Virus record (IMG/VR): IMGVR_UViG_3300026986_000001 | Location: 1 to 47,725 of that record | DNA from: a virus | Length of the DNA: 47,725 bases | Reading direction: 5' to 3' (one strand) | Shown here: piece after piece, positions 1-47,725 of the stretch | How positions within the stretch are numbered: the stretch's first letter is position 1 | How the letters are laid out: each line of letters begins with the position of its first letter | Program-made: the position numbers and the translations under genes | The notes under the pieces: model-generated | Databases searched by the model: none | Told to the model about the DNA's origin: nothing | What the model saw: only the letters and a program-made list of their open reading frames with translations

Positions 1-99
1 CCCTCGCGGCAAACCTCGTCGATGCCGACCCCGAGGATGTCGGAGGTGGTGCCTGATGGCGGCCGTCGAGAACGTCCGCGAGTACCGCGGCATCGTCGA
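1..99. repeat. Terminal direct repeat, identical to 47627-47725 (circular closure or terminal redundancy; unit length 47,626 bp)
   Basis: Read directly: ccctcgcggcaaacctcgtcgatgcc...gcggcatcgtcga is present at both ends. nt 1-56 is the 3' end of the CDS annotated at 47425..47682, and CDS 56..607 restarts at 47682. Confidence 0.95.
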
Positions 100-607
100 C
101 GCCGCCGAGCCCGGCGACGAAGTCAAGCTGGCTCGTGAGGACTACGACTACGCGAACCCGCTCACTGTCGCCGACATCGAAGCCGACGTGACGTGGCGTG
201 TCCCCTACGGACAGGACTGGCTCACGAAAACGCTCCGCCTCGAAGGGGAACGCGGCGGTGAGTACCTCGTCGTCTACAACGACGCCCTCGACGTCTTCGC
301 GTTCCACAACGACGAGGGTCACCGCATCAGCGGCATCGTCCAGTTCGAGGCCGCCATCAGCGACGAGCCGATGTGGGACGCCGGCGGCAGCGAGGCAGAC
401 CCGTACGAGGAGTTCGGGTTCCCCGTTCCGGACCACGTGACGCCGGCCGCGATTCATGACGCAGTCGAAGCGTGCGAGACGCTCCGCGGCGTCGTCAACG
501 AGCTCGACTGGCCCGTGGACGACAACCACGCTCGTTCACGGGTGCGTGCCCTCGTCTTCGAGGAAAACCTCTACGACCGCCTCGACAACGCGGAGGGCCA
601 GCCATGA
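56..607 (+). CDS. hypothetical acidic protein (183 aa)
   Basis: Long ORF with Asp/Glu-rich haloarchaeal composition. TGATG overlap with the upstream gene, preceded by GGAGGTGG. ATGA overlap with the next gene. Confidence 0.8.
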   Translation: MAAVENVREYRGIVDAAEPGDEVKLAREDYDYANPLTVADIEADVTWRVPYGQDWLTKTLRLEGERGGEYLVVYNDALDVFAFHNDEGHRISGIVQFEAAISDEPMWDAGGSEADPYEEFGFPVPDHVTPAAIHDAVEACETLRGVVNELDWPVDDNHARSRVRALVFEENLYDRLDNAEGQP

Positions 608-735
608 CCGACGACAACGGTGTCGAGCGGCAGGGGCTTGGCACGACCATCACCGGGCCGAGCGACATCCCCCCGCGGGAGGCACGCCAGCTCATCGAGG
701 CAGACGACAGAACCGAGGACGGTGATTCGGCATGA
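604..735 (+). CDS. small hypothetical protein (43 aa, MTDDNGVERQ...)
   Basis: ATG at 604 overlaps the stop of 56..607 (ATGA) and is preceded by GGAGGG. The product is acidic and the stop overlaps the next ATG. The 472 start in the ORF track gives an Arg-rich N-terminus and is unlikely. Confidence 0.5.
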   Translation: MTDDNGVERQGLGTTITGPSDIPPREARQLIEADDRTEDGDSA

Positions 736-1148
736 GCGTCGGCGCGCGCGCGTCGTCGAGCGAGCGCGAGTCCTTCCCGCAGCTCCGCGAGGACCTCGGC
801 GAGGACCCGGCGCGATACCTCGATGTCCCGATGTTTATCGACGGCAACCGCGAGCCGCCGCTGTTCACGGCGTTCGCGCGCATCCGTGGCATCGACCGGC
901 TGGAAGTAGCGAACGCGTGGCTGGCCGTCGAACGGCGTCTCGACCGCGGCCCACGCGACCCTGTCGTGGAGGCGCTCGAAGAACGCATCGCGTACCTCGA
1001 AGAAGCCGGCGAACGCCCGGGGACTGTCCCGACTGAAGAGGGGCCGGAGCGATATCGGCGCCGCGAGATTCGGGACGACGTCGAGTGCGAGTACGACTGG
1101 AGCGAGCAATCAACAGCCGCGGAAGCAACCCTCGGTGATTCAGCATGA
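732..1148 (+). CDS. hypothetical protein (138 aa)
   Basis: Acidic ORF. The start sits in the conserved junction cggtgattcggcATGagc. Confidence 0.75.
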   Translation: MSVGARASSSERESFPQLREDLGEDPARYLDVPMFIDGNREPPLFTAFARIRGIDRLEVANAWLAVERRLDRGPRDPVVEALEERIAYLEEAGERPGTVPTEEGPERYRRREIRDDVECEYDWSEQSTAAEATLGDSA

Positions 1149-1423
1149 GCAAACAAGCGGGCGACACGGTTCTTCGATTGGACCTCAACGCGATGGAGTC
1201 CGAGGTCCTCGAGGACTATCTGGACTACGGCATCGAGAACGACCACCACTACGACGACGGCCTCGTCATCGAGGACGTCGACGAGGAGACGAAACAGGAG
1301 CTCGTCGACCACTGCTACGAGCGGGCGCGACGCGCCAGCCAGCGCGGCGACTATCAGTCCGCGCAGTGGTGTCGGAACGCCGGCTCGAAGGTCGACCGCG
1401 CGGAAATCGAGGTGGTCGCGTGA
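1145..1423 (+). CDS. hypothetical protein (92 aa)
   Basis: Very acidic ORF. Start in the junction cggtgattcagcATGagc. Stop overlaps the next ATG. Confidence 0.75.
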   Translation: MSKQAGDTVLRLDLNAMESEVLEDYLDYGIENDHHYDDGLVIEDVDEETKQELVDHCYERARRASQRGDYQSAQWCRNAGSKVDRAEIEVVA

Positions 1424-2286
1424 TGGCCGACGACGCTGGCCGCGGCGAGTACGTCGAACCACCAACGGTCTACGATGTCGTCGAACTCCCGTCCGCGCAG
1501 AAGTTCAAGGGCTGCCAGCTGTGGCCCGACGGCGAGTCCCGGTGCGACCGCGGAGCAGAGTACGTGTTCGTGTACGCGGCAAGCGCCCACGAGGACGACG
1601 ACCGCCGGCGGAACGCTGTCGCGTGCGGAGAGTGCTGCCCCAAGGTCTCCACGGAAGCGAAGCGCGACTCGGAACTTGCGACCGACGGCGGCCGCGAGAC
1701 GACGCACATCGACGAGGACGACGGCCTCTGGATTCCCCCGCGCCTGCGTGAGTTCGAGGGGCAGGTCGTGTTTCGGACGCCGCGGACGACCATCCAGCAC
1801 TTCGAGTCGGGCGGCGGCCAGCTCGACGCGTACTACCCGATGGTCGACGAGCGCGACTTCGGCGACACCGACGAGATGACGAACCCGAAAAATCCCGGGC
1901 TCGCGCCCCGGACGGTCTCCATCAAGCCGCAAGGCGAGGACCCCGTCGAACTCACCGTCTCGTTCCCACAGGAACAACTCGCCGACGGCGCCGGCGAGCC
2001 AGACAGCATCAACGAGTTCGCGCTCGCTGGCGACTTCGGGTTCATGCGCGTCGAGGGGCCGTTCGAGGTCGACAAGTCCGGCACCAACTGGACGATATTC
2101 CTCCCCGAGAACCCCGACAACCGCGTAGTCCGGACGCTCGACGAGGACGACGAAGGCCTCGCCGGCGTGCTCGTCGCGGACTGCGAGGTCGTCGGCGGCG
2201 GCATCGTCACCAACGTCTGGAACCCAGAAGGCGAGGACGGGCGGCGCCTCACCATCGACCAGTACGCGCGAGGTGGCGAGCGATGA
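1423..2286 (+). CDS. hypothetical protein (287 aa, MADDAGRGEY...)
   Basis: The in-frame ATG at 1423 overlaps the previous stop (TGATG). The part of track ORF 1135..2286 upstream of it is Arg-rich and overlaps a better gene. Product is acidic with Cys pairs (CGECC). Confidence 0.75.
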   Translation: MADDAGRGEYVEPPTVYDVVELPSAQKFKGCQLWPDGESRCDRGAEYVFVYAASAHEDDDRRRNAVACGECCPKVSTEAKRDSELATDGGRETTHIDEDDGLWIPPRLREFEGQVVFRTPRTTIQHFESGGGQLDAYYPMVDERDFGDTDEMTNPKNPGLAPRTVSIKPQGEDPVELTVSFPQEQLADGAGEPDSINEFALAGDFGFMRVEGPFEVDKSGTNWTIFLPENPDNRVVRTLDEDDEGLAGVLVADCEVVGGGIVTNVWNPEGEDGRRLTIDQYARGGER

Positions 2287-3803
2287 CTGAACCGACCAGC
2301 CACCTGACCGCCGTGGACCTCTTCTGCGGCGGCGGTGGCTTCAGTACGGGCCTCGCACTCGCCTGCGAGGACCTCGGCCACGACGTCCGCCTCGTCGCCG
2401 TCAACCACGACACGGACGCCGTCGAGACGCACCGCCGGAACCACCCGTGGGCCGAGCAGCACAACGCGAAGGTCGAGGAACTCCACCCACCGAACGTCAT
2501 CGGCGACGACGACGTCGACCTCCTCGTCGCCGGCCCGGAATGCACGCACTTCAGCAACGCCCGCGGCGGGAAACCAGTCAACGAGCAGCGCCGCGCCAGT
2601 CCGTGGCACGTCGTCGACTGGGTGCAGAAGACCCAGCCCAAAGCCCTCCTCGTCGAGAACGTTCCCGAGCTCGAATCGTGGGGGCCAGTTGACGAGGACG
2701 GCCAGCCGACACGCAACGGCGAGACGTTCAAAGCGTGGGTCGACGCGCTTTGCTCGCTCGGCTACTCGGTCGACTGGGATGTGTTGAACGCGGCGGACTA
2801 CGGCGACGCGACCAGCCGGCGTCGGCTGTTCGTCGTCGGCCGTCGCGACCGCCGCGCGACCCATCCGGAACCGACGCACGCCCGCGACCCGGACGAGGAC
2901 GGCCGTGAACCGTGGCGGCCAGCGGCTGACGTCATCGACTGGACCGACCACGGCACCAGCATCTGGGCGCGCTCCCAGCCGCTCTCGAACAACACGATGG
3001 CACGAATCGCGCAGGGCATTCGAGACCACTGCGACGAGCGCGTCGAGCCGTTCGCAGATGTCCTTGAAGAGTACGGGACACAGCGCGATGTGGAGGAGTA
3101 CGACAAGGACGTTCGGCTAACGACCGAACTGCAGGAGGACATCGTTCCGGTCGCTGACCTTCCCGAGGCTGTCGACGACCGCGAGGAACCGTTCCTCGTG
3201 AAGGCGGAAACCGCGGCCGTTGCGGCCGATGGTGGAGACTCGACGACAATGGTGATGGGCCAGCACTCGAACGCGCGCGCTCGGGACGCGAGCGAGGAGC
3301 CCGTTCCGACCATCGCGACGCGCGGCGCTATCCACTGCATCCACGCGGAGCAGGCGTTCGTGAAGCCGCGGAACCTCCCGCAGCGCGACATCCACTCGAA
3401 CCCGACCTACGAGCCCGAGGAACGGCCGCTGCACACGGTGACCGCGAAGAACCACGACGGCCACCTCGTCAGCCCACACCTCGTCGAGTACGCGGATACG
3501 GACAGCGTCGACGAGGCTCCCGCTGCCGAGACGACCGAGCAGCACGCGCTGTGCGTGCCGGACCTCTACCCGTGGGGGCTCGACCTCCGATACCGGATGC
3601 TCCAGCCGCGCGAGCTCGCCGCGGCGCAGGGCTTCCCCGAGGACTACGAGTTCGCGGGCGACACGAAGGCCGCCCGCACGGCGCAGATCGGGAACGCGGT
3701 GCCGGTGAACCTCGCAAAGGCGCTCGTCACGGAGGCGCTGACCGGCGACGAGCCGAGTCTTCGGACCTACGGCGGTGACGGGGAGGTGTCGGCCAGTGAC
3801 TGA
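2283..3803 (+). CDS. DNA (cytosine-5)-methyltransferase
   Basis: Canonical m5C MTase motifs in order: DLFCGGGGFS (I), GPECTHFS (IV, Pro-Cys), LVENV (VI), TSRRRLFVVG (VIII), a long variable region, then GNAVPV (X). Confidence 0.9.
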   Translation: MTEPTSHLTAVDLFCGGGGFSTGLALACEDLGHDVRLVAVNHDTDAVETHRRNHPWAEQHNAKVEELHPPNVIGDDDVDLLVAGPECTHFSNARGGKPVNEQRRASPWHVVDWVQKTQPKALLVENVPELESWGPVDEDGQPTRNGETFKAWVDALCSLGYSVDWDVLNAADYGDATSRRRLFVVGRRDRRATHPEPTHARDPDEDGREPWRPAADVIDWTDHGTSIWARSQPLSNNTMARIAQGIRDHCDERVEPFADVLEEYGTQRDVEEYDKDVRLTTELQEDIVPVADLPEAVDDREEPFLVKAETAAVAADGGDSTTMVMGQHSNARARDASEEPVPTIATRGAIHCIHAEQAFVKPRNLPQRDIHSNPTYEPEERPLHTVTAKNHDGHLVSPHLVEYADTDSVDEAPAAETTEQHALCVPDLYPWGLDLRYRMLQPRELAAAQGFPEDYEFAGDTKAARTAQIGNAVPVNLAKALVTEALTGDEPSLRTYGGDGEVSASD

Positions 3804-4371
3804 CGACGTCGACGGCGACGCGGAGTCTGGACGGGCAATTTCGCAGGAGGAGTCAAACCGCGAGAAAGGAGCTCGGAACGAGCGTGAGGCCTGTCGAATC
3901 CTCGGCGCTCGCTACCGAGCCGAACGAATCACAACCGAACACGACCCGTTCCATCTCGCGGACCTGATGGGTCTTCAGGGTGGCTTCCCCTTCGCCCTCG
4001 TTCAGGTGAAAACCAACCAGTTCAGTGCCGAATACAGCCGGTACTACAAGGACTGGGCACACCGCAAGATCGACGGCGAGCACACCATCTTCGAGGTGTG
4101 GGTTCGGAAGGACCGTGCTGGCTGGGAGATGCATCGCCTTGACCCGGAGAGCATGGACTTCGAGTGCTACTTCCAGACGTCAACCTGCGACCCGTCGAAG
4201 GTCCGTGACGGGTGGCGGGCTGCGTTCATGGAGGTGACCGACGTTGATGGAGACGGCCGTGGAGGTAATCAGACCTTCAGTTGCGGCGACTGTGGCGGCG
4301 AGTGGGAAAGCTACGACGACCTGCTCGCTCACTACTGCCCGGCTGCGTATCACGTCGGAGGTGAGTTCTGA
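3775..4371 (+). CDS. Hjc-like PD-(D/E)xK nuclease with C-terminal zinc finger
   Basis: KGARNEREACRIL ... LADLMG ... ALVQVKT matches the G-x3-E-R-E / D / (E/Q)-x-K layout of archaeal Holliday-junction resolvases. C-terminal CGDCG...HYC. The likely true start is the GTG at 3796, 7 nt after GGAGGTG. Confidence 0.6.
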   Translation: MTGRCRPVTDDVDGDAESGRAISQEESNREKGARNEREACRILGARYRAERITTEHDPFHLADLMGLQGGFPFALVQVKTNQFSAEYSRYYKDWAHRKIDGEHTIFEVWVRKDRAGWEMHRLDPESMDFECYFQTSTCDPSKVRDGWRAAFMEVTDVDGDGRGGNQTFSCGDCGGEWESYDDLLAHYCPAAYHVGGEF

Positions 4372-5261
4372 TGCCAGACGACCGTGGAACTCCGCAGAAG
4401 AGCGGGCAGAAGGTGTCGGCGTTCCCCTACATCGGGAGTAAGACGTTCCTCGCGCCGTGGATAGTCAACCACCTCGCCGACCACGAGACGTTCGTCGTCC
4501 CGTTCGGCGGCGCTGCGGGCGTCCTACTCAACAAGCCACGGAGCCGCGCCGAAATCTTCAACGACCGAGACGAGTACGTCGTCGAGTTCTTCGAGGTCGT
4601 CCGCGACCAGCCCGAGGCGCTCGCCGAGACCGCGCGGAACATCCCGTACTCGCGGGGGCTCTACAACGAGTGGAGCCGGGAATTCCGCGACCCCGACCAG
4701 ACGCTCGCCACCGACCGCGTCGAGCGCGCCGCCCGCTGGCTGTTTCTCCGGTACGCGAGCTTCAGCGGGCGCTACGGACAGCGCGCCGGCTTCGCAACGG
4801 ACACGCCGCGGAAGGGACCACAGAAGTCCGAGATTTGGGCGCGCATCCCCGAGCGCATCGAGACGCTCCGCGACCGCTTCACGGGCGTCGCCATCGAGTG
4901 CGGCGACTTCGCGGAGGTCATCGAGCGCTACGACGACGGCGACGTGCTGTTCTACTGCGACCCGCCGTACGTCGAGGAGAAAGACAACTACTACCGCGGT
5001 CCGTGCTTCGACCACGCCGCGCTCGTCGAGGCGCTCGACGCCGTCGACGGCGAGTGGGCGGTCTCGTACACGGAGCCGCCGGAGGGCCTGCGGGAGCTCG
5101 CAACCGCCGAGGTCGCCCGCGACTACAACCGCTCGGCCGCGCTCGACAACGAGACTCGTCGCGAACGGCTGTTTCTGTCCTACGACCCAGCCGAGGCCCC
5201 GGCGTTCGTGGATGCGTCGACGGCGCAGGCGACGCTCGGAGGTGGTCACGGTGGCGCGTGA
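4371..5261 (+). CDS. N6-adenine DNA methyltransferase, Dam/D12 class
   Basis: FPYIGSK, VVPFGGAAG (FxGxG), IFNDRD and YCDPPYV motifs in the Dam-family order. Confidence 0.85.
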   Translation: MPDDRGTPQKSGQKVSAFPYIGSKTFLAPWIVNHLADHETFVVPFGGAAGVLLNKPRSRAEIFNDRDEYVVEFFEVVRDQPEALAETARNIPYSRGLYNEWSREFRDPDQTLATDRVERAARWLFLRYASFSGRYGQRAGFATDTPRKGPQKSEIWARIPERIETLRDRFTGVAIECGDFAEVIERYDDGDVLFYCDPPYVEEKDNYYRGPCFDHAALVEALDAVDGEWAVSYTEPPEGLRELATAEVARDYNRSAALDNETRRERLFLSYDPAEAPAFVDASTAQATLGGGHGGA

Positions 5262-5400
5262 TGGATTCGACCGCGGAACTGGGCGCACGCCCTCGTACTG
5301 GCGGACGGCGGGCCGGTTATTCCTCGTTACGCTTGCCGTCCTCCTCGCGGCGGTCGCCGCCAGCCTCGTCGCCTACGTCATCGCGGGGTGGTTGGCGTGA
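5251..5400 (+). CDS. small membrane protein (49 aa, one TM helix)
   Basis: GTG at 5251, 6 nt after GGAGGTG. Hydrophobic stretch LFLVTLAVLLAAVAASLVAYVIAGWL. The upstream part of the track ORF is poly-Arg. Confidence 0.45.
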   Translation: MARDGFDRGTGRTPSYWRTAGRLFLVTLAVLLAAVAASLVAYVIAGWLA

Positions 5401-5657
5401 CGACGTACAACGTCCCCGAGCCGCTGGAGTTCCAGCCCGGCGAGGGCAGCTTCCAGAACAACGTCTACGTGTGCCGCGTCTGCGGCGAGCGGATTACCGG
5501 CACTGAGAACGCCGTCAACCACGACTCCTGCACGCTCGCGCGGCCCTGCCCCGCGTGCGGCAGCCACGCCGCCCGCCCGACGCTCGGCGTCGAGCACGGT
5601 CGCGTCGACGACTGCCCGACCTGCGGCATCGCGTTCCCCGCGAGTGGTCAGCCATGA
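5388..5657 (+). CDS. zinc-ribbon protein (CxxC x3)
   Basis: CRVCG, CPACG and CPTCG pairs. Alternative GTG start at 5397 overlaps the previous stop. Confidence 0.7.
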   Translation: MVGVTTYNVPEPLEFQPGEGSFQNNVYVCRVCGERITGTENAVNHDSCTLARPCPACGSHAARPTLGVEHGRVDDCPTCGIAFPASGQP

Positions 5658-6064
5658 CTGACGACAACGACACGAAGTACAACATCCCCGGCGGCCACTG
5701 GACCGACTCCTCGTCCGAGCGAGCGAGCGACGACACCGACGAGGACAAGAATGACGACGAAGCGCGCGTTAGCCTCGAGTCCCAGACCGTCGACGTCCGC
5801 CACGAAGAGGCGAACCGGCTGGTCCGCTACCGCGTGCGCGTCCAGCACGGCCGCCGGGATCGCTTCCCGCTCGCCACGCACGCGCGCCGCGAGCACCAGC
5901 TCGCCGAGTCCGGCCAGTGGGACCTCGACGGCGACGTCGACTGGGCGGACATCCCGGTGCCCGTGCGCCAGACCGTCGCGGACGTCGTCTCCGGCGTGGA
6001 CTCGCGCGCGGACCTCGACCCCGGCTTCCGCATCTTCGACGACGAAGAGGGTGGTCGTGCATGA
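5654..6064 (+). CDS. hypothetical acidic protein (136 aa, MTDDNDTKYN...)
   Basis: ATG at 5654 in an ATGA overlap with the previous stop. Acidic product. The part of the track ORF upstream of it is Arg-rich. Confidence 0.75.
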   Translation: MTDDNDTKYNIPGGHWTDSSSERASDDTDEDKNDDEARVSLESQTVDVRHEEANRLVRYRVRVQHGRRDRFPLATHARREHQLAESGQWDLDGDVDWADIPVPVRQTVADVVSGVDSRADLDPGFRIFDDEEGGRA

Positions 6065-6403
6065 CGGCAAATCGTCTGACGGGCGTCGGACGAGCGGGCC
6101 GTTGTACGCGAACCTTAATAGCGGAGGCTACGCAACACCCTGACAGTAAGAGAGAGACGCCACTACAAGAACACAAAAGACCGCAGGAGCCGGGGCGTCC
6201 CACCGCCCCGCAGGACCCGTACTCGTCCACTGCTTCTGCGCCGAGGGACTTAGAGTTTGCCCCTTCGACCAGCCACAGCTCTATCCCCGGCGACGTCCTT
6301 CGGGCGCCGGTCACACCCAACCACAGCGCCAAGAGCGGTATGCACGACACCACAACCACCACGACCGCCGACGACGCCGAACAGAAGCCAGTGTGGAATC
6401 GCC

Positions 6404-7230
6404 GTGATACCACGAGCGCCGCTATTGAAGAAGAAAGCCACTCTCCCCTACCCCTGCGGGAGAGCGCAGCCGCCTCGAATCGTGGAAACCCCCACACGGG
6501 AGCGGGTTCAACCAGCCGGACGCTACCGATCGCTGGCAGTGGTGCTTTCTACACACTACTGTACTGGTATCAGTGTAATACTACTACTACCACTCAACCA
6601 ACACAACATCGTGCGAGCGGTACCAGCGCGATACCACGCCCGTCTCGTGTTGAACGTCGGGGTGGCGCGTCATGACCGAGCGCACTCCCGTCGGCTGGCG
6701 CGTTCCCGAAGATGTCTGGGCGGACTTCGAGACGTTCGTCGCCGAGAGACACGGCGCTACGGACGCCTACGTCCGCTTCGAGTTAGAGTGCGCGATGCGT
6801 GAGTTCCTCGACGAAGACGACCTCCTCGCGGAGGCCGAGGACCTCCTCCGCACCCACACGGACCTCAAGGGCCTTTCTTCTTCAACAGTCGCTGGTATCG
6901 GTACTGACCGCTACCGCGGCGCCGACACGAAGAAAGTCAACCACCGGATTAGTAGCAGTCTCCACGAGCAATTCCGCATCTTCGCAGACGAGCACGACGC
7001 CGACTCGTACGGCCGTCTGCTGGCGTCAGCCCTCGACGCGTACACTGACGGCGGTCGCGCCCAACGCATCCTCGACGACGTCGAGCGCCTCGTCACCAAC
7101 AGCGACGGTGGTACCAGTAGTGATACCACGAACGCCGCTGTTGAAAACCCGGCCGACGAGCAGTCGAGTCGTGATACCACGAGCGCGACTGTTGAAAGCG
7201 GGCTTTCAACGCCGGCCGACTCTGGTATCA
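6404..7230. repeat. Family of about 30-35-bp repeats with TGATACCA/TGGTATCA core (at least 4 long copies plus partial copies)
   Basis: Direct copies of gtgataccacgaRcgcSRctRttgaa at 6404-6439, 7120-7154 and 7171-7199. Inverted copy at 6870-6899 (ggcctttcttcttcaacagtcgctggtatc). ggtaccagNNNNgataccacg at 6619-6638 and 7110-7130. Core alone at 6565-6572 and 7223-7230. Confidence 0.85.
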
Positions 7231-7880
7231 GTAGCGACACCGATCCCGAGAACGTCGACATCAAGGCGCGGCTCGTGCTCGGCATCGTCGAAGAACTCCC
7301 GGACGCGGACGCGCTGGCGAACACGGTCCTGCCGAAGTCCGTCCTCGACGACGCCATCACCGAGGTGGTCGGCTCGACGGACCCGACCGTCCTCGAAGCG
7401 TACCGCGAACCCGTGCTCGAACAGCTGGACGCAGCGCCACATCCCCACATCGAGGACCGTTACGTCACGGCGGCGTGGCGCGAAAACCGCACCGTCTGGG
7501 CGGATATGGACAAGGCCGAGCGTATCGTCCTTCTACGGCGGTACGCTGCCGACGACGCTGTCGACCGCCGGCAACTCCGCCTCTGCTTCACGTACCGCGA
7601 GGTGCAAGCCCTCTTCGAGGAGAACGCCTGCGGCGGCCGGCCGAGTCATCAGTACGCGTACGACCTGATGGAGGCCGCCGCCGACGAAGACGGGTTCGAG
7701 TTCGACGAGTTCCACGGCCAGAAGCAGCTCCGCGTGACGCTCGACGAGGTCTCGGACTCGGTTCTCGAGTACGCGTTCGCCCACATAGAGCTGTCCCCGG
7801 AGGACCTCGGGATGAACGGTCGCCTTGAAGACTACGGCGCAGGGAGCCCGCCTGCCCGGGAGGGAGTCGGCGATGACTGA
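6672..7880 (+). CDS. hypothetical protein with N-terminal RHH-like segment (402 aa)
   Basis: Acidic ORF. The N-terminus VGWRVPEDVWADFETFVAERHG resembles a ribbon-helix-helix strand plus helix. It contains the peptide repeat S-x-DTT-x-A-x-VE, encoded by the DNA repeats above. Confidence 0.8.
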   Translation: MTERTPVGWRVPEDVWADFETFVAERHGATDAYVRFELECAMREFLDEDDLLAEAEDLLRTHTDLKGLSSSTVAGIGTDRYRGADTKKVNHRISSSLHEQFRIFADEHDADSYGRLLASALDAYTDGGRAQRILDDVERLVTNSDGGTSSDTTNAAVENPADEQSSRDTTSATVESGLSTPADSGISSDTDPENVDIKARLVLGIVEELPDADALANTVLPKSVLDDAITEVVGSTDPTVLEAYREPVLEQLDAAPHPHIEDRYVTAAWRENRTVWADMDKAERIVLLRRYAADDAVDRRQLRLCFTYREVQALFEENACGGRPSHQYAYDLMEAAADEDGFEFDEFHGQKQLRVTLDEVSDSVLEYAFAHIELSPEDLGMNGRLEDYGAGSPPAREGVGDD

Positions 7881-7931
7881 TGCGTCGCGAACCGGCGGAC
7901 GAACGGAGGTGGATGATGGGACACGGAACTC

Positions 7932-8264
7932 GTGAAGTCCGGGGTGGTCGCGGTGTCGACTAACCCGGCGCGCCTCATCCCGAGCGACCTCGAGGACGTG
8001 CCCGCGAGCGCTCGACTCGTGTACCTCGCGCTCCGAGCGGCCGAGGACCCGCTGACCGTCGAGGACCTCGCAGACGCGACGGCCGTCAGCGAGACGACGA
8101 TCCCGAAGTCGCTGCGCGAGCTGGACGCCGCCGGCATCAACATCGAGTCGACGCGCACACTCAGCGACCCCCGCGTCAACTCCTACATCCTCTCCGACGA
8201 GGAATCCGGCGATGGCTCGGAGGGGTCCCCCGGGGGAGAACGACCAAATCACCGCGGTACCTGA
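7932..8264 (+). CDS. winged-helix transcription regulator (TrmB/MarR-like)
   Basis: ARLVYLALRAAEDPLTVEDLADATAVSETTIPKSLRELDAAGI is a typical archaeal wHTH. GTG start, and the exact start is uncertain. Confidence 0.65.
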   Translation: MKSGVVAVSTNPARLIPSDLEDVPASARLVYLALRAAEDPLTVEDLADATAVSETTIPKSLRELDAAGINIESTRTLSDPRVNSYILSDEESGDGSEGSPGGERPNHRGT

Positions 8265-8369
8265 GCGTTTAACTCGATGGCCGACGCACATTCCTGATAG
8301 AGTTCACCACCCTGCCACGGTGCTCTACTCCTCTCTCGGTCCCGTTCGAAGCGGGGCTGCTCGTTAGTC

Positions 8370-9083
8370 ATGGCTCTCGCTCCATCACAATCCGGCGCTG
8401 ACCAGCAGGTCCGCGACCGCCGCGACGAGTGCGACCACGACGCCTGCGACGCGTCGTACCGCATCGTCGACGGCGTCGCCGGGCACTGCAGTCAAGAGTG
8501 CGCGCACCGCCACCGCGGGCGAGCGTTCCTCAACACGTTCCGCTTCGACCACCGCTTCTGCGCGACGTGCTTCGCCCAACTGAAGGACGTCGACTCGCCG
8601 AGCGACCACTGGCGGAACCGCAAACAGGACCCCGTGGAGTACGCCATCGAGCAAGGCGGCAAGTTCGTCGACGCCGGCGGCGGGGAGCTGGTGCTCGACG
8701 CGACCGACTGCGAGCACCAGAAGACAATCGACCCGGAGCAAGTCACGGGCTTCCAGTCGTTCCGCGAACACGGCACCATCGGCCTCGTCCACCACGAAAC
8801 TCCGGCTGGCGTCCCGAACGAGACCCGGCGCGGAACCATCTGTGACGCCTGTGGCAACGCCACGCTCACCGAGGCCGACGACATCCTCCGCCGGAGCAAC
8901 CTCAAACTCGTCGTCCAGAACCTCCTCGCCGCCGGCGAAGCCGTCTACGACGAGGGCCAGACCGACCACGAACTCACCCCGGCCGCGCTCGTCGACGAGC
9001 TGCGTCGGCAGTTCGACGCTGACGGCGAACTCGACTTCGCCCTCGCTGTCGGCGTCAGCATCCACGCAACCGGAGGCTACTGA
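8370..9083 (+). CDS. hypothetical Cys/His-rich protein (237 aa)
   Basis: Acidic ORF with several Cys/His clusters (CDHDAC, HCSQECAH, CATC, CDACG). Confidence 0.75.
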   Translation: MALAPSQSGADQQVRDRRDECDHDACDASYRIVDGVAGHCSQECAHRHRGRAFLNTFRFDHRFCATCFAQLKDVDSPSDHWRNRKQDPVEYAIEQGGKFVDAGGGELVLDATDCEHQKTIDPEQVTGFQSFREHGTIGLVHHETPAGVPNETRRGTICDACGNATLTEADDILRRSNLKLVVQNLLAAGEAVYDEGQTDHELTPAALVDELRRQFDADGELDFALAVGVSIHATGGY

Positions 9084-9307
9084 TGGCGATGTCCCAACTC
9101 CCGAGCACGTCCAGTCCGTCGACAACGCGGGACGTTGGCGACATCGTCACGGCCCGTATCCTCGGCGAGAAGCGATCCGGGGAGATTGTCGGTGACGAGG
9201 GCCTTTCGGCACGATACGGTCCCGGACCGGAGTACATCTGGGTGGTGGACGTCGTCGGCGCCGGCACCTACCGCGTCCCCGAATCCGACATCCTCGAACC
9301 TGCGTAA
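9083..9307 (+). CDS. small hypothetical protein (74 aa)
   Basis: TGATG overlap with the upstream gene. Acidic C-terminal half. Confidence 0.6.
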   Translation: MAMSQLPSTSSPSTTRDVGDIVTARILGEKRSGEIVGDEGLSARYGPGPEYIWVVDVVGAGTYRVPESDILEPA

Positions 9308-9330
9308 GCGTCCTCTTCCGAACCCCGGTC

Positions 9331-9404
9331 GGCGTTGTAGCTCAACTGGGAGAGCACCCGCCTGAAGAGCGGGTCTTGTCTCGGTTCGACTCCGAGCAAC
9401 GCCA
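9331..9404 (+). tRNA. tRNA-Phe (anticodon GAA)
   Basis: Cloverleaf read by hand. Acceptor GGCGTTG/CAACGCC, D arm GCTC-AACTGGGA-GAGC, anticodon arm CCCGC-CTGAAGA-GCGGG, T arm CTCGG-TTCGACT-CCGAG, discriminator A, no encoded CCA. The variable region is 6 nt, one longer than usual. Confidence 0.8.
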
Positions 9405-9407
9405 TCG

Positions 9408-9440
9408 CCCACGGCACTCTGTTTTCAGGAGTGCCGTGGG
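9408..9440 (+). terminator. Perfect 12-bp hairpin directly after the tRNA
   Basis: cccacggcactc - tgttttcag - gagtgccgtggg. The T4 run lies in the loop. A terminator or processing role is inferred from position only. Confidence 0.4.
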
Positions 9441-9688
9441 TACCTGTGCATCGCACGCGAACCACGTGCCACGAGGCAGGATCTCGGCTTCGGTACACGG
9501 CGTCTGTCCACCGTCGGTCGCGCCCCGTGGCGACGTCTGCGCGATGCGGAGTCCCCCGTGGATAACACGGGTCCCGCCGCCGGACGCGCTACGGGGCGCG
9601 ACCACTCTCTTCTCCGTGCAGCAGAACCGTTCCCCCGTTTTCGACGGGCACGCGCTCACGCCGCAGAACGGCCATTATGGAGCTATGA

Positions 9689-9925
9689 ATGACTCTTCGA
9701 CAGCGAGCCCGCACGGCGGCCGGCTTCCTCGCAGTCGTCACGCTCCTCGTACTGGTCGGCGCCGACACCCTCAATCAGGGCGTCACGCTGTCCTTCGAGG
9801 ACAAGGCACTTCTCGTCAGTCTGGTCTCCGCTCTCCTCGGCGTGGACCTCGCACTCAACGAGCTCGGCGCCGCCCTGCAGCGAACCTCGCAGAACGACTC
9901 ACGGAGTGAGAACGATGACGAATAG
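9689..9925 (+). CDS. small membrane protein (2 predicted TM helices)
   Basis: Hydrophobic stretches AAGFLAVVTLLVLVGA and ALLVSLVSALLGVDLAL with an acidic tail. Confidence 0.65.
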   Translation: MTLRQRARTAAGFLAVVTLLVLVGADTLNQGVTLSFEDKALLVSLVSALLGVDLALNELGAALQRTSQNDSRSENDDE

Positions 9926-10253
9926 CGTTCTCGTCGACGGCCTCGGAATGCTCGCCGGCGCCGTCTGGATGAGCGGCGCGCTGTACTTCCAGTTCATCCG
10001 AGACCGCCGCGTGCATCCGGGATACGTCGGCGCGCAGTTCCTCATCGGTGTGGCTCTCCTACTCGGGTCCAGCGCGTTCGTCATCAGCGGCCGCACGGCA
10101 CTCGTTCAACTGCTCGCCATCGGCGGTTACGTCCTGTTCATGCTCATCGGGCTCGGCGCGTGGTACGAGCTCGACAAGTACGCCGACCGCGAGGAACAGA
10201 AATCGCTCGACACACACGCTGACTCGCACGACTCCCGCATCAAGAACTCATGA
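9906..10253 (+). CDS. membrane protein (3-4 predicted TM helices)
   Basis: Hydrophobic stretches LGMLAGAVWMSGALYF, FLIGVALLLGSSAFVI and LLAIGGYVLFMLIGLGAW. An ATG at 9915 is an alternative start. Confidence 0.7.
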   Translation: MRTMTNSVLVDGLGMLAGAVWMSGALYFQFIRDRRVHPGYVGAQFLIGVALLLGSSAFVISGRTALVQLLAIGGYVLFMLIGLGAWYELDKYADREEQKSLDTHADSHDSRIKNS

Positions 10254-10900
10254 ACACACCGGTACTCCTGTCGTCGCTCGTCGAGTACGCTGTCAACCAC
10301 CCCGAACAGGCCGCTACTGCTATCGGCGGGCTGGCTGCGGCCGCCGGCCACTACGGGAAGACTGGCCGCGTCCCACTCGGCCGCCTCCCGTTCCGTGCTG
10401 CGCAGGACGCGTGGGGCGAGCTGGCCGACCAGTGGTTCGGCAAGAGCCGGCCGCGCGGCATCCCCGCGCTCGTCGCCGACATCAGCGTCGACGACCTCGA
10501 CACGACGCTCCGCGAGCAGTCGCACTTCGAGGGCGCGGACGACCAGTCCTACGAGTACGAGGGCGAGGTGCTGAACCTGCGGCGGCCCGGCGGCCTCCGT
10601 ACGCACCCCGACACCGGCGAGGCCGTCCCGATGGAACTCCACGTCCGCGCGTTCCAGACCGAGGCCGGCGACCTCCTCCTCCTCCCGCACGACGAGGCCT
10701 CCCGGAGCGAAGCATGGGGCGCGCACTACCGCGGCCGCCTCCTCTCATGGAGCCGAGGCCGCGGGGAGATGGCGAGCGTCCTCGACGACCTCGGCATCGA
10801 CTACGACACCATCGAGAGCGAGCGCGCCGCCGGTATCACCGTCGTCCCGCCCGAGACCACCACGAGCACGCCCGGCATCAGCACGACCACCGCCCAGTAA
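10250..10900 (+). CDS. hypothetical protein (216 aa)
   Basis: ATGA overlap with the upstream gene. Acidic composition. Confidence 0.75.
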   Translation: MNTPVLLSSLVEYAVNHPEQAATAIGGLAAAAGHYGKTGRVPLGRLPFRAAQDAWGELADQWFGKSRPRGIPALVADISVDDLDTTLREQSHFEGADDQSYEYEGEVLNLRRPGGLRTHPDTGEAVPMELHVRAFQTEAGDLLLLPHDEASRSEAWGAHYRGRLLSWSRGRGEMASVLDDLGIDYDTIESERAAGITVVPPETTTSTPGISTTTAQ

Positions 10901-10906
10901 CTCGAC

Positions 10907-12409
10907 ATGGACAACGACACTCTCGACGTCGACCTCTCGGACGCGCCCCGACAACGCGAGTACCTCAGCCTTCTCCCCTGCACGAGCAAGGAGGCCGCCG
11001 AGGCGATGGACGTCTCGACGAACACGGTCAAGAGCTTCCGGGAGAGCCTCCGGAACACGCACGACGTCGAGTTCGAGTACGACTACTCGACGAAGGTCCA
11101 CTCGCTCGCCACGCCGGTCACCATCCAGACGGAACAGACGGCACAGACGAAACAGGCGTCACAGACGCCACAGGCAAGCGGCGGGTCCGAGCGGCCGGAC
11201 CTGAATCTGGACCGCGTCGACGCCGCTGACTCCGAGCCCGACCCCGAGGACCTGACCGACCGAGAGCGCGTCATCGTCCACGAACTCCAGACCGGCGCGA
11301 CGCTCGACGAGCTGTCCGAGCGCGTCGACGACCGCGAGTCCGTCGTCACGCAGCACCTCCGCGACCTCCGCCGTGAGGGCTGGCCGGTCTACATCGACGA
11401 GGCCGCCGGCCACATCGCCATCGAAGGCGAGCACGTCCTCCGCTCGTCCGAACACAAGGGCACGCGAACGCGGAAGGCAAACCGCTGGTGGGAGCTCCGC
11501 CACAACGAACTCGTCCGCGAGTTCCGGGGTCTCCAAACACCGTCGGCTCGCCTCGCCGCGCACTCCGGCCACGAGGACTGGGTCATCCACCTCACCGACC
11601 TCCACGCCGGCGACCGCGTCCGTACCGACGACGGCAGCGTCGTCTACCAGACCGAGGACATCCCTGACGTCATCGACTACGTCACCCAGCAGAGTCTCGA
11701 CCTCGCCGAGAAACACAACTCCACGTACGACGCCGTCCACGTCCTCTGGGGTGGCGACTTCGTCACTAACGAGGGGATCTACGAGGGCCAGTTCGAAGAC
11801 CTCGACGCGTGGCTGGACGAGCAACACGACACGCTCGTCGCCCCACTCCTCCGCCAGCTAAAAGCGCTCAGCCGAGAGTTCCCCTCGGTGCACGTCGTGA
11901 CGATGGTCGGCAACCACGGCCAGCACCGTGCCTCCGGAACGAGCCGGCAGGCGAACGCCGACCTCATCCTCTACAAGCACCTCCGGAACACGGTCGCGCA
12001 ACTCCAAGAGCACGGCGACGCCCTGCAGAACGTCGACTTCCGCATCGGGCAAGCCGAGGCCTACCGGAACTTCCCGCTGCGGGGCGGCGACCTCACCGGC
12101 CACCTCCGCCACGGCCAGCACCGGAAGCCGCAGGCCGAGACGAGCGCGCGCCGGAAAGAGTGGCTCGGCACGCTCCTCGACCACGACTTCGACGTCGCCG
12201 CGATGGGCCACCACCACGTCAGCGGACGCATCCCGTGGGACGGCCCGCCCGTCATCTGCACCGCGTCGCCGAAGCCCGCCGGCGAGTTCGTCGAGACGCT
12301 CGGCGGCCGCACGCCCTCGGAGTTCCAAGACGTCGCCACCGCGTTCGGCGTCTCCAACGACGGCCTCACCGCTGTCTACCCCATCGACACCCGCAAGTTC
12401 GACGCCTGA
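10907..12409 (+). CDS. two HTH domains fused to a calcineurin-like metallophosphoesterase
   Basis: HTH-like segments TSKEAAEAMDVSTNTVKSFRESL and ATLDELSERVDDRESVVTQHLRDLRREG, followed by metallophosphoesterase motifs LTDLHAGD, WGGDF, VGNHGQH and MGHHH. Confidence 0.7.
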   Translation: MDNDTLDVDLSDAPRQREYLSLLPCTSKEAAEAMDVSTNTVKSFRESLRNTHDVEFEYDYSTKVHSLATPVTIQTEQTAQTKQASQTPQASGGSERPDLNLDRVDAADSEPDPEDLTDRERVIVHELQTGATLDELSERVDDRESVVTQHLRDLRREGWPVYIDEAAGHIAIEGEHVLRSSEHKGTRTRKANRWWELRHNELVREFRGLQTPSARLAAHSGHEDWVIHLTDLHAGDRVRTDDGSVVYQTEDIPDVIDYVTQQSLDLAEKHNSTYDAVHVLWGGDFVTNEGIYEGQFEDLDAWLDEQHDTLVAPLLRQLKALSREFPSVHVVTMVGNHGQHRASGTSRQANADLILYKHLRNTVAQLQEHGDALQNVDFRIGQAEAYRNFPLRGGDLTGHLRHGQHRKPQAETSARRKEWLGTLLDHDFDVAAMGHHHVSGRIPWDGPPVICTASPKPAGEFVETLGGRTPSEFQDVATAFGVSNDGLTAVYPIDTRKFDA

Positions 12410-12482
12410 CGCGTATCGCCCCGGGGCCATGCGTGACGGCGCCGGGGAGCATCACCAACCCGTAACCCTTTAACTGTAACCG

Positions 12483-13010
12483 ATGCCCCCTGTTGAACTC
12501 ACCATCGAGCCGAACGAGAAGTACCGCGCTGTCGTCGAGGGCGAGTTCCCCGGCGACGAAGTACCCGCGACCGAAGAGGAGTTCCGTGAGCAACATCCCG
12601 CGCCTGACGCGGCCGACGCGTACATCAAGACCGTCGATGGCGCGCCAACGGAATCGGACATGGTGCCTCCTGAAGACCGCGTTGAAACCCTCGGCGACGG
12701 GATGTACGCCATCTCCTGCCGGCACTGCGACCGAACGTGGCGTGCCGAAGACTCCGAGACGAAGAAGGTCGACCCCCGAGAAGACCTGAAGTCACGCCTC
12801 AAATCCCACCGGCCCTGCGCTGAGAGCACGCTCACGTGGGCGGACTTCTCGCCATCGTCGGACCCGGATCTGCTGTCGAAGATTGCGACGTACTTCGACG
12901 GCATCGAACCCGACGAACCGGCGGACCGCATCCGCGCGAAGCTCCGCCTCCTCGACTGCGGCGCGTACGTTCGCGCGCAGATAGCCGCCCGTGGTGAACT
13001 CCGCGCATGA
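12483..13010 (+). CDS. hypothetical protein (175 aa)
   Basis: Acidic ORF containing CRHCD...HRPC. ATGA overlap with the next ORF. Confidence 0.75.
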   Translation: MPPVELTIEPNEKYRAVVEGEFPGDEVPATEEEFREQHPAPDAADAYIKTVDGAPTESDMVPPEDRVETLGDGMYAISCRHCDRTWRAEDSETKKVDPREDLKSRLKSHRPCAESTLTWADFSPSSDPDLLSKIATYFDGIEPDEPADRIRAKLRLLDCGAYVRAQIAARGELRA

Positions 13011-14713
13011 GCAACGGGCGGACGACCATCACCGCGGACAACGATGCTGTCGACGCGGTCGCTGCCCACAAGCGCGACGAGGACTCGTGGACGGACGTTC
13101 TGTTCCGGGCCGCGGAAGCCCTCGAAGCCGTGGAGGGCGACGGTGAACACGGTCTGAACACACTCACCGAGGACCACATCGACGACATCGCTGCCCGCAC
13201 CGCGGAACGCACCGCTGACGAAGTCGAGAATCCTCCTTACGATGCGCTGAACACAGACTGCATTCACCGATGCTCCCCGCTACCTGCACCGCCCGCCACC
13301 TACGCCTCGGCGAAGTCGTCGCGTGGTGCGTCGACGACGAGAAGCTCGCGCTCTACCAAGCCGGCAACGACGAAGCGTGGCTCGCCGCTGAACACCCCTG
13401 CGACCTCCGCGACTGGACCTGACACCATGACCGACACTGACTCCCCGGACGACGCCCTGTCCCTCGACGACCTCCCGCAGCCCGCCGACGAAACCACGGT
13501 CCCACCCGCGGACCTGCACGTCGACGGCGACAACCCCAACGAACAGTCGGACGAGATGTTCGGACTGCTCGTCGAGAATATGCGGGAGCACGGCTGGATC
13601 GGCAACGCCATCATCGCCAACACCGGCGACCTCCCCAGCTACGACGGCGACCCTGAGGGCCTCATCGCCGACGGCGAACATCGCTGGCGCGCCGCCCAAG
13701 AGCTCGGCCTCAACGAGGTCCCGGTGAAGTTCTACAACTTCGAGGACGACGCCGGCCGCAGGCTCTGGCGGCAGGAACTCAACAAAATTTCCGGCGAGCA
13801 TGACGCGAAGCGGGACGCGCTGGAGTACGACTACCTCATCAAAGAGGGTCGCTCCGATGAGGTCCACGACCTCGTCGACGCTGCCGACGAGGACCTCGAC
13901 GACCTACTTGATGAGATACGCGCCAACACCAACCGGACCCCCGGATACGATTTTGAAACCAGCCACGAGGTCTACTTCGAGGACTGTGTTCAGGGAATGA
14001 GAGACCGTCTCGAAGATAACTCCGTAGACCTCGTGTTCACGTCCCCGCCCTACAACGTCGGTCTTGCTGAGAGCGCCGACAAGAAGACCGACGGCTATGT
14101 GCCGTACTCTGACGACCGTGACCAAGCCGAGTACCGCGAGTTCATCGGCGAAGTCCTCGACGAGCTGGCACGCGTGATCAAACCCACGGGCCACATCTTC
14201 GTCAACCTTCAGGTGGACGTCCGCGACGGAACCATCAACCCCCCTACGTGGATTCCCGAGCGAATGCCGCTCCCGTGGCGGTCCTACATCGTTTGGAACA
14301 AAGCTAACACCTCGCGTTCCAGCATCTACCTGCAAGAGAACGGCCGGTTCATCCAGAGCTGGGAGCCTGTCTACCACTTCTCGAACTCGGAAGAACCACT
14401 TGACGGGAAACGGAATTTCGCAGTCTGGGACGTCGCTCCTGCAAACCTCGAAAGTGACCACGACACGGGCGTCCACCCTGCTCCCTTCTCCGTTGAACTC
14501 GTCCGGAACGCACTCGAACCAACGACTTCCCCCGGGGATACGGTTCTCGACCCATTCATGGGGAGCGGCACAACTGCCGTCGCCGCTATCCTGAACGACC
14601 GCGACTACGTCGGCTTCGAACTGGACGAGGAAGATGCCTATCGACCCGTCATCAAACGCCGTATCCAAGAAGCCAAACGCCAGCGCGCGGCCACGGTCAA
14701 CACTGAGGACTAA
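13007..14713 (+). CDS. ParB-like nuclease domain fused to a beta-class DNA methyltransferase (N4-C or N6-A)
   Basis: ParB/Srx motif LIADGEHRWRAAQELGL. MTase motif IV DLVFTSPPYNVG lies before motif I VLDPFMGSGTTAVAA. The enzyme core most likely starts at the in-frame ATG at 13427 (MTDTDSPDD). The first 140 codons look composite (see findings). Confidence 0.85.
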   Translation: MSNGRTTITADNDAVDAVAAHKRDEDSWTDVLFRAAEALEAVEGDGEHGLNTLTEDHIDDIAARTAERTADEVENPPYDALNTDCIHRCSPLPAPPATYASAKSSRGASTTRSSRSTKPATTKRGSPLNTPATSATGPDTMTDTDSPDDALSLDDLPQPADETTVPPADLHVDGDNPNEQSDEMFGLLVENMREHGWIGNAIIANTGDLPSYDGDPEGLIADGEHRWRAAQELGLNEVPVKFYNFEDDAGRRLWRQELNKISGEHDAKRDALEYDYLIKEGRSDEVHDLVDAADEDLDDLLDEIRANTNRTPGYDFETSHEVYFEDCVQGMRDRLEDNSVDLVFTSPPYNVGLAESADKKTDGYVPYSDDRDQAEYREFIGEVLDELARVIKPTGHIFVNLQVDVRDGTINPPTWIPERMPLPWRSYIVWNKANTSRSSIYLQENGRFIQSWEPVYHFSNSEEPLDGKRNFAVWDVAPANLESDHDTGVHPAPFSVELVRNALEPTTSPGDTVLDPFMGSGTTAVAAILNDRDYVGFELDEEDAYRPVIKRRIQEAKRQRAATVNTED

Positions 14714-14716
14714 CCC

Positions 14717-14863
14717 ATGCCCTCCGACATCGACACCACCTGTAGCTCTTGCGGCGAGTCCGACTGGGAGACTGACTCCCGATTCGGGTCCATCCACTGC
14801 GGGAGCTGTGGGTATCGCCCGAAGAAAGCACGCCGGGACGAAATCGAGGCAGCCCTCTCATGA
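14717..14863 (+). CDS. small zinc-ribbon protein (48 aa)
   Basis: MPSDIDTTCSSCGES...HCGSCGY. The stop overlaps the ATG of the next gene (ATGA). Below the ORF-track length cut-off. Confidence 0.6.
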   Translation: MPSDIDTTCSSCGESDWETDSRFGSIHCGSCGYRPKKARRDEIEAALS

Positions 14864-15393
14864 CCAACGAGGACCTGACGACCATCGACGGCGTCGGCCC
14901 CGCCATCGCCGACGAACTCGAAGCCGCCGGCTACGAGACCGTCGCCGACGTCGAGAACGCGTCCGTCGACGATCTCGCCGACGTTCGCCTCCTCGGCGAG
15001 TCCTCCGCACGAGACATCCTCAACGACGAGGAATCCGGGAGCAGCAGAGGCCGCCCGTCGGAACTCGAAAAATACGAAGAGGACATCCTCACCGTCGCCC
15101 GGCAGGGCGCGACAAAAGCCGGCTGCGCCCGTATCGCCGGCGTTTCGACGTCCACGCTGTACCGCTGGCTCAACGAGTACCCGGAATTTTCGGAGGCGTT
15201 CAAACGCGCGCGGGCGCAAGGCGAACTGCAGCACCTCCAGTCCGTGAACGATTCCGGCAGTCGGTTCCTCCTCGAACGCTCCTTCGGCTACACGAAGAAG
15301 GAGGAAGTTGAACTGACGGACGGTGACGCCTCGGAGCTCTCCAAAGAGGAGAAAGAGCAGCTCGAAGCCATCGGTGCCCGGGACCCCCAGTAA
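14860..15393 (+). CDS. terS: terminase small subunit (HhH plus HTH)
   Basis: N-terminal helix-hairpin-helix IDGVGPAIADELEAAG. HTH GCARIAGVSTSTLYRWLNEYPEF. Lies immediately upstream of the large terminase. Confidence 0.75.
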   Translation: MTNEDLTTIDGVGPAIADELEAAGYETVADVENASVDDLADVRLLGESSARDILNDEESGSSRGRPSELEKYEEDILTVARQGATKAGCARIAGVSTSTLYRWLNEYPEFSEAFKRARAQGELQHLQSVNDSGSRFLLERSFGYTKKEEVELTDGDASELSKEEKEQLEAIGARDPQ

Positions 15394-15396
15394 GAG

Positions 15397-16956
15397 ATGG
15401 CCTCAACGCTCATGGACCTCGCGGAGCGCAAGCCGCTGGCGCACCCGGCGGTCGCGTCCATCCGGCTGTTCGACTACTCGATGGCGCCGGGTGACCACCT
15501 GCTGGAGTTCTACGACGCGCTCTGGAAAGCCGTCGACGAGGACTACCCACACGCGCCGACGCGCATCGCCCGCCTCCTCCCGCGTGGTCACGGGAAGACC
15601 GAGAGCGGCGGGGTCGTGTTCCCAGCGTGGCTCCTCCTTCGCCACCCCAGCGTCCGCGTAGCAGTCCTCTCGAAGACGCGTGGGCTGGCCGCGGAGCGCA
15701 CGGAGAAGGTGGTCGACGTCGTCGAGACGCACGCCGCAGAGTTCGGCGTCGAGGTCGAGGAGTCCTCTCGGACGCAGTTAACGACAGGCGCGAACGACCA
15801 CAAGGAAGCGAGCATCGCGCCGTACGGCCTCGAGAGTCAGCTCACTGGGAAACACTTCGATGTCATCGTCTACGACGACATCGCGGACTGGGAGAACCAA
15901 CGGACGGCTACGCAGCGTCGGAACGTTCGCTCGTACTTCGCGGACTACGTTGACAACCTTCCGTCGAACGACTCCGCCCTCCCGAGCGGCCCCGTGCAGG
16001 TCGTCATCGGGACGCGCAAGCACGAGGAGGACATCTACGAGACGAACATTCTCGGGGACAAGCGCTGGGACACGCGCGTCTACAAGGCCATCGCCGAGGA
16101 GGACTGGCCGCTCGTCGAACAGCGGGCGTGGCGGGTCCGTGGACAGGACGGCAACGTCTACGACGACGTCTCCGACCTCCCGGACGACGTCTCCATCGCC
16201 AACAACGGCGTCATCCCCGAGGCGGACATCGACGTCCTCTGGCCGGACCTCCAGCCGCCCGAGGCCCTGCTGTACGACATCGTCACCGGCGACGACTCCT
16301 CGGTCATCTGGCGGCGTGAGAACCAGCAGGACCCCAGCGCGCTCGCCGGCGAGGTCTTCAGCTCCGACTGGCTCGACTACGTCGACGAACTCCCGAACCC
16401 GCCATCGTCGTACCGCTGGGTGGGCGGCATGGACATCGGCGTCGTCGAGGACGTGCAGGCCGCCGCGCAGTCCGACTCGGACTTCTCCGCCGTCGCAGTC
16501 ATCGCCAGCGACCCCTCAAGCCCCCGCGGGTTCCTCGTTCACCTCGAACGGGAGCGCGGCCTCTCGACGAAAGGCAACGCGGACTGGGCGTTCAACGAAT
16601 TCCACGACATCGCCGACGAGTTTGGCATCGAATACTCGGAACTCCTCGTCGAGACTAACAAGGCACCGGGCGTCGCCCAGCGCCTCCGCGACGACACCAG
16701 CCTCCCCGCCCGCGGCGTTGAATCGACATCGTCGAAAGAGGGCCGCATCCACGACCTCTCCGCGGACTTCGAGTCCAGTGACCTCCGCATCCTCGGCGAC
16801 CCGACCGAGGAGCGGTGGCGGGACTGGGAGGTCAAGGAGTGGCTGCGCTTCCCGAACGCCGCTCACGACGACCGCCTCGATGCCATCGAACTCGCAAACC
16901 GCGCGACCAGCGGCGGTGAAGTGACGCAGGTCGGGTCGATGCGCGACCTCCTCTAA
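15397..16956 (+). CDS. terL: terminase large subunit
   Basis: Walker A-like LLPRGHGKTE, Walker B FDVIVYDDIAD, and a C-terminal nuclease-like region (GGMDIG..., HDDRLDA). Position is before the portal gene. Confidence 0.85.
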   Translation: MASTLMDLAERKPLAHPAVASIRLFDYSMAPGDHLLEFYDALWKAVDEDYPHAPTRIARLLPRGHGKTESGGVVFPAWLLLRHPSVRVAVLSKTRGLAAERTEKVVDVVETHAAEFGVEVEESSRTQLTTGANDHKEASIAPYGLESQLTGKHFDVIVYDDIADWENQRTATQRRNVRSYFADYVDNLPSNDSALPSGPVQVVIGTRKHEEDIYETNILGDKRWDTRVYKAIAEEDWPLVEQRAWRVRGQDGNVYDDVSDLPDDVSIANNGVIPEADIDVLWPDLQPPEALLYDIVTGDDSSVIWRRENQQDPSALAGEVFSSDWLDYVDELPNPPSSYRWVGGMDIGVVEDVQAAAQSDSDFSAVAVIASDPSSPRGFLVHLERERGLSTKGNADWAFNEFHDIADEFGIEYSELLVETNKAPGVAQRLRDDTSLPARGVESTSSKEGRIHDLSADFESSDLRILGDPTEERWRDWEVKEWLRFPNAAHDDRLDAIELANRATSGGEVTQVGSMRDLL

Positions 16957-16971
16957 ACGGACTACGTAGCT

Positions 16972-19149
16972 ATGCCTCCGGATGATACGCTCCGACACGA
17001 CAGAGAGGACGGCAGTAGCGTCCTCGTCGCACCGTTCGACGACAAACAAGCGGCGCAGAACATCGCCCAGCAACTCCGGAACGCCGGCTCCACGCCCGCG
17101 CCGTCCTCAAACGGGAGTGACGGCGGCGGCCCGGCCGGGCGTGCAACCAGCCGGAAAGCGAAGTTCGGTATCAGCCTGCTGCGGACCATCGGCCTCCAGA
17201 GTCACGAGATAGGCAACGACGTCCGGAAGCGCCGCGACGAACTCTACCGGAACGATTTCCCCGTCCTCAAGCCGCGATTCACCGTCAAGTGCGAGGACTG
17301 CGGGACCGAACTCCAAGAGGACCCCGAAGAGTGCCCGTCCTGTGGGGGAGCCAACCTCCGGAAGCCGGACCCGGAGCAGCGCCGGGAGGCCGAGGAGCTC
17401 TTCGAGTCGGTCAACCGCGAGGGGCAGAGTCTCCGCGACCTCGCAAAGTATTGTGAGCCCGACCAGTGGCTCGCCGGCGTCTCCTGCATCGTCATCCAGT
17501 ACGAGTACCACATTGCCCGAGATTCCGGCATCTACCGGGACGGCGAGGTCATCTCGAAGGAGCCACAGGAGCTGGTGTACGGCGACCCGGCGACCATCAA
17601 ACCGGTCGTTGATGAAGACGGCCGCGCTGGCGGCTACTGGTACACGTGCCCAATCCACCGGGAGAGCCCCGATAGAGAGCCGGGGTACTGCGAGTCATGT
17701 GGCGCGGAACTCCAAGAGATCTACTTCGTTGACCAGTCGAAGGAAGACGATGCGTACTACTTCCGCGACGAGGTCGTCACGTGGGCGTACCCACAGCCGG
17801 AACTGAACGGGCTTGACGGCCTCGCGCCGACGGCCGGCGTGATGCTCCGACAGGTCATCATCGAGATGATGGTTCGGTACGGCGCCGCGTTCTACGATCA
17901 GAACTCGGACCGCCTCCCGAACCAGTTCATGATCCTCCACACGACGAACCCGGACCACTGGGAGGACCAACTCACGAAGATACGGCAGGAGGACGACGCG
18001 TACGACTCGCCGATCCTCTCGAACGAGTACAGCCCACGGGACTCCTCGGTGCCGGAGGTGCAGGTGGTCGACGCGATGCCCGACGAGATGCTCGGGCAGT
18101 CTCGTGACGTCAAGCAGGACTACAAGGAGGACATCCGGCAGGCGACGGGCGTCTCGAACGTCCACGACTCCGACCTGAAGGACGCCGGCGGCCTGAACAA
18201 CGAAGGCCTCCAGCTGGAAGTGACGGACCGCTCGATTGCGAGCCAGCAGAAAGACTACCGCGAGGGCTGGCTCGACACGCTGTGTAAGCGCCTCGGCATC
18301 ACCGACTGGCAAGTCTCGTTCATCCCCGCCCGCAACGACGAACAGGATGCCCTCAACCGGCAGCGCGAGATTCGCGCCGGCCAGCTCGCCGCTGAAGCCA
18401 GTCTCGACGCGCGCTGGGAGGACGGCGAGCTCGTCATCGAAGACGGCGAGTTTGAGGCACCGGAACGCGGCGCACCAAAGCAGCCCGGTGACACCGGTAG
18501 TGGACAGCCGTCCGGCAACGCTGGCGGTGGTATCGAATCAGCCGCCAGCACGCTCGGTGACGTCTTCGAGCATTTCGTCTGGGCCGACGACAGCGACATC
18601 GAGCAGGCGGCGAAGCCGTTCTGGAGCCGCGACGAGGACGTCCCCGAGGACGTCAAGCGTCACGTCCGAACAGCCATCGCACGCACGGATCTGACGATGG
18701 CCGACGACGTCTCGGCCAGCACGCTCCAGCCGTTCTTCCGCGAGAACCTCCTCGACTCACGGGGATGGAGTCTCCGGTCGCTGACCGACGACCTCGTCGA
18801 CCGCGAGAGTCTCGACCGAGACTACGCTCGGACCGTCGTCCGATCGGGCGTGGCGCGTATCCTGAACCACGCGAAGTTCCAAGCCTACGCGGAGCTGGAG
18901 GGCGACGCCGACCAAGACATCCTCTACTACTGGCGTGGCCCGGATGATGGCGATACGAGTCCCGGATGCCAGCAACTCAAGGAGATGACGAACCCCGACT
19001 ACGGCGGCACGCCGCGGCCGCTCGGCGAGTTCCGCAGCCTCCAGCGGGACATCCACGACGAACACTTCGCCGGCCTTGAGTTCGACGACTCGGCGCTCCA
19101 TCCGAGCGAGCGCCACACCATCGAGGCCATCCCCGCCAGCGCCCTCTAA
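16972..19149 (+). CDS. portal protein (with zinc-ribbon insertions)
   Basis: 725-aa ORF directly after TerL. The size and position fit a portal protein. Contains CEDCG...CPSCG and CESCG. Confidence 0.7.
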   Translation: MPPDDTLRHDREDGSSVLVAPFDDKQAAQNIAQQLRNAGSTPAPSSNGSDGGGPAGRATSRKAKFGISLLRTIGLQSHEIGNDVRKRRDELYRNDFPVLKPRFTVKCEDCGTELQEDPEECPSCGGANLRKPDPEQRREAEELFESVNREGQSLRDLAKYCEPDQWLAGVSCIVIQYEYHIARDSGIYRDGEVISKEPQELVYGDPATIKPVVDEDGRAGGYWYTCPIHRESPDREPGYCESCGAELQEIYFVDQSKEDDAYYFRDEVVTWAYPQPELNGLDGLAPTAGVMLRQVIIEMMVRYGAAFYDQNSDRLPNQFMILHTTNPDHWEDQLTKIRQEDDAYDSPILSNEYSPRDSSVPEVQVVDAMPDEMLGQSRDVKQDYKEDIRQATGVSNVHDSDLKDAGGLNNEGLQLEVTDRSIASQQKDYREGWLDTLCKRLGITDWQVSFIPARNDEQDALNRQREIRAGQLAAEASLDARWEDGELVIEDGEFEAPERGAPKQPGDTGSGQPSGNAGGGIESAASTLGDVFEHFVWADDSDIEQAAKPFWSRDEDVPEDVKRHVRTAIARTDLTMADDVSASTLQPFFRENLLDSRGWSLRSLTDDLVDRESLDRDYARTVVRSGVARILNHAKFQAYAELEGDADQDILYYWRGPDDGDTSPGCQQLKEMTNPDYGGTPRPLGEFRSLQRDIHDEHFAGLEFDDSALHPSERHTIEAIPASAL

Positions 19150-19164
19150 GGCAGTCCAGAACCC

Positions 19165-19464
19165 ATGTTCCGACACGCACACGCGAACGACGAAGGCATC
19201 GACTCGACCAGCGTACTCGTCGCCCAAGAAGTCGCCGGCGCGACCGAGCACACCATCAACATCAACGCGTCCGTCGCCAGCGACTTCGCACTGGACGTGA
19301 ACTTCGGCAACGGCTGGGTCAACGGCTGGAAGACGTACTCGTCCACCGACGCAGTCCAGAAGAACGTGACCGTCGTGGCCGAACAGATTCGGGTTCGGAA
19401 CACGACTGCCCAAGCCGCGGGTGACACCGCGAGCGTGGACCTCGCGTCCGCGGGAGGGGCCTAA
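19165..19464 (+). CDS. small head-module protein (99 aa)
   Basis: ORF between the portal and protease-like genes. Function unknown. Confidence 0.6.
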   Translation: MFRHAHANDEGIDSTSVLVAQEVAGATEHTININASVASDFALDVNFGNGWVNGWKTYSSTDAVQKNVTVVAEQIRVRNTTAQAAGDTASVDLASAGGA

Positions 19465-19467
19465 CGC

Positions 19468-21513
19468 ATGTCGGCTTCTCCGTCCGCCGGTGACTTCGAC
19501 GTGGACGTCTTCCGCGTCCTCGCACCCGAGGATGCCGACGTGGACTACAACGGCCAGCTCCTCGGCGTCGGCGTGGACATGCCCGAGTCCGAGGTGTACG
19601 TTGACTGGCGGCGTGAGGCGTTCCCCGACGAACTCGACGACGCGCACGTCTCCATCTACGGGAGCGTCGAGGACCTCCAGAAGGCGACCGGTAACGATGT
19701 CGAGTACATCGACAGCGAGGACGTCGCCACTGAGGACCTCGTCGCTGCGAGCCAGCAGGCCGACCCGATGACGAACGGCCACGACCTCGACCCCGAGACC
19801 GGCGAGGGGACGTGTGCGTCCACGGGCAAGGAGATCACCGCGGAGACGATGGGCGACCTCACCGAGGACTGCCCACACTGCGGGGACCCTCTCTCCGTGT
19901 TCGGGGACGACGCCAGCCAGCAGACGACCGGCGGCACGGAGCAGGAACTGGCGACCGTGGACGCGGTGGCGCTGGCGTATCCCCCGGGCGGGCAGCTGTA
20001 CGACGGCGACGGATGGGAGACGTTCCTCAACGACCTCTCCGAGCACGGCGACGTCTTCCAGCTGTGGAAGGGCGTGCAGACCCACCCGGAGGACGACCTC
20101 GAAAACCACGACCACACGACCTACGTGGCGCTGGAGGCCGACGCTGATGTCACCGAAATCGAGGCCGTGCTGGCCGACCACCCGGACGCCCGACTCAGCA
20201 TCAACGCGGGAACGGTCGGGCCGATGGACGCGCCGGACGACTGGAGTGCGGAGACCAGCGACTACACGCACGGCGTGGCCGACGCCGGCGACGCCAGCGA
20301 ACAGGCGGCGGTTGACGAGGTCCCGGCGATGCAGTCGGACTGGAGCGTCCGCGAACTGGACGCCATCGCCACCGAGATGGACGTCCTCTCTCGCGCCGAG
20401 CCCGAGCCCGGCCGCGTCATCTGGCGGTCCGCCGACCAAGCAATCTCGTACTTCGCCGACATCCCCGAGAAGTACACCGAGCACATCGGCCGAGACGCGT
20501 TCGTCCCGCCCGAACCCGTTGCCGAGGTCGCACAAGAAGCGCTCGACGGCCGCGACGAGACGGCCTCGGCGGAGCCGGTGCGGCGCGCGCGCCAACTCGT
20601 CGAAGCGCGCGCTGACGACCGGCCACTCCCGCCGGAGTACGTCGTCGAGATTCAGGCGTTCCACGAGGCCGCCGACGAAGAGGTCAGCGTCGAGTGCTGG
20701 GGCGGGGAAGCCGCTGCGGAGTGGACGGCCAGCCTCGTCGAGGCGATGGGGACTGTCGACGAAGCGACCAGCCAGCCGGCAGGCGGCGAGGCGAGTGTCG
20801 CGGCAGACGGACCTGCGGCGCCCGTTGCGCAGGCCGCGGTCGCAGCTGACGCTGGCCCGTCGGCGATGCTGGACGCCATCACGAAAGCCGGCAGTAACGA
20901 ACTCGACGTTGAGTCGCTCCCCGAAGAGTACCAGCAGGCGCTGGAGGCCGACGACTTCTTCGTGTACGGGAAGGCCAGCATCGAGCAGTACGACCGAACG
21001 GACGACCCAATCAAGATCGAGATGCAGGCGCTTGAAGACGCCCTCGACCGCTTCTTCGAGTCCGAGAGCGCGCCCGGTATCATCTCGCTGTACCACGATG
21101 ACATCCCCGTCGGCGTGCCCGTCCGCGAGCACGAGCTCGATGAGGCAACGACGGTTCAACTTGAGTCCCCGGATGGCGAACCGGAGGTCTACGAGTTCGA
21201 CGCCGGGGACAAACTGACGACACACGTTGAGGACGGCGACGGCGATGGACGCCCGGAGCTGTGGCTGCTGTCGAACCTTGCCAACGACTCCGAGATGGCG
21301 AAGCAGACCCGACTCCGCGCCCTGCAGGGCGACCTCAACGGATACTCCGTGACCATCCATCGGAACGACGACGACGAGACGGACACGGGCACGCTCGTGA
21401 AAAAGGTCGACCTGCACGCGGTGACGCTCGGCGAGGGCGAAATCGTGAAGAACGCCGGCAGCACGTTCGGCGTCGCCGAGTACCAAGCGTTCCCGCAGCG
21501 ACGAACGACGTAG
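19468..21513 (+). CDS. head morphogenesis protein with a putative prohead-protease C-terminal domain
   Basis: Position between portal and scaffold. The C-terminal roughly 200 aa (FFVYGKASIEQYD...ISLYHDDIPVG...VDLHAVTLGEGEIVKNAGS) resembles the HK97/XkdF-type protease layout. This was recognised by eye only. Confidence 0.45.
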   Translation: MSASPSAGDFDVDVFRVLAPEDADVDYNGQLLGVGVDMPESEVYVDWRREAFPDELDDAHVSIYGSVEDLQKATGNDVEYIDSEDVATEDLVAASQQADPMTNGHDLDPETGEGTCASTGKEITAETMGDLTEDCPHCGDPLSVFGDDASQQTTGGTEQELATVDAVALAYPPGGQLYDGDGWETFLNDLSEHGDVFQLWKGVQTHPEDDLENHDHTTYVALEADADVTEIEAVLADHPDARLSINAGTVGPMDAPDDWSAETSDYTHGVADAGDASEQAAVDEVPAMQSDWSVRELDAIATEMDVLSRAEPEPGRVIWRSADQAISYFADIPEKYTEHIGRDAFVPPEPVAEVAQEALDGRDETASAEPVRRARQLVEARADDRPLPPEYVVEIQAFHEAADEEVSVECWGGEAAAEWTASLVEAMGTVDEATSQPAGGEASVAADGPAAPVAQAAVAADAGPSAMLDAITKAGSNELDVESLPEEYQQALEADDFFVYGKASIEQYDRTDDPIKIEMQALEDALDRFFESESAPGIISLYHDDIPVGVPVREHELDEATTVQLESPDGEPEVYEFDAGDKLTTHVEDGDGDGRPELWLLSNLANDSEMAKQTRLRALQGDLNGYSVTIHRNDDDETDTGTLVKKVDLHAVTLGEGEIVKNAGSTFGVAEYQAFPQRRTT

Positions 21514-21633
21514 TCCCGTATCGGCTTGGCCGGTGGAGTTGGGTGGCCGTCCAAGCAGCACGAACCCGGGCTGATGACGCCCCCAATAGTGGACGAGGCC
21601 TTGGTTCACACACCCATCGACTTCTCTCCGACT

Positions 21634-22260
21634 ATGAGTGACAACGAGAACTCCGACAAGACGCTCCGTGAGCGCATCCGCTCAAATCTCTCCCTCCAGA
21701 GTGACGACGCCACCGACGAGGGCGAGGACGCGGATGCCGAGACGGAGCAAGAGGCGGACAGCGAGGAAACCAATCCGGACGACGAAACCGAACAGGAAGC
21801 CGACGAAGACGCCGGCAGCGAAGACAGCGATGCGACCGAGCAGGAGGCCGGTGATGTCGTCGACCTTCTCGTCTCGAACACGGACATGGACGAGGAGGAA
21901 GCGATGGCGCTCGCCGAGAAGCTCGGCGACGCTGGCAGCGACAGCGGCGAAGACGACGAGGACGGCGGCGAGACCGCTGACGCAGAGGGCGAACTCTCCG
22001 CCGAAGCAGCAGCCGACGTCGCAGATGCGGCAGCCGACGCCGTCGACCAAGAGCTCGACGAACGGCTCGACGGCGTCGTGACCGAGGAGGACCTCAAGGA
22101 ACACATGGAGTCCTTCGCGGACACCGTCGGCGAGGAGATGGCGTCTACTGTCGAGCAGGCGCTGGCCGGAGACACCCCCACTCCGGGCAGCGACAGCGGC
22201 ACGGACATCACGAAGGAAGACCTCGTCGGCGGTCTCGCCGGCGGCAACGGGGGCGACTAA
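21634..22260 (+). CDS. scaffolding protein (extremely acidic, 208 aa)
   Basis: ATG at 21634 (MSDNENSDK...). Low-complexity D/E/A-rich helical sequence immediately upstream of the capsid gene. Confidence 0.65.
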   Translation: MSDNENSDKTLRERIRSNLSLQSDDATDEGEDADAETEQEADSEETNPDDETEQEADEDAGSEDSDATEQEAGDVVDLLVSNTDMDEEEAMALAEKLGDAGSDSGEDDEDGGETADAEGELSAEAAADVADAAADAVDQELDERLDGVVTEEDLKEHMESFADTVGEEMASTVEQALAGDTPTPGSDSGTDITKEDLVGGLAGGNGGD

Positions 22261-22263
22261 CTC

Positions 22264-23514
22264 ATGAGTGCCAACGCTAACCACTTCGTCAGCGGCCGCG
22301 GTCCGAAGGACCTCCTCGAACAGCAGGGGATGCTCGACCGCGCCATCGAAGCGCTCTCCCGAGTCGAACAGCAGGCCAGCTACTCCACGAGCGACGCCGC
22401 GCTCATCAACGACCTCTTCGGCTCCGCACTGTACGTCCAGTCGAACCTCGAAGCGAACGGCTACGGAGTCCTGCCGAAGGTCGACCGCTCCGGCGCGAAC
22501 ATCGAAGCGAGCCAGCCGCTCCCGCTGACGTTCCGCGCCGCCCACAGCCCCCCCGCGCTCCAGTCCACCGGCGAAGGCGCGGCCCTGCCTGACGGCCGGA
22601 AGTACACGCCGGAAGAGGTCTCCGCGGACGTCAAGACCAGCGAGGCGAAGATCGAGCAGTCCCACCTCCAGCAGGTCAAGGCCGACATCCTCGACGGCGT
22701 CTCGTGGGACGAACTCACTCGCGTCGACGAGCTGTTCCAAGAACTCGCCATCGACCGCGACGGCGTGATGGCGTCGGTCTCCGCGAACAATCAGGGGTAC
22801 GCGTCCCGGACGAAGATCACGGAGCTGGACCGCATCATCGCGTCCGGCGGCGAGGAGTCGAACGCGCAGGACACCAGCGACACGGTGTACTCGGACGGCG
22901 ACCTCGACGTCTACGACATCGACCGGTCGGCGGACTCGTGGGCCGACGCGTACGTCGACTTCACGAGCGACGGCTCGGTGCGCCAGCTCACCGAGAGCCT
23001 AATGGACTCGTTCCTCGCGTCGTTCTTCGACTACGGCAGCGCGTCGCGTGAGAACGTCATCATCCTCACGGGCCGGAACACCGCGCGCGTCCTCTCCGAG
23101 CTGCAGTCGGACTCCACGGACGGCGTGCAGGCCGTCGTGAACTACGACGCCGAGGACATCGGCCGCGACCAAGTCGAGGACGCCCAGACCGTGATGGGCG
23201 TGCCGACGATGACCCAGAGCCGGCACTACAAGGGCATCCCCATCGTCCCGAGCCAGCACGCGCCCGCCGACAGCCTCGAACGTATCTACCTCATCCCGAC
23301 GGACACCATCTCCGTCGACGGGGGGCAGGTGCCGCGCATCGCCGTCGAGGAGGTCGCCACGCCGCACTACGAGGAACTCACCGGCGACAACCCGGAGAAC
23401 GCGCCCTACCTCAGTCAGGGCAAGAAGGAGAACGCGGCGTACTACCTCCAGAGCCACGAGGTCGTCGCGCGCGACTTCTCCGCGCTCGGGAAGCTCCGGG
23501 ACATCAGCGAGTAG
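22264..23514 (+). CDS. major capsid protein
   Basis: 416-aa ORF directly after the scaffold gene in the canonical order protease, scaffold, major capsid. Confidence 0.7.
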   Translation: MSANANHFVSGRGPKDLLEQQGMLDRAIEALSRVEQQASYSTSDAALINDLFGSALYVQSNLEANGYGVLPKVDRSGANIEASQPLPLTFRAAHSPPALQSTGEGAALPDGRKYTPEEVSADVKTSEAKIEQSHLQQVKADILDGVSWDELTRVDELFQELAIDRDGVMASVSANNQGYASRTKITELDRIIASGGEESNAQDTSDTVYSDGDLDVYDIDRSADSWADAYVDFTSDGSVRQLTESLMDSFLASFFDYGSASRENVIILTGRNTARVLSELQSDSTDGVQAVVNYDAEDIGRDQVEDAQTVMGVPTMTQSRHYKGIPIVPSQHAPADSLERIYLIPTDTISVDGGQVPRIAVEEVATPHYEELTGDNPENAPYLSQGKKENAAYYLQSHEVVARDFSALGKLRDISE

Positions 23515-23523
23515 CACCACCCC

Positions 23524-23781
23524 ATGACCACGTTCATCATCATCACCACCAACGGCCTCCTCATCGCTGAAGGCAGTCGATGGACGCGGTCGTCTGATGG
23601 CGATGACGTCTACGTCTATCCCGATAGCGACGCGACGGACCCTGTCGCCGAGGTAGATGCAGACGAGTTCATCGGCATCTTCGACCGCGCTGTCGGCGAC
23701 TACGCCTTCGCCGGCGACGACCGCGACCACATCAAGGCGATCCTTGAGGAGTACCGAGTCCGCGAATCGACCAGCGAGTAG
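23524..23781 (+). CDS. small head-module protein (85 aa)
   Basis: Acidic ORF in the same reading frame as the capsid gene, 9 nt after its TAG stop. Confidence 0.65.
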   Translation: MTTFIIITTNGLLIAEGSRWTRSSDGDDVYVYPDSDATDPVAEVDADEFIGIFDRAVGDYAFAGDDRDHIKAILEEYRVRESTSE

Positions 23782-23812
23782 CACCATCACCATCACCATC
23801 ACGACCACGACC

Positions 23813-24607
23813 ATGTTCCACTACGAGGACTTCACGCTCGAACTCGAATCGCAGGACCGCGCAGAAACCGCCATCATTGGCCTCCGGTACACCGGCAACA
23901 AGTCCAGCGTCGCCCCGCGGCAGCCGCGGCAGGAAGGCGGGTGGCCGGGCCGACAGACGTTCCAAGGCGGCGCGCCCGTCGACGTTGACGAGGATACGGG
24001 CCGCGTCGTCGCGCGCGAGCCCGGCCCCATCCAAATCGCCATCAACCCGGACTGGGTCGACTCCGAGACCGTCGACGGCGGCACCCTCGCCGGGCTCGAA
24101 GCTCTCCCGGACTTCGAAGTCATCTACGACGACGCGAAGCTCGCGGAGGCGATGCTGGAGTCGAACTTCCTGCCGCCGACCGTGTTCGGCAGTCCGCCCG
24201 AGCAGACGGGCGGCGAGCGCATCTCTCCGGTCTTCGAGGTTCGGGAGGCGGTGTTCGGCCAGCTCGGACTCGACGACATCGGATCGGGGCCGGGCAGCCA
24301 CGAGGAGTACCGCAGCCAGCTCGCCGACATCGCTGGCATCGACGAAACCAGAACCGACGAGGTGCCGGCGGACAAGCAGCGCGAACAACAGTACATCGAC
24401 GACTACGCCCGCAGCGACCTGAAAGACGCCGCCGAGGTCCTCCGCGAGGACACCGGCGACATCGCGCTGAACTCCAAGAAGCAGGAGTTCGCCGAGTGGC
24501 TCGCCAGCCAGCCCGCGGGCGACGTCCGCGCCGCGCTAAACGGCGAGTACGAGCCCGACGGCGGCGAGGAAACCACCGAAGACGACGGCGATGAGGCGGA
24601 TGAGTAA
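23813..24607 (+). CDS. hypothetical head/connector-module protein (264 aa, MFHYEDFTLE...)
   Basis: ATG at 23813. The upstream part of track ORF 23657..24607 overlaps the previous gene and is Thr/Ser-rich. Confidence 0.7.
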   Translation: MFHYEDFTLELESQDRAETAIIGLRYTGNKSSVAPRQPRQEGGWPGRQTFQGGAPVDVDEDTGRVVAREPGPIQIAINPDWVDSETVDGGTLAGLEALPDFEVIYDDAKLAEAMLESNFLPPTVFGSPPEQTGGERISPVFEVREAVFGQLGLDDIGSGPGSHEEYRSQLADIAGIDETRTDEVPADKQREQQYIDDYARSDLKDAAEVLREDTGDIALNSKKQEFAEWLASQPAGDVRAALNGEYEPDGGEETTEDDGDEADE

Positions 24608-25067
24608 CGACCAGACCTGCCCGTACTGCGGAGAGTCCATCGAGAACTACGGGCCGTCGAACATCGAGTCCGTCCGCATCACCGACGCCCGCGGTCGAAC
24701 TATCCAAAGAGCCGCCCACGTCTTCTGCGCGAACGTCGCGGCCATCGACCCGCCCTACATCGGGTACTGCAGCGAGTGCGGCTCGAAGCACGGCATCGAG
24801 GAAGAGCAGCCGTCCACTCCGCCGACGTGTATGTGCGGCGGCGACGTCCACCCTGTCGAAGCTCTCGACACCGTCAGCGTGACCGTGAACGGCGACAACA
24901 TCGAGTTCCCGACCACAGTCCCGCCGAAGCCCGAATGCCTGCTCGTCGCCGCTGGCTTCGACCCCCGCGAGTACGAGCTCTACCGGACGGACGTCAAGGG
25001 GGCGTGCAGCGAACCGCTCGTCGTTGACGACGGCGACACGTTCACCGCCCACCCCGCGGAGGCCTGA
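24591..25067 (+). CDS. zinc-ribbon protein (158 aa)
   Basis: CPYCG...CSECG...CMCGG. An ATG at 24600 is an alternative start. Confidence 0.7.
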   Translation: MRRMSNDQTCPYCGESIENYGPSNIESVRITDARGRTIQRAAHVFCANVAAIDPPYIGYCSECGSKHGIEEEQPSTPPTCMCGGDVHPVEALDTVSVTVNGDNIEFPTTVPPKPECLLVAAGFDPREYELYRTDVKGACSEPLVVDDGDTFTAHPAEA

Positions 25068-25070
25068 CCC

Positions 25071-26006
25071 ATGCCCGTCCCGTACGCGCATCCCGTCGAC
25101 GTTCTCCGTCGTTTCGACCCGAGTCTCGACGCGGAGGATTTCCAGAGCGGGACCGGCGAGCTGCTCGGCGGTGGCGACCTCAACGACATCTGGGCGCGCC
25201 TCGCCTCCGTCAGTCAGGACTGGGACACCGACACCGGGACTGCGCTCCGCGAGCGCCGCACCGGCAGCCCCGGCGCGCCCCGCACGTACGAGCATCAGGA
25301 CGCCAACCGCTCGCAGGGCTTCCCGCTCCGCGTGGAACTCGACCACGACGACATCGTCCCGCTCGACCCAGCAGAGGACGACGTCTTCGAAATTCGGACG
25401 GGACGCGACAACTGGGAGGACATCACCAGCGAGGAAGGCGACGAGTGGGTGCTGCTCCACGATAGTGGCGACCTGAAAATCTTCGACCTCCTCGTCCGAC
25501 GCGTCTGGTGGGAAGCACCTGACGAACGATACCTGCGCGCGAGCTATCGGTACGGCGCGCTCGGCGGCGACCCGCAACGCGGCGGCCAAACCACGCTCGC
25601 CAGCAGCGCCACGGACACGGCGACGACGCTCTCCGTCGAGGACGCCAGCCGGCTCCCCGGAGAGGGTGGCATCGTCCTCATCACCAGTCCCAGCCCCAAG
25701 GGGATGACTGGCGAGTACGTCGCCGTTACGGGCATCGACCACGGCGCCGACGAGCTGACCGTCAGCCGCGGCCGGCGCCGCACTCCAAAGGAGCCCCACG
25801 ACGAGGGCGACACCGTCCACTACTGCCCGATGGACATCCGGGACGCGGTCGCCGCGCAGGCCGCTGCGGAACTCGTCAAGTCTGACCTCTCCCTGCAGCG
25901 CACAGACTCGGATGACGCTGCCATCAGCCCGTCGCGGAAGCTCGACGACTGGGCGGACGAGTACGAGTCCGCGAAGGCCCAGTATTCGGCTGTCCGGAGG
26001 ATGTAG
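25071..26006 (+). CDS. putative head-tail connector/adaptor protein
   Basis: Called on its position between the capsid and tail genes only. Confidence 0.5.
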   Translation: MPVPYAHPVDVLRRFDPSLDAEDFQSGTGELLGGGDLNDIWARLASVSQDWDTDTGTALRERRTGSPGAPRTYEHQDANRSQGFPLRVELDHDDIVPLDPAEDDVFEIRTGRDNWEDITSEEGDEWVLLHDSGDLKIFDLLVRRVWWEAPDERYLRASYRYGALGGDPQRGGQTTLASSATDTATTLSVEDASRLPGEGGIVLITSPSPKGMTGEYVAVTGIDHGADELTVSRGRRRTPKEPHDEGDTVHYCPMDIRDAVAAQAAAELVKSDLSLQRTDSDDAAISPSRKLDDWADEYESAKAQYSAVRRM

Positions 26007-26480
26007 ATGGCTCGGCTCGACTCCGGCTTCGAGAGGCAGCTTGAGCAAGCTGCCCTCGACCACGCTGAACACGAGCTCGTCGGGAAGCAAGGGAACGTCA
26101 TCCACGCGGCGGTCGAACGCGTTCACGAGCGCCTCCGCGAGTACGGCCGCGAGTTCGACTACAACGTCGAACCCATCATCGACTCTTTCGCCGGCGTCGA
26201 CGTCCAACGGAACGACCGAGGACTGACGATTCGCTTCGGCTGGAGTCACGAAGCGTTCCCGTATCTCGAATATGGGACAAGCAGCCACACGGTCAACGGC
26301 GACCCTGTTCTGTCGTTCGTGTGGGAAGAACGCCACGACCCTCCGGATTGGGTCCGTGAGGAGTACGACCGCGAGGGCGACGGCTACCGCGTGTTCCTCC
26401 CCGAAGTCGAGGTCGCCGGCGTTGAGGAGACGCGGGCAATCCGCGATATGCTCGCGTGGCTCCGGAATAACCTGAGGTAA
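26007..26480 (+). CDS. putative head-tail joining protein
   Basis: Position and size (157 aa). TAGATG junction with the upstream gene. Confidence 0.5.
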   Translation: MARLDSGFERQLEQAALDHAEHELVGKQGNVIHAAVERVHERLREYGREFDYNVEPIIDSFAGVDVQRNDRGLTIRFGWSHEAFPYLEYGTSSHTVNGDPVLSFVWEERHDPPDWVREEYDREGDGYRVFLPEVEVAGVEETRAIRDMLAWLRNNLR

Positions 26481-26486
26481 CCTCTG

Positions 26487-27002
26487 ATGGCAGACCATGC
26501 ACTCGTCGACTGGACGCTCGACACGCTCGCCGCCAACTACACCCCCGAGAACGTCACAACGTCGACGCCCGTCTTCGTCGATGACGGCGACGGCACGACG
26601 TACGAAATCAACGTGTCGGAGGGTACTCGCTCGGAGCTGCAGCGTGGCTTCGAGCCCGATGCTGCACAGACGAACATCGTTACTGTCGACCCGAACCCTG
26701 ACCGGCAGGAATCGGTCGGCGGCACCTACACCTATTTCGATGTGACCGACGCCGTCGGCATCGTCATCGAGGGCGCGCACAAGGGCATCGGCGGCGAGGT
26801 CTCGGACCCTGCCGAGTTCGGGGCTCTGTGGAAGGAAGTGCGGCGTGCGCTCCTTGAAGACCGGCTCTCGTACCCGTCGGTCGGCGGCGTTGACTACGAT
26901 ACAGTCGTGCCGCGGAACACAGGCCGCCCCCCAGAAGACAGCCAGTCGAACTACTTTGCGCTCTCGTTCGACCTCGAGTTCGGCGGCTACGAACACCTGT
27001 AG
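26487..27002 (+). CDS. putative tail completion/terminator protein
   Basis: Position immediately before the major tail gene, 171 aa. Confidence 0.45.
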   Translation: MADHALVDWTLDTLAANYTPENVTTSTPVFVDDGDGTTYEINVSEGTRSELQRGFEPDAAQTNIVTVDPNPDRQESVGGTYTYFDVTDAVGIVIEGAHKGIGGEVSDPAEFGALWKEVRRALLEDRLSYPSVGGVDYDTVVPRNTGRPPEDSQSNYFALSFDLEFGGYEHL

Positions 27003-27084
27003 CGAGAACACCACGAACCATGCTCCTCACAGACACCACGGACATCACAGACGTACCAGACGCCCCAGATGCGGGTGACTTCGC

Positions 27085-28041
27085 ATGACGGGGGAGACAA
27101 CCATCGCGTACCAGCACGAGCCGGTCGACGACTACCGCGGCACCCCGACGATGAGCGAATACCTCTTCCCGGGGTTGAACCCGAGCGTCGAAGACCTCAC
27201 GCTCCAGAACGCGCTCACGCGGATGAACGCCCCGGACGACCCGGAGACGCTGGAGTCCGTCGCGCAGCGCTTCGAGGGGGCTCTCGGACTCTCGTTCACC
27301 GTCACAAACGCGTGGTGGCTGAACCACGTCTACGGCGCCCCGCCGACGGCTGGCGGCGAGTCTTCGGCGCCGTACACGTACACGTGGGCGCCGCGTACCG
27401 GCCGCGCGCAGTCCAGCCGCTGGTACATTGGCGTCAACCACCTTGACGGTACCAGCGAACGCGTCATCAAGGGCGGCGTGTTCCCGCAGATGGAACTCCA
27501 GTTCTCCGAAGGCGACGAGGTCCGCGCGTCCCTCACAGGGTTCTACGGGGACGAGGAGGGCAAGACGTCCATCTCGGCCGGCAGTCTCACGGGCAAGAAC
27601 CTCTCCCCCGTGATGTTCCACGGTGCCAGTCTCGAAATCCCGAACTCGCAGACCATTATGAAGCCACAGGAGGCGACGCTCGAACTCCAGACCGGTGCCC
27701 GCGCCCAGCGGACATGGCAGCGCAAGCCCATCGACGCTGTCCTCGGTCGGATGGAACCGTCCCTGTCGCTCTCGAAGATCATCACCGGCACGAGTCAGCG
27801 CACGCTCGCGTACGGTAACTCGACAGCGCCGGCCGACAGCGTCGACGGTGCTGCCACTGCGACGCTCCGTGCAGAATCCGGTGGGCAGAACGCGCTCGAA
27901 GCGGAGCTGACGCGCGTCACTCCGAACTCGTACAACTGGCAGCAACTCGCGGACCTCAACGAGGACTCGCTGGAGGACATCCAGTACAACGTTGACGGCC
28001 TGACGATGGTCGCCGAATCCGGCGAAGCGAACGCGCTGTAA
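27085..28041 (+). CDS. major tail protein
   Basis: 318-aa ORF directly upstream of the chaperone-like and tape-measure genes. No sheath gene is present, so the tail is siphovirus-type. Confidence 0.6.
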   Translation: MTGETTIAYQHEPVDDYRGTPTMSEYLFPGLNPSVEDLTLQNALTRMNAPDDPETLESVAQRFEGALGLSFTVTNAWWLNHVYGAPPTAGGESSAPYTYTWAPRTGRAQSSRWYIGVNHLDGTSERVIKGGVFPQMELQFSEGDEVRASLTGFYGDEEGKTSISAGSLTGKNLSPVMFHGASLEIPNSQTIMKPQEATLELQTGARAQRTWQRKPIDAVLGRMEPSLSLSKIITGTSQRTLAYGNSTAPADSVDGAATATLRAESGGQNALEAELTRVTPNSYNWQQLADLNEDSLEDIQYNVDGLTMVAESGEANAL

Positions 28042-28065
28042 CTACCCGCGGCACCGTTCTGCATC

Positions 28066-28695
28066 ATGCCACGCAACACCACCACCATTGACATCGACGA
28101 GGAGATCAACCGTATCGAGCGGGAACGACGAGAACTCGCTGCCGACGCTGCAGCCATCGAGGAAGACCTCGCAGAGGCCAGCGACGGCGACAAGGACGTG
28201 CAGCCCGGGAATCATCCCGAGTACGTCCAATCGGTACAGCGCGGCCGAACGCTCGACACGCACCTGAGCGCGCTCTACTGGGCGCGTGACGGCCGCGGCG
28301 ACCCTACCCACGACGGCTGGGGAGAGGACGCCACCGTCACGCTCGGTGCGATGAACACGGGCGAGCACGCTGAAATCCGCGACCGCCTAAGCGCGGCGCG
28401 CAACGAGCGCGTCGGTCTCGGCGACAGCGACGACGAGGGGATGTCCGAAATCTTCCGGGTCGCCGGGTCCCTCGTCGACGCGCCGTTCCTCGACGGCAGC
28501 GAGGACTTCGAGGCGACCGTTGCGATGGTCCGCGAACTCCCGCCACAGTTCTCGACGTACCTCAAGACCAAGGCGAACGAAATCTCCTCGCTGGGGCTCG
28601 ACGAGGGAAACTCCTTCAGCGCGCTTGTCGAGGAGAAGAAGACCTCGACGACCTCCCCCGGCGAGTCCTCGTCGACTACGCAACGGCCGTCCTGA
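28066..28695 (+). CDS. tail assembly chaperone (gpG-like)
   Basis: Acidic 209-aa ORF between the major tail and tape-measure genes. A 40-codon ORF in the -1 frame follows at 28695..28817. Confidence 0.5.
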   Translation: MPRNTTTIDIDEEINRIERERRELAADAAAIEEDLAEASDGDKDVQPGNHPEYVQSVQRGRTLDTHLSALYWARDGRGDPTHDGWGEDATVTLGAMNTGEHAEIRDRLSAARNERVGLGDSDDEGMSEIFRVAGSLVDAPFLDGSEDFEATVAMVRELPPQFSTYLKTKANEISSLGLDEGNSFSALVEEKKTSTTSPGESSSTTQRPS

Positions 28696-28809
28696 TGACC
28701 TACGGCCACGACCCGCGCGACGTCCGGGAGTACCCGTGGCGCGACATCGAAGTGTTCCTCGCGACGCACGGCATCATCGAACTTCGGCAGACCTTCGGAG
28801 GGATTCCTG

Positions 28810-30153
28810 ATGGCTGACGGCCAATCATTCGACTCACTCGTCGAACTCGAAGTCGGCATCGAACAGGGCAGCCTCCGGGATGCCCGCAAGAGTATCGAGG
28901 ACGGCCTCGCCGACGTCGAGGCGACCGTCAGTCCGACCGGGCCGGCCTACGGGGGCGGCAGCGGGAGTGGAGGTGGTAGCAACGTCGCGTCGCGGGAGCG
29001 CGCGATGAGCCGGCAGCTCCTCTCCAGCCAGAACAACAAGCTCGACACCGTCACGGATTCGTGGGGACAGAACCTCGAACTGAACGAGCGCCGGAACTTC
29101 CTCCTTGAGGAGCTGCTGGAGTCCACGGGAACCGGGGACGGTGGCGGCCTTGATGGGCCGACGCCACGAGGGAGCAGTAGCCTTCTTGGCGGAGTTGCTG
29201 GCGGTGGCGCTTCGCTCCTCGGGATGGGGGCGCTCGCCATCGGGGGTCTCGGTCTCGGGAAACTCACGGACATCAAGCCGCCCGACATCCCGCCGCTGGA
29301 AGTCCCCGACATCCCGCCGCTCAAAGCTCCTGATGCGCCCGAACTCAAGGTCCCGGACATTCCGAAACTCGGGGTTCCGGAGATTCCGAAACTGGAGGCT
29401 CCGAACATCCCGCCGCTGAAGGCCCCCGATATTCCACCGCTGTCGGTCCCGGACATCCCCAAGCTCGACGTGCCGGACATCCCTGCGCTTGGTCTGCCGG
29501 AGATTCCCGACCTCGGGGTGCCTGACCCGCCGACGCTGAAGGTTCCGGACGTTCCGCCGATTCCGGTCGCGAAGCCGGACTGGGTTCCGCTCCCGCTCAA
29601 GAATCCGAACGGCTCTGGGTCCGGGAACGGCTCACCGTCGGTTACGGACCGCGTCACGACGGGCGTTGCGACGAACGCCGCGATGACGTTGGACATGGTG
29701 AAGCAGGGCGGGGAGGCAGCGTTCAACGCCGCAGGAAAAGGCGTGAACTACGCGGCGCAAAATCCGTGGAAGACGGGTGGCGCAATCGGTGCGGTTGGGC
29801 TCGCCGCGGCTGATGGCCCGCTCCCGTTCGGGGATTCTGCGGCGATGGCCGCGCTCCCGATGCTCGGGCTCAGCGGTCGAGGCGGTAGCGGGAACTCCTC
29901 GCAGAACGTGTACAGTCGGCCGCCGACGCCACGGCAGTCGACTGTGCCGCCAGCGAGGATGGGGAACCCGAGCCCCGCTGGCCGTGCGGGGAACCGTGCT
30001 CGGGAACGCCGGCGACAGGCCGGGGGCAACGTCACGGTCCATCAGAACTTCTCCGTTCAGGGCGCGTCGCCGCGAGAAGTTGACCGGAAGATCGAGAAGG
30101 CGAAACAGGACGTCATCAAGACGGTTCGCAACTGGATGAACGGGGGGCTGTAG
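28810..30153 (+). CDS. tape measure protein (short, with proline-rich octapeptide array)
   Basis: Position after the chaperone. Gly/Ala-rich hydrophobic segments (LLGGVAGGGASLLGMGALAIGGLGLG, GGAIGAVGLAAADG). Basic C-terminus. Confidence 0.6.
   Translation: MADGQSFDSLVELEVGIEQGSLRDARKSIEDGLADVEATVSPTGPAYGGGSGSGGGSNVASRERAMSRQLLSSQNNKLDTVTDSWGQNLELNERRNFLLEELLESTGTGDGGGLDGPTPRGSSSLLGGVAGGGASLLGMGALAIGGLGLGKLTDIKPPDIPPLEVPDIPPLKAPDAPELKVPDIPKLGVPEIPKLEAPNIPPLKAPDIPPLSVPDIPKLDVPDIPALGLPEIPDLGVPDPPTLKVPDVPPIPVAKPDWVPLPLKNPNGSGSGNGSPSVTDRVTTGVATNAAMTLDMVKQGGEAAFNAAGKGVNYAAQNPWKTGGAIGAVGLAAADGPLPFGDSAAMAALPMLGLSGRGGSGNSSQNVYSRPPTPRQSTVPPARMGNPSPAGRAGNRARERRRQAGGNVTVHQNFSVQGASPREVDRKIEKAKQDVIKTVRNWMNGGL
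29281..29568 (+). repeat. 12 tandem 24-bp coding repeats (octapeptide PDIPxLxV)
   Basis: PDIPPLEV PDIPPLKA PDAPELKV PDIPKLGV PEIPKLEA PNIPPLKA PDIPPLSV PDIPKLDV PDIPALGL PEIPDLGV PDPPTLKV PDVPPIPV, read from the translation and the DNA. Confidence 0.95.
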
Positions 30154-30789
30154 ATGCACTACGACCCAGTTCGGCTCCACATCTACGGCGACCCCGGCGA
30201 CGGACAAGGATCTCGGGAAGCCGTCTTCGAGATGCTCGCTGGCGGCGAAGAGACGGGGTTAGTCGCGGCTCACCACGTGAACTACGGGTACGCTACCGGT
30301 GGCGGGACGACGTCGTCGGCGGTCTCCTCGGTGTTCGAGGACCAGTTCGGCGATGGCGTGAACACGCGGAAAATCCACACGGCTACTGGTGGCGCCGAAC
30401 ATCGCATCGAGCTCGACTTTCAGGGCTGGGCGGGCGCTGAGAACCCTGATACGAACGAGCCCCTGCAGTGGGGGGATACGGGCGACGACACCAACCTGAC
30501 GGCGTGGGACGCAACCGGCGAGCGCCCGCTCACGCAGATGCAGGTCTTGGTGAACTGGCTCCGAAACGTCCCTATCGACTCCGGCACGCATCCGAACGCC
30601 GGACAGGCAGAACTCGAAATCGGGGAGTATAGCGACAACGGCGTGATGGAACGCCTCGACGTCGTCATCGACGGTCCGACGGTTGAGTTCTCGTCGCTGC
30701 AGCCGTCGACGTACGACGGCTCTATCACGCTCGTCGAGACGGCGGACCTGACGAAGCCCATCGACGCGGCGCTCCGCGAACTGTTCTAA
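30154..30789 (+). CDS. putative distal tail protein (Dit-like)
   Basis: First gene after the tape measure (TAGATG junction), 211 aa. Confidence 0.5.
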   Translation: MHYDPVRLHIYGDPGDGQGSREAVFEMLAGGEETGLVAAHHVNYGYATGGGTTSSAVSSVFEDQFGDGVNTRKIHTATGGAEHRIELDFQGWAGAENPDTNEPLQWGDTGDDTNLTAWDATGERPLTQMQVLVNWLRNVPIDSGTHPNAGQAELEIGEYSDNGVMERLDVVIDGPTVEFSSLQPSTYDGSITLVETADLTKPIDAALRELF

Positions 30790-30795
30790 GAACCT

Positions 30796-31950
30796 ATGCA
30801 GAAACTACGGCTTTACACGCTCGTCGTCCCGTGGCAGGCACAGCTCCGAAACGACAGCGACGCCCGACGAGAGACTGCGGCGCAGAACGCGCTCCAATCG
30901 GACGTCGCGCCGCTGCAGTCGCTCGGTTCCCAGCCCGGGGAGCATCGTGTTCGCGCGACGCTCCGCGGACAGTACGCGGAGCTGATGGCTGCGGAAGTCG
31001 CGGAGATATCGGACCCTGCGGGGTACGATGTCATCCCAGTGTTCGCCGACGACCCTGCGGAGAGTGAAGCGACACCTGACAACGGCTACTACACGGTTCG
31101 GACCGGGTCCCGTCAACCAGTCGACCCGAAAGCCGAGTACCTTCAGACGGTCGACCTGCGTCTGGAAAAGCAGGGGACGCGTTGGTCGCACTTTCGGGAA
31201 GTGAGCGTGAACGCGACGGATGTCGACAACGCATGGGGCAACGACGAAGTCTGCGAGGTTGGCGTGCCTGCTGCGGCGGCACGTGTCCGCTGGTACAACA
31301 CCGTCACGGGCGACTCAACAGCAGCGTCCCCGTCGACGACGCGAACCAGCGAGTTCGCGGACGTGAGCATCCTCGACGTGACTCCGGGAACCACGCCGTA
31401 CGACCGCGAGCGCCTCGCCGTCATCTACGACCTACCCTACCCCGAGGAGGGGCGCGTTGATGCTCGGGTCTGGGATACGTACGGCCGAAGCAGCAAGGTC
31501 GATGCTGACGGTGTCTGTTCATGGGGGCGCGTCTTCTCGACGGCACACGAGACCGCCGGGTCGCTCGTGCTCGACAACGGCCTCGTCCGCGTGACACTCG
31601 ACACGACTGGTGGACTCACTGCAGAGGAGTACGACGCCTCGTCGAGCGCGTGGACATCGCTCTCGCTCCCTGCGAGCGACTGGAGCCTCAGGGAAGTCGA
31701 CCTCGTTGAAACAAATCCTGCTCGGGTCGCAACTCATCTTGAGTTCGTGAACAGTTCGACGAGCGAGTCGTACGCGCTGCGCGCGATTCTCCACCGTGGA
31801 CGGACCCGGCTGCAGTTCGACCGCCCCGAGTCAGCGACGACTGCCGTCCCGTCGGGGCTCAAAGACTTTCTCGCGCCCCTCGCCGGAAGTAGTCTCTACG
31901 ATTCGGGGGCGTCGCTGGGGCTGCGGGAGCGCGGGGAGGTGAACGCATAG
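30796..31950 (+). CDS. putative tail-tip/baseplate protein (Tal-like)
   Basis: Second gene after the tape measure, 384 aa. Confidence 0.45.
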   Translation: MQKLRLYTLVVPWQAQLRNDSDARRETAAQNALQSDVAPLQSLGSQPGEHRVRATLRGQYAELMAAEVAEISDPAGYDVIPVFADDPAESEATPDNGYYTVRTGSRQPVDPKAEYLQTVDLRLEKQGTRWSHFREVSVNATDVDNAWGNDEVCEVGVPAAAARVRWYNTVTGDSTAASPSTTRTSEFADVSILDVTPGTTPYDRERLAVIYDLPYPEEGRVDARVWDTYGRSSKVDADGVCSWGRVFSTAHETAGSLVLDNGLVRVTLDTTGGLTAEEYDASSSAWTSLSLPASDWSLREVDLVETNPARVATHLEFVNSSTSESYALRAILHRGRTRLQFDRPESATTAVPSGLKDFLAPLAGSSLYDSGASLGLRERGEVNA

Positions 31951-34900
31951 ATGGCTCGCATAATTGATGACTTCGAAGACGGCGATACCGCCGGGTGGAG
32001 CGTTACTGGCGGCACGTTCACCGCCGACGGGTCAAACCCTATCGACGGCGCGTACACCGGCAAATTCCAGACCCGGGCCGGCGTCAAGGACACCGCAACA
32101 GCACCCGAGATCGCCGAACAGCAAGATGACTGGTCGATAAAACTCCGGCTGGACACCACCAGCAACAACAGCGCCGACTACTTCTCCGTCTCGCCGCGAG
32201 CAGAATTCGGCACCACTCCCTTCACACTCGTCTTCTATCACAACGGCGACGTATATTACGAGTCGTCGGCCGAGTCAACCCAACAACTCACCTCCTACAA
32301 CACGGGAGAAACCATCCACATCACGGCGACAATCCAGTACGCCGATAATACCGTCGACCTCTCTATCGACGGCTCGCAAACAGGCGTCACAGACGTCACG
32401 AATCTCGGCATCGATGGCGGGTTCGGTGGGGTCGCCAGCACGGATATCATCGTCGATAGTAGCGCCAGCGGATCACAGTGGACGCTCTCACTCGACACCA
32501 TCAAAGCCGTCCCCAAGCCCCTCGACGAGCCCGAGTCGGTCACGCAGACCGTTACCGGCGCCGACTCGGCTACGCCGAGCTGGAGTGCGCCGAGCACGGG
32601 ATCTTCGCCCAGTGGATATGACGTGGACCGACGCCTCGACGGTGGCTCGTGGACGCGCGTCGTCTCCGACCACCCCGAGACCAGTTACGACGACAGCTTC
32701 GCCAGCAGCGCAGACACCGTCCAGTACCGGGTGCGCTCCACAGCCAGCTACGGCGCCAGCGACTGGGTATCCACGTCGACGAAGTCCACGAATATCACGA
32801 CGCTGTCGGCCTCAACTACGACCGGAGACAGTATCGACCTCAACTGGGACGCCGTCGACGACACCACCGACTACGATGTCCTCTTCGCGGAAGCCTCGGG
32901 CAGCACCGAGAGCGACTACAGCATCGACCAAACAGTCTCGGGGACGTCGGCGACTCTCAGCGGGCTGGAGGATGGCGAACGGTACTACGCGCGGGTCGTT
33001 GCTCGCTATCCCGGACCGGATAGTCTCTCACCGGAGGCGGACGCGACGACCGTGCTGGCGGCGCCATCGCTGGACTCCGTCGACGACAGCGTCGAGGACG
33101 AACTCACGGTCAACTACTCGCTCCCGGATGACTCGACGGACGGTGACGTCCTCGTGGAGCTCTCGGATGACGGCGGCAGCACTTGGGGTGACTCGACGAC
33201 GGTGGCGGACCTCTCGGCGACAACGGCGACCATCACTGGCCTCCCGGATGGCGTTACGTACACGGCGCGAGTGACGCGGCGGACCGACCACGCGGAAGCG
33301 GTCTCGGGGACGCAAACTGCGACGACGAGTCTCCCGGCGGCGACCGACCTCACGGTCGGCGCGATTGATGCGGCGAGTATCGAGCTCTCGGGCTGGACTG
33401 TCGAGGCGGACAACGGCCAGCAGCGCGTCGAGTACAAGCAATCGGATGCCTCACAGTGGCAGACGGACGCCTCCACGCTCGGATTGTCGACGACCACCGA
33501 GGTCATCGATGGACTCCTGACTGGTGAGGCGTACGACATCCGGGTCGTGACGTCGACGCCGGACACGGAGACTGCGTCCGCGGTTGTCTCGGCGACTACG
33601 ACGTTGCCGGACGCCGTAGCGCCGACGCTCGGCAACGGCGTCAAGGACGAGGTTGCCGTCGAGTTCCTCGATGTCACGACCAACGGCGTCTACCGCATCC
33701 AGATTCGGGAGACTGGGCAGGCGTCGTGGGATTCGAGCGCTACGGGGTTCGCCGAACAGGTCATTTCGTCCGATGGGGACACCTCCGACACCGTCAGCAC
33801 GATCTTTACTGGCCGCGAGGACGGCGAGGAGTACGCGGTCCGACTCCGCTCCGAAACCGAACACGCGACGGGCGCGTGGACGTCGCCGACGAGCATCGTC
33901 ACGAAGTTCCCCGGCGCCGCGAACCTCCAACTCGACCCCGACGCAGCGGTTACGGAGACGTCGGTGCCGCTTGTGTGGATTGACCAGTCCGACAACGAGG
34001 ACGGCTTCGATATCGAGCGCCGGCGGCGCTACGAGGCGGGATGGGGTGAGTGGACTGTCGTCGCAACTCGCGGGCCGAACACCGAGAGTCACGTCGACGA
34101 CACCGCCCTCCCGGGCAACGAGTACGAGTACCGCGTCCGAGCGTACACCGACGACACAGAAGCCTACTCCGCAGTAGTCGCGGTGTCGACGCCCGGCCTT
34201 GACGTGGAGAGCAAACGCATCCCCGCCAGTGGGTGGTACGTCGAGATCGAGCATCCGGACGCGAACACGCCGCTGACGCCGCGCGTGGTCGGCTCCCCGC
34301 AGAAGAATCCGGCAGTAAACGGTCTTCCCCGCCTTCGGGTCCCCGTTCCTAAGGACGACAAGTGGAACGACACGGGGTTCGAGGACGCCCCGATGCGTGT
34401 CTGGGAAGATGGTATCAGGCAGCCCGTCGACGAGCTCGTGCGCCGCGAGCAAGAGCCCAACCAGACTCTGCTCGTCGGCGAAGGTGGCACCGCGCTCAAA
34501 CAGAGCGTGCAGCGTGACATCGTCGAGGAGCGTGCTGATGTCTTCGTTCGTAATCTCGTCCCAGCCGAGACCCCGTACTCAACGAACGTTGACGAGCCGA
34601 CGGGGACCGCCCAAGAGGATGTCCCCCAGCAGGGTATCGACACCCAGTCCGACTACGAGGCCCTGTTGGCAGACCCGATCCCCGCAACCGAGCCCGCACG
34701 CCTGAACAGTGATGGGACCGTCGAGACGCTGGCCACGCTGGATGCTGCGATTCCGTGGGGCTCGTGGGAGTACCGGAGCAGCGTCGTCGAAATCGCTGAA
34801 ACCACCAGCGGGTCGGACTACATCAACAACCGCGCACTGCGACTGACTGGCGTTTCTGGGACCATCGAGGCGTGGACGACTGTCGGTCTTGAGTACGACC

Positions 34901-36345
34901 TCCCCGCGGAGCGCGTCGGTATTGCGGTCCGCGTTGAGAACGAGACGTCGAGTACCGAGCACGTCGCGTTCGAGATTCGCGTCGACGGTACGACGGTGTC
35001 GACGGTCTCGTCGACCTACCTCGTGGGGTCTGAGGGGATGCGGTGGTTCGAAGTCCTTGATGCAGGCGATACGCTCGGGGAGCTGGCGGCGGGCGGCCAC
35101 GAGATTCGCGTCGTCCCGACCGCTGCGGGCAGCGATAGCGACACCGATAGTATCGCCGTGAATGGCGCGGCGGTCTACGACACCCGCGACTACGACAGCC
35201 TCGAGAGCACGGTGACGAACGGGAAGACGTCGTCGCCGACGACGCACGCCCACGAGTACCCGCTGGAGTTCATCGACGCGCAGCCAGCGCAGTCCGTGGT
35301 CGGTGGCCGCGTCGACGTCAGCGTGTCCGCGACGAGTGGACTGGAGCTCGCGCTGTCGAACGATTCTGGGGCGACATGGCGCACTGCTGGAAACACCGAT
35401 TCGTTCGAGACGGAGTGGACGGCCGCGAGTTCGTCGCTGCGGGCGCGGGTAACGCTGTCCAGCAGCGGCGGCAGCTACCAGTCCGGCCTCCTCCGCAAGA
35501 ACGGGCACGTACTGGATGCCGTCGATGTATTTGCGGACTTGCAGGACATCCCCATACTGGCAAACGAAGCTTTTGACAACTCTCTCAAGAGCATCCTAAA
35601 CACGGTTGCAGACGACACGAACTCGGTATGGGAGGTCCGCCGCGGACCAGATGGATACTCCGTGGAGTGGACGCAACCGGGCCAGCGGCCAACGGAGATC
35701 GACACGGAGGTTCTCGATTACTCGCACAGCGAGGATACGAGCGAGCGCGTGCAACAGGCTCGCGTCTTCGGTGCATCCCGCAAATACTCGGAGACCATCG
35801 CGGTCCAGCACGACACGGAAGTCGCGCTGACGCATAGTCCCCTCGTCGACGCCAGCGAACGCGTCGAAGACCCTGACACAGGCACCGTCTACGAGTACGG
35901 CGCCGACTACGTTCCTCGCGGCAACGCAGGGACCATTGAGGCGCTGAGCACGGGCGATATTACGGACGGTCAAGATGTCCGCGTCACCTACGAGTATAGT
36001 CTCAAGTCGAGTTACACGGCCGCCGATGCTGGGTCAAACCCCCAGAGCCAGCGGTTCGACTTCAACATCCCGACGGAACGGGGATGCGGGCAAGCGGCGC
36101 GCTACATCGTGCAGCGTCTCAAAGACCCCGTCGTTGAGGCGGAACTTATCGTTCCGAAAGCACCGCTGGACTGGAAGGTCATCAACGCCATCAATCCGGA
36201 CATCATCCCGGGCGACCCGAAGCAGATCCGAGGCATCGAACAGACGCCCAAGCAAGTCGTTCTTCAGCTGGAGAACCGCGAACCCGACCAGAACATCCTC
36301 GAAGACATCCGCACCCAGATGACGAGCAACACGCGACAGGTGTAG
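31951..36345 (+). CDS. large tail fibre/receptor-binding protein with about six FN3-like repeats
   Basis: 1464 aa. Between about aa 190 and 760 there are six roughly 90-aa units with an FN3 signature (W...Y.V/Y.R...L...Y.(V/A)RV...). N-terminal lectin-like segment DDFEDGDTAGWSVTGGTF. Confidence 0.75.
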   Translation: MARIIDDFEDGDTAGWSVTGGTFTADGSNPIDGAYTGKFQTRAGVKDTATAPEIAEQQDDWSIKLRLDTTSNNSADYFSVSPRAEFGTTPFTLVFYHNGDVYYESSAESTQQLTSYNTGETIHITATIQYADNTVDLSIDGSQTGVTDVTNLGIDGGFGGVASTDIIVDSSASGSQWTLSLDTIKAVPKPLDEPESVTQTVTGADSATPSWSAPSTGSSPSGYDVDRRLDGGSWTRVVSDHPETSYDDSFASSADTVQYRVRSTASYGASDWVSTSTKSTNITTLSASTTTGDSIDLNWDAVDDTTDYDVLFAEASGSTESDYSIDQTVSGTSATLSGLEDGERYYARVVARYPGPDSLSPEADATTVLAAPSLDSVDDSVEDELTVNYSLPDDSTDGDVLVELSDDGGSTWGDSTTVADLSATTATITGLPDGVTYTARVTRRTDHAEAVSGTQTATTSLPAATDLTVGAIDAASIELSGWTVEADNGQQRVEYKQSDASQWQTDASTLGLSTTTEVIDGLLTGEAYDIRVVTSTPDTETASAVVSATTTLPDAVAPTLGNGVKDEVAVEFLDVTTNGVYRIQIRETGQASWDSSATGFAEQVISSDGDTSDTVSTIFTGREDGEEYAVRLRSETEHATGAWTSPTSIVTKFPGAANLQLDPDAAVTETSVPLVWIDQSDNEDGFDIERRRRYEAGWGEWTVVATRGPNTESHVDDTALPGNEYEYRVRAYTDDTEAYSAVVAVSTPGLDVESKRIPASGWYVEIEHPDANTPLTPRVVGSPQKNPAVNGLPRLRVPVPKDDKWNDTGFEDAPMRVWEDGIRQPVDELVRREQEPNQTLLVGEGGTALKQSVQRDIVEERADVFVRNLVPAETPYSTNVDEPTGTAQEDVPQQGIDTQSDYEALLADPIPATEPARLNSDGTVETLATLDAAIPWGSWEYRSSVVEIAETTSGSDYINNRALRLTGVSGTIEAWTTVGLEYDLPAERVGIAVRVENETSSTEHVAFEIRVDGTTVSTVSSTYLVGSEGMRWFEVLDAGDTLGELAAGGHEIRVVPTAAGSDSDTDSIAVNGAAVYDTRDYDSLESTVTNGKTSSPTTHAHEYPLEFIDAQPAQSVVGGRVDVSVSATSGLELALSNDSGATWRTAGNTDSFETEWTAASSSLRARVTLSSSGGSYQSGLLRKNGHVLDAVDVFADLQDIPILANEAFDNSLKSILNTVADDTNSVWEVRRGPDGYSVEWTQPGQRPTEIDTEVLDYSHSEDTSERVQQARVFGASRKYSETIAVQHDTEVALTHSPLVDASERVEDPDTGTVYEYGADYVPRGNAGTIEALSTGDITDGQDVRVTYEYSLKSSYTAADAGSNPQSQRFDFNIPTERGCGQAARYIVQRLKDPVVEAELIVPKAPLDWKVINAINPDIIPGDPKQIRGIEQTPKQVVLQLENREPDQNILEDIRTQMTSNTRQV

Positions 36346-36348
36346 TTG

Positions 36349-37131
36349 CTACGCGCTGTACTGGACCGTGAGATTCGAAGACTCGTAGAAGACCGCCGCC
36401 ACGCGCTTCTGGTTGTACGCTTCCGGGTTTGCGATAAGCGTCGCCGAGTCAACATTACGCGGCACCTCGAACGTGAGGTGAGTAGTGTAGCTCGCATCCG
36501 GCCGGAGGGTCACGTCGCGGAGGTCGTCGCCACCGACGAGATGCTGTGGCGAGTATTCGACGCCGTCGGTGAGGAGGCGGAAGTACCGCTGCGTCAGGTC
36601 GATGCGGCGCTCGCCGGTGTTCGTGATATTCACGCGAACGACGATGTACTTGTGGTCTGCGTCGCCCTCGTAGGAGTACCCGTCGTTCGCCTGCGGGTCT
36701 ACCGTCTCGCGGGCTTCCGCGTTCCACGCGACGTGGAGACGGTCGACGTCGTTCTGATAGGTCGTGTTGTTCGCGCTAAACGACACGGCGAGCTCGGAGG
36801 GGGTGGCTGTGCCGCCGCCCGCGGTGGTCTGCGTTGACTCTTGAGTAGAGGCCACGGAGTAGACAGCGAGCCCGCCGATGCACGATGTAACGAGAAGGGC
36901 AGCAGCCAGCCACGTCGTGATGACCGTGCCGCGTGCTCGGAGCTGACTCCGGACCTGTGGAAGCGCAATCAGGCCTCCCGCGACGAAGAGCACTGCCGCG
37001 AGGATGCTCGCGGTAGCGGCGCCGATGGCGAAGAAGAACGCGACCCCAGCGCCGGCGTAGAACGCGAGCCGCTGCAGAGACACGTCCATATTGTGACGCG
37101 TCCCGCCGAGTCGGCATAAGTTCTCGGTCAT
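36349..37131 (-). CDS. membrane-anchored protein with Ig-like (DUF4352-type) ectodomain
   Basis: Convergent with the fibre gene (3-nt gap). Three TM helices, then YIVVRVNITNTG...FRLLTDG..Y, typical of DUF4352-like domains. Start is uncertain: GTG 37194, ATG 37131 or ATG 37089. The last has the TATA-like AACTTATG about 27 nt upstream. Confidence 0.7.
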   Translation of the reverse strand: MTENLCRLGGTRHNMDVSLQRLAFYAGAGVAFFFAIGAATASILAAVLFVAGGLIALPQVRSQLRARGTVITTWLAAALLVTSCIGGLAVYSVASTQESTQTTAGGGTATPSELAVSFSANNTTYQNDVDRLHVAWNAEARETVDPQANDGYSYEGDADHKYIVVRVNITNTGERRIDLTQRYFRLLTDGVEYSPQHLVGGDDLRDVTLRPDASYTTHLTFEVPRNVDSATLIANPEAYNQKRVAAVFYESSNLTVQYSA

Positions 37132-37439
37132 ACTGGCTATTCTCCGCGGTATCTGACTGCGTCCGCGTGGCTTCTGGACGTCGTCGTAGAACACCCGTTC
37201 GCGGAACGCGTAGAGGAATCTGTACCCAGCGGGAGGGATAATAGTGGTTTATCCCGTCCAGATAGTACCACGTTCGCGTTCTCCGCGCTGACAGCACGCT
37301 CGCCACGCTGAACCCCTGTTCTTCGAGTGGAGGAACCCGGTTTCTCGGACGCTACCCCCGGGGGAGTGACGGGTAGACACCGGTTCTTCTCACCGTTCGT
37401 AAACCAGATACTGCGATACCGAACACGGATTTCGGCCGG

Positions 37440-37835
37440 TCACTCGATTGCGTAGCCCCACTCCCGCAGGACATCCGCAACCTCGTCGGCGTGCTCAAGG
37501 CCGACCAAGAGTGCAGCCTCGCGCAGATCTGCCTTCTTCACAGACTCACCGAGCAGCTGCTCAACGTCACTCTTCCCCGAGCGTTCAGCGTCTACAGTGG
37601 ACGCCTGCAGGTGAAGCTGCACCGTCTTCTCACGCCCGTCCGTGATGCTCCCTCGACGATGAATCCACGGCAGCCGCGCCCTCGTTGTCGTGTCACCGCC
37701 AGCAGCCGCCGACCCACCCGTCGACTCTACGGACGAGTCCTGGTCCACGTCGCGACGACCGTCAGCGTCGTCCGCCTCAAAACTATCATCGTCGTCCCAG
37801 TCGTCGTCCGCAGCGCCGCGCTTGAATCCACCCAT
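37440..37835 (-). CDS. small protein co-transcribed with ParA (candidate centromere-binding adaptor)
   Basis: ATGA overlap with parA. Acidic disordered N-terminus and a structured C-terminal roughly 60 aa. The role is inferred from operon position. Confidence 0.6.
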   Translation of the reverse strand: MGGFKRGAADDDWDDDDSFEADDADGRRDVDQDSSVESTGGSAAAGGDTTTRARLPWIHRRGSITDGREKTVQLHLQASTVDAERSGKSDVEQLLGESVKKADLREAALLVGLEHADEVADVLREWGYAIE

Positions 37836-38722
37836 CAGGCAGTCACCTCGGTTTCATCCTCGTCGTCGAGCGCACCGGGCTCGGGTGGGTTCGGGGCCTC
37901 GATTCCGCCAACGTCCTCGATGAACCGCGCGATGTCGTCAAACTGCGCGAGCGTATCCACTTCGTAGTCTCGGCGCTGCCCGCGATGCTCACGCACGTAC
38001 CGGAACGCCGAGCACTGTTGCCGCCAGCACCCCTCCATCAGCGATGTCCGGTCCCCGATCACTGCGGGGACGTCGTACGGGATCTCCTCCAGGAGGTCTC
38101 GCTGGTCGCTCGTCCCCTTCACCCCAACGGGGACAGCGCCGAGGACACCGACGTCAATGGATAGTTGATCTGCGAAGTTCCGGGCGAGTTCCTCCAGGCC
38201 CTCAACTGCTGCTTGCCCTTTCGCGCTCGGTTCGACTGGGAGGAAGAGGTTTCGCGTGGCGTAGATCGCGTTGTAGAGGTGTGCGCCCTCGGTTGCCGGC
38301 GGGTCGACGATGACGACGTCGTACTCGCTGGGGATGCCGGCGTCTTGGAGGACGCGCCGCAGCTGGGCGTGGACGTTGTACGCCTCGCCGAAGTCCTCTG
38401 CTTTCTGCTTCTCGCGACGGAGGTGGTCTTCGAGGTCTGAGAGTGCGTTGTGTTCGGGGATGATGTCGACGCCTTCGGCGGTCCGAATAAGGTCATGGAA
38501 TGGGCCGCGTGGCGAGTCGACCATGTGGCGGACGATGTTGTCGGCCGACGGGTCTGCGCGGTCGTCGTCGACGTCGAACAGGCGGCTGAGGTTGCCGTCC
38601 TGGGGGTCGAGTGGGATGACGAGGACGTCGAGGCCGGCTCGGCGATGCGCGACGGCGAGGTTCGCAGCAAGCGTCGTTTTGCCGACGCCGCCTGCCTCCG
38701 AGTACACGGTGTATGCGAGCAT
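37835..38722 (-). CDS. parA: ParA/Soj-family partition ATPase
   Basis: N-terminal P-loop YSEAGGVGKTTLAANLA, VIPLDPQ, VVIVDPPA (Walker B-like). Size 295 aa. Confidence 0.85.
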   Translation of the reverse strand: MLAYTVYSEAGGVGKTTLAANLAVAHRRAGLDVLVIPLDPQDGNLSRLFDVDDDRADPSADNIVRHMVDSPRGPFHDLIRTAEGVDIIPEHNALSDLEDHLRREKQKAEDFGEAYNVHAQLRRVLQDAGIPSEYDVVIVDPPATEGAHLYNAIYATRNLFLPVEPSAKGQAAVEGLEELARNFADQLSIDVGVLGAVPVGVKGTSDQRDLLEEIPYDVPAVIGDRTSLMEGCWRQQCSAFRYVREHRGQRRDYEVDTLAQFDDIARFIEDVGGIEAPNPPEPGALDDEDETEVTA

Positions 38723-38764
38723 AGTCGATGGTGTGTGTCATAGGTAATGAATCTACGTCAGACA

Positions 38765-38830
38765 CATATCTAAGACACTTGTCTAAGACGCTCATCTAAG
38801 ATACTAAGATAAGTCCCCAAGATAAGTTAC
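38765..38830. promoter_or_regulatory. Iteron array upstream of parA (candidate centromere/operator)
   Basis: TCTAAGAC at 38769 and 38782 and TCTAAGAT at 38795, with exact 13-bp spacing, followed by AAGATAAGT twice (38806, 38820). An AT-rich TATA-like stretch at 38741-38755 lies about 27 nt upstream of the parA start. Confidence 0.6.
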
Positions 38831-38858
38831 TTCGTGTCGAGATTGCCAGACGCACCAG

Positions 38859-38906
38859 CCCTTAACCAACGCTCGGCTGAATGATACTCGCGTGTTGGTT
38901 AAGACT
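38859..38906. repeat. Hairpin element copy A (CCTTAACCAAC - spacer - GTGTTGGTTAAGACT)
   Basis: 10-bp perfect stem cttaaccaac/gttggttaag, and the loop contains gctcggct. It lies about 75 nt downstream of the 3' end of the minus-strand operon. The partner copy is at 42576-42623. Confidence 0.85.
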
Positions 38907-38978
38907 CAGCGAGAGGTAGCAGAAGTGCGAAAGCTATCGCAGTCCGCGGTTTACGAGTGTAACCGCCCGAGAGAAAAT

Positions 38979-39284
38979 CTAAACCGGGTACTCAACGTCG
39001 AACTGTTCCTTCGCCTTCTCGCCGGGGTACCACCACATGCTGTTCTCGTCGTGCTCCAGCCACCCGGCTTGCGCCATCACGGAAAGGGTCCGGCGAATCG
39101 TTCGGTCCTGTGACCGACGGAGGCCAGCTCGACGACGGATACGCCACGCCTGAAACGGAAGCGGACGATCAGCGAGCAGGGAGAGTGCCGCGTCCCAGAC
39201 GCGGTCGCGGGTAGTCGCGTCGTCAATACTGTCCGCGACTGCGTCGGCTTGTTCGTACGGGGCTGTGCTATTGGTCTCGGACAT
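38979..39284 (-). CDS. small winged-helix-like protein (101 aa)
   Basis: TIRRTLSVMAQAGWLEHDE resembles a recognition helix plus wing. Mixed acidic and basic composition. Confidence 0.6.
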   Translation of the reverse strand: MSETNSTAPYEQADAVADSIDDATTRDRVWDAALSLLADRPLPFQAWRIRRRAGLRRSQDRTIRRTLSVMAQAGWLEHDENSMWWYPGEKAKEQFDVEYPV

Positions 39285-39289
39285 ATCTG

Positions 39290-39802
39290 TCAGTCCTCGC
39301 GTTCATCAGTAGGCTTGTTCTCACGCGCGACAGCCATCTTCTCCTCAACCTCTTCCTGGAACGCCTCGCTGCCTTCCGCCTGCTCAATGAGGTGGTCGAT
39401 GAAGTTGTTCACCGCGAAGGTCGGCTGGAAGTTCTCCTGGAGAATCAGGGTCACGCCGACTGTGGTGTAGTCCTCGATCTCGACGTCGTCGACGTAGCCA
39501 TGCTCGGGCACTGGCTTGCACTTCACGTCGACTGGCCGCGCCTGCCACTTCCCGACCGACTTGGGGATGGAGATGTCGGCCTGCCAGTGCGTCGTCTCGT
39601 AGCTCGTGAGCCGTGCTTCAAAGCCGTCGCGCTCCCAGACGAGCTCGTCGTCCTCGATGCGGACGTTGTCACCGGGTGCCTCCTCGGGGTACTCCTCCCA
39701 TTCGGGGAGGACGCGGACGTCCTGCTGGGGTTCCACGAACTCGCGGTCCATGACCTCGTCGGGCGTCAGTTCTTCTTCCTCGATTTGGTCCTTCGTGACC
39801 AT
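39290..39802 (-). CDS. hypothetical acidic protein (170 aa)
   Basis: Very acidic ORF. TATA-like GGTTATACGG (39827-39833, minus strand) lies about 27 nt upstream of the ATG, which suggests a leaderless transcript. Confidence 0.75.
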   Translation of the reverse strand: MVTKDQIEEEELTPDEVMDREFVEPQQDVRVLPEWEEYPEEAPGDNVRIEDDELVWERDGFEARLTSYETTHWQADISIPKSVGKWQARPVDVKCKPVPEHGYVDDVEIEDYTTVGVTLILQENFQPTFAVNNFIDHLIEQAEGSEAFQEEVEEKMAVARENKPTDERED

Positions 39803-39895
39803 ACGCTACCAACACCCCGAAACGCCGTATAACCGCGTCTCAGCGCACACATCTGGCCGTTTCGAGGACACGCCGTGTCCGCTCATCAGTCGTAG

Positions 39896-40264
39896 CTACT
39901 CGCCATCGAGAATCGCCTCCATGCGGTCGAGGGCGGCTTCGAGGTCGTCACCGTTCAGTTGTTCGTGTGCGTGTTGGGCGTCCGCGAGGGCGTCGCGGAG
40001 CGCGTCGACGTCGACGGTCGTGTCTTCGGTCTCGGTGCCGGGGCGAGGGTCGTCCACCAGCTCGTAGAGGCCGGTTTCGAGGCGGTCGACGTGACCGTGT
40101 TCGCTGAGTCGTTTGAGGCGTTGGCTGACGTAGCTGCGGTCGGTGTCGGTTCGTTCGGCGATGAACGTTGGGGTGCCGCGGCCGTCTTGGAGTTCGTTGA
40201 GGACGCGGCGGTCTGCGTCGTTGAGGTCGTCGGGGTCGAGCACTGGGTGTTGCTCCGCGTGCAT
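39896..40264 (-). CDS. winged-helix transcription regulator (candidate repressor)
   Basis: DADRRVLNELQDGRGTPTFIAERTDTDRSYVSQRLKRLSEHGHVDRLETGLYEL is a MarR/ArsR-type wHTH. First gene of the minus-strand arm of a divergent promoter region. Confidence 0.75.
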   Translation of the reverse strand: MHAEQHPVLDPDDLNDADRRVLNELQDGRGTPTFIAERTDTDRSYVSQRLKRLSEHGHVDRLETGLYELVDDPRPGTETEDTTVDVDALRDALADAQHAHEQLNGDDLEAALDRMEAILDGE

Positions 40265-40443
40265 ACACTAACTTTCTTTTCCAACCCTAAGTAATTACTG
40301 TCTATTACAACAGTAATTGGTAACGCTCCGTTAGTTATTAGTGGGTGGCGCTACAAGACTGTAGTAGAGCCCGAGGACGCCGCCCAGAATGGAAAGGGTG
40401 GCCGCGTGCCATCAACACGCGACCTCGGGTCCACAACAGACCC
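40265..40443. promoter_or_regulatory. AT-rich divergent promoter region with palindromic operator
   Basis: AATTACTGT-ctattaca-ACAGTAATT at 40293-40318. The left arm overlaps the TATA-like stretch about 27 nt upstream of the 40264 start. A further AT-rich ttagttattag is at 40331-40341. Confidence 0.6.
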
Positions 40444-40890
40444 ATGAGCACCCACACACCGAAAACGCAAGACGGTATCGAAGCACTCCACAAGGAAACC
40501 GACCCGCGGCCGGTGCCCGAAGCGTGGCTCGACGACGCCCCGCACGCCAACGTCGACGCCGACGAAACGCGGTACTACGCCGTCCTCCACACCATCGAGA
40601 AGAGCGTCGCCGACGACCACGACGTCCTCGCCGGCCACAAGCAGGGGCGTGCCGAGGACTGGACCGTCCACGTCCTCTTCGTGCGCGCTGACGGCAAGCG
40701 CCGCGTCGAACAGCCCTACGACGCCCGCGTCATCGAGACCGCCGACGGCCTCGACGTCACGCCCCGCGACTTCCGCGCGAGCATCGCCGTCGACGGCCGC
40801 GACATCACGCCCGTCTCCCGCCCCCGCACGACCGACATCGAGCGCGCTCTGAGCGAGCTCCACAACATCGAGGTGGCCGACGATGAGTAA
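40444..40890 (+). CDS. hypothetical protein (148 aa, MSTHTPKTQD...)
   Basis: ATG at 40444. The upstream part of the track ORF is Arg-rich. Acidic product. Confidence 0.75.
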   Translation: MSTHTPKTQDGIEALHKETDPRPVPEAWLDDAPHANVDADETRYYAVLHTIEKSVADDHDVLAGHKQGRAEDWTVHVLFVRADGKRRVEQPYDARVIETADGLDVTPRDFRASIAVDGRDITPVSRPRTTDIERALSELHNIEVADDE

Positions 40891-41206
40891 CGGATTCGCG
40901 CACAAGCTCACGTACGCCGGCAGCGACCCCTACGGGCCTGAAGAGGACCGTGAGGACATCACTCACGAGGAGTACGAGCTCCTCACGCAGGACGAGGCCT
41001 ACCGGAAGCTCGCGGAACTCCGGTACATCTCCGATGTCCTCGAGGCCGACCTCGACGGCCGCGACGACGTTCCCGACGCCACGCAAGACGCCCTGTACGA
41101 AATCTACTTGGGGCGGGACGCGCCGGTAAAGCGCGCCGTCGACGCGTACGTTGACGAGTGGCTGGCCGACCACCGCGACGGTGAAGAACCGGAGGTGTCG
41201 GCGTGA
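40883..41206 (+). CDS. hypothetical acidic protein (107 aa)
   Basis: Overlaps the upstream stop. Acidic helical sequence. Confidence 0.75.
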   Translation: MSNGFAHKLTYAGSDPYGPEEDREDITHEEYELLTQDEAYRKLAELRYISDVLEADLDGRDDVPDATQDALYEIYLGRDAPVKRAVDAYVDEWLADHRDGEEPEVSA

Positions 41207-41679
41207 TGCTATCCACGCAGGACCTTCGTGGCCGCCAGAGCGAGCTGGCCGCGCACTTCGCCAGCGACTTCGACGCGACCCTCCTCCACAACCGCGTCCA
41301 CGAACGCGTCGGCGAGGACAACGAGACGGAGCACATCTTCGACGCCGCCGTGGACGTTGCCCGCGTCCGCGACGTCCGCCGCGACCGGCTTGGGGACGGC
41401 AGCGAGTTCGGCGACTCCTCGCCCGCCGTCGCTCGGCTCTCATACGTCGGCCGCCAGCGCGCGCTGGAGGTCGTCGCCGAGACCTGCGCCGAGGTCCTCA
41501 CCGAGGCGACCGAGTGGACCGATGCGTGGGACCCGGAGGCTATCGAGGCAGCGCGCATCGAGGCGGCGCGCTGGCTCCAACACCAGACCAACGCCGCGTC
41601 CCGCGCCGGCGTCCTCGACGTACTGGCGGACTACAGCGACGACCCCCGGATGGACATCGCGCTCGGTGATTCGGCATGA
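41203..41679 (+). CDS. hypothetical protein (158 aa)
   Basis: GTG at 41203 or ATG at 41206, 8 nt after GGAGGTG. Ends in the conserved junction cggtgattcggcATGagc. Confidence 0.75.
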   Translation: MMLSTQDLRGRQSELAAHFASDFDATLLHNRVHERVGEDNETEHIFDAAVDVARVRDVRRDRLGDGSEFGDSSPAVARLSYVGRQRALEVVAETCAEVLTEATEWTDAWDPEAIEAARIEAARWLQHQTNAASRAGVLDVLADYSDDPRMDIALGDSA

Positions 41680-41894
41680 GCTACGAGTGCGAGAACTGCG
41701 GCGCCGCGTACCAGTTCGGCCCCGCCGGCGAATCCCTCGTCTCCATCAGCATCTTCCACAACGGCGCGAGTGGCGAGGACTACACGGCCCAGATCTGTCC
41801 GGACTGCTACCACGACCTCCTCGAAGAGTTCCGCGACGCCGTCAACGCGCCCGACCGCGACGAAGACAACGAGGACACGGAGGGCGATAGCTGA
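41676..41894 (+). CDS. small zinc-ribbon protein (72 aa)
   Basis: CENCG...CPDC. Confidence 0.7.
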   Translation: MSYECENCGAAYQFGPAGESLVSISIFHNGASGEDYTAQICPDCYHDLLEEFRDAVNAPDRDEDNEDTEGDS

Positions 41895-42208
41895 TGGCGA
41901 CGAGCAGCCACGCCGGCCAACCGGCGGACCTCTCCGAATTGGATGCGCGCGCGCTGACGGAAGCAATGACGGTGCTCCCGGATGCGCCCGGAATGTACGT
42001 GGTTGTCTCCGGCAGCGGCAGCGAGTACGTCGTCGACGCCCGCGGCGGCGCGTGTACGTGTCCGGACGCCCGCTACCGGGACCGGACGTGCAAGCACCAG
42101 CGCCGCGTCGCCTACGAGCTCGGCGAGCGCGACCTCCCGGACTGGGCGGACCACAGCAGTCTCGACGCGCACTTCCGCGAGTTCGTCACTCCCTCCGAGA
42201 ACGCATGA
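41894..42208 (+). CDS. SWIM-type zinc-finger protein (104 aa)
   Basis: CTCPDARYRDRTCKH fits the CxCx(n)CxH pattern. Confidence 0.7.
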   Translation: MATSSHAGQPADLSELDARALTEAMTVLPDAPGMYVVVSGSGSEYVVDARGGACTCPDARYRDRTCKHQRRVAYELGERDLPDWADHSSLDAHFREFVTPSENA

Positions 42209-42528
42209 GAGACCCGCTGAAGAACACGAAATATCGGTCGTTCACGCGGTCGGACACGAACTTCACGCTCGTCCGCTCGGAGACGCCCATCGACGTCGAC
42301 GGCTACAAGCTCGGGGAGATGACCGGGCTCGTCCAGTGTGACGAGTGCGAGCAGACTGGTCAGAACGTTGACGAGATACCGCACCGGGATGGCTGCAGTC
42401 AGAGCGATGTCCACTCGTGGTACTGGCTGGTCGTCCACGGGTTCATCGACGCGACCGACGTTCCGAGCAGGTATCAGGACGCCATGCCGGATGTGGCCGC
42501 GCCGTCGTCGGCGCCGTACAACGACTAA
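42205..42528 (+). CDS. hypothetical protein with CDEC motif (107 aa, MRDPLKNTKY...)
   Basis: ATG at 42205 in an ATGA overlap with the previous stop. The upstream part of track ORF 41770..42528 is Arg/Pro-rich. Confidence 0.7.
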   Translation: MRDPLKNTKYRSFTRSDTNFTLVRSETPIDVDGYKLGEMTGLVQCDECEQTGQNVDEIPHRDGCSQSDVHSWYWLVVHGFIDATDVPSRYQDAMPDVAAPSSAPYND

Positions 42529-42575
42529 CCCCGCAGTTCCGACTGCAGTTTTCGCCCTCGTGGGCTTCAACGAAT

Positions 42576-42623
42576 CCTTAACCAACAGCCGAGCGTGACG
42601 CCGCCGCCGTGTTGGTTAAGACT
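42576..42623. repeat. Hairpin element copy B (CCTTAACCAAC - spacer - GTGTTGGTTAAGACT)
   Basis: Same 10-bp stem and same flanks as copy A. The loop contains agccgagc, the reverse complement of the copy A octamer. It lies about 50 nt after the end of the plus-strand operon and about 35 nt before the orc1/cdc6 TATA-like box. Confidence 0.85.
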
Positions 42624-42653
42624 GCTTGGGCCGGGGGCCGGAATTCACCCCGG

Positions 42654-42666
42654 ATGTTTTACCCTC
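42654..42666 (+). promoter_or_regulatory. TATA-like box GTTTTACCC upstream of orc1/cdc6
   Basis: The T-run starts 29 nt upstream of the ATG at 42686, which fits a leaderless haloarchaeal transcript. The same TTTTACC core recurs at 43754. Confidence 0.45.
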
Positions 42667-42685
42667 ATAGCCGCGATTCGCTGTC

Positions 42686-43732
42686 ATGATCACCAAGCCC
42701 GCGGTCTTCGAGGACGACCACCTCCCCGACCGGCTCCTCCATCGGCACACCGAGAAGCGGGAGCTCGCACGCGGGTTTAAGCCCATCACCCGCGGAGAGC
42801 CCAGCGAGTACGTTCTCCTCGCTGGCCCCAGCGGCGTTGGGAAGACAGCACTCGCGCGGAGCAGCCTTGAAGACGTGAGTGACTTCGGGAGCGTCGACAC
42901 CGGGTTCGTGCGCGCGATGGGGAAGCGGACAGGGTCGATTCTCCGCGACATCATCGACGAGCACCCCCGCGAGATGGACGTCAGTCACTCCACGCCTGTC
43001 GAGGAGCTACCGAAGCGACTCGCCGCGGCGACCACGCGCCCGTACGTCGTCGTGCTTGACGAGGCCGACGACCTCCCCAGTACGGATGTCCTCGACGCGC
43101 TGCGGCGGTGCCGGTGGGTGTCCGTCGTCGTGGTGACCCATGACCAGACCCGGTTCGAGTCTCGCACCAGTGCGCCGTTCTCGATTACGCTCAACGTCGA
43201 CCGCTTCAAGAGCGCGGAGCTGGCGGACATCCTCGAAGCGCGCGCCCACGAGGGCCTGCAGGGTGGCGTGGTCTCTCGTGGACAGCTGGAGTCCATCGCG
43301 GACACGGTCGCGGGCGTTGCCCGCTGGGGTATCCAGTCGCTGCGAGCGGCCGCGGAGCTCGCCAGCGAGCGCGGGCACTCGACTATCAAGTCCCACGACG
43401 TGCGAGACTGCTACGAGCGGGCGCGCGGCCGGATTCGCGCGTCGAACCTCCAGTCGCTCCCCGTGCATCATCACGTTCTGTACGAAATCGTGCGGCAGGC
43501 GGGCGCGTGCTCGGGGGAGGAGGTCCACGACCAATATGAGCGAGTGGCCGACAGGGTCTACGATGGCCTTACTGTCGCGCCGGTCGGCCGGCGGAGCCGG
43601 CGGAACAAGCTGGCGAAGCTCGCTGCGTACGACTTGATTGACTTCGCCGAGGAACGTGGGGGGCGCAGGTACCGTGTGCTCGACGAGGACTTGGAGTCCG
43701 AAGTGGTGGCGTTGCCGTCGGTGCGTGCGTAG
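42686..43732 (+). CDS. orc1/cdc6: Orc1/Cdc6-family AAA+ replication initiator
   Basis: N-terminal VFEDDHLPDRLLHR, Walker A GPSGVGKT, Walker B VVVLDEADDL. The C-terminal part with VLYEIV...RRSRRNKLAKLAAYDLI fits the winged-helix domain. Confidence 0.85.
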   Translation: MITKPAVFEDDHLPDRLLHRHTEKRELARGFKPITRGEPSEYVLLAGPSGVGKTALARSSLEDVSDFGSVDTGFVRAMGKRTGSILRDIIDEHPREMDVSHSTPVEELPKRLAAATTRPYVVVLDEADDLPSTDVLDALRRCRWVSVVVVTHDQTRFESRTSAPFSITLNVDRFKSAELADILEARAHEGLQGGVVSRGQLESIADTVAGVARWGIQSLRAAAELASERGHSTIKSHDVRDCYERARGRIRASNLQSLPVHHHVLYEIVRQAGACSGEEVHDQYERVADRVYDGLTVAPVGRRSRRNKLAKLAAYDLIDFAEERGGRRYRVLDEDLESEVVALPSVRA

Positions 43733-43750
43733 GGGGGTCGGAAATCACCC

Positions 43751-43763
43751 GCCTTTTTACCGT
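43751..43763 (+). promoter_or_regulatory. CCTTTTTACC: oligo-T terminator for orc1/cdc6 and/or TATA-like box for the next gene
   Basis: T5 run 22 nt after the orc1/cdc6 stop and about 33 nt before the ATG at 43788. Confidence 0.4.
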
Positions 43764-43787
43764 GTATCCGGCCGTCGGGTGTCGTGT

Positions 43788-44015
43788 ATGCCGACGCTTG
43801 AAACCAGAGCCGGACAGGTCTCGCTCACGAAGCTACGCCGCGTCGAAGGTGGTGCTCGCGTCGCCGTCGAGAAGGGCGACCGGAAATGGAACGTCGACGT
43901 GCTCGATAGCGGCGAAGTCCAGATCGTGGCGTCGTGGCGTGATGGGGAGTTGGCGGACGTCCACCTTCCCGAGGAGATTCGGGAGCGGCTGACTGAGTAC
44001 GCGAGCCAGAAATGA
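43788..44015 (+). CDS. small hypothetical protein (75 aa, MPTLETRAGQ...)
   Basis: ATG at 43788 inside track ORF 43638..44015. The upstream part overlaps orc1/cdc6 in another frame. Confidence 0.6.
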   Translation: MPTLETRAGQVSLTKLRRVEGGARVAVEKGDRKWNVDVLDSGEVQIVASWRDGELADVHLPEEIRERLTEYASQK

Positions 44016-44020
44016 GGGAA

Positions 44021-44242
44021 TCAGTCAGCCGTCGGAGCCGCCCGGTTCAGATTTCCCTCAAGCTCGCCCTCCTCCGCGAAGTATTCGCGGACTTCTGGGG
44101 GGATGTCTTCCTCGTCGAGGAAGTCCTCCACGACTTTGCGGAGGAGGTCGGCTTCCGAAACGTCGCGTCTCATCGCGGCGATTTGGAATTCGGTCTTGGT
44201 GTCGTCGTCGACGACCGCGGAGATTCGGGATTCCTCAGCCAT
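44021..44242 (-). CDS. ribbon-helix-helix (CopG-like) DNA-binding protein
   Basis: MAEESRISAVVDDDTKTEFQIAAMRRDVSEADLLRKVVEDFL has the strand-helix-helix pattern. The track start (TTG at 44320) and an ATG at 44275 are alternative starts. Confidence 0.65.
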   Translation of the reverse strand: MAEESRISAVVDDDTKTEFQIAAMRRDVSEADLLRKVVEDFLDEEDIPPEVREYFAEEGELEGNLNRAAPTAD

Positions 44243-44359
44243 GTTCCACACGTCCACGCGACTGTTGAAGAACATTGCCCCATGACTACCGCACAATGAA
44301 CCTGTGGAACAGCGGAACAATTATTATAGGAGCGCTGTAACAATGGAACACAGGATAGG

Positions 44360-44542
44360 ATGAAGGAAGCAAAACTAACCGGCGATGTTCGGGCGCGAGT
44401 AACCGACAACGTGGAAGACGCTGTCGAGAAACTCGCTCACGACCGTAGTGAACCGGGGGACCCGACCCACGGTTCCGACATCGTCCGGGACGCGCTGGAG
44501 GACTACGAGCCACTCCAGCCGTATCTCGAAGACGAAGAATAG
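44360..44542 (+). CDS. small RHH-like protein (60 aa)
   Basis: VRARVTDNVEDAVEKLAH...SDIVRDALEDY. The TATA-like TTATTATAGG at 44321-44330 lies about 35 nt upstream. Confidence 0.6.
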   Translation: MKEAKLTGDVRARVTDNVEDAVEKLAHDRSEPGDPTHGSDIVRDALEDYEPLQPYLEDEE

Positions 44543-44656
44543 CCGCCCTCTCACAGCCCAGCACCCCCACCCTGCCAAAAGTGTGGTGCTGGACTGCGGA
44601 ACGGTGGCTCCGGTGCATCGCACGCGAACCACTGCTGCACGACCACGACCGAAGCC

Positions 44657-45052
44657 ATGTCGACAGAGAATCCCCCTCACAAAAACGATACCGGCATAGA
44701 CCGCACGAACCAGTCCACGGACGCCCGCGACCTCACGGCGTTCCAGAAGAACATCCTCACCGTCCTCGCCGAGGAGGCCCGCTACGGGCTCGCCGTCAAG
44801 CGCGCGCTCGAAGCCTACTACGACAAGGAGGTCAACCACGGCCGGCTCTACCCGAACCTCGACGACCTCACCAACAAGGGCCTCGTCGAAAAGTCCGAAC
44901 TCGACAAGCGCACGAACAAGTACGCGCTCACCGACGCCGGCTTCGACGCCGTCCTCGACGAAATCGAGTGGACGCTCTCGAAGTTCCTCACCGACGACGA
45001 GCGCCGCGACCTCATCCGGGACCACCCGCAGTTCACCGGAGGTGACGCCTGA
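44657..45052 (+). CDS. PadR-family winged-helix regulator
   Basis: FQKNILTVLAEEARYGLAVKRAL...NHGRLYPNLDDLTNKGLVEK...KYALTDAG matches the PadR signature. Confidence 0.8.
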   Translation: MSTENPPHKNDTGIDRTNQSTDARDLTAFQKNILTVLAEEARYGLAVKRALEAYYDKEVNHGRLYPNLDDLTNKGLVEKSELDKRTNKYALTDAGFDAVLDEIEWTLSKFLTDDERRDLIRDHPQFTGGDA

Positions 45053-45504
45053 TGCAGTGTGATACCTGCGGCGCCGACCTCCCAGATGATCCGCGTGACG
45101 CCGTCGAAAACGACCGCCTTGACGAAGTGGTCGCCCACATCTACGACCCCGAAGAAGAGTCGTTCGTCCTCTCCGAGACAGCCTACTTCTGTGACCTCAC
45201 GTGCGCCGCCGAAGCCACGCTTCTGACCGAACCCGAAGAAGTCACTGAAGCATCGAAGGCCACGTTGATGCGCCACAACAACGGCCTCGTGTTCTTCCTC
45301 GGCGAGTACGCCCCGGAGATGGAGTACGAGGTCTTCGACGAAGGCGGCACTATCCAGACGCGAACCTGCGAGCGAATCGCAGTCTTCGACCTCGCCACTC
45401 GCATGACTAAGGAGACCTTCCAAGAGAAGGTCACCGGCGGACGTAACATTCAGACCGTACTGGCAGACCGCTTCGGCATCCCCGTCGACGGAGGTGACGC
45501 GTGA
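45052..45504 (+). CDS. hypothetical protein with N-terminal CxxC (150 aa)
   Basis: MQCDTCG...CDLTC. TGATG junction preceded by GGAGGTGA. Confidence 0.75.
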   Translation: MQCDTCGADLPDDPRDAVENDRLDEVVAHIYDPEEESFVLSETAYFCDLTCAAEATLLTEPEEVTEASKATLMRHNNGLVFFLGEYAPEMEYEVFDEGGTIQTRTCERIAVFDLATRMTKETFQEKVTGGRNIQTVLADRFGIPVDGGDA

Positions 45505-45740
45505 TGTATGAGTTCGATGTCTACGCGCCCACCTGCAACGGGACGAGCGACGCCGAGGCCGTCATCACCCTGCCCGAACGGCAGCTCACCTACTGCCCGT
45601 ACTGCGGGGAGGCCGACTGCCTCGAAGAGTACGGGGAGCTGTACAGCGCGAAGGTCGGCGACGACCTCGCGGACTTCGACCTCAACGACGCGCACCAGCG
45701 CGCAGACAGCCAGAGCCTGACCGCCGGAGGTGACGACTGA
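45501..45740 (+). CDS. small zinc-ribbon protein (79 aa)
   Basis: ...CPYCGEADC. TGATG junction preceded by GGAGGTGA. Confidence 0.7.
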   Translation: MMYEFDVYAPTCNGTSDAEAVITLPERQLTYCPYCGEADCLEEYGELYSAKVGDDLADFDLNDAHQRADSQSLTAGGDD

Positions 45741-45895
45741 TGTCCGACGGCGCGCCCGTCTACGCGATTACGGGGCAGCTTCAGCCCCATCTCGCCGGCA
45801 ACTTCCACAGCGAGGACGGCGAGATTCTCGTCGAGCAAGAGGACGAGGACGTGTACCTCATCGCCGAACCGCGGTCCAGCGAGGGTGATAGCTGA
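45740..45895 (+). CDS. small acidic protein (51 aa, MSDGAPVYAI...)
   Basis: Fills the gap exactly. The ATG overlaps the previous stop (TGATG after GGAGGTGA) and its own stop overlaps the next ATG. Below the ORF-track cut-off. Confidence 0.55.
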   Translation: MSDGAPVYAITGQLQPHLAGNFHSEDGEILVEQEDEDVYLIAEPRSSEGDS

Positions 45896-46785
45896 TGCGG
45901 ACGCTGCTCTGCATCTACGTCAAGCCCCCATCGGAACCGCTCACCAGCACGCAGTCCGGGAACTCCGCCGTCGTCGTCGAGGAGGCCCAAGAGACGCTCA
46001 ACGGCCACACCGTCTACCACGGCACCGCCGCCTACACCGGCACGAGGCCCGTCGACGGTCCCTACGTCACCACCGACGAAGACGGCGAGCTCACCATCCG
46101 GGAGACCGAGCACGTCATCGAGGACCCGCGAAGCGTCGAGTTCATCGCCGTGCCCGATGCGAACCCCGGGTTCGCTACGTTCGACACGAGCGACAACCGG
46201 TTCGCGCGGAACCTCATCTCGATGGAGACCGACGGCTGGCTCGAACCCGCCGTCTACGATGTCGACAAGTTCACCGGCCACCTGCGAGGGAAGTACGACC
46301 CGACCGTCGAGCAGGTCGGCTGGGAGGACGGCGACGAAGCCGGCGTCTTCTACCCCGACGAAGACCACGACGACAAAACGGTCAATGTCACGCGCGCCGT
46401 CCGGAAGAAGAAGTCCCAGATTGGGTTCCGGTACTTCGACGGCGCCAACATCGTCCGCGGGACGCTCGCCGGGTCCGGCTACTGCAACATCTACAGCCGC
46501 GACGACGCGGAGTGGACGGCGCAGTTCATCCAGACCGAACTGATGCCGTTCGCCGCGGTCCCGGACATCGGGTGGGCCGAGGACATCGCGTCCGGCGACG
46601 CCGACTTCGAACTGGAGTGCGCCGACTGCGGGGCCACCGGGAACGTCCTCCGCGAGGTCGACAGCGGCGACATCCTCTGCCCCGACTGCGAGGACGCCCG
46701 CGAAGAGGAAGACGACGAGGACGAGCCCGCGGAGAACCAGCAGCAGCTCGGCGACGCGGCGACGGCCGACGGAGGTGATGCCTGA
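45895..46785 (+). CDS. hypothetical protein with C-terminal zinc ribbon (296 aa)
   Basis: Acidic ORF with CADCG...CPDC near the C-terminus. Confidence 0.8.
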   Translation: MRTLLCIYVKPPSEPLTSTQSGNSAVVVEEAQETLNGHTVYHGTAAYTGTRPVDGPYVTTDEDGELTIRETEHVIEDPRSVEFIAVPDANPGFATFDTSDNRFARNLISMETDGWLEPAVYDVDKFTGHLRGKYDPTVEQVGWEDGDEAGVFYPDEDHDDKTVNVTRAVRKKKSQIGFRYFDGANIVRGTLAGSGYCNIYSRDDAEWTAQFIQTELMPFAAVPDIGWAEDIASGDADFELECADCGATGNVLREVDSGDILCPDCEDAREEEDDEDEPAENQQQLGDAATADGGDA

Positions 46786-47183
46786 TGGCGGGGACGCGCT
46801 CCCCGCGGGAGCTGCTCGCCGGCGCCGTGCCACTGTGGGATGCCGACGAGGAGGACCTCGTCGAGTGGATAGAAGCCGTCGAAGACGCGCCGGGGAAGCT
46901 CCACGCGCGCGTCGAGTTCGGCCTGCAGACCTCCGGGTACACGCTCTCGGAGTTCACCGACCACATCGGCGAGGACGCCGGCGTCGCGCCCGGTGACTAT
47001 CAAGAGGGCTGGGTAGCGATGCCCGCGCTCGGCGAGTGCCCGAACTCCGAGGAAACCCAGCCACAGGTCGCTATCGGCAACCCCGACGAGGACGTGCTGC
47101 TGGTAGACTGCCTCGGCTGCGGCGTCCGCTGGAGTCTGGACGCACTCGACGACGACGCGTCACTCCCGGAGGTCGAGAAGTGA
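46785..47183 (+). CDS. hypothetical protein (132 aa)
   Basis: Acidic ORF with CLGCG. TGATG junctions on both sides. Confidence 0.75.
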   Translation: MAGTRSPRELLAGAVPLWDADEEDLVEWIEAVEDAPGKLHARVEFGLQTSGYTLSEFTDHIGEDAGVAPGDYQEGWVAMPALGECPNSEETQPQVAIGNPDEDVLLVDCLGCGVRWSLDALDDDASLPEVEK

Positions 47184-47428
47184 TGTCGGAGGTAACGGAG
47201 ATCTGCCCCGACTGCGAGTCCACCCGACTTGAGAATCGGGTCGCTATCGGGCACGTCGAGACCGACTCAAAGGCCCAGTACCGCTGCAACGACTGCGGCA
47301 ACCGCTTCGACCAGCCCGACGAACGCCCAGCCGAAAACCACGGCATCCCCGGCGCGGGCTCCGAACTCGGCAGCACGCTCGCCGAGATGAACCCCGAGGA
47401 CCTACCGACTCAGCGAGGTGGTGGGTGA
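47183..47428 (+). CDS. small CPxCG zinc-ribbon protein (81 aa), paralogue of the next gene
   Basis: ATG at 47183 inside track ORF 47036..47428. ICPDCES...RCNDCGNRFDQP...GSELGSTLAEMNPEDL...GGG. Confidence 0.7.
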   Translation: MSEVTEICPDCESTRLENRVAIGHVETDSKAQYRCNDCGNRFDQPDERPAENHGIPGAGSELGSTLAEMNPEDLPTQRGGG

Positions 47429-47682
47429 TGTCTGACAGCAGAACGGAGACGCTCGTCCGGGTGTGTCCCGAGTGTGACGAGGCTGCTGTCCGAACACGGC
47501 ACCCCGAGAAGCCGTGCTCGCCAACGAACGACGACAGCCAGTACGGCTGTGAACAGTGTGGGGCGACGTTCGACGAGCCCGTTCGCCGGCCGAAGAAAAC
47601 GAACCGAGAGGCTGGAAGCGGCAGCACCCTCGCGGCAAACCTCGTCGATGCCGACCCCGAGGATGTCGGAGGTGGTGCCTGA
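47425..47682 (+). CDS. small CPxCG zinc-ribbon protein (85 aa), paralogue of the previous gene
   Basis: VCPECDE...GCEQCGATFDEP...GSGSTLAANLVDADPEDVGGGA. The 3' end lies in the terminal repeat. Confidence 0.75.
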   Translation: MMSDSRTETLVRVCPECDEAAVRTRHPEKPCSPTNDDSQYGCEQCGATFDEPVRRPKKTNREAGSGSTLAANLVDADPEDVGGGA

Positions 47683-47725
47683 TGGCGGCCGTCGAGAACG
47701 TCCGCGAGTACCGCGGCATCGTCGA
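47627..47725. repeat. Second copy of the terminal repeat (identical to 1-99)
   Basis: 99/99 identity read directly. Confidence 0.95.

Follow-up and report, generated by a model that had tools for sequence, protein, structure and literature searches.

Type Ib partition systems, such as ParF-ParG of TP228, consist of a small Walker-type ParA without an N-terminal HTH and a small adaptor with a flexible N-terminal tail, and repeats are located upstream of the operon. The prophages P1 and N15 are maintained by partition, not by integration. In haloarchaea, HpaAB of Haloferax volcanii pHV3 was characterised in 2026 as a ParA with an RHH adaptor, and this adaptor binds AT-rich sites that are specific to its own replicon, is required for replicon retention, and needs its N-terminal 12 residues for HpaA-dependent positioning (Premrajka et al., 2026; PMC13722703). 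Cassettes of a ParA and a DUF7970 protein are present on pHV4 (HVO_RS03875/03880, the HVO_A0458/A0459 pair) as well as on chromosome II and plasmids of Haloarcula hispanica. Regarding haloarchaeal viruses, the phiH1/phiCh1/ChaoS9 group carries parA, with orc1 also being present in ChaoS9, and the proviruses of phiH1 and phiCh1 exist as circular DNA outside the chromosome (PMC6471424).

The stretch of DNA analysed in the present study (47,725 nucleotides, hereafter the window) holds the complete 47.6-kb genome of a haloarchaeal siphovirus-like virus, in a record that has a direct terminal repeat of 99 bp and is estimated as 100% complete by CheckV, and this genome encodes a ParA-DUF7970 cassette (Table 1). 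phiH1, phiCh1, and ChaoS9 are also haloarchaeal tailed viruses, but they are myoviruses with unrelated head genes, their ParA is only approximately 29% identical to that of the window, and the DUF7970 partner is absent. They also encode RepH (phiH1 and phiCh1 additionally PCNA) and, unlike the window, the tyrosine recombinases Int1, for tail-fibre inversion, and Int2. Replication of the P1/N15 type proceeds via RepA or RepL, whereas that of the window would proceed via an archaeal Orc1/Cdc6, and no sequence relationship was detectable between the window's partner protein and ParG or ParB.

The window has the same two-gene layout as HpaAB, namely, a ParA-like ATPase and a small adaptor, and the HpaAB adaptor, which comprises a peptide at the N-terminus that contacts ParA (..EDPF..), followed by an acidic linker and a DNA-binding part of the RHH type, resembles the window's partner in its build. 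However, HpaA is only 27% identical to the ParA of the window and keeps the signature lysine (KGGIGKS, versus EAGGVGKT in the window), the two adaptors match only marginally (30 residues at a BLASTP E of 1e-4; a probability of 46% by hhalign), and the hpaS3 sites of pHV3 form six dispersed peaks, whereas the window contains one iteron array at the promoter. Orthology to HpaAB was rejected based on the low ParA identity and the marginal partner match. The system in the window appears to work like HpaAB without being its orthologue.

Table 1. Features of the partition, replication, and regulatory region, in positions of the window.
Feature	Position	Strand	Remarks
ParA partner, DUF7970 family, 131 aa	37440-37835	minus	candidate centromere-binding adaptor; 1-base overlap with parA
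ParA-family partition ATPase, 295 aa	37835-38722	minus	Pfam AAA_31 (E 3.5e-20) and CbiA (E 6.8e-13), residues 5-229
parA promoter region	38743-38763	minus	TATA-like ATTCATTACC and GTCTGACG motif
Five iterons, approximately 13 bp phasing	38765-38831		candidate centromere and operator; core TCTTAGA in the parA sense
Palindrome CTTAACCAAC-N23-GTTGGTTAAG	38861-38903		between the end of the minus-strand regulator operon and the iterons
Winged-helix (MarR_2) regulator	39896-40264	minus	Pfam; first gene of the minus-strand operon
Second palindrome copy, CTTAACCAAC...GTTGGTTAAG	42577-42620		between the end of the plus-strand operon and the orc1 promoter
Promoter-like GGGGCCGGAATTCACCC...TTTTAC	42634-42661	plus	upstream of orc1
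Orc1/Cdc6-type replication initiator, 348 aa	42686-43732	plus	Cdc6_lid (2.4e-11), AAA_16 (1.5e-10)
Small "RHH" gene	44021-44245	minus	RHH-like by eye only; no Pfam support
Small "RHH" gene	44360-44542	plus	RHH-like by eye only; no Pfam support
PadR-family regulator	44657-45052	plus	Pfam

Partition cassette and its homologues on cellular replicons

The ParA protein of the window, the P-loop of which is located at the extreme N-terminus (GGVGKTT, residues 11-17), is 70-88% identical to ParAs of haloarchaeal plasmids and megaplasmids, including a Haloarcula hispanica N601 protein named "plasmid partitioning protein ParA" (75%) and the ParA of Haloferax volcanii pHV4 (70%). Its Walker A motif, SEAGGVGKTT, does not contain the signature lysine of the deviant motif (KGGxxGK[ST]), and the alanine found in its place is invariant in 23 of 23 aligned family members. 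Since this alanine is kept across the family, the missing lysine is probably not a sign of inactivity, although the ATPase cycle may not be the same as in bacterial ParA.

The partner protein did not match any entry in a local copy of Pfam; precomputed assignments place its family, which comprises more than 370 haloarchaeal proteins, in PF25925/DUF7970. The conserved peptide MGGFKxG is located in its N-terminal part, the linker is acidic and disordered, TVQLHLQ forms a conserved strand, and three helices are present in the C-terminal part. The protein shares 37% identity with that encoded immediately downstream of ParA on pHV4 (E 3e-20), and homologues of its C-terminal domain are present on 138 haloarchaeal plasmid records, while no DUF7970 homologue was detected in the GenBank phage records searched. 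No PDB match was found for the monomer model, which had a mean pLDDT of 63 and was modelled without the strand. The complex predicted for a ParA dimer with the partner scored 0.32 (0.00 for the best of three controls), with at least 13% of contacts agreeing between runs and a partner pLDDT of at least 54, and lends weak support to an interaction. Of 80 solved complexes, 58 reached the mark, compared with 2 of 110 mismatched pairs; among the cases at a score of 0.60 or under were only 7 of the 80 solved complexes and both mismatches.

The iteron array, delimited by TRF at 38760-38831 with a period of 13, is located 47-110 bp upstream of parA, in a region that ranks among the top three of the genome in AT content. 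Exact TCTAAGAYRC units start at 38769, 38782, and 38795 with a spacing of 13 bp and are followed by two AAGATAAGT units. These findings, together with the Pfam matches and gene coordinates, confirmed the preliminary description of a ParA operon with upstream iterons.

The haloarchaeal cassettes described above resemble that of the window in their overlapping genes and in the phased 13-bp iterons directly upstream of the promoter; their ParA proteins are 70-75% identical to that of the window, and their partners are homologous. On the Haloarcula replicons, the ParA-DUF7970 pair lies behind TCTTAGA iterons and the GTCTGACG promoter motif, the latter of which is conserved in every relative examined, and the TVQLHLQ strand is also common to the Haloarcula cassettes and the window. 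In contrast to the cellular cassettes, which are located on replicons of 130-640 kb, that of the window is on a 47.6-kb virus genome. The par cassette of the window is a homologue of the cellular-replicon cassettes, iteron core included. Furthermore, the strand and iterons co-vary, with TVQLHLQ accompanying TCTTAGA in the window, the related element G380, and Haloarcula hispanica, and VQFFLQ accompanying GTCTAAC in the related element G369 and Haloarcula rubra, whereas the VPLFLQ strand of pHV4 is found with a different, TGTTCA-rich upstream region.

The identity to cellular ParAs also fits a recent capture, and the virus may instead be a virulent or chronic one without stable lysogeny, in which ParA and its partner position or distribute replicating genomes in the course of an infection or of a transient carrier state or in which the cassette is a recent passenger from a host plasmid. 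We consider this explanation to be unlikely, even though the sequence originates from metagenomes, with uniform depth and no host junction seen. The cassette is intact in its promoter, iterons, and overlapping genes. Several related elements have kept it, and their iterons have diverged while the recognition strand still matches them, which argues for selection.

Initiator, regulators, and recombinase searches

The Orc1/Cdc6 protein contains Walker A (GPSGVGKT) and Walker B (VVVLDEAD) motifs, and, together with the Cdc6_lid and AAA_16 matches, these support the initiator that was initially proposed. Its C-terminus did not match Pfam WHD_Cdc6 at E<=0.01; residues 260-348 (approximately) are of the expected length and winged-helix-like by eye only. 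The promoter-like element upstream of orc1 is repeated at 43734-43761, upstream of a small ORF (43788-44015). A GGGGSCGGAAWTCACCC element flanks orc1 on both sides (two matches, a number also reached by 6 of 100 shuffles), and it resembles a shared promoter more closely than an origin repeat. The search for ORB repeats gave no clear pair, no origin was identified in the window, and no multimer-resolution function was evident in the genome. DNA polymerase, MCM, and primase had been described as absent, in agreement with the lack of candidates for MCM, DNA_pol_B, and Prim-Pol in six frames at E<=10 and with scans of the 62 ORFs against Pfam, and of the unassigned ORFs against PHROGs and NCBIfam, which yielded no polymerase or primase.

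Several repressor-like wHTH, RHH, and PadR genes had also been proposed, and this held for the wHTH and PadR genes, whereas the two RHH genes have no profile match. The wHTH operon and a plus-strand operon diverge from each other at 40230-40378, where the AT content of the genome is highest. The presence of several repressor-type genes at divergent promoters is another point against a virus without lysogeny.

The same ORF scans revealed no recombinase, and a six-frame search for tyrosine and serine recombinases (PF00589, PF00239) yielded none at E<=10, by which the reported absence of an integrase was upheld. The integrases of five relatives had no match in the window by tblastn (best E 0.015), and neither a Cre/lox-like resolution system nor a telomerase was found. 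The virus may nevertheless be integrated by a recombinase of an unrecognised family, by XerA or another host recombinase, or through homologous recombination, with the full-length tRNA-Phe gene of the window (9331-9404) as one potential site. No function is assigned to approximately half of the ORFs, leaving room for a recombinase of an unknown family; however, neither the profile libraries nor the integrases of relatives gave a recombinase signal, and in relatives with a tRNA-Phe gene, it is embedded in the order of viral genes and does not mark a boundary. Taken together with the distribution of ParA described below, we regard integration of this virus as improbable.

Free and integrated relatives

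Thirteen relatives, which are not independent of each other, were found through the capsid protein. Eight of them are on virus-sized contigs of 46-58 kb or finished circular plasmids; two of the eight are finished circular plasmids of the cultured strains Natrinema thermotolerans A29 and Natronosalvus rutilus WLHS1, three others show overlapping ends from the assembler (127, 127, and 89 bp), and in some the gene order wraps round the contig ends. A virus-sized circular contig could alternatively represent virus DNA that is being replicated or has been packaged, not a stable plasmid. The persistence of plasmid-form relatives in cultured strains is a point against an absence of stable lysogeny.

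ParA is encoded by seven of the eight virus-sized relatives, a PadR homologue by all eight, and an integrase by one. The other five relatives are inside contigs of 242 kb to 2.9 Mb, and none of them has ParA or the PadR homologue, while in four, an integrase and the outermost viral gene are no more than approximately 5 kb apart. The difference in ParA (7/8 versus 0/5) corresponds to a one-sided Fisher p of approximately 0.005, for relatives that are not independent. The five relatives that are integrated or in large contigs, one of which (G076) has no integrase near its provirus, fit integration of the present virus by an unrecognised route, but every large-contig relative is without ParA and every ParA-bearing relative is virus-sized. 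This ParA-type genome was not encountered in an integrated copy.

The only close integrated relative is G498, the capsid and TerL of which are 90 and 91% identical, respectively, to those of the window. It has an 18-bp att repeat, with one copy at the 3' end of a tRNA-Cys gene and the other just past the integrase, and the integrase and att site are in place of ParA, the partner, and PadR. The rule that ParA marks free elements and an integrase integrated ones is not absolute because the Natrinema thermotolerans plasmid has both ParA and an integrase and the Natronosalvus rutilus plasmid has no detectable ParA.

The capsid protein of the window did not match any of 50,697 phage records, and its relatives are recorded as plasmids, with no isolated virus among them, which would also suit a GTA-like or cryptic element, namely, a plasmid with defective or domesticated head-tail genes. 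This is very improbable in our view because the genes from TerS to the tail (TerS, TerL, portal/MuF, capsid, tail tube, tape-measure-like, and fn3 tail proteins) form a complete, syntenic module uninterrupted by stop codons, the head genes share 80-91% identity with their counterparts in an integrated provirus whose att sites are intact, and IMG/VR classes the record as a complete virus.

Proposed maintenance of the virus

A complete virion module, its own initiator, and active partition, with no integrase detected, are thus found on one replicon, which is the gene set of a plasmid-prophage. We suggest, with a probability of approximately 70%, that the virus is temperate and that its prophage is a free circular, actively partitioned plasmid, not an integrated element. 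A free low-copy plasmid state is the most likely because no integrase was detected and the partition cassette and initiator are the same as those of host plasmids. Since the source is a metagenome without a lysogen or host, we infer both the episomal state and lysogeny, and the low copy number from the presence of active partition. The low-copy episome originally proposed is supported by the homology of the par cassette to those of cellular secondary replicons and by ParA-bearing relatives that are virus-sized or plasmids. An extrachromosomal lifestyle is already known for the haloarchaeal viruses phiH1 and phiCh1, and the virus in the present study adds another case.

In this plasmid state, Orc1/Cdc6 may bind an origin near its own gene and load host MCM and the host replisome; no helicase, polymerase, or primase gene was detected in the virus. 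The DUF7970 protein, probably as a dimer formed via the TVQLHLQ strand, is predicted to bind the five TCTTAGA iterons upstream of the parA promoter; based on the layout, the co-variation of strand and iterons, and the analogy to HpaB and ParG, the resulting complex may serve as both a centromere complex and an autorepressor. The conserved N-terminal peptide of the partner would contact nucleoid-bound ParA-ATP, and plasmid copies would be spaced such that each daughter cell receives one. The wHTH, PadR, and small regulators at divergent AT-rich promoters presumably keep lytic genes off.

A more tentative reading, to which we assign a low likelihood, joins two proposals. The iteron core and adaptor strand are those of the par loci of Haloarcula hispanica chromosome II and plasmids, and the virus may have copied a host centromere, with the prophage riding on or competing with the segregation of a secondary chromosome; the virus lineage may also switch between integrated and plasmid states by a module swap, exchanging an integrase and att site for ParA, DUF7970, iterons, and PadR. 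If a host centromere has been copied, partition incompatibility, the displacement of a host replicon, or the exclusion of related elements is possible. At the DNA level, the best match to the window is orc1 of ChaoS9 (68% over 400 bp).

Genome content and the search for a recombinase

The window is a complete IMG/VR virus record with a direct terminal repeat of 99 bp, and CheckV estimates it to be 100% complete. Its G+C content is approximately 66%, and it carries approximately 62 genes (picked by codon-position G+C), most of which are on the plus strand and which fall into three blocks. The early and modification block encodes C5 and D12 methyltransferases, an HTH protein, a metallophosphoesterase with an HTH, and a fusion of ParB_N to an N6/N4 methyltransferase, while the structural block encodes TerS, TerL, a portal with a MuF-like part, the capsid, the tail tube, and an fn3 tail protein, with no sheath among its genes; the third is a maintenance and regulation region. 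The genome is that of a haloarchaeal siphovirus-like virus derived from a metagenome, and its sole DNA-level matches in GenBank phage records were the orc1 genes of Halobacterium virus ChaoS9 and Halorubrum provirus Humcor1. The capsid protein had no match in 50,697 phage records.

Regarding the mode of persistence, the preliminary description had proposed a virus that encodes no integrase or replicative enzymes and is maintained as a low-copy episome. Neither six-frame searches of the window nor Pfam, PHROGs, and NCBIfam scans of its ORFs revealed a tyrosine or serine recombinase, MCM, family-B polymerase, or Prim-Pol, and none of the frames contained a counterpart of the integrases from five relatives. 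For the two largest unknown ORFs, ESM Atlas look-ups provided no usable lead and no recombinase-like fold. The full-length tRNA-Phe (GAA) gene was rejected as an attachment site because it is internal to the conserved gene order of relatives, with a tRNA-Phe at the equivalent position in three of them (G380:C69, G076:C1, and G206:C19), and we regard it as a conserved viral gene. The ORF preceding the C5 methyltransferase gene was listed at 383 aa; however, its first 96 codons are rich in Arg and Pro and overlap another ORF with a better coding signal (1145-1423), the alignment of relatives begins only at residue 110, and the true start is probably 1423.

Features of the window and their positions
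Feature	Position	Strand	Support
ORF listed at 383 aa	1135-2286	+	
C5 DNA methyltransferase	2283-3803	+	E 2.6e-45
D12 N6-adenine DNA methyltransferase	4371-5261	+	E 4.9e-23
tRNA-Phe (GAA)	9331-9404	+	
N6/N4 methyltransferase with ParB_N domain	13007-14713	+	E 1.7e-33 and 3e-6
Capsid protein	22264-23514		
Maintenance and regulation region	36-47 kb		
ParA partner (DUF7970), 131 aa	37440-37835	-	PF25925
ParA	37835-38722	-	AAA_31, 3.5e-20
GTCTGACG motif	38756-38763	-	
Iterons TCTAAGAYRC	38769, 38782, 38795		three exact copies
Palindrome, first copy	38861-38903		
Palindrome, second copy	42577-42620		
GGGGSCGGAAWTCACCC then TTTTTAC, first copy	42634-42661	+	
Orc1/Cdc6 initiator	42686-43732		Cdc6_lid, 2.4e-11
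GGGGSCGGAAWTCACCC then TTTTTAC, second copy	43734-43761	+	
75-aa ORF	43788-44015		
PadR protein	44657-45052 (core ~44740-44960)	+	

The ParA-DUF7970 locus and its cellular counterparts

A ParA-family operon with a partner gene and upstream iterons had been described from the sequence, and each of these elements was recovered. The parA and partner genes overlap by one base, and the three exact iterons upstream of parA are spaced 13 bp apart and followed by two more AAGATAAGT units, with TRF giving a period of 13 for the array, which is located in a stretch that ranks among the three richest in AT across the genome. A generic repeat search of 36.3-47.7 kb returned only GC-rich coding noise, and the real cis elements came from reading the intergenic DNA. 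The ParB_N fusion was rejected as a partition partner because the protein is a methylase.

ParA is 70-88% identical to ParA proteins of haloarchaeal plasmids and secondary chromosomes, including a protein annotated as plasmid partitioning protein ParA in Haloarcula hispanica N601 (75%) and the second ParA of the Haloferax volcanii replicon pHV4 (70%), and, judged by these identities, it is not a virus-specific protein. Its Walker A motif is SEAGGVGKTT (residues 8-17), in which Ala replaces the signature lysine of the deviant Walker A in 23 of 23 aligned haloarchaeal family members; this lysine is present in bacterial ParA and is retained by HpaA of pHV3. The partner is a member of a haloarchaeal family, precomputed as PF25925 (DUF7970), that numbers more than 370 proteins. 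In their alignment, the N-terminal peptide M-x-G-F-K-x-G is invariant, the acidic linker varies, and the C-terminal part, which opens with LPW..R..ITDGR..TVQLHLQ and closes with three helices, is conserved. Homologues of this C-terminal domain were present on 138 plasmid records, all from Halobacteria. Among phage records, a ParA was found in PhiCh1 only (29% identity), and no DUF7970 protein was found in those searched.

The same arrangement occurs in cellular replicons. In three Haloarcula replicons, a 126-aa DUF7970 gene follows the ParA gene with a 4-nt overlap, and five TCTTAGA iterons phased at 13 bp, the GTCTGACG motif, and a TATA-like stretch lie upstream; these par loci match that of the window in layout and iteron core. 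The GTCTGACG motif, which is also found at approximately 3960 in loci L052-L054, precedes the parA start by 30-45 bp in all ParA-bearing relatives, even at 25-27% ParA identity, as well as in the Haloarcula replicons. It probably represents a promoter or BRE-proximal element that haloarchaeal parA operons have conserved.

One comparison is with HpaAB of pHV3, one of four operons in H. volcanii that combine ParA with an unknown partner, which was characterised in 2026 (PMC13722703). HpaB acts as an adaptor that binds the centromere and has an RHH motif; it binds AT-rich sites on pHV3 only and is required to keep this replicon, and its N-terminal 12 residues are required for HpaA-dependent positioning (PMC13722703). 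The HpaAB and window pairs are built alike, but are not orthologous, with ParA being 27% identical and the partner similar over the last helices only, whereas the second operon of pHV4 is of the same type as the window pair and is itself uncharacterised. In the monomer model of the partner, the three C-terminal helices had a pLDDT near 89, while the whole-model mean was 63 with nothing else confident, and a Foldseek search against the PDB gave no match at E<=0.001. Since the monomer fold is weak and unmatched, the RHH assignment rests on the sequence pattern and the analogy to HpaB. The complex prediction for a ParA dimer with the partner scored 0.32 versus 0.00 for the best of three controls. 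In this procedure, 58 of 80 solved complexes reached the mark, as did 2 of 110 mismatched pairs; those doing so at scores <=0.60 comprised both mismatches but just 7 of the solved complexes. Separate runs shared at least 13% of contacts, with a partner pLDDT of at least 54, and the prediction may be taken as only a hint of contact between ParA and its partner.

Related virus-like elements keep the layout with different iterons, namely, GTCTAAC repeats in G369 and Haloarcula rubra, and TCTTAGA in G380. The short strand ahead of the partner helices shifts in step with the iteron sequence: TVQLHLQ is paired with TCTTAGA, VQFFLQ with GTCTAAC, and, on pHV4, VPLFLQ with an upstream region of another kind, rich in TGTTCA. 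Of the evidence obtainable here, this co-variation speaks most strongly for the DUF7970 protein reading the iterons. For DUF7970, a concrete and testable function is proposed, that of the centromere-binding adaptor of the commonest haloarchaeal ParA, which would recognise iterons phased at 13 bp by means of a short strand that changes along with their sequence.

Relatives on virus-sized molecules and in large contigs

Relatives of the capsid protein were found in haloarchaeal genomes and plasmids, and 13 were examined. Eight were on virus-sized molecules of 46-58 kb, including the finished circular plasmids unnamed4 of Natrinema thermotolerans A29 (49.4 kb) and unnamed3 of Natronosalvus rutilus WLHS1 (58.5 kb), and a 53.4-kb contig of Haloarcula rubra F13 with a capsid 79-80% identical, a 127-bp end overlap, and a coverage of 114.8 given for the contig itself. 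Among the five further contigs, two had end overlaps of 127 and 89 bp, and in some the gene order wrapped around the contig ends. A ParA homologue was present in seven of the eight, PadR in all, and a PF00589 integrase in the Natrinema plasmid only. The "AAA family ATPase" of the Natronosalvus plasmid matched AAA_22 and AAA_30 only and was rejected as a ParA.

In the five relatives in contigs of 242 kb to 2.9 Mb, ParA, the partner, and PadR were all absent, and in four, a tyrosine integrase lay within approximately 5 kb of the outermost virus-like gene. One of these, G498, is close to the window (TerL, portal, and capsid 91, 82, and 90% identical) and has an Orc1 homologue, but carries an integrase in place of the ParA-partner-PadR set. 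Its provirus of approximately 50 kb (contig C22, 221064-271414, loci L048-L051) has a tyrosine integrase of 465 aa on the right and is flanked by two copies of the 18-bp repeat TCCGGCCCTTGGCTTTTC, one at the tRNA-Cys 3' end (221064) and the other immediately past the integrase (271397). This was the only convincing attachment site; exact-repeat searches around the proviruses in G106, G206, G138, and G076 gave chance-length matches of 15-18 bp only. The Natrinema plasmid (L001, CP031301.1) has, at 43095-46356, both ParA and a tyrosine integrase, the latter 28-33% identical to the integrases of the integrated relatives G498 and G138, and this element may have both lifestyles or use the integrase as a multimer resolver.

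The maintenance module is thus exchangeable within one virus lineage, the ParA version going with the free, virus-sized state, although the comparison rests on small counts and on relatives that are not independent of one another. This is the pattern expected if the proposed episomal reading is right. The lineage without an isolated relative, the presence of a cellular ParA-DUF7970 type par cassette in a virus, and the swap of integrase and ParA modules are new here. The plasmid lifestyle itself will not surprise specialists, having been documented previously in haloarchaeal viruses: phiH1 and phiCh1 are extrachromosomal proviruses, and ChaoS9 carries parA, orc1, and repH (PMC6471424). With the present results, the small set of archaeal viruses presumed to be maintained as plasmids gains a siphovirus-like lineage. 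The results also offer a clean natural comparison, within one virus family, of an integrase and att site with ParA, DUF7970, and iterons. The relatives themselves may be tested at the bench because they are already on record in cultured haloarchaea (the unnamed plasmids of A29 and WLHS1 and the circular contig of F13).

Initiator, regulators, and other cis elements

The Orc1/Cdc6 initiator was recovered as described and contains Walker A and B motifs, while the repressor-like genes were supported in part: the MarR-type winged-helix and PadR genes were confirmed, and two small genes described as RHH were without profile support. Of the mechanism, what is established is the gene content, the homology of these genes to partition cassettes of cellular replicons, and the existence of relatives as plasmids. 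Beyond this, Orc1 would recruit the host replisome to an origin near its own gene; recruitment of the host replisome is already expected for viruses encoding Orc1/Cdc6 only (bioRxiv 10.1101/2025.02.15.638363). The DUF7970 protein would bind the iterons as a centromere and, because the array abuts the promoter, probably also act as an autorepressor, with its N-terminal peptide engaging ParA such that copies are spaced over the nucleoid; the winged-helix protein, PadR, and small regulators would keep lytic genes silent.

The PadR protein is 52-63% identical across all eight virus-sized relatives, while the capsid is 35-40% identical in seven of them. Among sequencing runs, a search yielded only two small metagenome runs as possible sources of the window, along with one hypersaline-lake metagenome with a small share. 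In the metagenome runs, the summed contig depth over the PadR gene was 300, 154, and 1248 versus approximately 38, 16, and 0.1-32 elsewhere, and the gene has the appearance of a module that is widely shared among episomal elements of haloarchaea. The contigs from these runs comprised two unitigs of 39.7 and 7.2 kb, the latter extending past the last base of the window, with assembly graph breaks at the PadR gene and, as calculated from the lengths of the unitigs, at around 4.3-5.1 kb. The contigs over the window contained no host junction; contigs cannot show absence and are, thus, not decisive on lifestyle.

The palindrome CTTAACCAAC-N23/24-GTTGGTTAAG occurs twice, with four exact arms versus 0.5 arm matches by chance, each copy lying just past the 3' end of one divergent operon and ahead of the parA or orc1 promoter. 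A TAACCAACAC...GTGTTGGTTA version is present at the equivalent site upstream of the iterons in G369 and Haloarcula rubra, and these palindromes could be terminator or insulator hairpins or protein-binding sites. In addition, the GGGGSCGGAAWTCACCC element followed by TTTTTAC lies approximately 27-30 bp before the starts of both orc1 and the 75-aa ORF, which suggests the co-regulation of two leaderless transcripts.

Follow-up and report, generated by a model that had tools for sequence, protein, structure and literature searches.

A split palindrome recurring between genes on the mobile DNA of Halobacteria, with two copies in a virus genome: a candidate boundary site

Two copies of a split palindrome in the virus DNA analysed here (the window, a stretch of 47,725 nt) are, by sequence comparison, members of a large family restricted to Halobacteria and carried mainly on mobile DNA. 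The family has apparently not been described before. Comparison of its members shows, at the sequence level, that the sequence of each 9-11-nt arm is conserved independently of the other arm, and that the arms are held about 33-34 bp apart centre to centre, roughly three helical turns, with the DNA between them free to vary. We tentatively favour the reading that a two-headed protein would bind the element as duplex DNA at two independent half-sites, and that the element would act as a boundary or insulator of transcription units.

Two copies in the virus window

A first-pass annotation had placed a pair of hairpin elements at 38859-38906 and 42576-42623, which is correct to within 1-2 nt. The two copies, called A and B, their half-sites and the neighbouring genes are as follows.

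37835..38722, minus strand: parA partition ATPase gene, downstream of A; Pfam AAA_31 and CbiA above cut-offs
38861..38903, no strand assigned: element copy A, CTTAACCAAC, 23-nt spacer, GTTGGTTAAG; between the minus-strand operon stop (38979) and the parA start (38722)
38861..38870, plus strand: A left half-site, CTTAACCAAC, followed by G (a purine)
38894..38903, minus strand: A right half-site, reading CTTAACCAAC on the minus strand; flank ACT
38979..40264, minus strand: unit encoding 101-aa and 170-aa proteins and a 122-aa MarR-family wHTH protein, with A following its 3' end (gene map)
40444..42528, plus strand: unit of six small genes, with B following its 3' end (gene map)
42577..42620, no strand assigned: element copy B, CTTAACCAAC, 24-nt spacer, GTTGGTTAAG; between the plus-strand operon stop (42528) and the orc1/cdc6 start (42686)
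42577..42586, plus strand: B left half-site, followed by A
42611..42620, minus strand: B right half-site; flank ACT
42686..43732, plus strand: orc1/cdc6-type AAA+ gene, downstream of B; Pfam Cdc6_lid and AAA_16

Copy A reads cCTTAACCAAC-gctcggctgaatgatactcgcgt-GTTGGTTAAGact (arms 38861-38870 and 38894-38903) and copy B CTTAACCAAC-agccgagcgtgacgccgccgccgt-GTTGGTTAAGact (arms 42577-42586 and 42611-42620). The exact 10-mer occurs four times in the 47.7 kb, these being the four arms of A and B, and allowing up to one mismatch gives five matches where 0.5 are expected, a number reached in 0 of 100 shuffles. Together with the family found elsewhere, this bears out the earlier claim of a real, non-chance element shared by two sites. 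The loop length of 21-22 nt holds if the right arm takes the "GT" extension proposed with it, and becomes 23 and 24 nt with 10-mer arms.

The copies do lie at the 3' ends of two divergent operons, as first described. A ends 75 nt past the stop of the minus-strand gene at 38979-39284, and its start is 138 nt from the parA ATG (38722), on the upstream side. Copy B follows the stop at 42528 by 48 nt and ends 65 nt ahead of the orc1 ATG (42686). The orc1 gene has its own TATA-like TTTTA at 42657-42661, 27 nt ahead of the ATG, within a conserved promoter block. The minus-strand unit is syntenic with BJ1 and Humcor1, and its 122-aa wHTH protein (Pfam MarR_2, 5.6e-08) is proposed to be a phiH1-repressor-like regulator; a switch module has been described in SNJ2 (PMC10123103). 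A SWIM zinc-finger match at 41894-42208 in the plus-strand unit is weak and below threshold, and the parA product scores 26.2 bits against the ParA model, just under the 27.1-bit cut-off.

The loops of A and B carry the octamers GCTCGGCT and AGCCGAGC, which are exact reverse complements, as had been noted; shuffled loop pairs share a match of at least 8 nt in 0.9% of cases. This complementarity is idiosyncratic: among 48 same-locus element pairs the window pair alone has a loop match of that length. The first-pass annotation had suggested that both operons' transcripts would present the same octamer in their 3' hairpins, or that the two loops could kiss. In the transcript of its own operon, however, the octamer would lie on the 3' side of the loop for A and on the 5' side for B, and the complementarity is conserved neither in L156, the closest relative with both copies, nor in other pairs that share a locus. 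Neither suggestion is supported.

A family on haloarchaeal mobile DNA

The search of other haloarchaeal viruses and plasmids for arm pairs that had been proposed recovered the same motif from 35 stretches of viral contigs and from at least 120 stretches of genomes, the latter count being a lower bound. About 110 of the at least 120 listed genome stretches belong to Halobacteria, from dozens of genera and with locus GC between 0.43 and 0.68. Among the matches listed, the carriers are almost all Halobacteria plasmids, proviruses and viruses, and the number of off-taxon matches is close to the chance expectation. Halobacterium phage ChaoS9 has three copies, all unannotated. The 3.7-kb bracket seen in the window is not special to its module: throughout the haloarchaeal mobilome, copies of the element separate many gene units that are unrelated to one another.

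No copy was found in the close relatives phiH1, phiCh1, Humcor1, Harhisp1 and SNJ2 (for the last three, in the regions fetched), and that these viruses manage without the element counts against a boundary protein. In BJ1 a single degenerate copy was found, about 5.5 kb away from its orc1. The phiH1 genome, which lacks a copy, is transcript-mapped.

Where relatives do carry the element, the arms persist. L156 has GTTAACCAAC-N25-GTTGGTTAAG at the position analogous to A, and at the position orthologous to B both L156 and a further relative, L157, have unchanged arms around a diverged spacer. L157 was retrieved through its Orc1 protein rather than the motif and so provides a check unbiased by the motif search; it keeps the element at the same place, with the left arm TTTAACCAAC. 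Conservation in these relatives applies to the arms, which are kept in L156 and L157, and not to the complementarity of the loop octamers, which is not conserved in L156.

Arms conserved as sequence around a free spacer

Written as a consensus, the family reads a-G-T-CTTAACCAAC-R-(N21-22)-Y-GTTGGTTAAG-A-C-t and spans 43-44 bp. The arms TTAACCAAC plus the purine are invariant, although in most loci the search pattern itself fixed them; this invariance is thus partly ascertainment, and the unbiased evidence comes from the flanking positions, L157 and relaxed scans. The spacer is 23 or 24 nt long in 78% of copies and varies freely in sequence. Total lengths of 44 nt (n=64) and 43 nt (n=63) dominate over 45 nt (n=11) and 42 nt (n=7), with a few copies of 31-33 or 35 nt. 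In a logo of 137 unique elements the arm is followed by A in 84% and by G in 15%, and no spacer position is strongly conserved, with a weak G enrichment (35-52%) at inner spacer positions 5-9. Orthologous sets retain both arms and both flanks around a scrambled spacer. The flank consensus is ACT, and the flanks form no direct repeats but prolong the palindrome. Single arms are essentially absent.

Somewhat less probable than a duplex site, and on balance doubtful, is an RNA (or single-stranded DNA) hairpin with a 10-12-bp stem and a loop of about 20 nt at the transcript end, acting as a factor-dependent terminator, 3'-stabiliser or processing site whose stem sequence is read by a host factor. 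Either strand of A and B is predicted to fold into a 10-12-bp stem (-18.8 to -25.2 kcal/mol, z -2.6 to -4.2), and the palindromic arms would give the same stem in the transcript of either strand; this potential for a stable hairpin on both strands also counts against the boundary protein. Whole elements fold slightly better than versions with shuffled spacers (mean z = -0.66, or -0.3 with the closing bases kept). The folding and covariance analysis that had been suggested thus returned a stable fold and no covariation. Of the pairs made by the first and last spacer bases, which adjoin the arms, 118 are A/T, 24 A/C, 19 G/T and 1 G/C; the 119 Watson-Crick pairs among them compare with 123 expected. 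The outer flank positions form 54 such pairs where 56 are expected, and 51 where 53.5 are expected. Pairing at variable positions beside the stem is therefore not above what base frequencies predict, and no compensatory changes preserving pairs were seen there. In the arms, two relaxed scans found 0 compensated double changes among 30 and 73 GC-rich matches, with changes in one arm only, and the outermost arm base varies without compensation. The longest stem within the spacer averages 4.17 nt, against 4.10 in shuffles, so the loop is unstructured, yet its length is tightly fixed, which a hairpin does not require. Rfam covariance models found a tRNA-Phe as the sole gathering-level match in the window and nothing at A or B even at E <= 10, in line with the earlier view that the motif is no described element.

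Placement relative to genes

Nearly all copies (163 of 172) lie between predicted genes, the other 9 falling inside an ORF predicted by our own gene caller. Of the flanking gene pairs, 78 are in tandem, 35 converge and 33 diverge. From a stop codon to the element the median is 37 nt, and from the element to the next start it is 118 nt (Wilcoxon p = 4.6e-6). Placement close to 3' ends is equally expected of a terminator, a 3'-stabiliser or an attC-like site. For the hairpin, the positions just past stop codons and between convergent genes are favourable, but in about a quarter of cases the element is upstream of both its neighbours, which diverge. There, either start is at least about 67 nt away, and given the distance to both starts the element is probably untranscribed. 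The T-run, a known archaeal termination signal, is also missing: TTTT occurs within 25 nt in 6.8% of element flanks and in 3.4% of control windows. A terminator or processing hairpin, one of the roles first envisaged, thus stays among the candidates and has gained no specific support from a T-run or compensatory change.

The same placement makes it highly improbable that the element is a compact bidirectional promoter. The haloarchaeal TATA consensus is YTTAWA, and the CTTAAC of the arm agrees with it at five of six positions. Yet start codons show no preference for any one distance from the element (only 3 of 149 are found 20-40 nt outside an arm), convergent-gene gaps hold 24% of copies, and orc1 has its own TATA element, described above.

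An insertion sequence of the IS1595 family has inserted exactly at the outer arm edge, the base of the would-be cruciform, and the structure could thus be extruded in vivo. This would suit a hairpin and tells against the boundary protein, and it also recalls the IS1111-type elements that target attC sites.

A cassette recombination site resembling the integron attC, or a looser hot spot of module exchange, in which each unit would have its own 3' site and a recombinase acting in trans would shuffle units, appears unlikely. Integron attC sites lie at or over the stop codon, with a private centre and conserved inner AAC/GTT triplets, and the element resembles them in all three respects. The attC R''/R' core-site consensus is RYYYAAC/GTTRRRY, and AACCAAC and GTTGGTT each agree with it at six of seven positions. 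Copies bracket units of one to six genes, toxin-antitoxin units among them. In L047, L148 and L152 an AbiEi/AbiEii unit separates ArdC from the gene that follows, and in L082 this unit is absent. Some breaks in homology coincide with an arm, as in L089 and between L040 and L072, and L134 has four to five copies around an integrase gene. Against this, other breaks fall 19-29 nt off the arm (L142 versus L152), and alignments end within 20 nt of elements in 11% of cases versus 1.8% at random, about the rate of any intergenic position. From the comparison of module boundaries proposed earlier, a recombination site, while possible, has drawn no specific support. The window has no tyrosine recombinase, only 8-9 of about 137 loci have an integrase, the arms form a perfect palindrome with neither extrahelical bases nor asymmetry, the spacer length is fixed, and the second (L) box is absent. 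The term "Halobacteriota" does not occur in the text of the archaeal integron paper. Copy-and-paste spread is likewise unsupported, similar spacers having homologous flanks in 71 of 76 pairs.

No protein family is common to all element loci, the largest being Orc1 (21-22 of about 137) and SWIM (about 19 of about 137), a point against the boundary reading. The positions of B and A, abutting orc1 and parA, raise the possibility of an Orc1/Cdc6-binding site (a non-canonical ORB pair, as an origin or Orc1 regulatory target) or a ParA-system partition site, which we consider very unlikely. A copy touches the orc1 gene in seven viral loci, ChaoS9 has orc1 and three copies where phiH1 and phiCh1 have neither, and by our reckoning two Orc1 monomers would be accommodated by inverted sites spaced about 33 bp. 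Adjacency to orc1 is nonetheless barely above random (viral loci, 6 versus 2.6 expected; genomic loci, 4 versus 5.4), the figures for parA are 2 versus 1.7 and 0 versus 0.8, and the majority of copies adjoin unrelated genes. The Orc1 proteins of Humcor1, Harhisp1 and SNJ2 have a near-identical wH recognition helix with no copy in the fetched regions, and the degenerate copy of BJ1 lies elsewhere. ORBs are defined by features that include a 20-40-bp repeat, a G-string in halophiles and an AT-rich unwinding element (PMC3528665). Here the arms are 10-14 bp, the G-string and AT-rich unwinding region are missing between them, and those 23-24 bp are GC-rich in A, B and most copies. The ORB-like identity first suggested for the site next to orc1 is accordingly not upheld.

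Comparison with known element classes

Bacterial REP/BIME elements are similarly short, strictly intergenic palindromes, typically right after gene ends, that occur in many copies, serve as boundary, terminator or protein-binding sites and are targeted by particular insertion sequences. REPs, however, are conserved over their full length, species-specific and present in hundreds of chromosomal copies, whereas the haloarchaeal element consists of two parts around a spacer that is fixed in length and free in sequence, is identical class-wide, and occurs in few copies per replicon, mainly on mobile DNA. The attC sites share the position at the 3' end of each gene unit, inverted end boxes, frequent toxin-antitoxin units and site-specific insertion sequences, but they are 57-141 nt long and variable in length, have R and L boxes with extrahelical bases that set strand choice, and need an IntI integrase and an attI platform; the haloarchaeal element showed none of these features. 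KorB OB sites of IncP-1 plasmids and parS-type sites also consist of one invariant intergenic palindrome, repeated on a mobile replicon so as to lie between its modules for replication, partition and maintenance; they are contiguous palindromes of 13-16 bp with the reader encoded on the same replicon, whereas 23-24 bp separate the haloarchaeal half-sites and no protein encoded in cis was found to be shared. Archaeal ORB pairs are inverted repeats up- or downstream of an adjoining orc1/cdc6, but they flank the unwinding element and track the Orc1 family. Paired uptake sequences of Neisseria and Haemophilus combine a constant 9-12-mer, inverted pairs just past genes and a sequence read by a protein with the hairpin as a by-product; they differ in also occurring singly, in thousands of chromosomal copies, and in having short, variable loops. 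We know of no DNA uptake system in Halobacteria.

Several further classes were considered and are not supported. An intrinsic terminator, marked by an oligo-T/U tract at the point of termination (in bacteria combined with a hairpin), does not agree with the T-run frequencies given above or the ACT flank consensus. A MITE or REPIN, which would have whole-length copies at unrelated sites and a target-site duplication, is at odds with the homologous flanks of similar spacers and with flanks that extend the palindrome and form no direct repeats. The arms are inverted 10-mers and not the direct repeats of about 30 nt that, in a CRISPR mini-array or solitary repeat unit, flank a spacer matching foreign DNA; a search for spacer matches outside elements in 1.36 Mb of mobilome DNA, a weak test, found none that were significant except one of 17/17 nt (E = 8e-4). 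The 23-24-bp spacer does not correspond to the 6-8-bp crossover region of a dif/lox-type tyrosine-recombinase core.

A candidate boundary site

Because the arms are conserved as sequence and not as base pairs, protein binding is the most likely role, and of the functions first put forward it is the one that the comparative data (independent half-sites, fixed spacing, no covariation) favour. For the duplex boundary site, the simplest putative reader would be a sequence-specific protein with two DNA-binding heads, such as a dimer; as no gene is common to all loci, it may be host-encoded. Its task would be to mark or insulate the boundaries of transcription units, for example by a roadblock-type halt of read-through or by insulation of a topological or regulatory kind. 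A and B would in this virus isolate the wHTH/Orc1 lysogeny-switch module from the parA partition operon on one side and from orc1 on the other.

Copies A and B in the window

The window represents a haloarchaeal tailed virus or provirus; its structural genes lie between about 10 and 36 kb, and it also encodes methyltransferases. Our gene map, built by GC-frame and acidity scoring, reproduced the gene layout of the first-pass annotation, which had described two hairpins bracketing divergent regulatory operons.

Features in the window
9331-9404, tRNA-Phe (GAA) gene
38861-38903, element A: CTTAACCAAC-(23 nt)-GTTGGTTAAG, then ACT
38979-40264, minus strand, operon
39896-40264, minus strand, MarR-family wHTH protein, proposed to be phiH1-repressor-like
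40444-42528, plus strand, divergent small-gene operon
42577-42620, element B: the arm pair of A with a 24-nt spacer, then ACT
42686-43732, plus strand, orc1/cdc6

The 10-mer that forms the arms has exactly four matches in the 47.7-kb window, all of them the arms of A and B; with one mismatch allowed there are 5 matches against 0.5 expected, a number reached in 0 of 100 shuffles. These shuffles, together with scans finding the family elsewhere, rule out chance duplication and establish the paired element as real. The complementary octamers in the two spacers, which had been proposed as a shared or kissing loop, are a 0.9% event in shuffles, but the window pair is alone among 48 co-resident element pairs in having them and the octamer is missing from the nearest relative to carry both elements (L156); they are not a conserved part of the element.

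A family across the haloarchaeal mobilome

Looking for the motif in other haloarchaeal viruses and plasmids had been suggested from the window sequence. We scanned viral contigs, and one genome per prokaryotic species, with the pattern CTTAACCAAC-N10-35-GTTGGTTAAG, which matched 35 stretches in the viral contig collection and at least 120 in the prokaryotic genomes. Among the 120 genome matches listed, about 110 are in Halobacteria, spread over dozens of genera and sitting on plasmids, small contigs and a few chromosomes; the handful of bacterial matches among those listed mostly have odd spacings and equal the chance expectation in number. Total element length is 44 nt in 64 elements, 43 nt in 63, 45 nt in 11 and 42 nt in seven, with a thin tail at 31-35 nt, and locus GC ranges from 0.43 to 0.68. 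The family is a Halobacteria-wide, mobilome-associated split palindrome of 43-44 bp, more general than could be seen from one virus.

Halobacterium phage ChaoS9 (MK310226.1) has three copies, and neither that record nor the paper describing the phage (PMC6471424) notes them. In the related phages phiCh1 and phiH1, the latter with mapped transcripts, the right arms have 0 copies.

Copies in ChaoS9 (in brackets, position in the fetched locus L158)
33054-33097 (L158:2055), after vapC
45386-45428 (L158:14387), overlapping the orc1 stop codon
52587-52630 (L158:21588), after the repH-marR-CxxC unit

A full-text search of the open literature found no archaeal paper with the arm sequences, annotated phage records held nothing near-identical to the window, and annotated plasmids gave short matches only. 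Rfam and ARAGORN were empty at A and B, ruling out a known RNA family or tRNA-like element. The earlier impression that the motif is not a described element thus holds for Rfam, annotated records and the open literature searched.

Half-site anatomy and proposed mode of recognition

Folding 137 unique elements onto one half-site gave the profile a (45%) G (47%) T (54%), then C TTAACCAAC, then R (A 84%, G 15%), with no strongly conserved position further in than this purine. Since the outermost arm base varies freely in a fuzzy search of the fetched loci (ATTAACCAAC...GTTGGTTAAC, TTTAACCAAC...GTTGGTTAAC and others), the hard core is TTAACCAAC plus the purine. At eleven orthologous sites from different genera, both flanks are conserved and the arms intact while the spacers are scrambled, as is also the case for copy B compared with its orthologues in the relatives L156 and L157. 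L157 was fetched via its Orc1 protein rather than via the motif and is therefore an unbiased confirmation of the element. TTCGA/TCGAA is found in 14 of the 172 spacers, where shuffles predict 5.1, and it often adjoins an arm (e.g. L134, L022, L055); G is weakly enriched 5-9 nt inside each arm.

The first-pass annotation had suggested a covariance analysis, and we found no covariation at the varying positions near the arms. For the bases that open and close the spacer, 118 elements have A/T, 24 A/C, 19 G/T and 1 G/C, giving 119 Watson-Crick pairs against 123 expected from base frequencies; the two outer flank positions give 54 and 51 pairs against 56 and 53.5 expected. Spacer positions in hairpin register have no consistent pairing excess, and the longest internal spacer stem averages 4.17 nt compared with 4.10 in shuffled spacers, so that a structured spacer is ruled out. 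Two relaxed scans, leaving two arm positions free on each side, gave, among GC-rich contigs, 27 and 43 canonical copies, three one-arm variants each, and no compensated arm variants of this family. Because the search pattern fixed the arms in most loci, unbiased evidence here comes only from the positions next to the arms, from L157 and from the relaxed scans.

The lack of covariation, with the variants in these scans confined to one arm, indicates that each half-site is kept to consensus independently, and independent half-sites around a fixed-length, sequence-free spacer suggest the duplex site of a two-headed protein rather than a need for a hairpin. Of the mechanisms considered, sequence-specific read-out of the two independent half-sites in duplex DNA has the best support. 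An RNA hairpin is a live rival: a 10-12-bp stem is predicted for either strand (-19 to -25 kcal/mol), bearing out the perfect stem first noticed, but this reading sits poorly with the absence of covariation, the unstructured spacer and the lack of a T-run after the element (6.8% vs 3.4% in controls).

Other palindromes were seen among the fetched loci. A Halorussus halobius provirus contig (L134:1228-3065) has four to five copies flanking a tyrosine integrase gene (1664-2839) on both sides, one copy being a doubly compensated variant, CTTACCAAAC...GTTTGGTAAG; the same contig has a AAGGTTAACCTT palindrome at about 1464-1490. A second palindrome family, TTAACCATCGGT-N16/17-ACCGATGGTTAA, was found on contigs of GC 0.55-0.61, at L209:3873-3912 and on about 20 other viral contigs (L211, L219-L223, L228 and others). 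Because its variants include fully compensated ones (GG/CC and GC/GC), it looks structure-selected, unlike the family studied here.

Position relative to genes

By our own gene caller, 163 of 172 unique elements lie between predicted genes and 9 inside an ORF. Genes on either side run in tandem in 78 cases, convergently in 35 and divergently in 33. In tandem cases the median distance is 37 nt from the stop upstream and 118 nt to the start that follows, with the stop nearer than the start in 72% (p = 4.6e-6); convergent cases lie close to one stop or the other (median 8 nt), and divergent cases keep at least ~67 nt from either start. Copies are often 1.4-1.8 kb from each other, with units of one to six genes between them, as in L047, L148 and L152, where they separate ArdC, AbiEi-AbiEii, a 272-aa SWIM protein together with a wHTH protein, and a 107-aa protein, followed by Orc1. 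Given this widespread bracketing, the 3.7-kb module delimited by A and B is one instance of a general habit. Judged from position only, the element would have a boundary or insulator function.

No neighbouring gene is universal: Orc1 is found at 21-22 of ~137 loci, ParA at 15 and an integrase at 8-9. No window protein is common to all element loci, and the window has no recombinase or integrase, which speaks against a reader protein (one recognising the element) encoded in cis. The most widely shared neighbours are proteins with weak, sub-threshold matches to the SWIM zinc finger, at 9 viral and 10 genomic loci (e.g. window 41894-42208 and 272-aa proteins in L047, L127 and others). SWIM-type proteins are also present in Humcor1, with no element copy in the 13-kb region examined.

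The first-pass annotation had also raised protein-binding sites, ORB-like and next to orc1/cdc6. Protein binding is what the independent half-sites and fixed spacing best support, but the ORB-like identity did not survive. ORBs are defined by a G-string and an unwinding element (PMC3528665), both of which the element lacks. Orc1 relatives whose wH helix is nearly the same do without it (0 copies in the regions examined of Humcor1, Harhisp1 and SNJ2; one degenerate copy, elsewhere, in BJ1), and adjacency to orc1 is near random (6 vs 2.6 expected at viral loci, 4 vs 5.4 at genomic loci). A link to ParA was rejected on random adjacency. Guide-like spacers or loops found no support, there being no spacer targets in 1.36 Mb of mobilome DNA (a weak test) apart from one 17/17-nt match (E = 8e-4).

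Recombination and insertion sequences

The suggestion that the elements are recombination sites fared unevenly. An AbiE unit bounded by copies shows real presence/absence between loci, in favor of an attC-like role, which is possible; against it, unit breaks fall at an arm in some cases and 19-29 nt off in others, and neither a linked integrase nor a recombinase in the window was found. Integron attC sites are defined by extrahelical bases, an L box, length variation and a linked integrase, all of which the element lacks. Between loci, alignment ends fall within 20 nt of elements in 11% of cases vs 1.8% at random, an enrichment about that of any intergenic position, and several striking "mosaics" trace to a single IS1595-family insertion sequence (Pfam DDE_Tnp_IS1595) that has inserted there; breakpoint enrichment is thus no proof of recombination. 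A copy-and-paste MITE is ruled out since similar spacers are paired with homologous flanks in 71 of 76 pairs.

The IS1595-family element (315-aa transposase, terminal repeat CGCTCTTATGTAG; e.g. L116:3330-4425) sits exactly 6 nt outside an arm at six different elements (L048, L074, L077, L093, L111, L116). Its 8-bp target duplication in L116, CGCCATCT, overlaps the first two arm bases. Insertion at the element edge looks targeted.

The region bracketed by A and B

The window Orc1 shares 46% identity with its ChaoS9 counterpart and 42-45% with those in BJ1, Humcor1 and Harhisp1. Like BJ1 and Humcor1, the window combines a repressor-like wHTH gene with a divergent operon of small genes and Orc1. 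This arrangement resembles the SNJ2 module, whose wHTH repressor and viral Orc1 govern the switch between lysogeny and induction (PMC10123103). The bracketed block is therefore probably the virus's switch region, with A probably at its junction with the partition operon and B at that with orc1. The operator palindrome of the SNJ2 switch differs in sequence from the element (PMC10123103).

On the gene map, 138 nt separate A from the parA start downstream of it (38722, minus strand). The parA product scores above the Pfam cut-offs of the AAA_31 and CbiA models and just under that of the ParA model. The AT-richest stretch between A and this start holds three CTAAGA direct repeats (38783, 38796, 38804) and AGATAAG (38820-38826), a candidate parA operator or centromere-like site at 38783-38826.

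On the other side, orc1 has its own TATA-like TTTTA box at 42657-42661, 27 nt before the ATG, the spacing of a leaderless gene. This box and the lack of any constraint on element-to-start-codon distance argue against the element being a core promoter. In the region 42630-42688, TTTTA lies within a block, GGGGyCGGAAkTCACCCsGGrTGTTTTAyC, that is kept in L156 and L157 and whose GC-rich part could be an operator.

Implications for haloarchaeal mobile elements

It is a long shot that the element is the cis site of an undescribed, class-wide mobilome system, either an integron-like cassette exchange unlinked to its integrase or a dedicated boundary/insulator protein. Under the latter, a host- or MGE-encoded protein would divide the genomes of viruses and plasmids into units regulated independently of one another, and the boundary system would also attract targeted IS insertion. 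In practice the element can be used as a marker when haloarchaeal mobile DNA is annotated, and the question is tractable, ChaoS9 being cultivable and having three copies. If the boundary reading is right, a single exact cis signal would mark gene-unit ends in haloarchaeal viruses and plasmids across dozens of genera. It would provide a way to study how mobile elements of archaea insulate their transcription units or terminate them, a process that is, to our knowledge, poorly understood beyond oligo-T tracts. It would also help account for the separation of lysogeny-switch, partition and replication modules, and may bear on module exchange.
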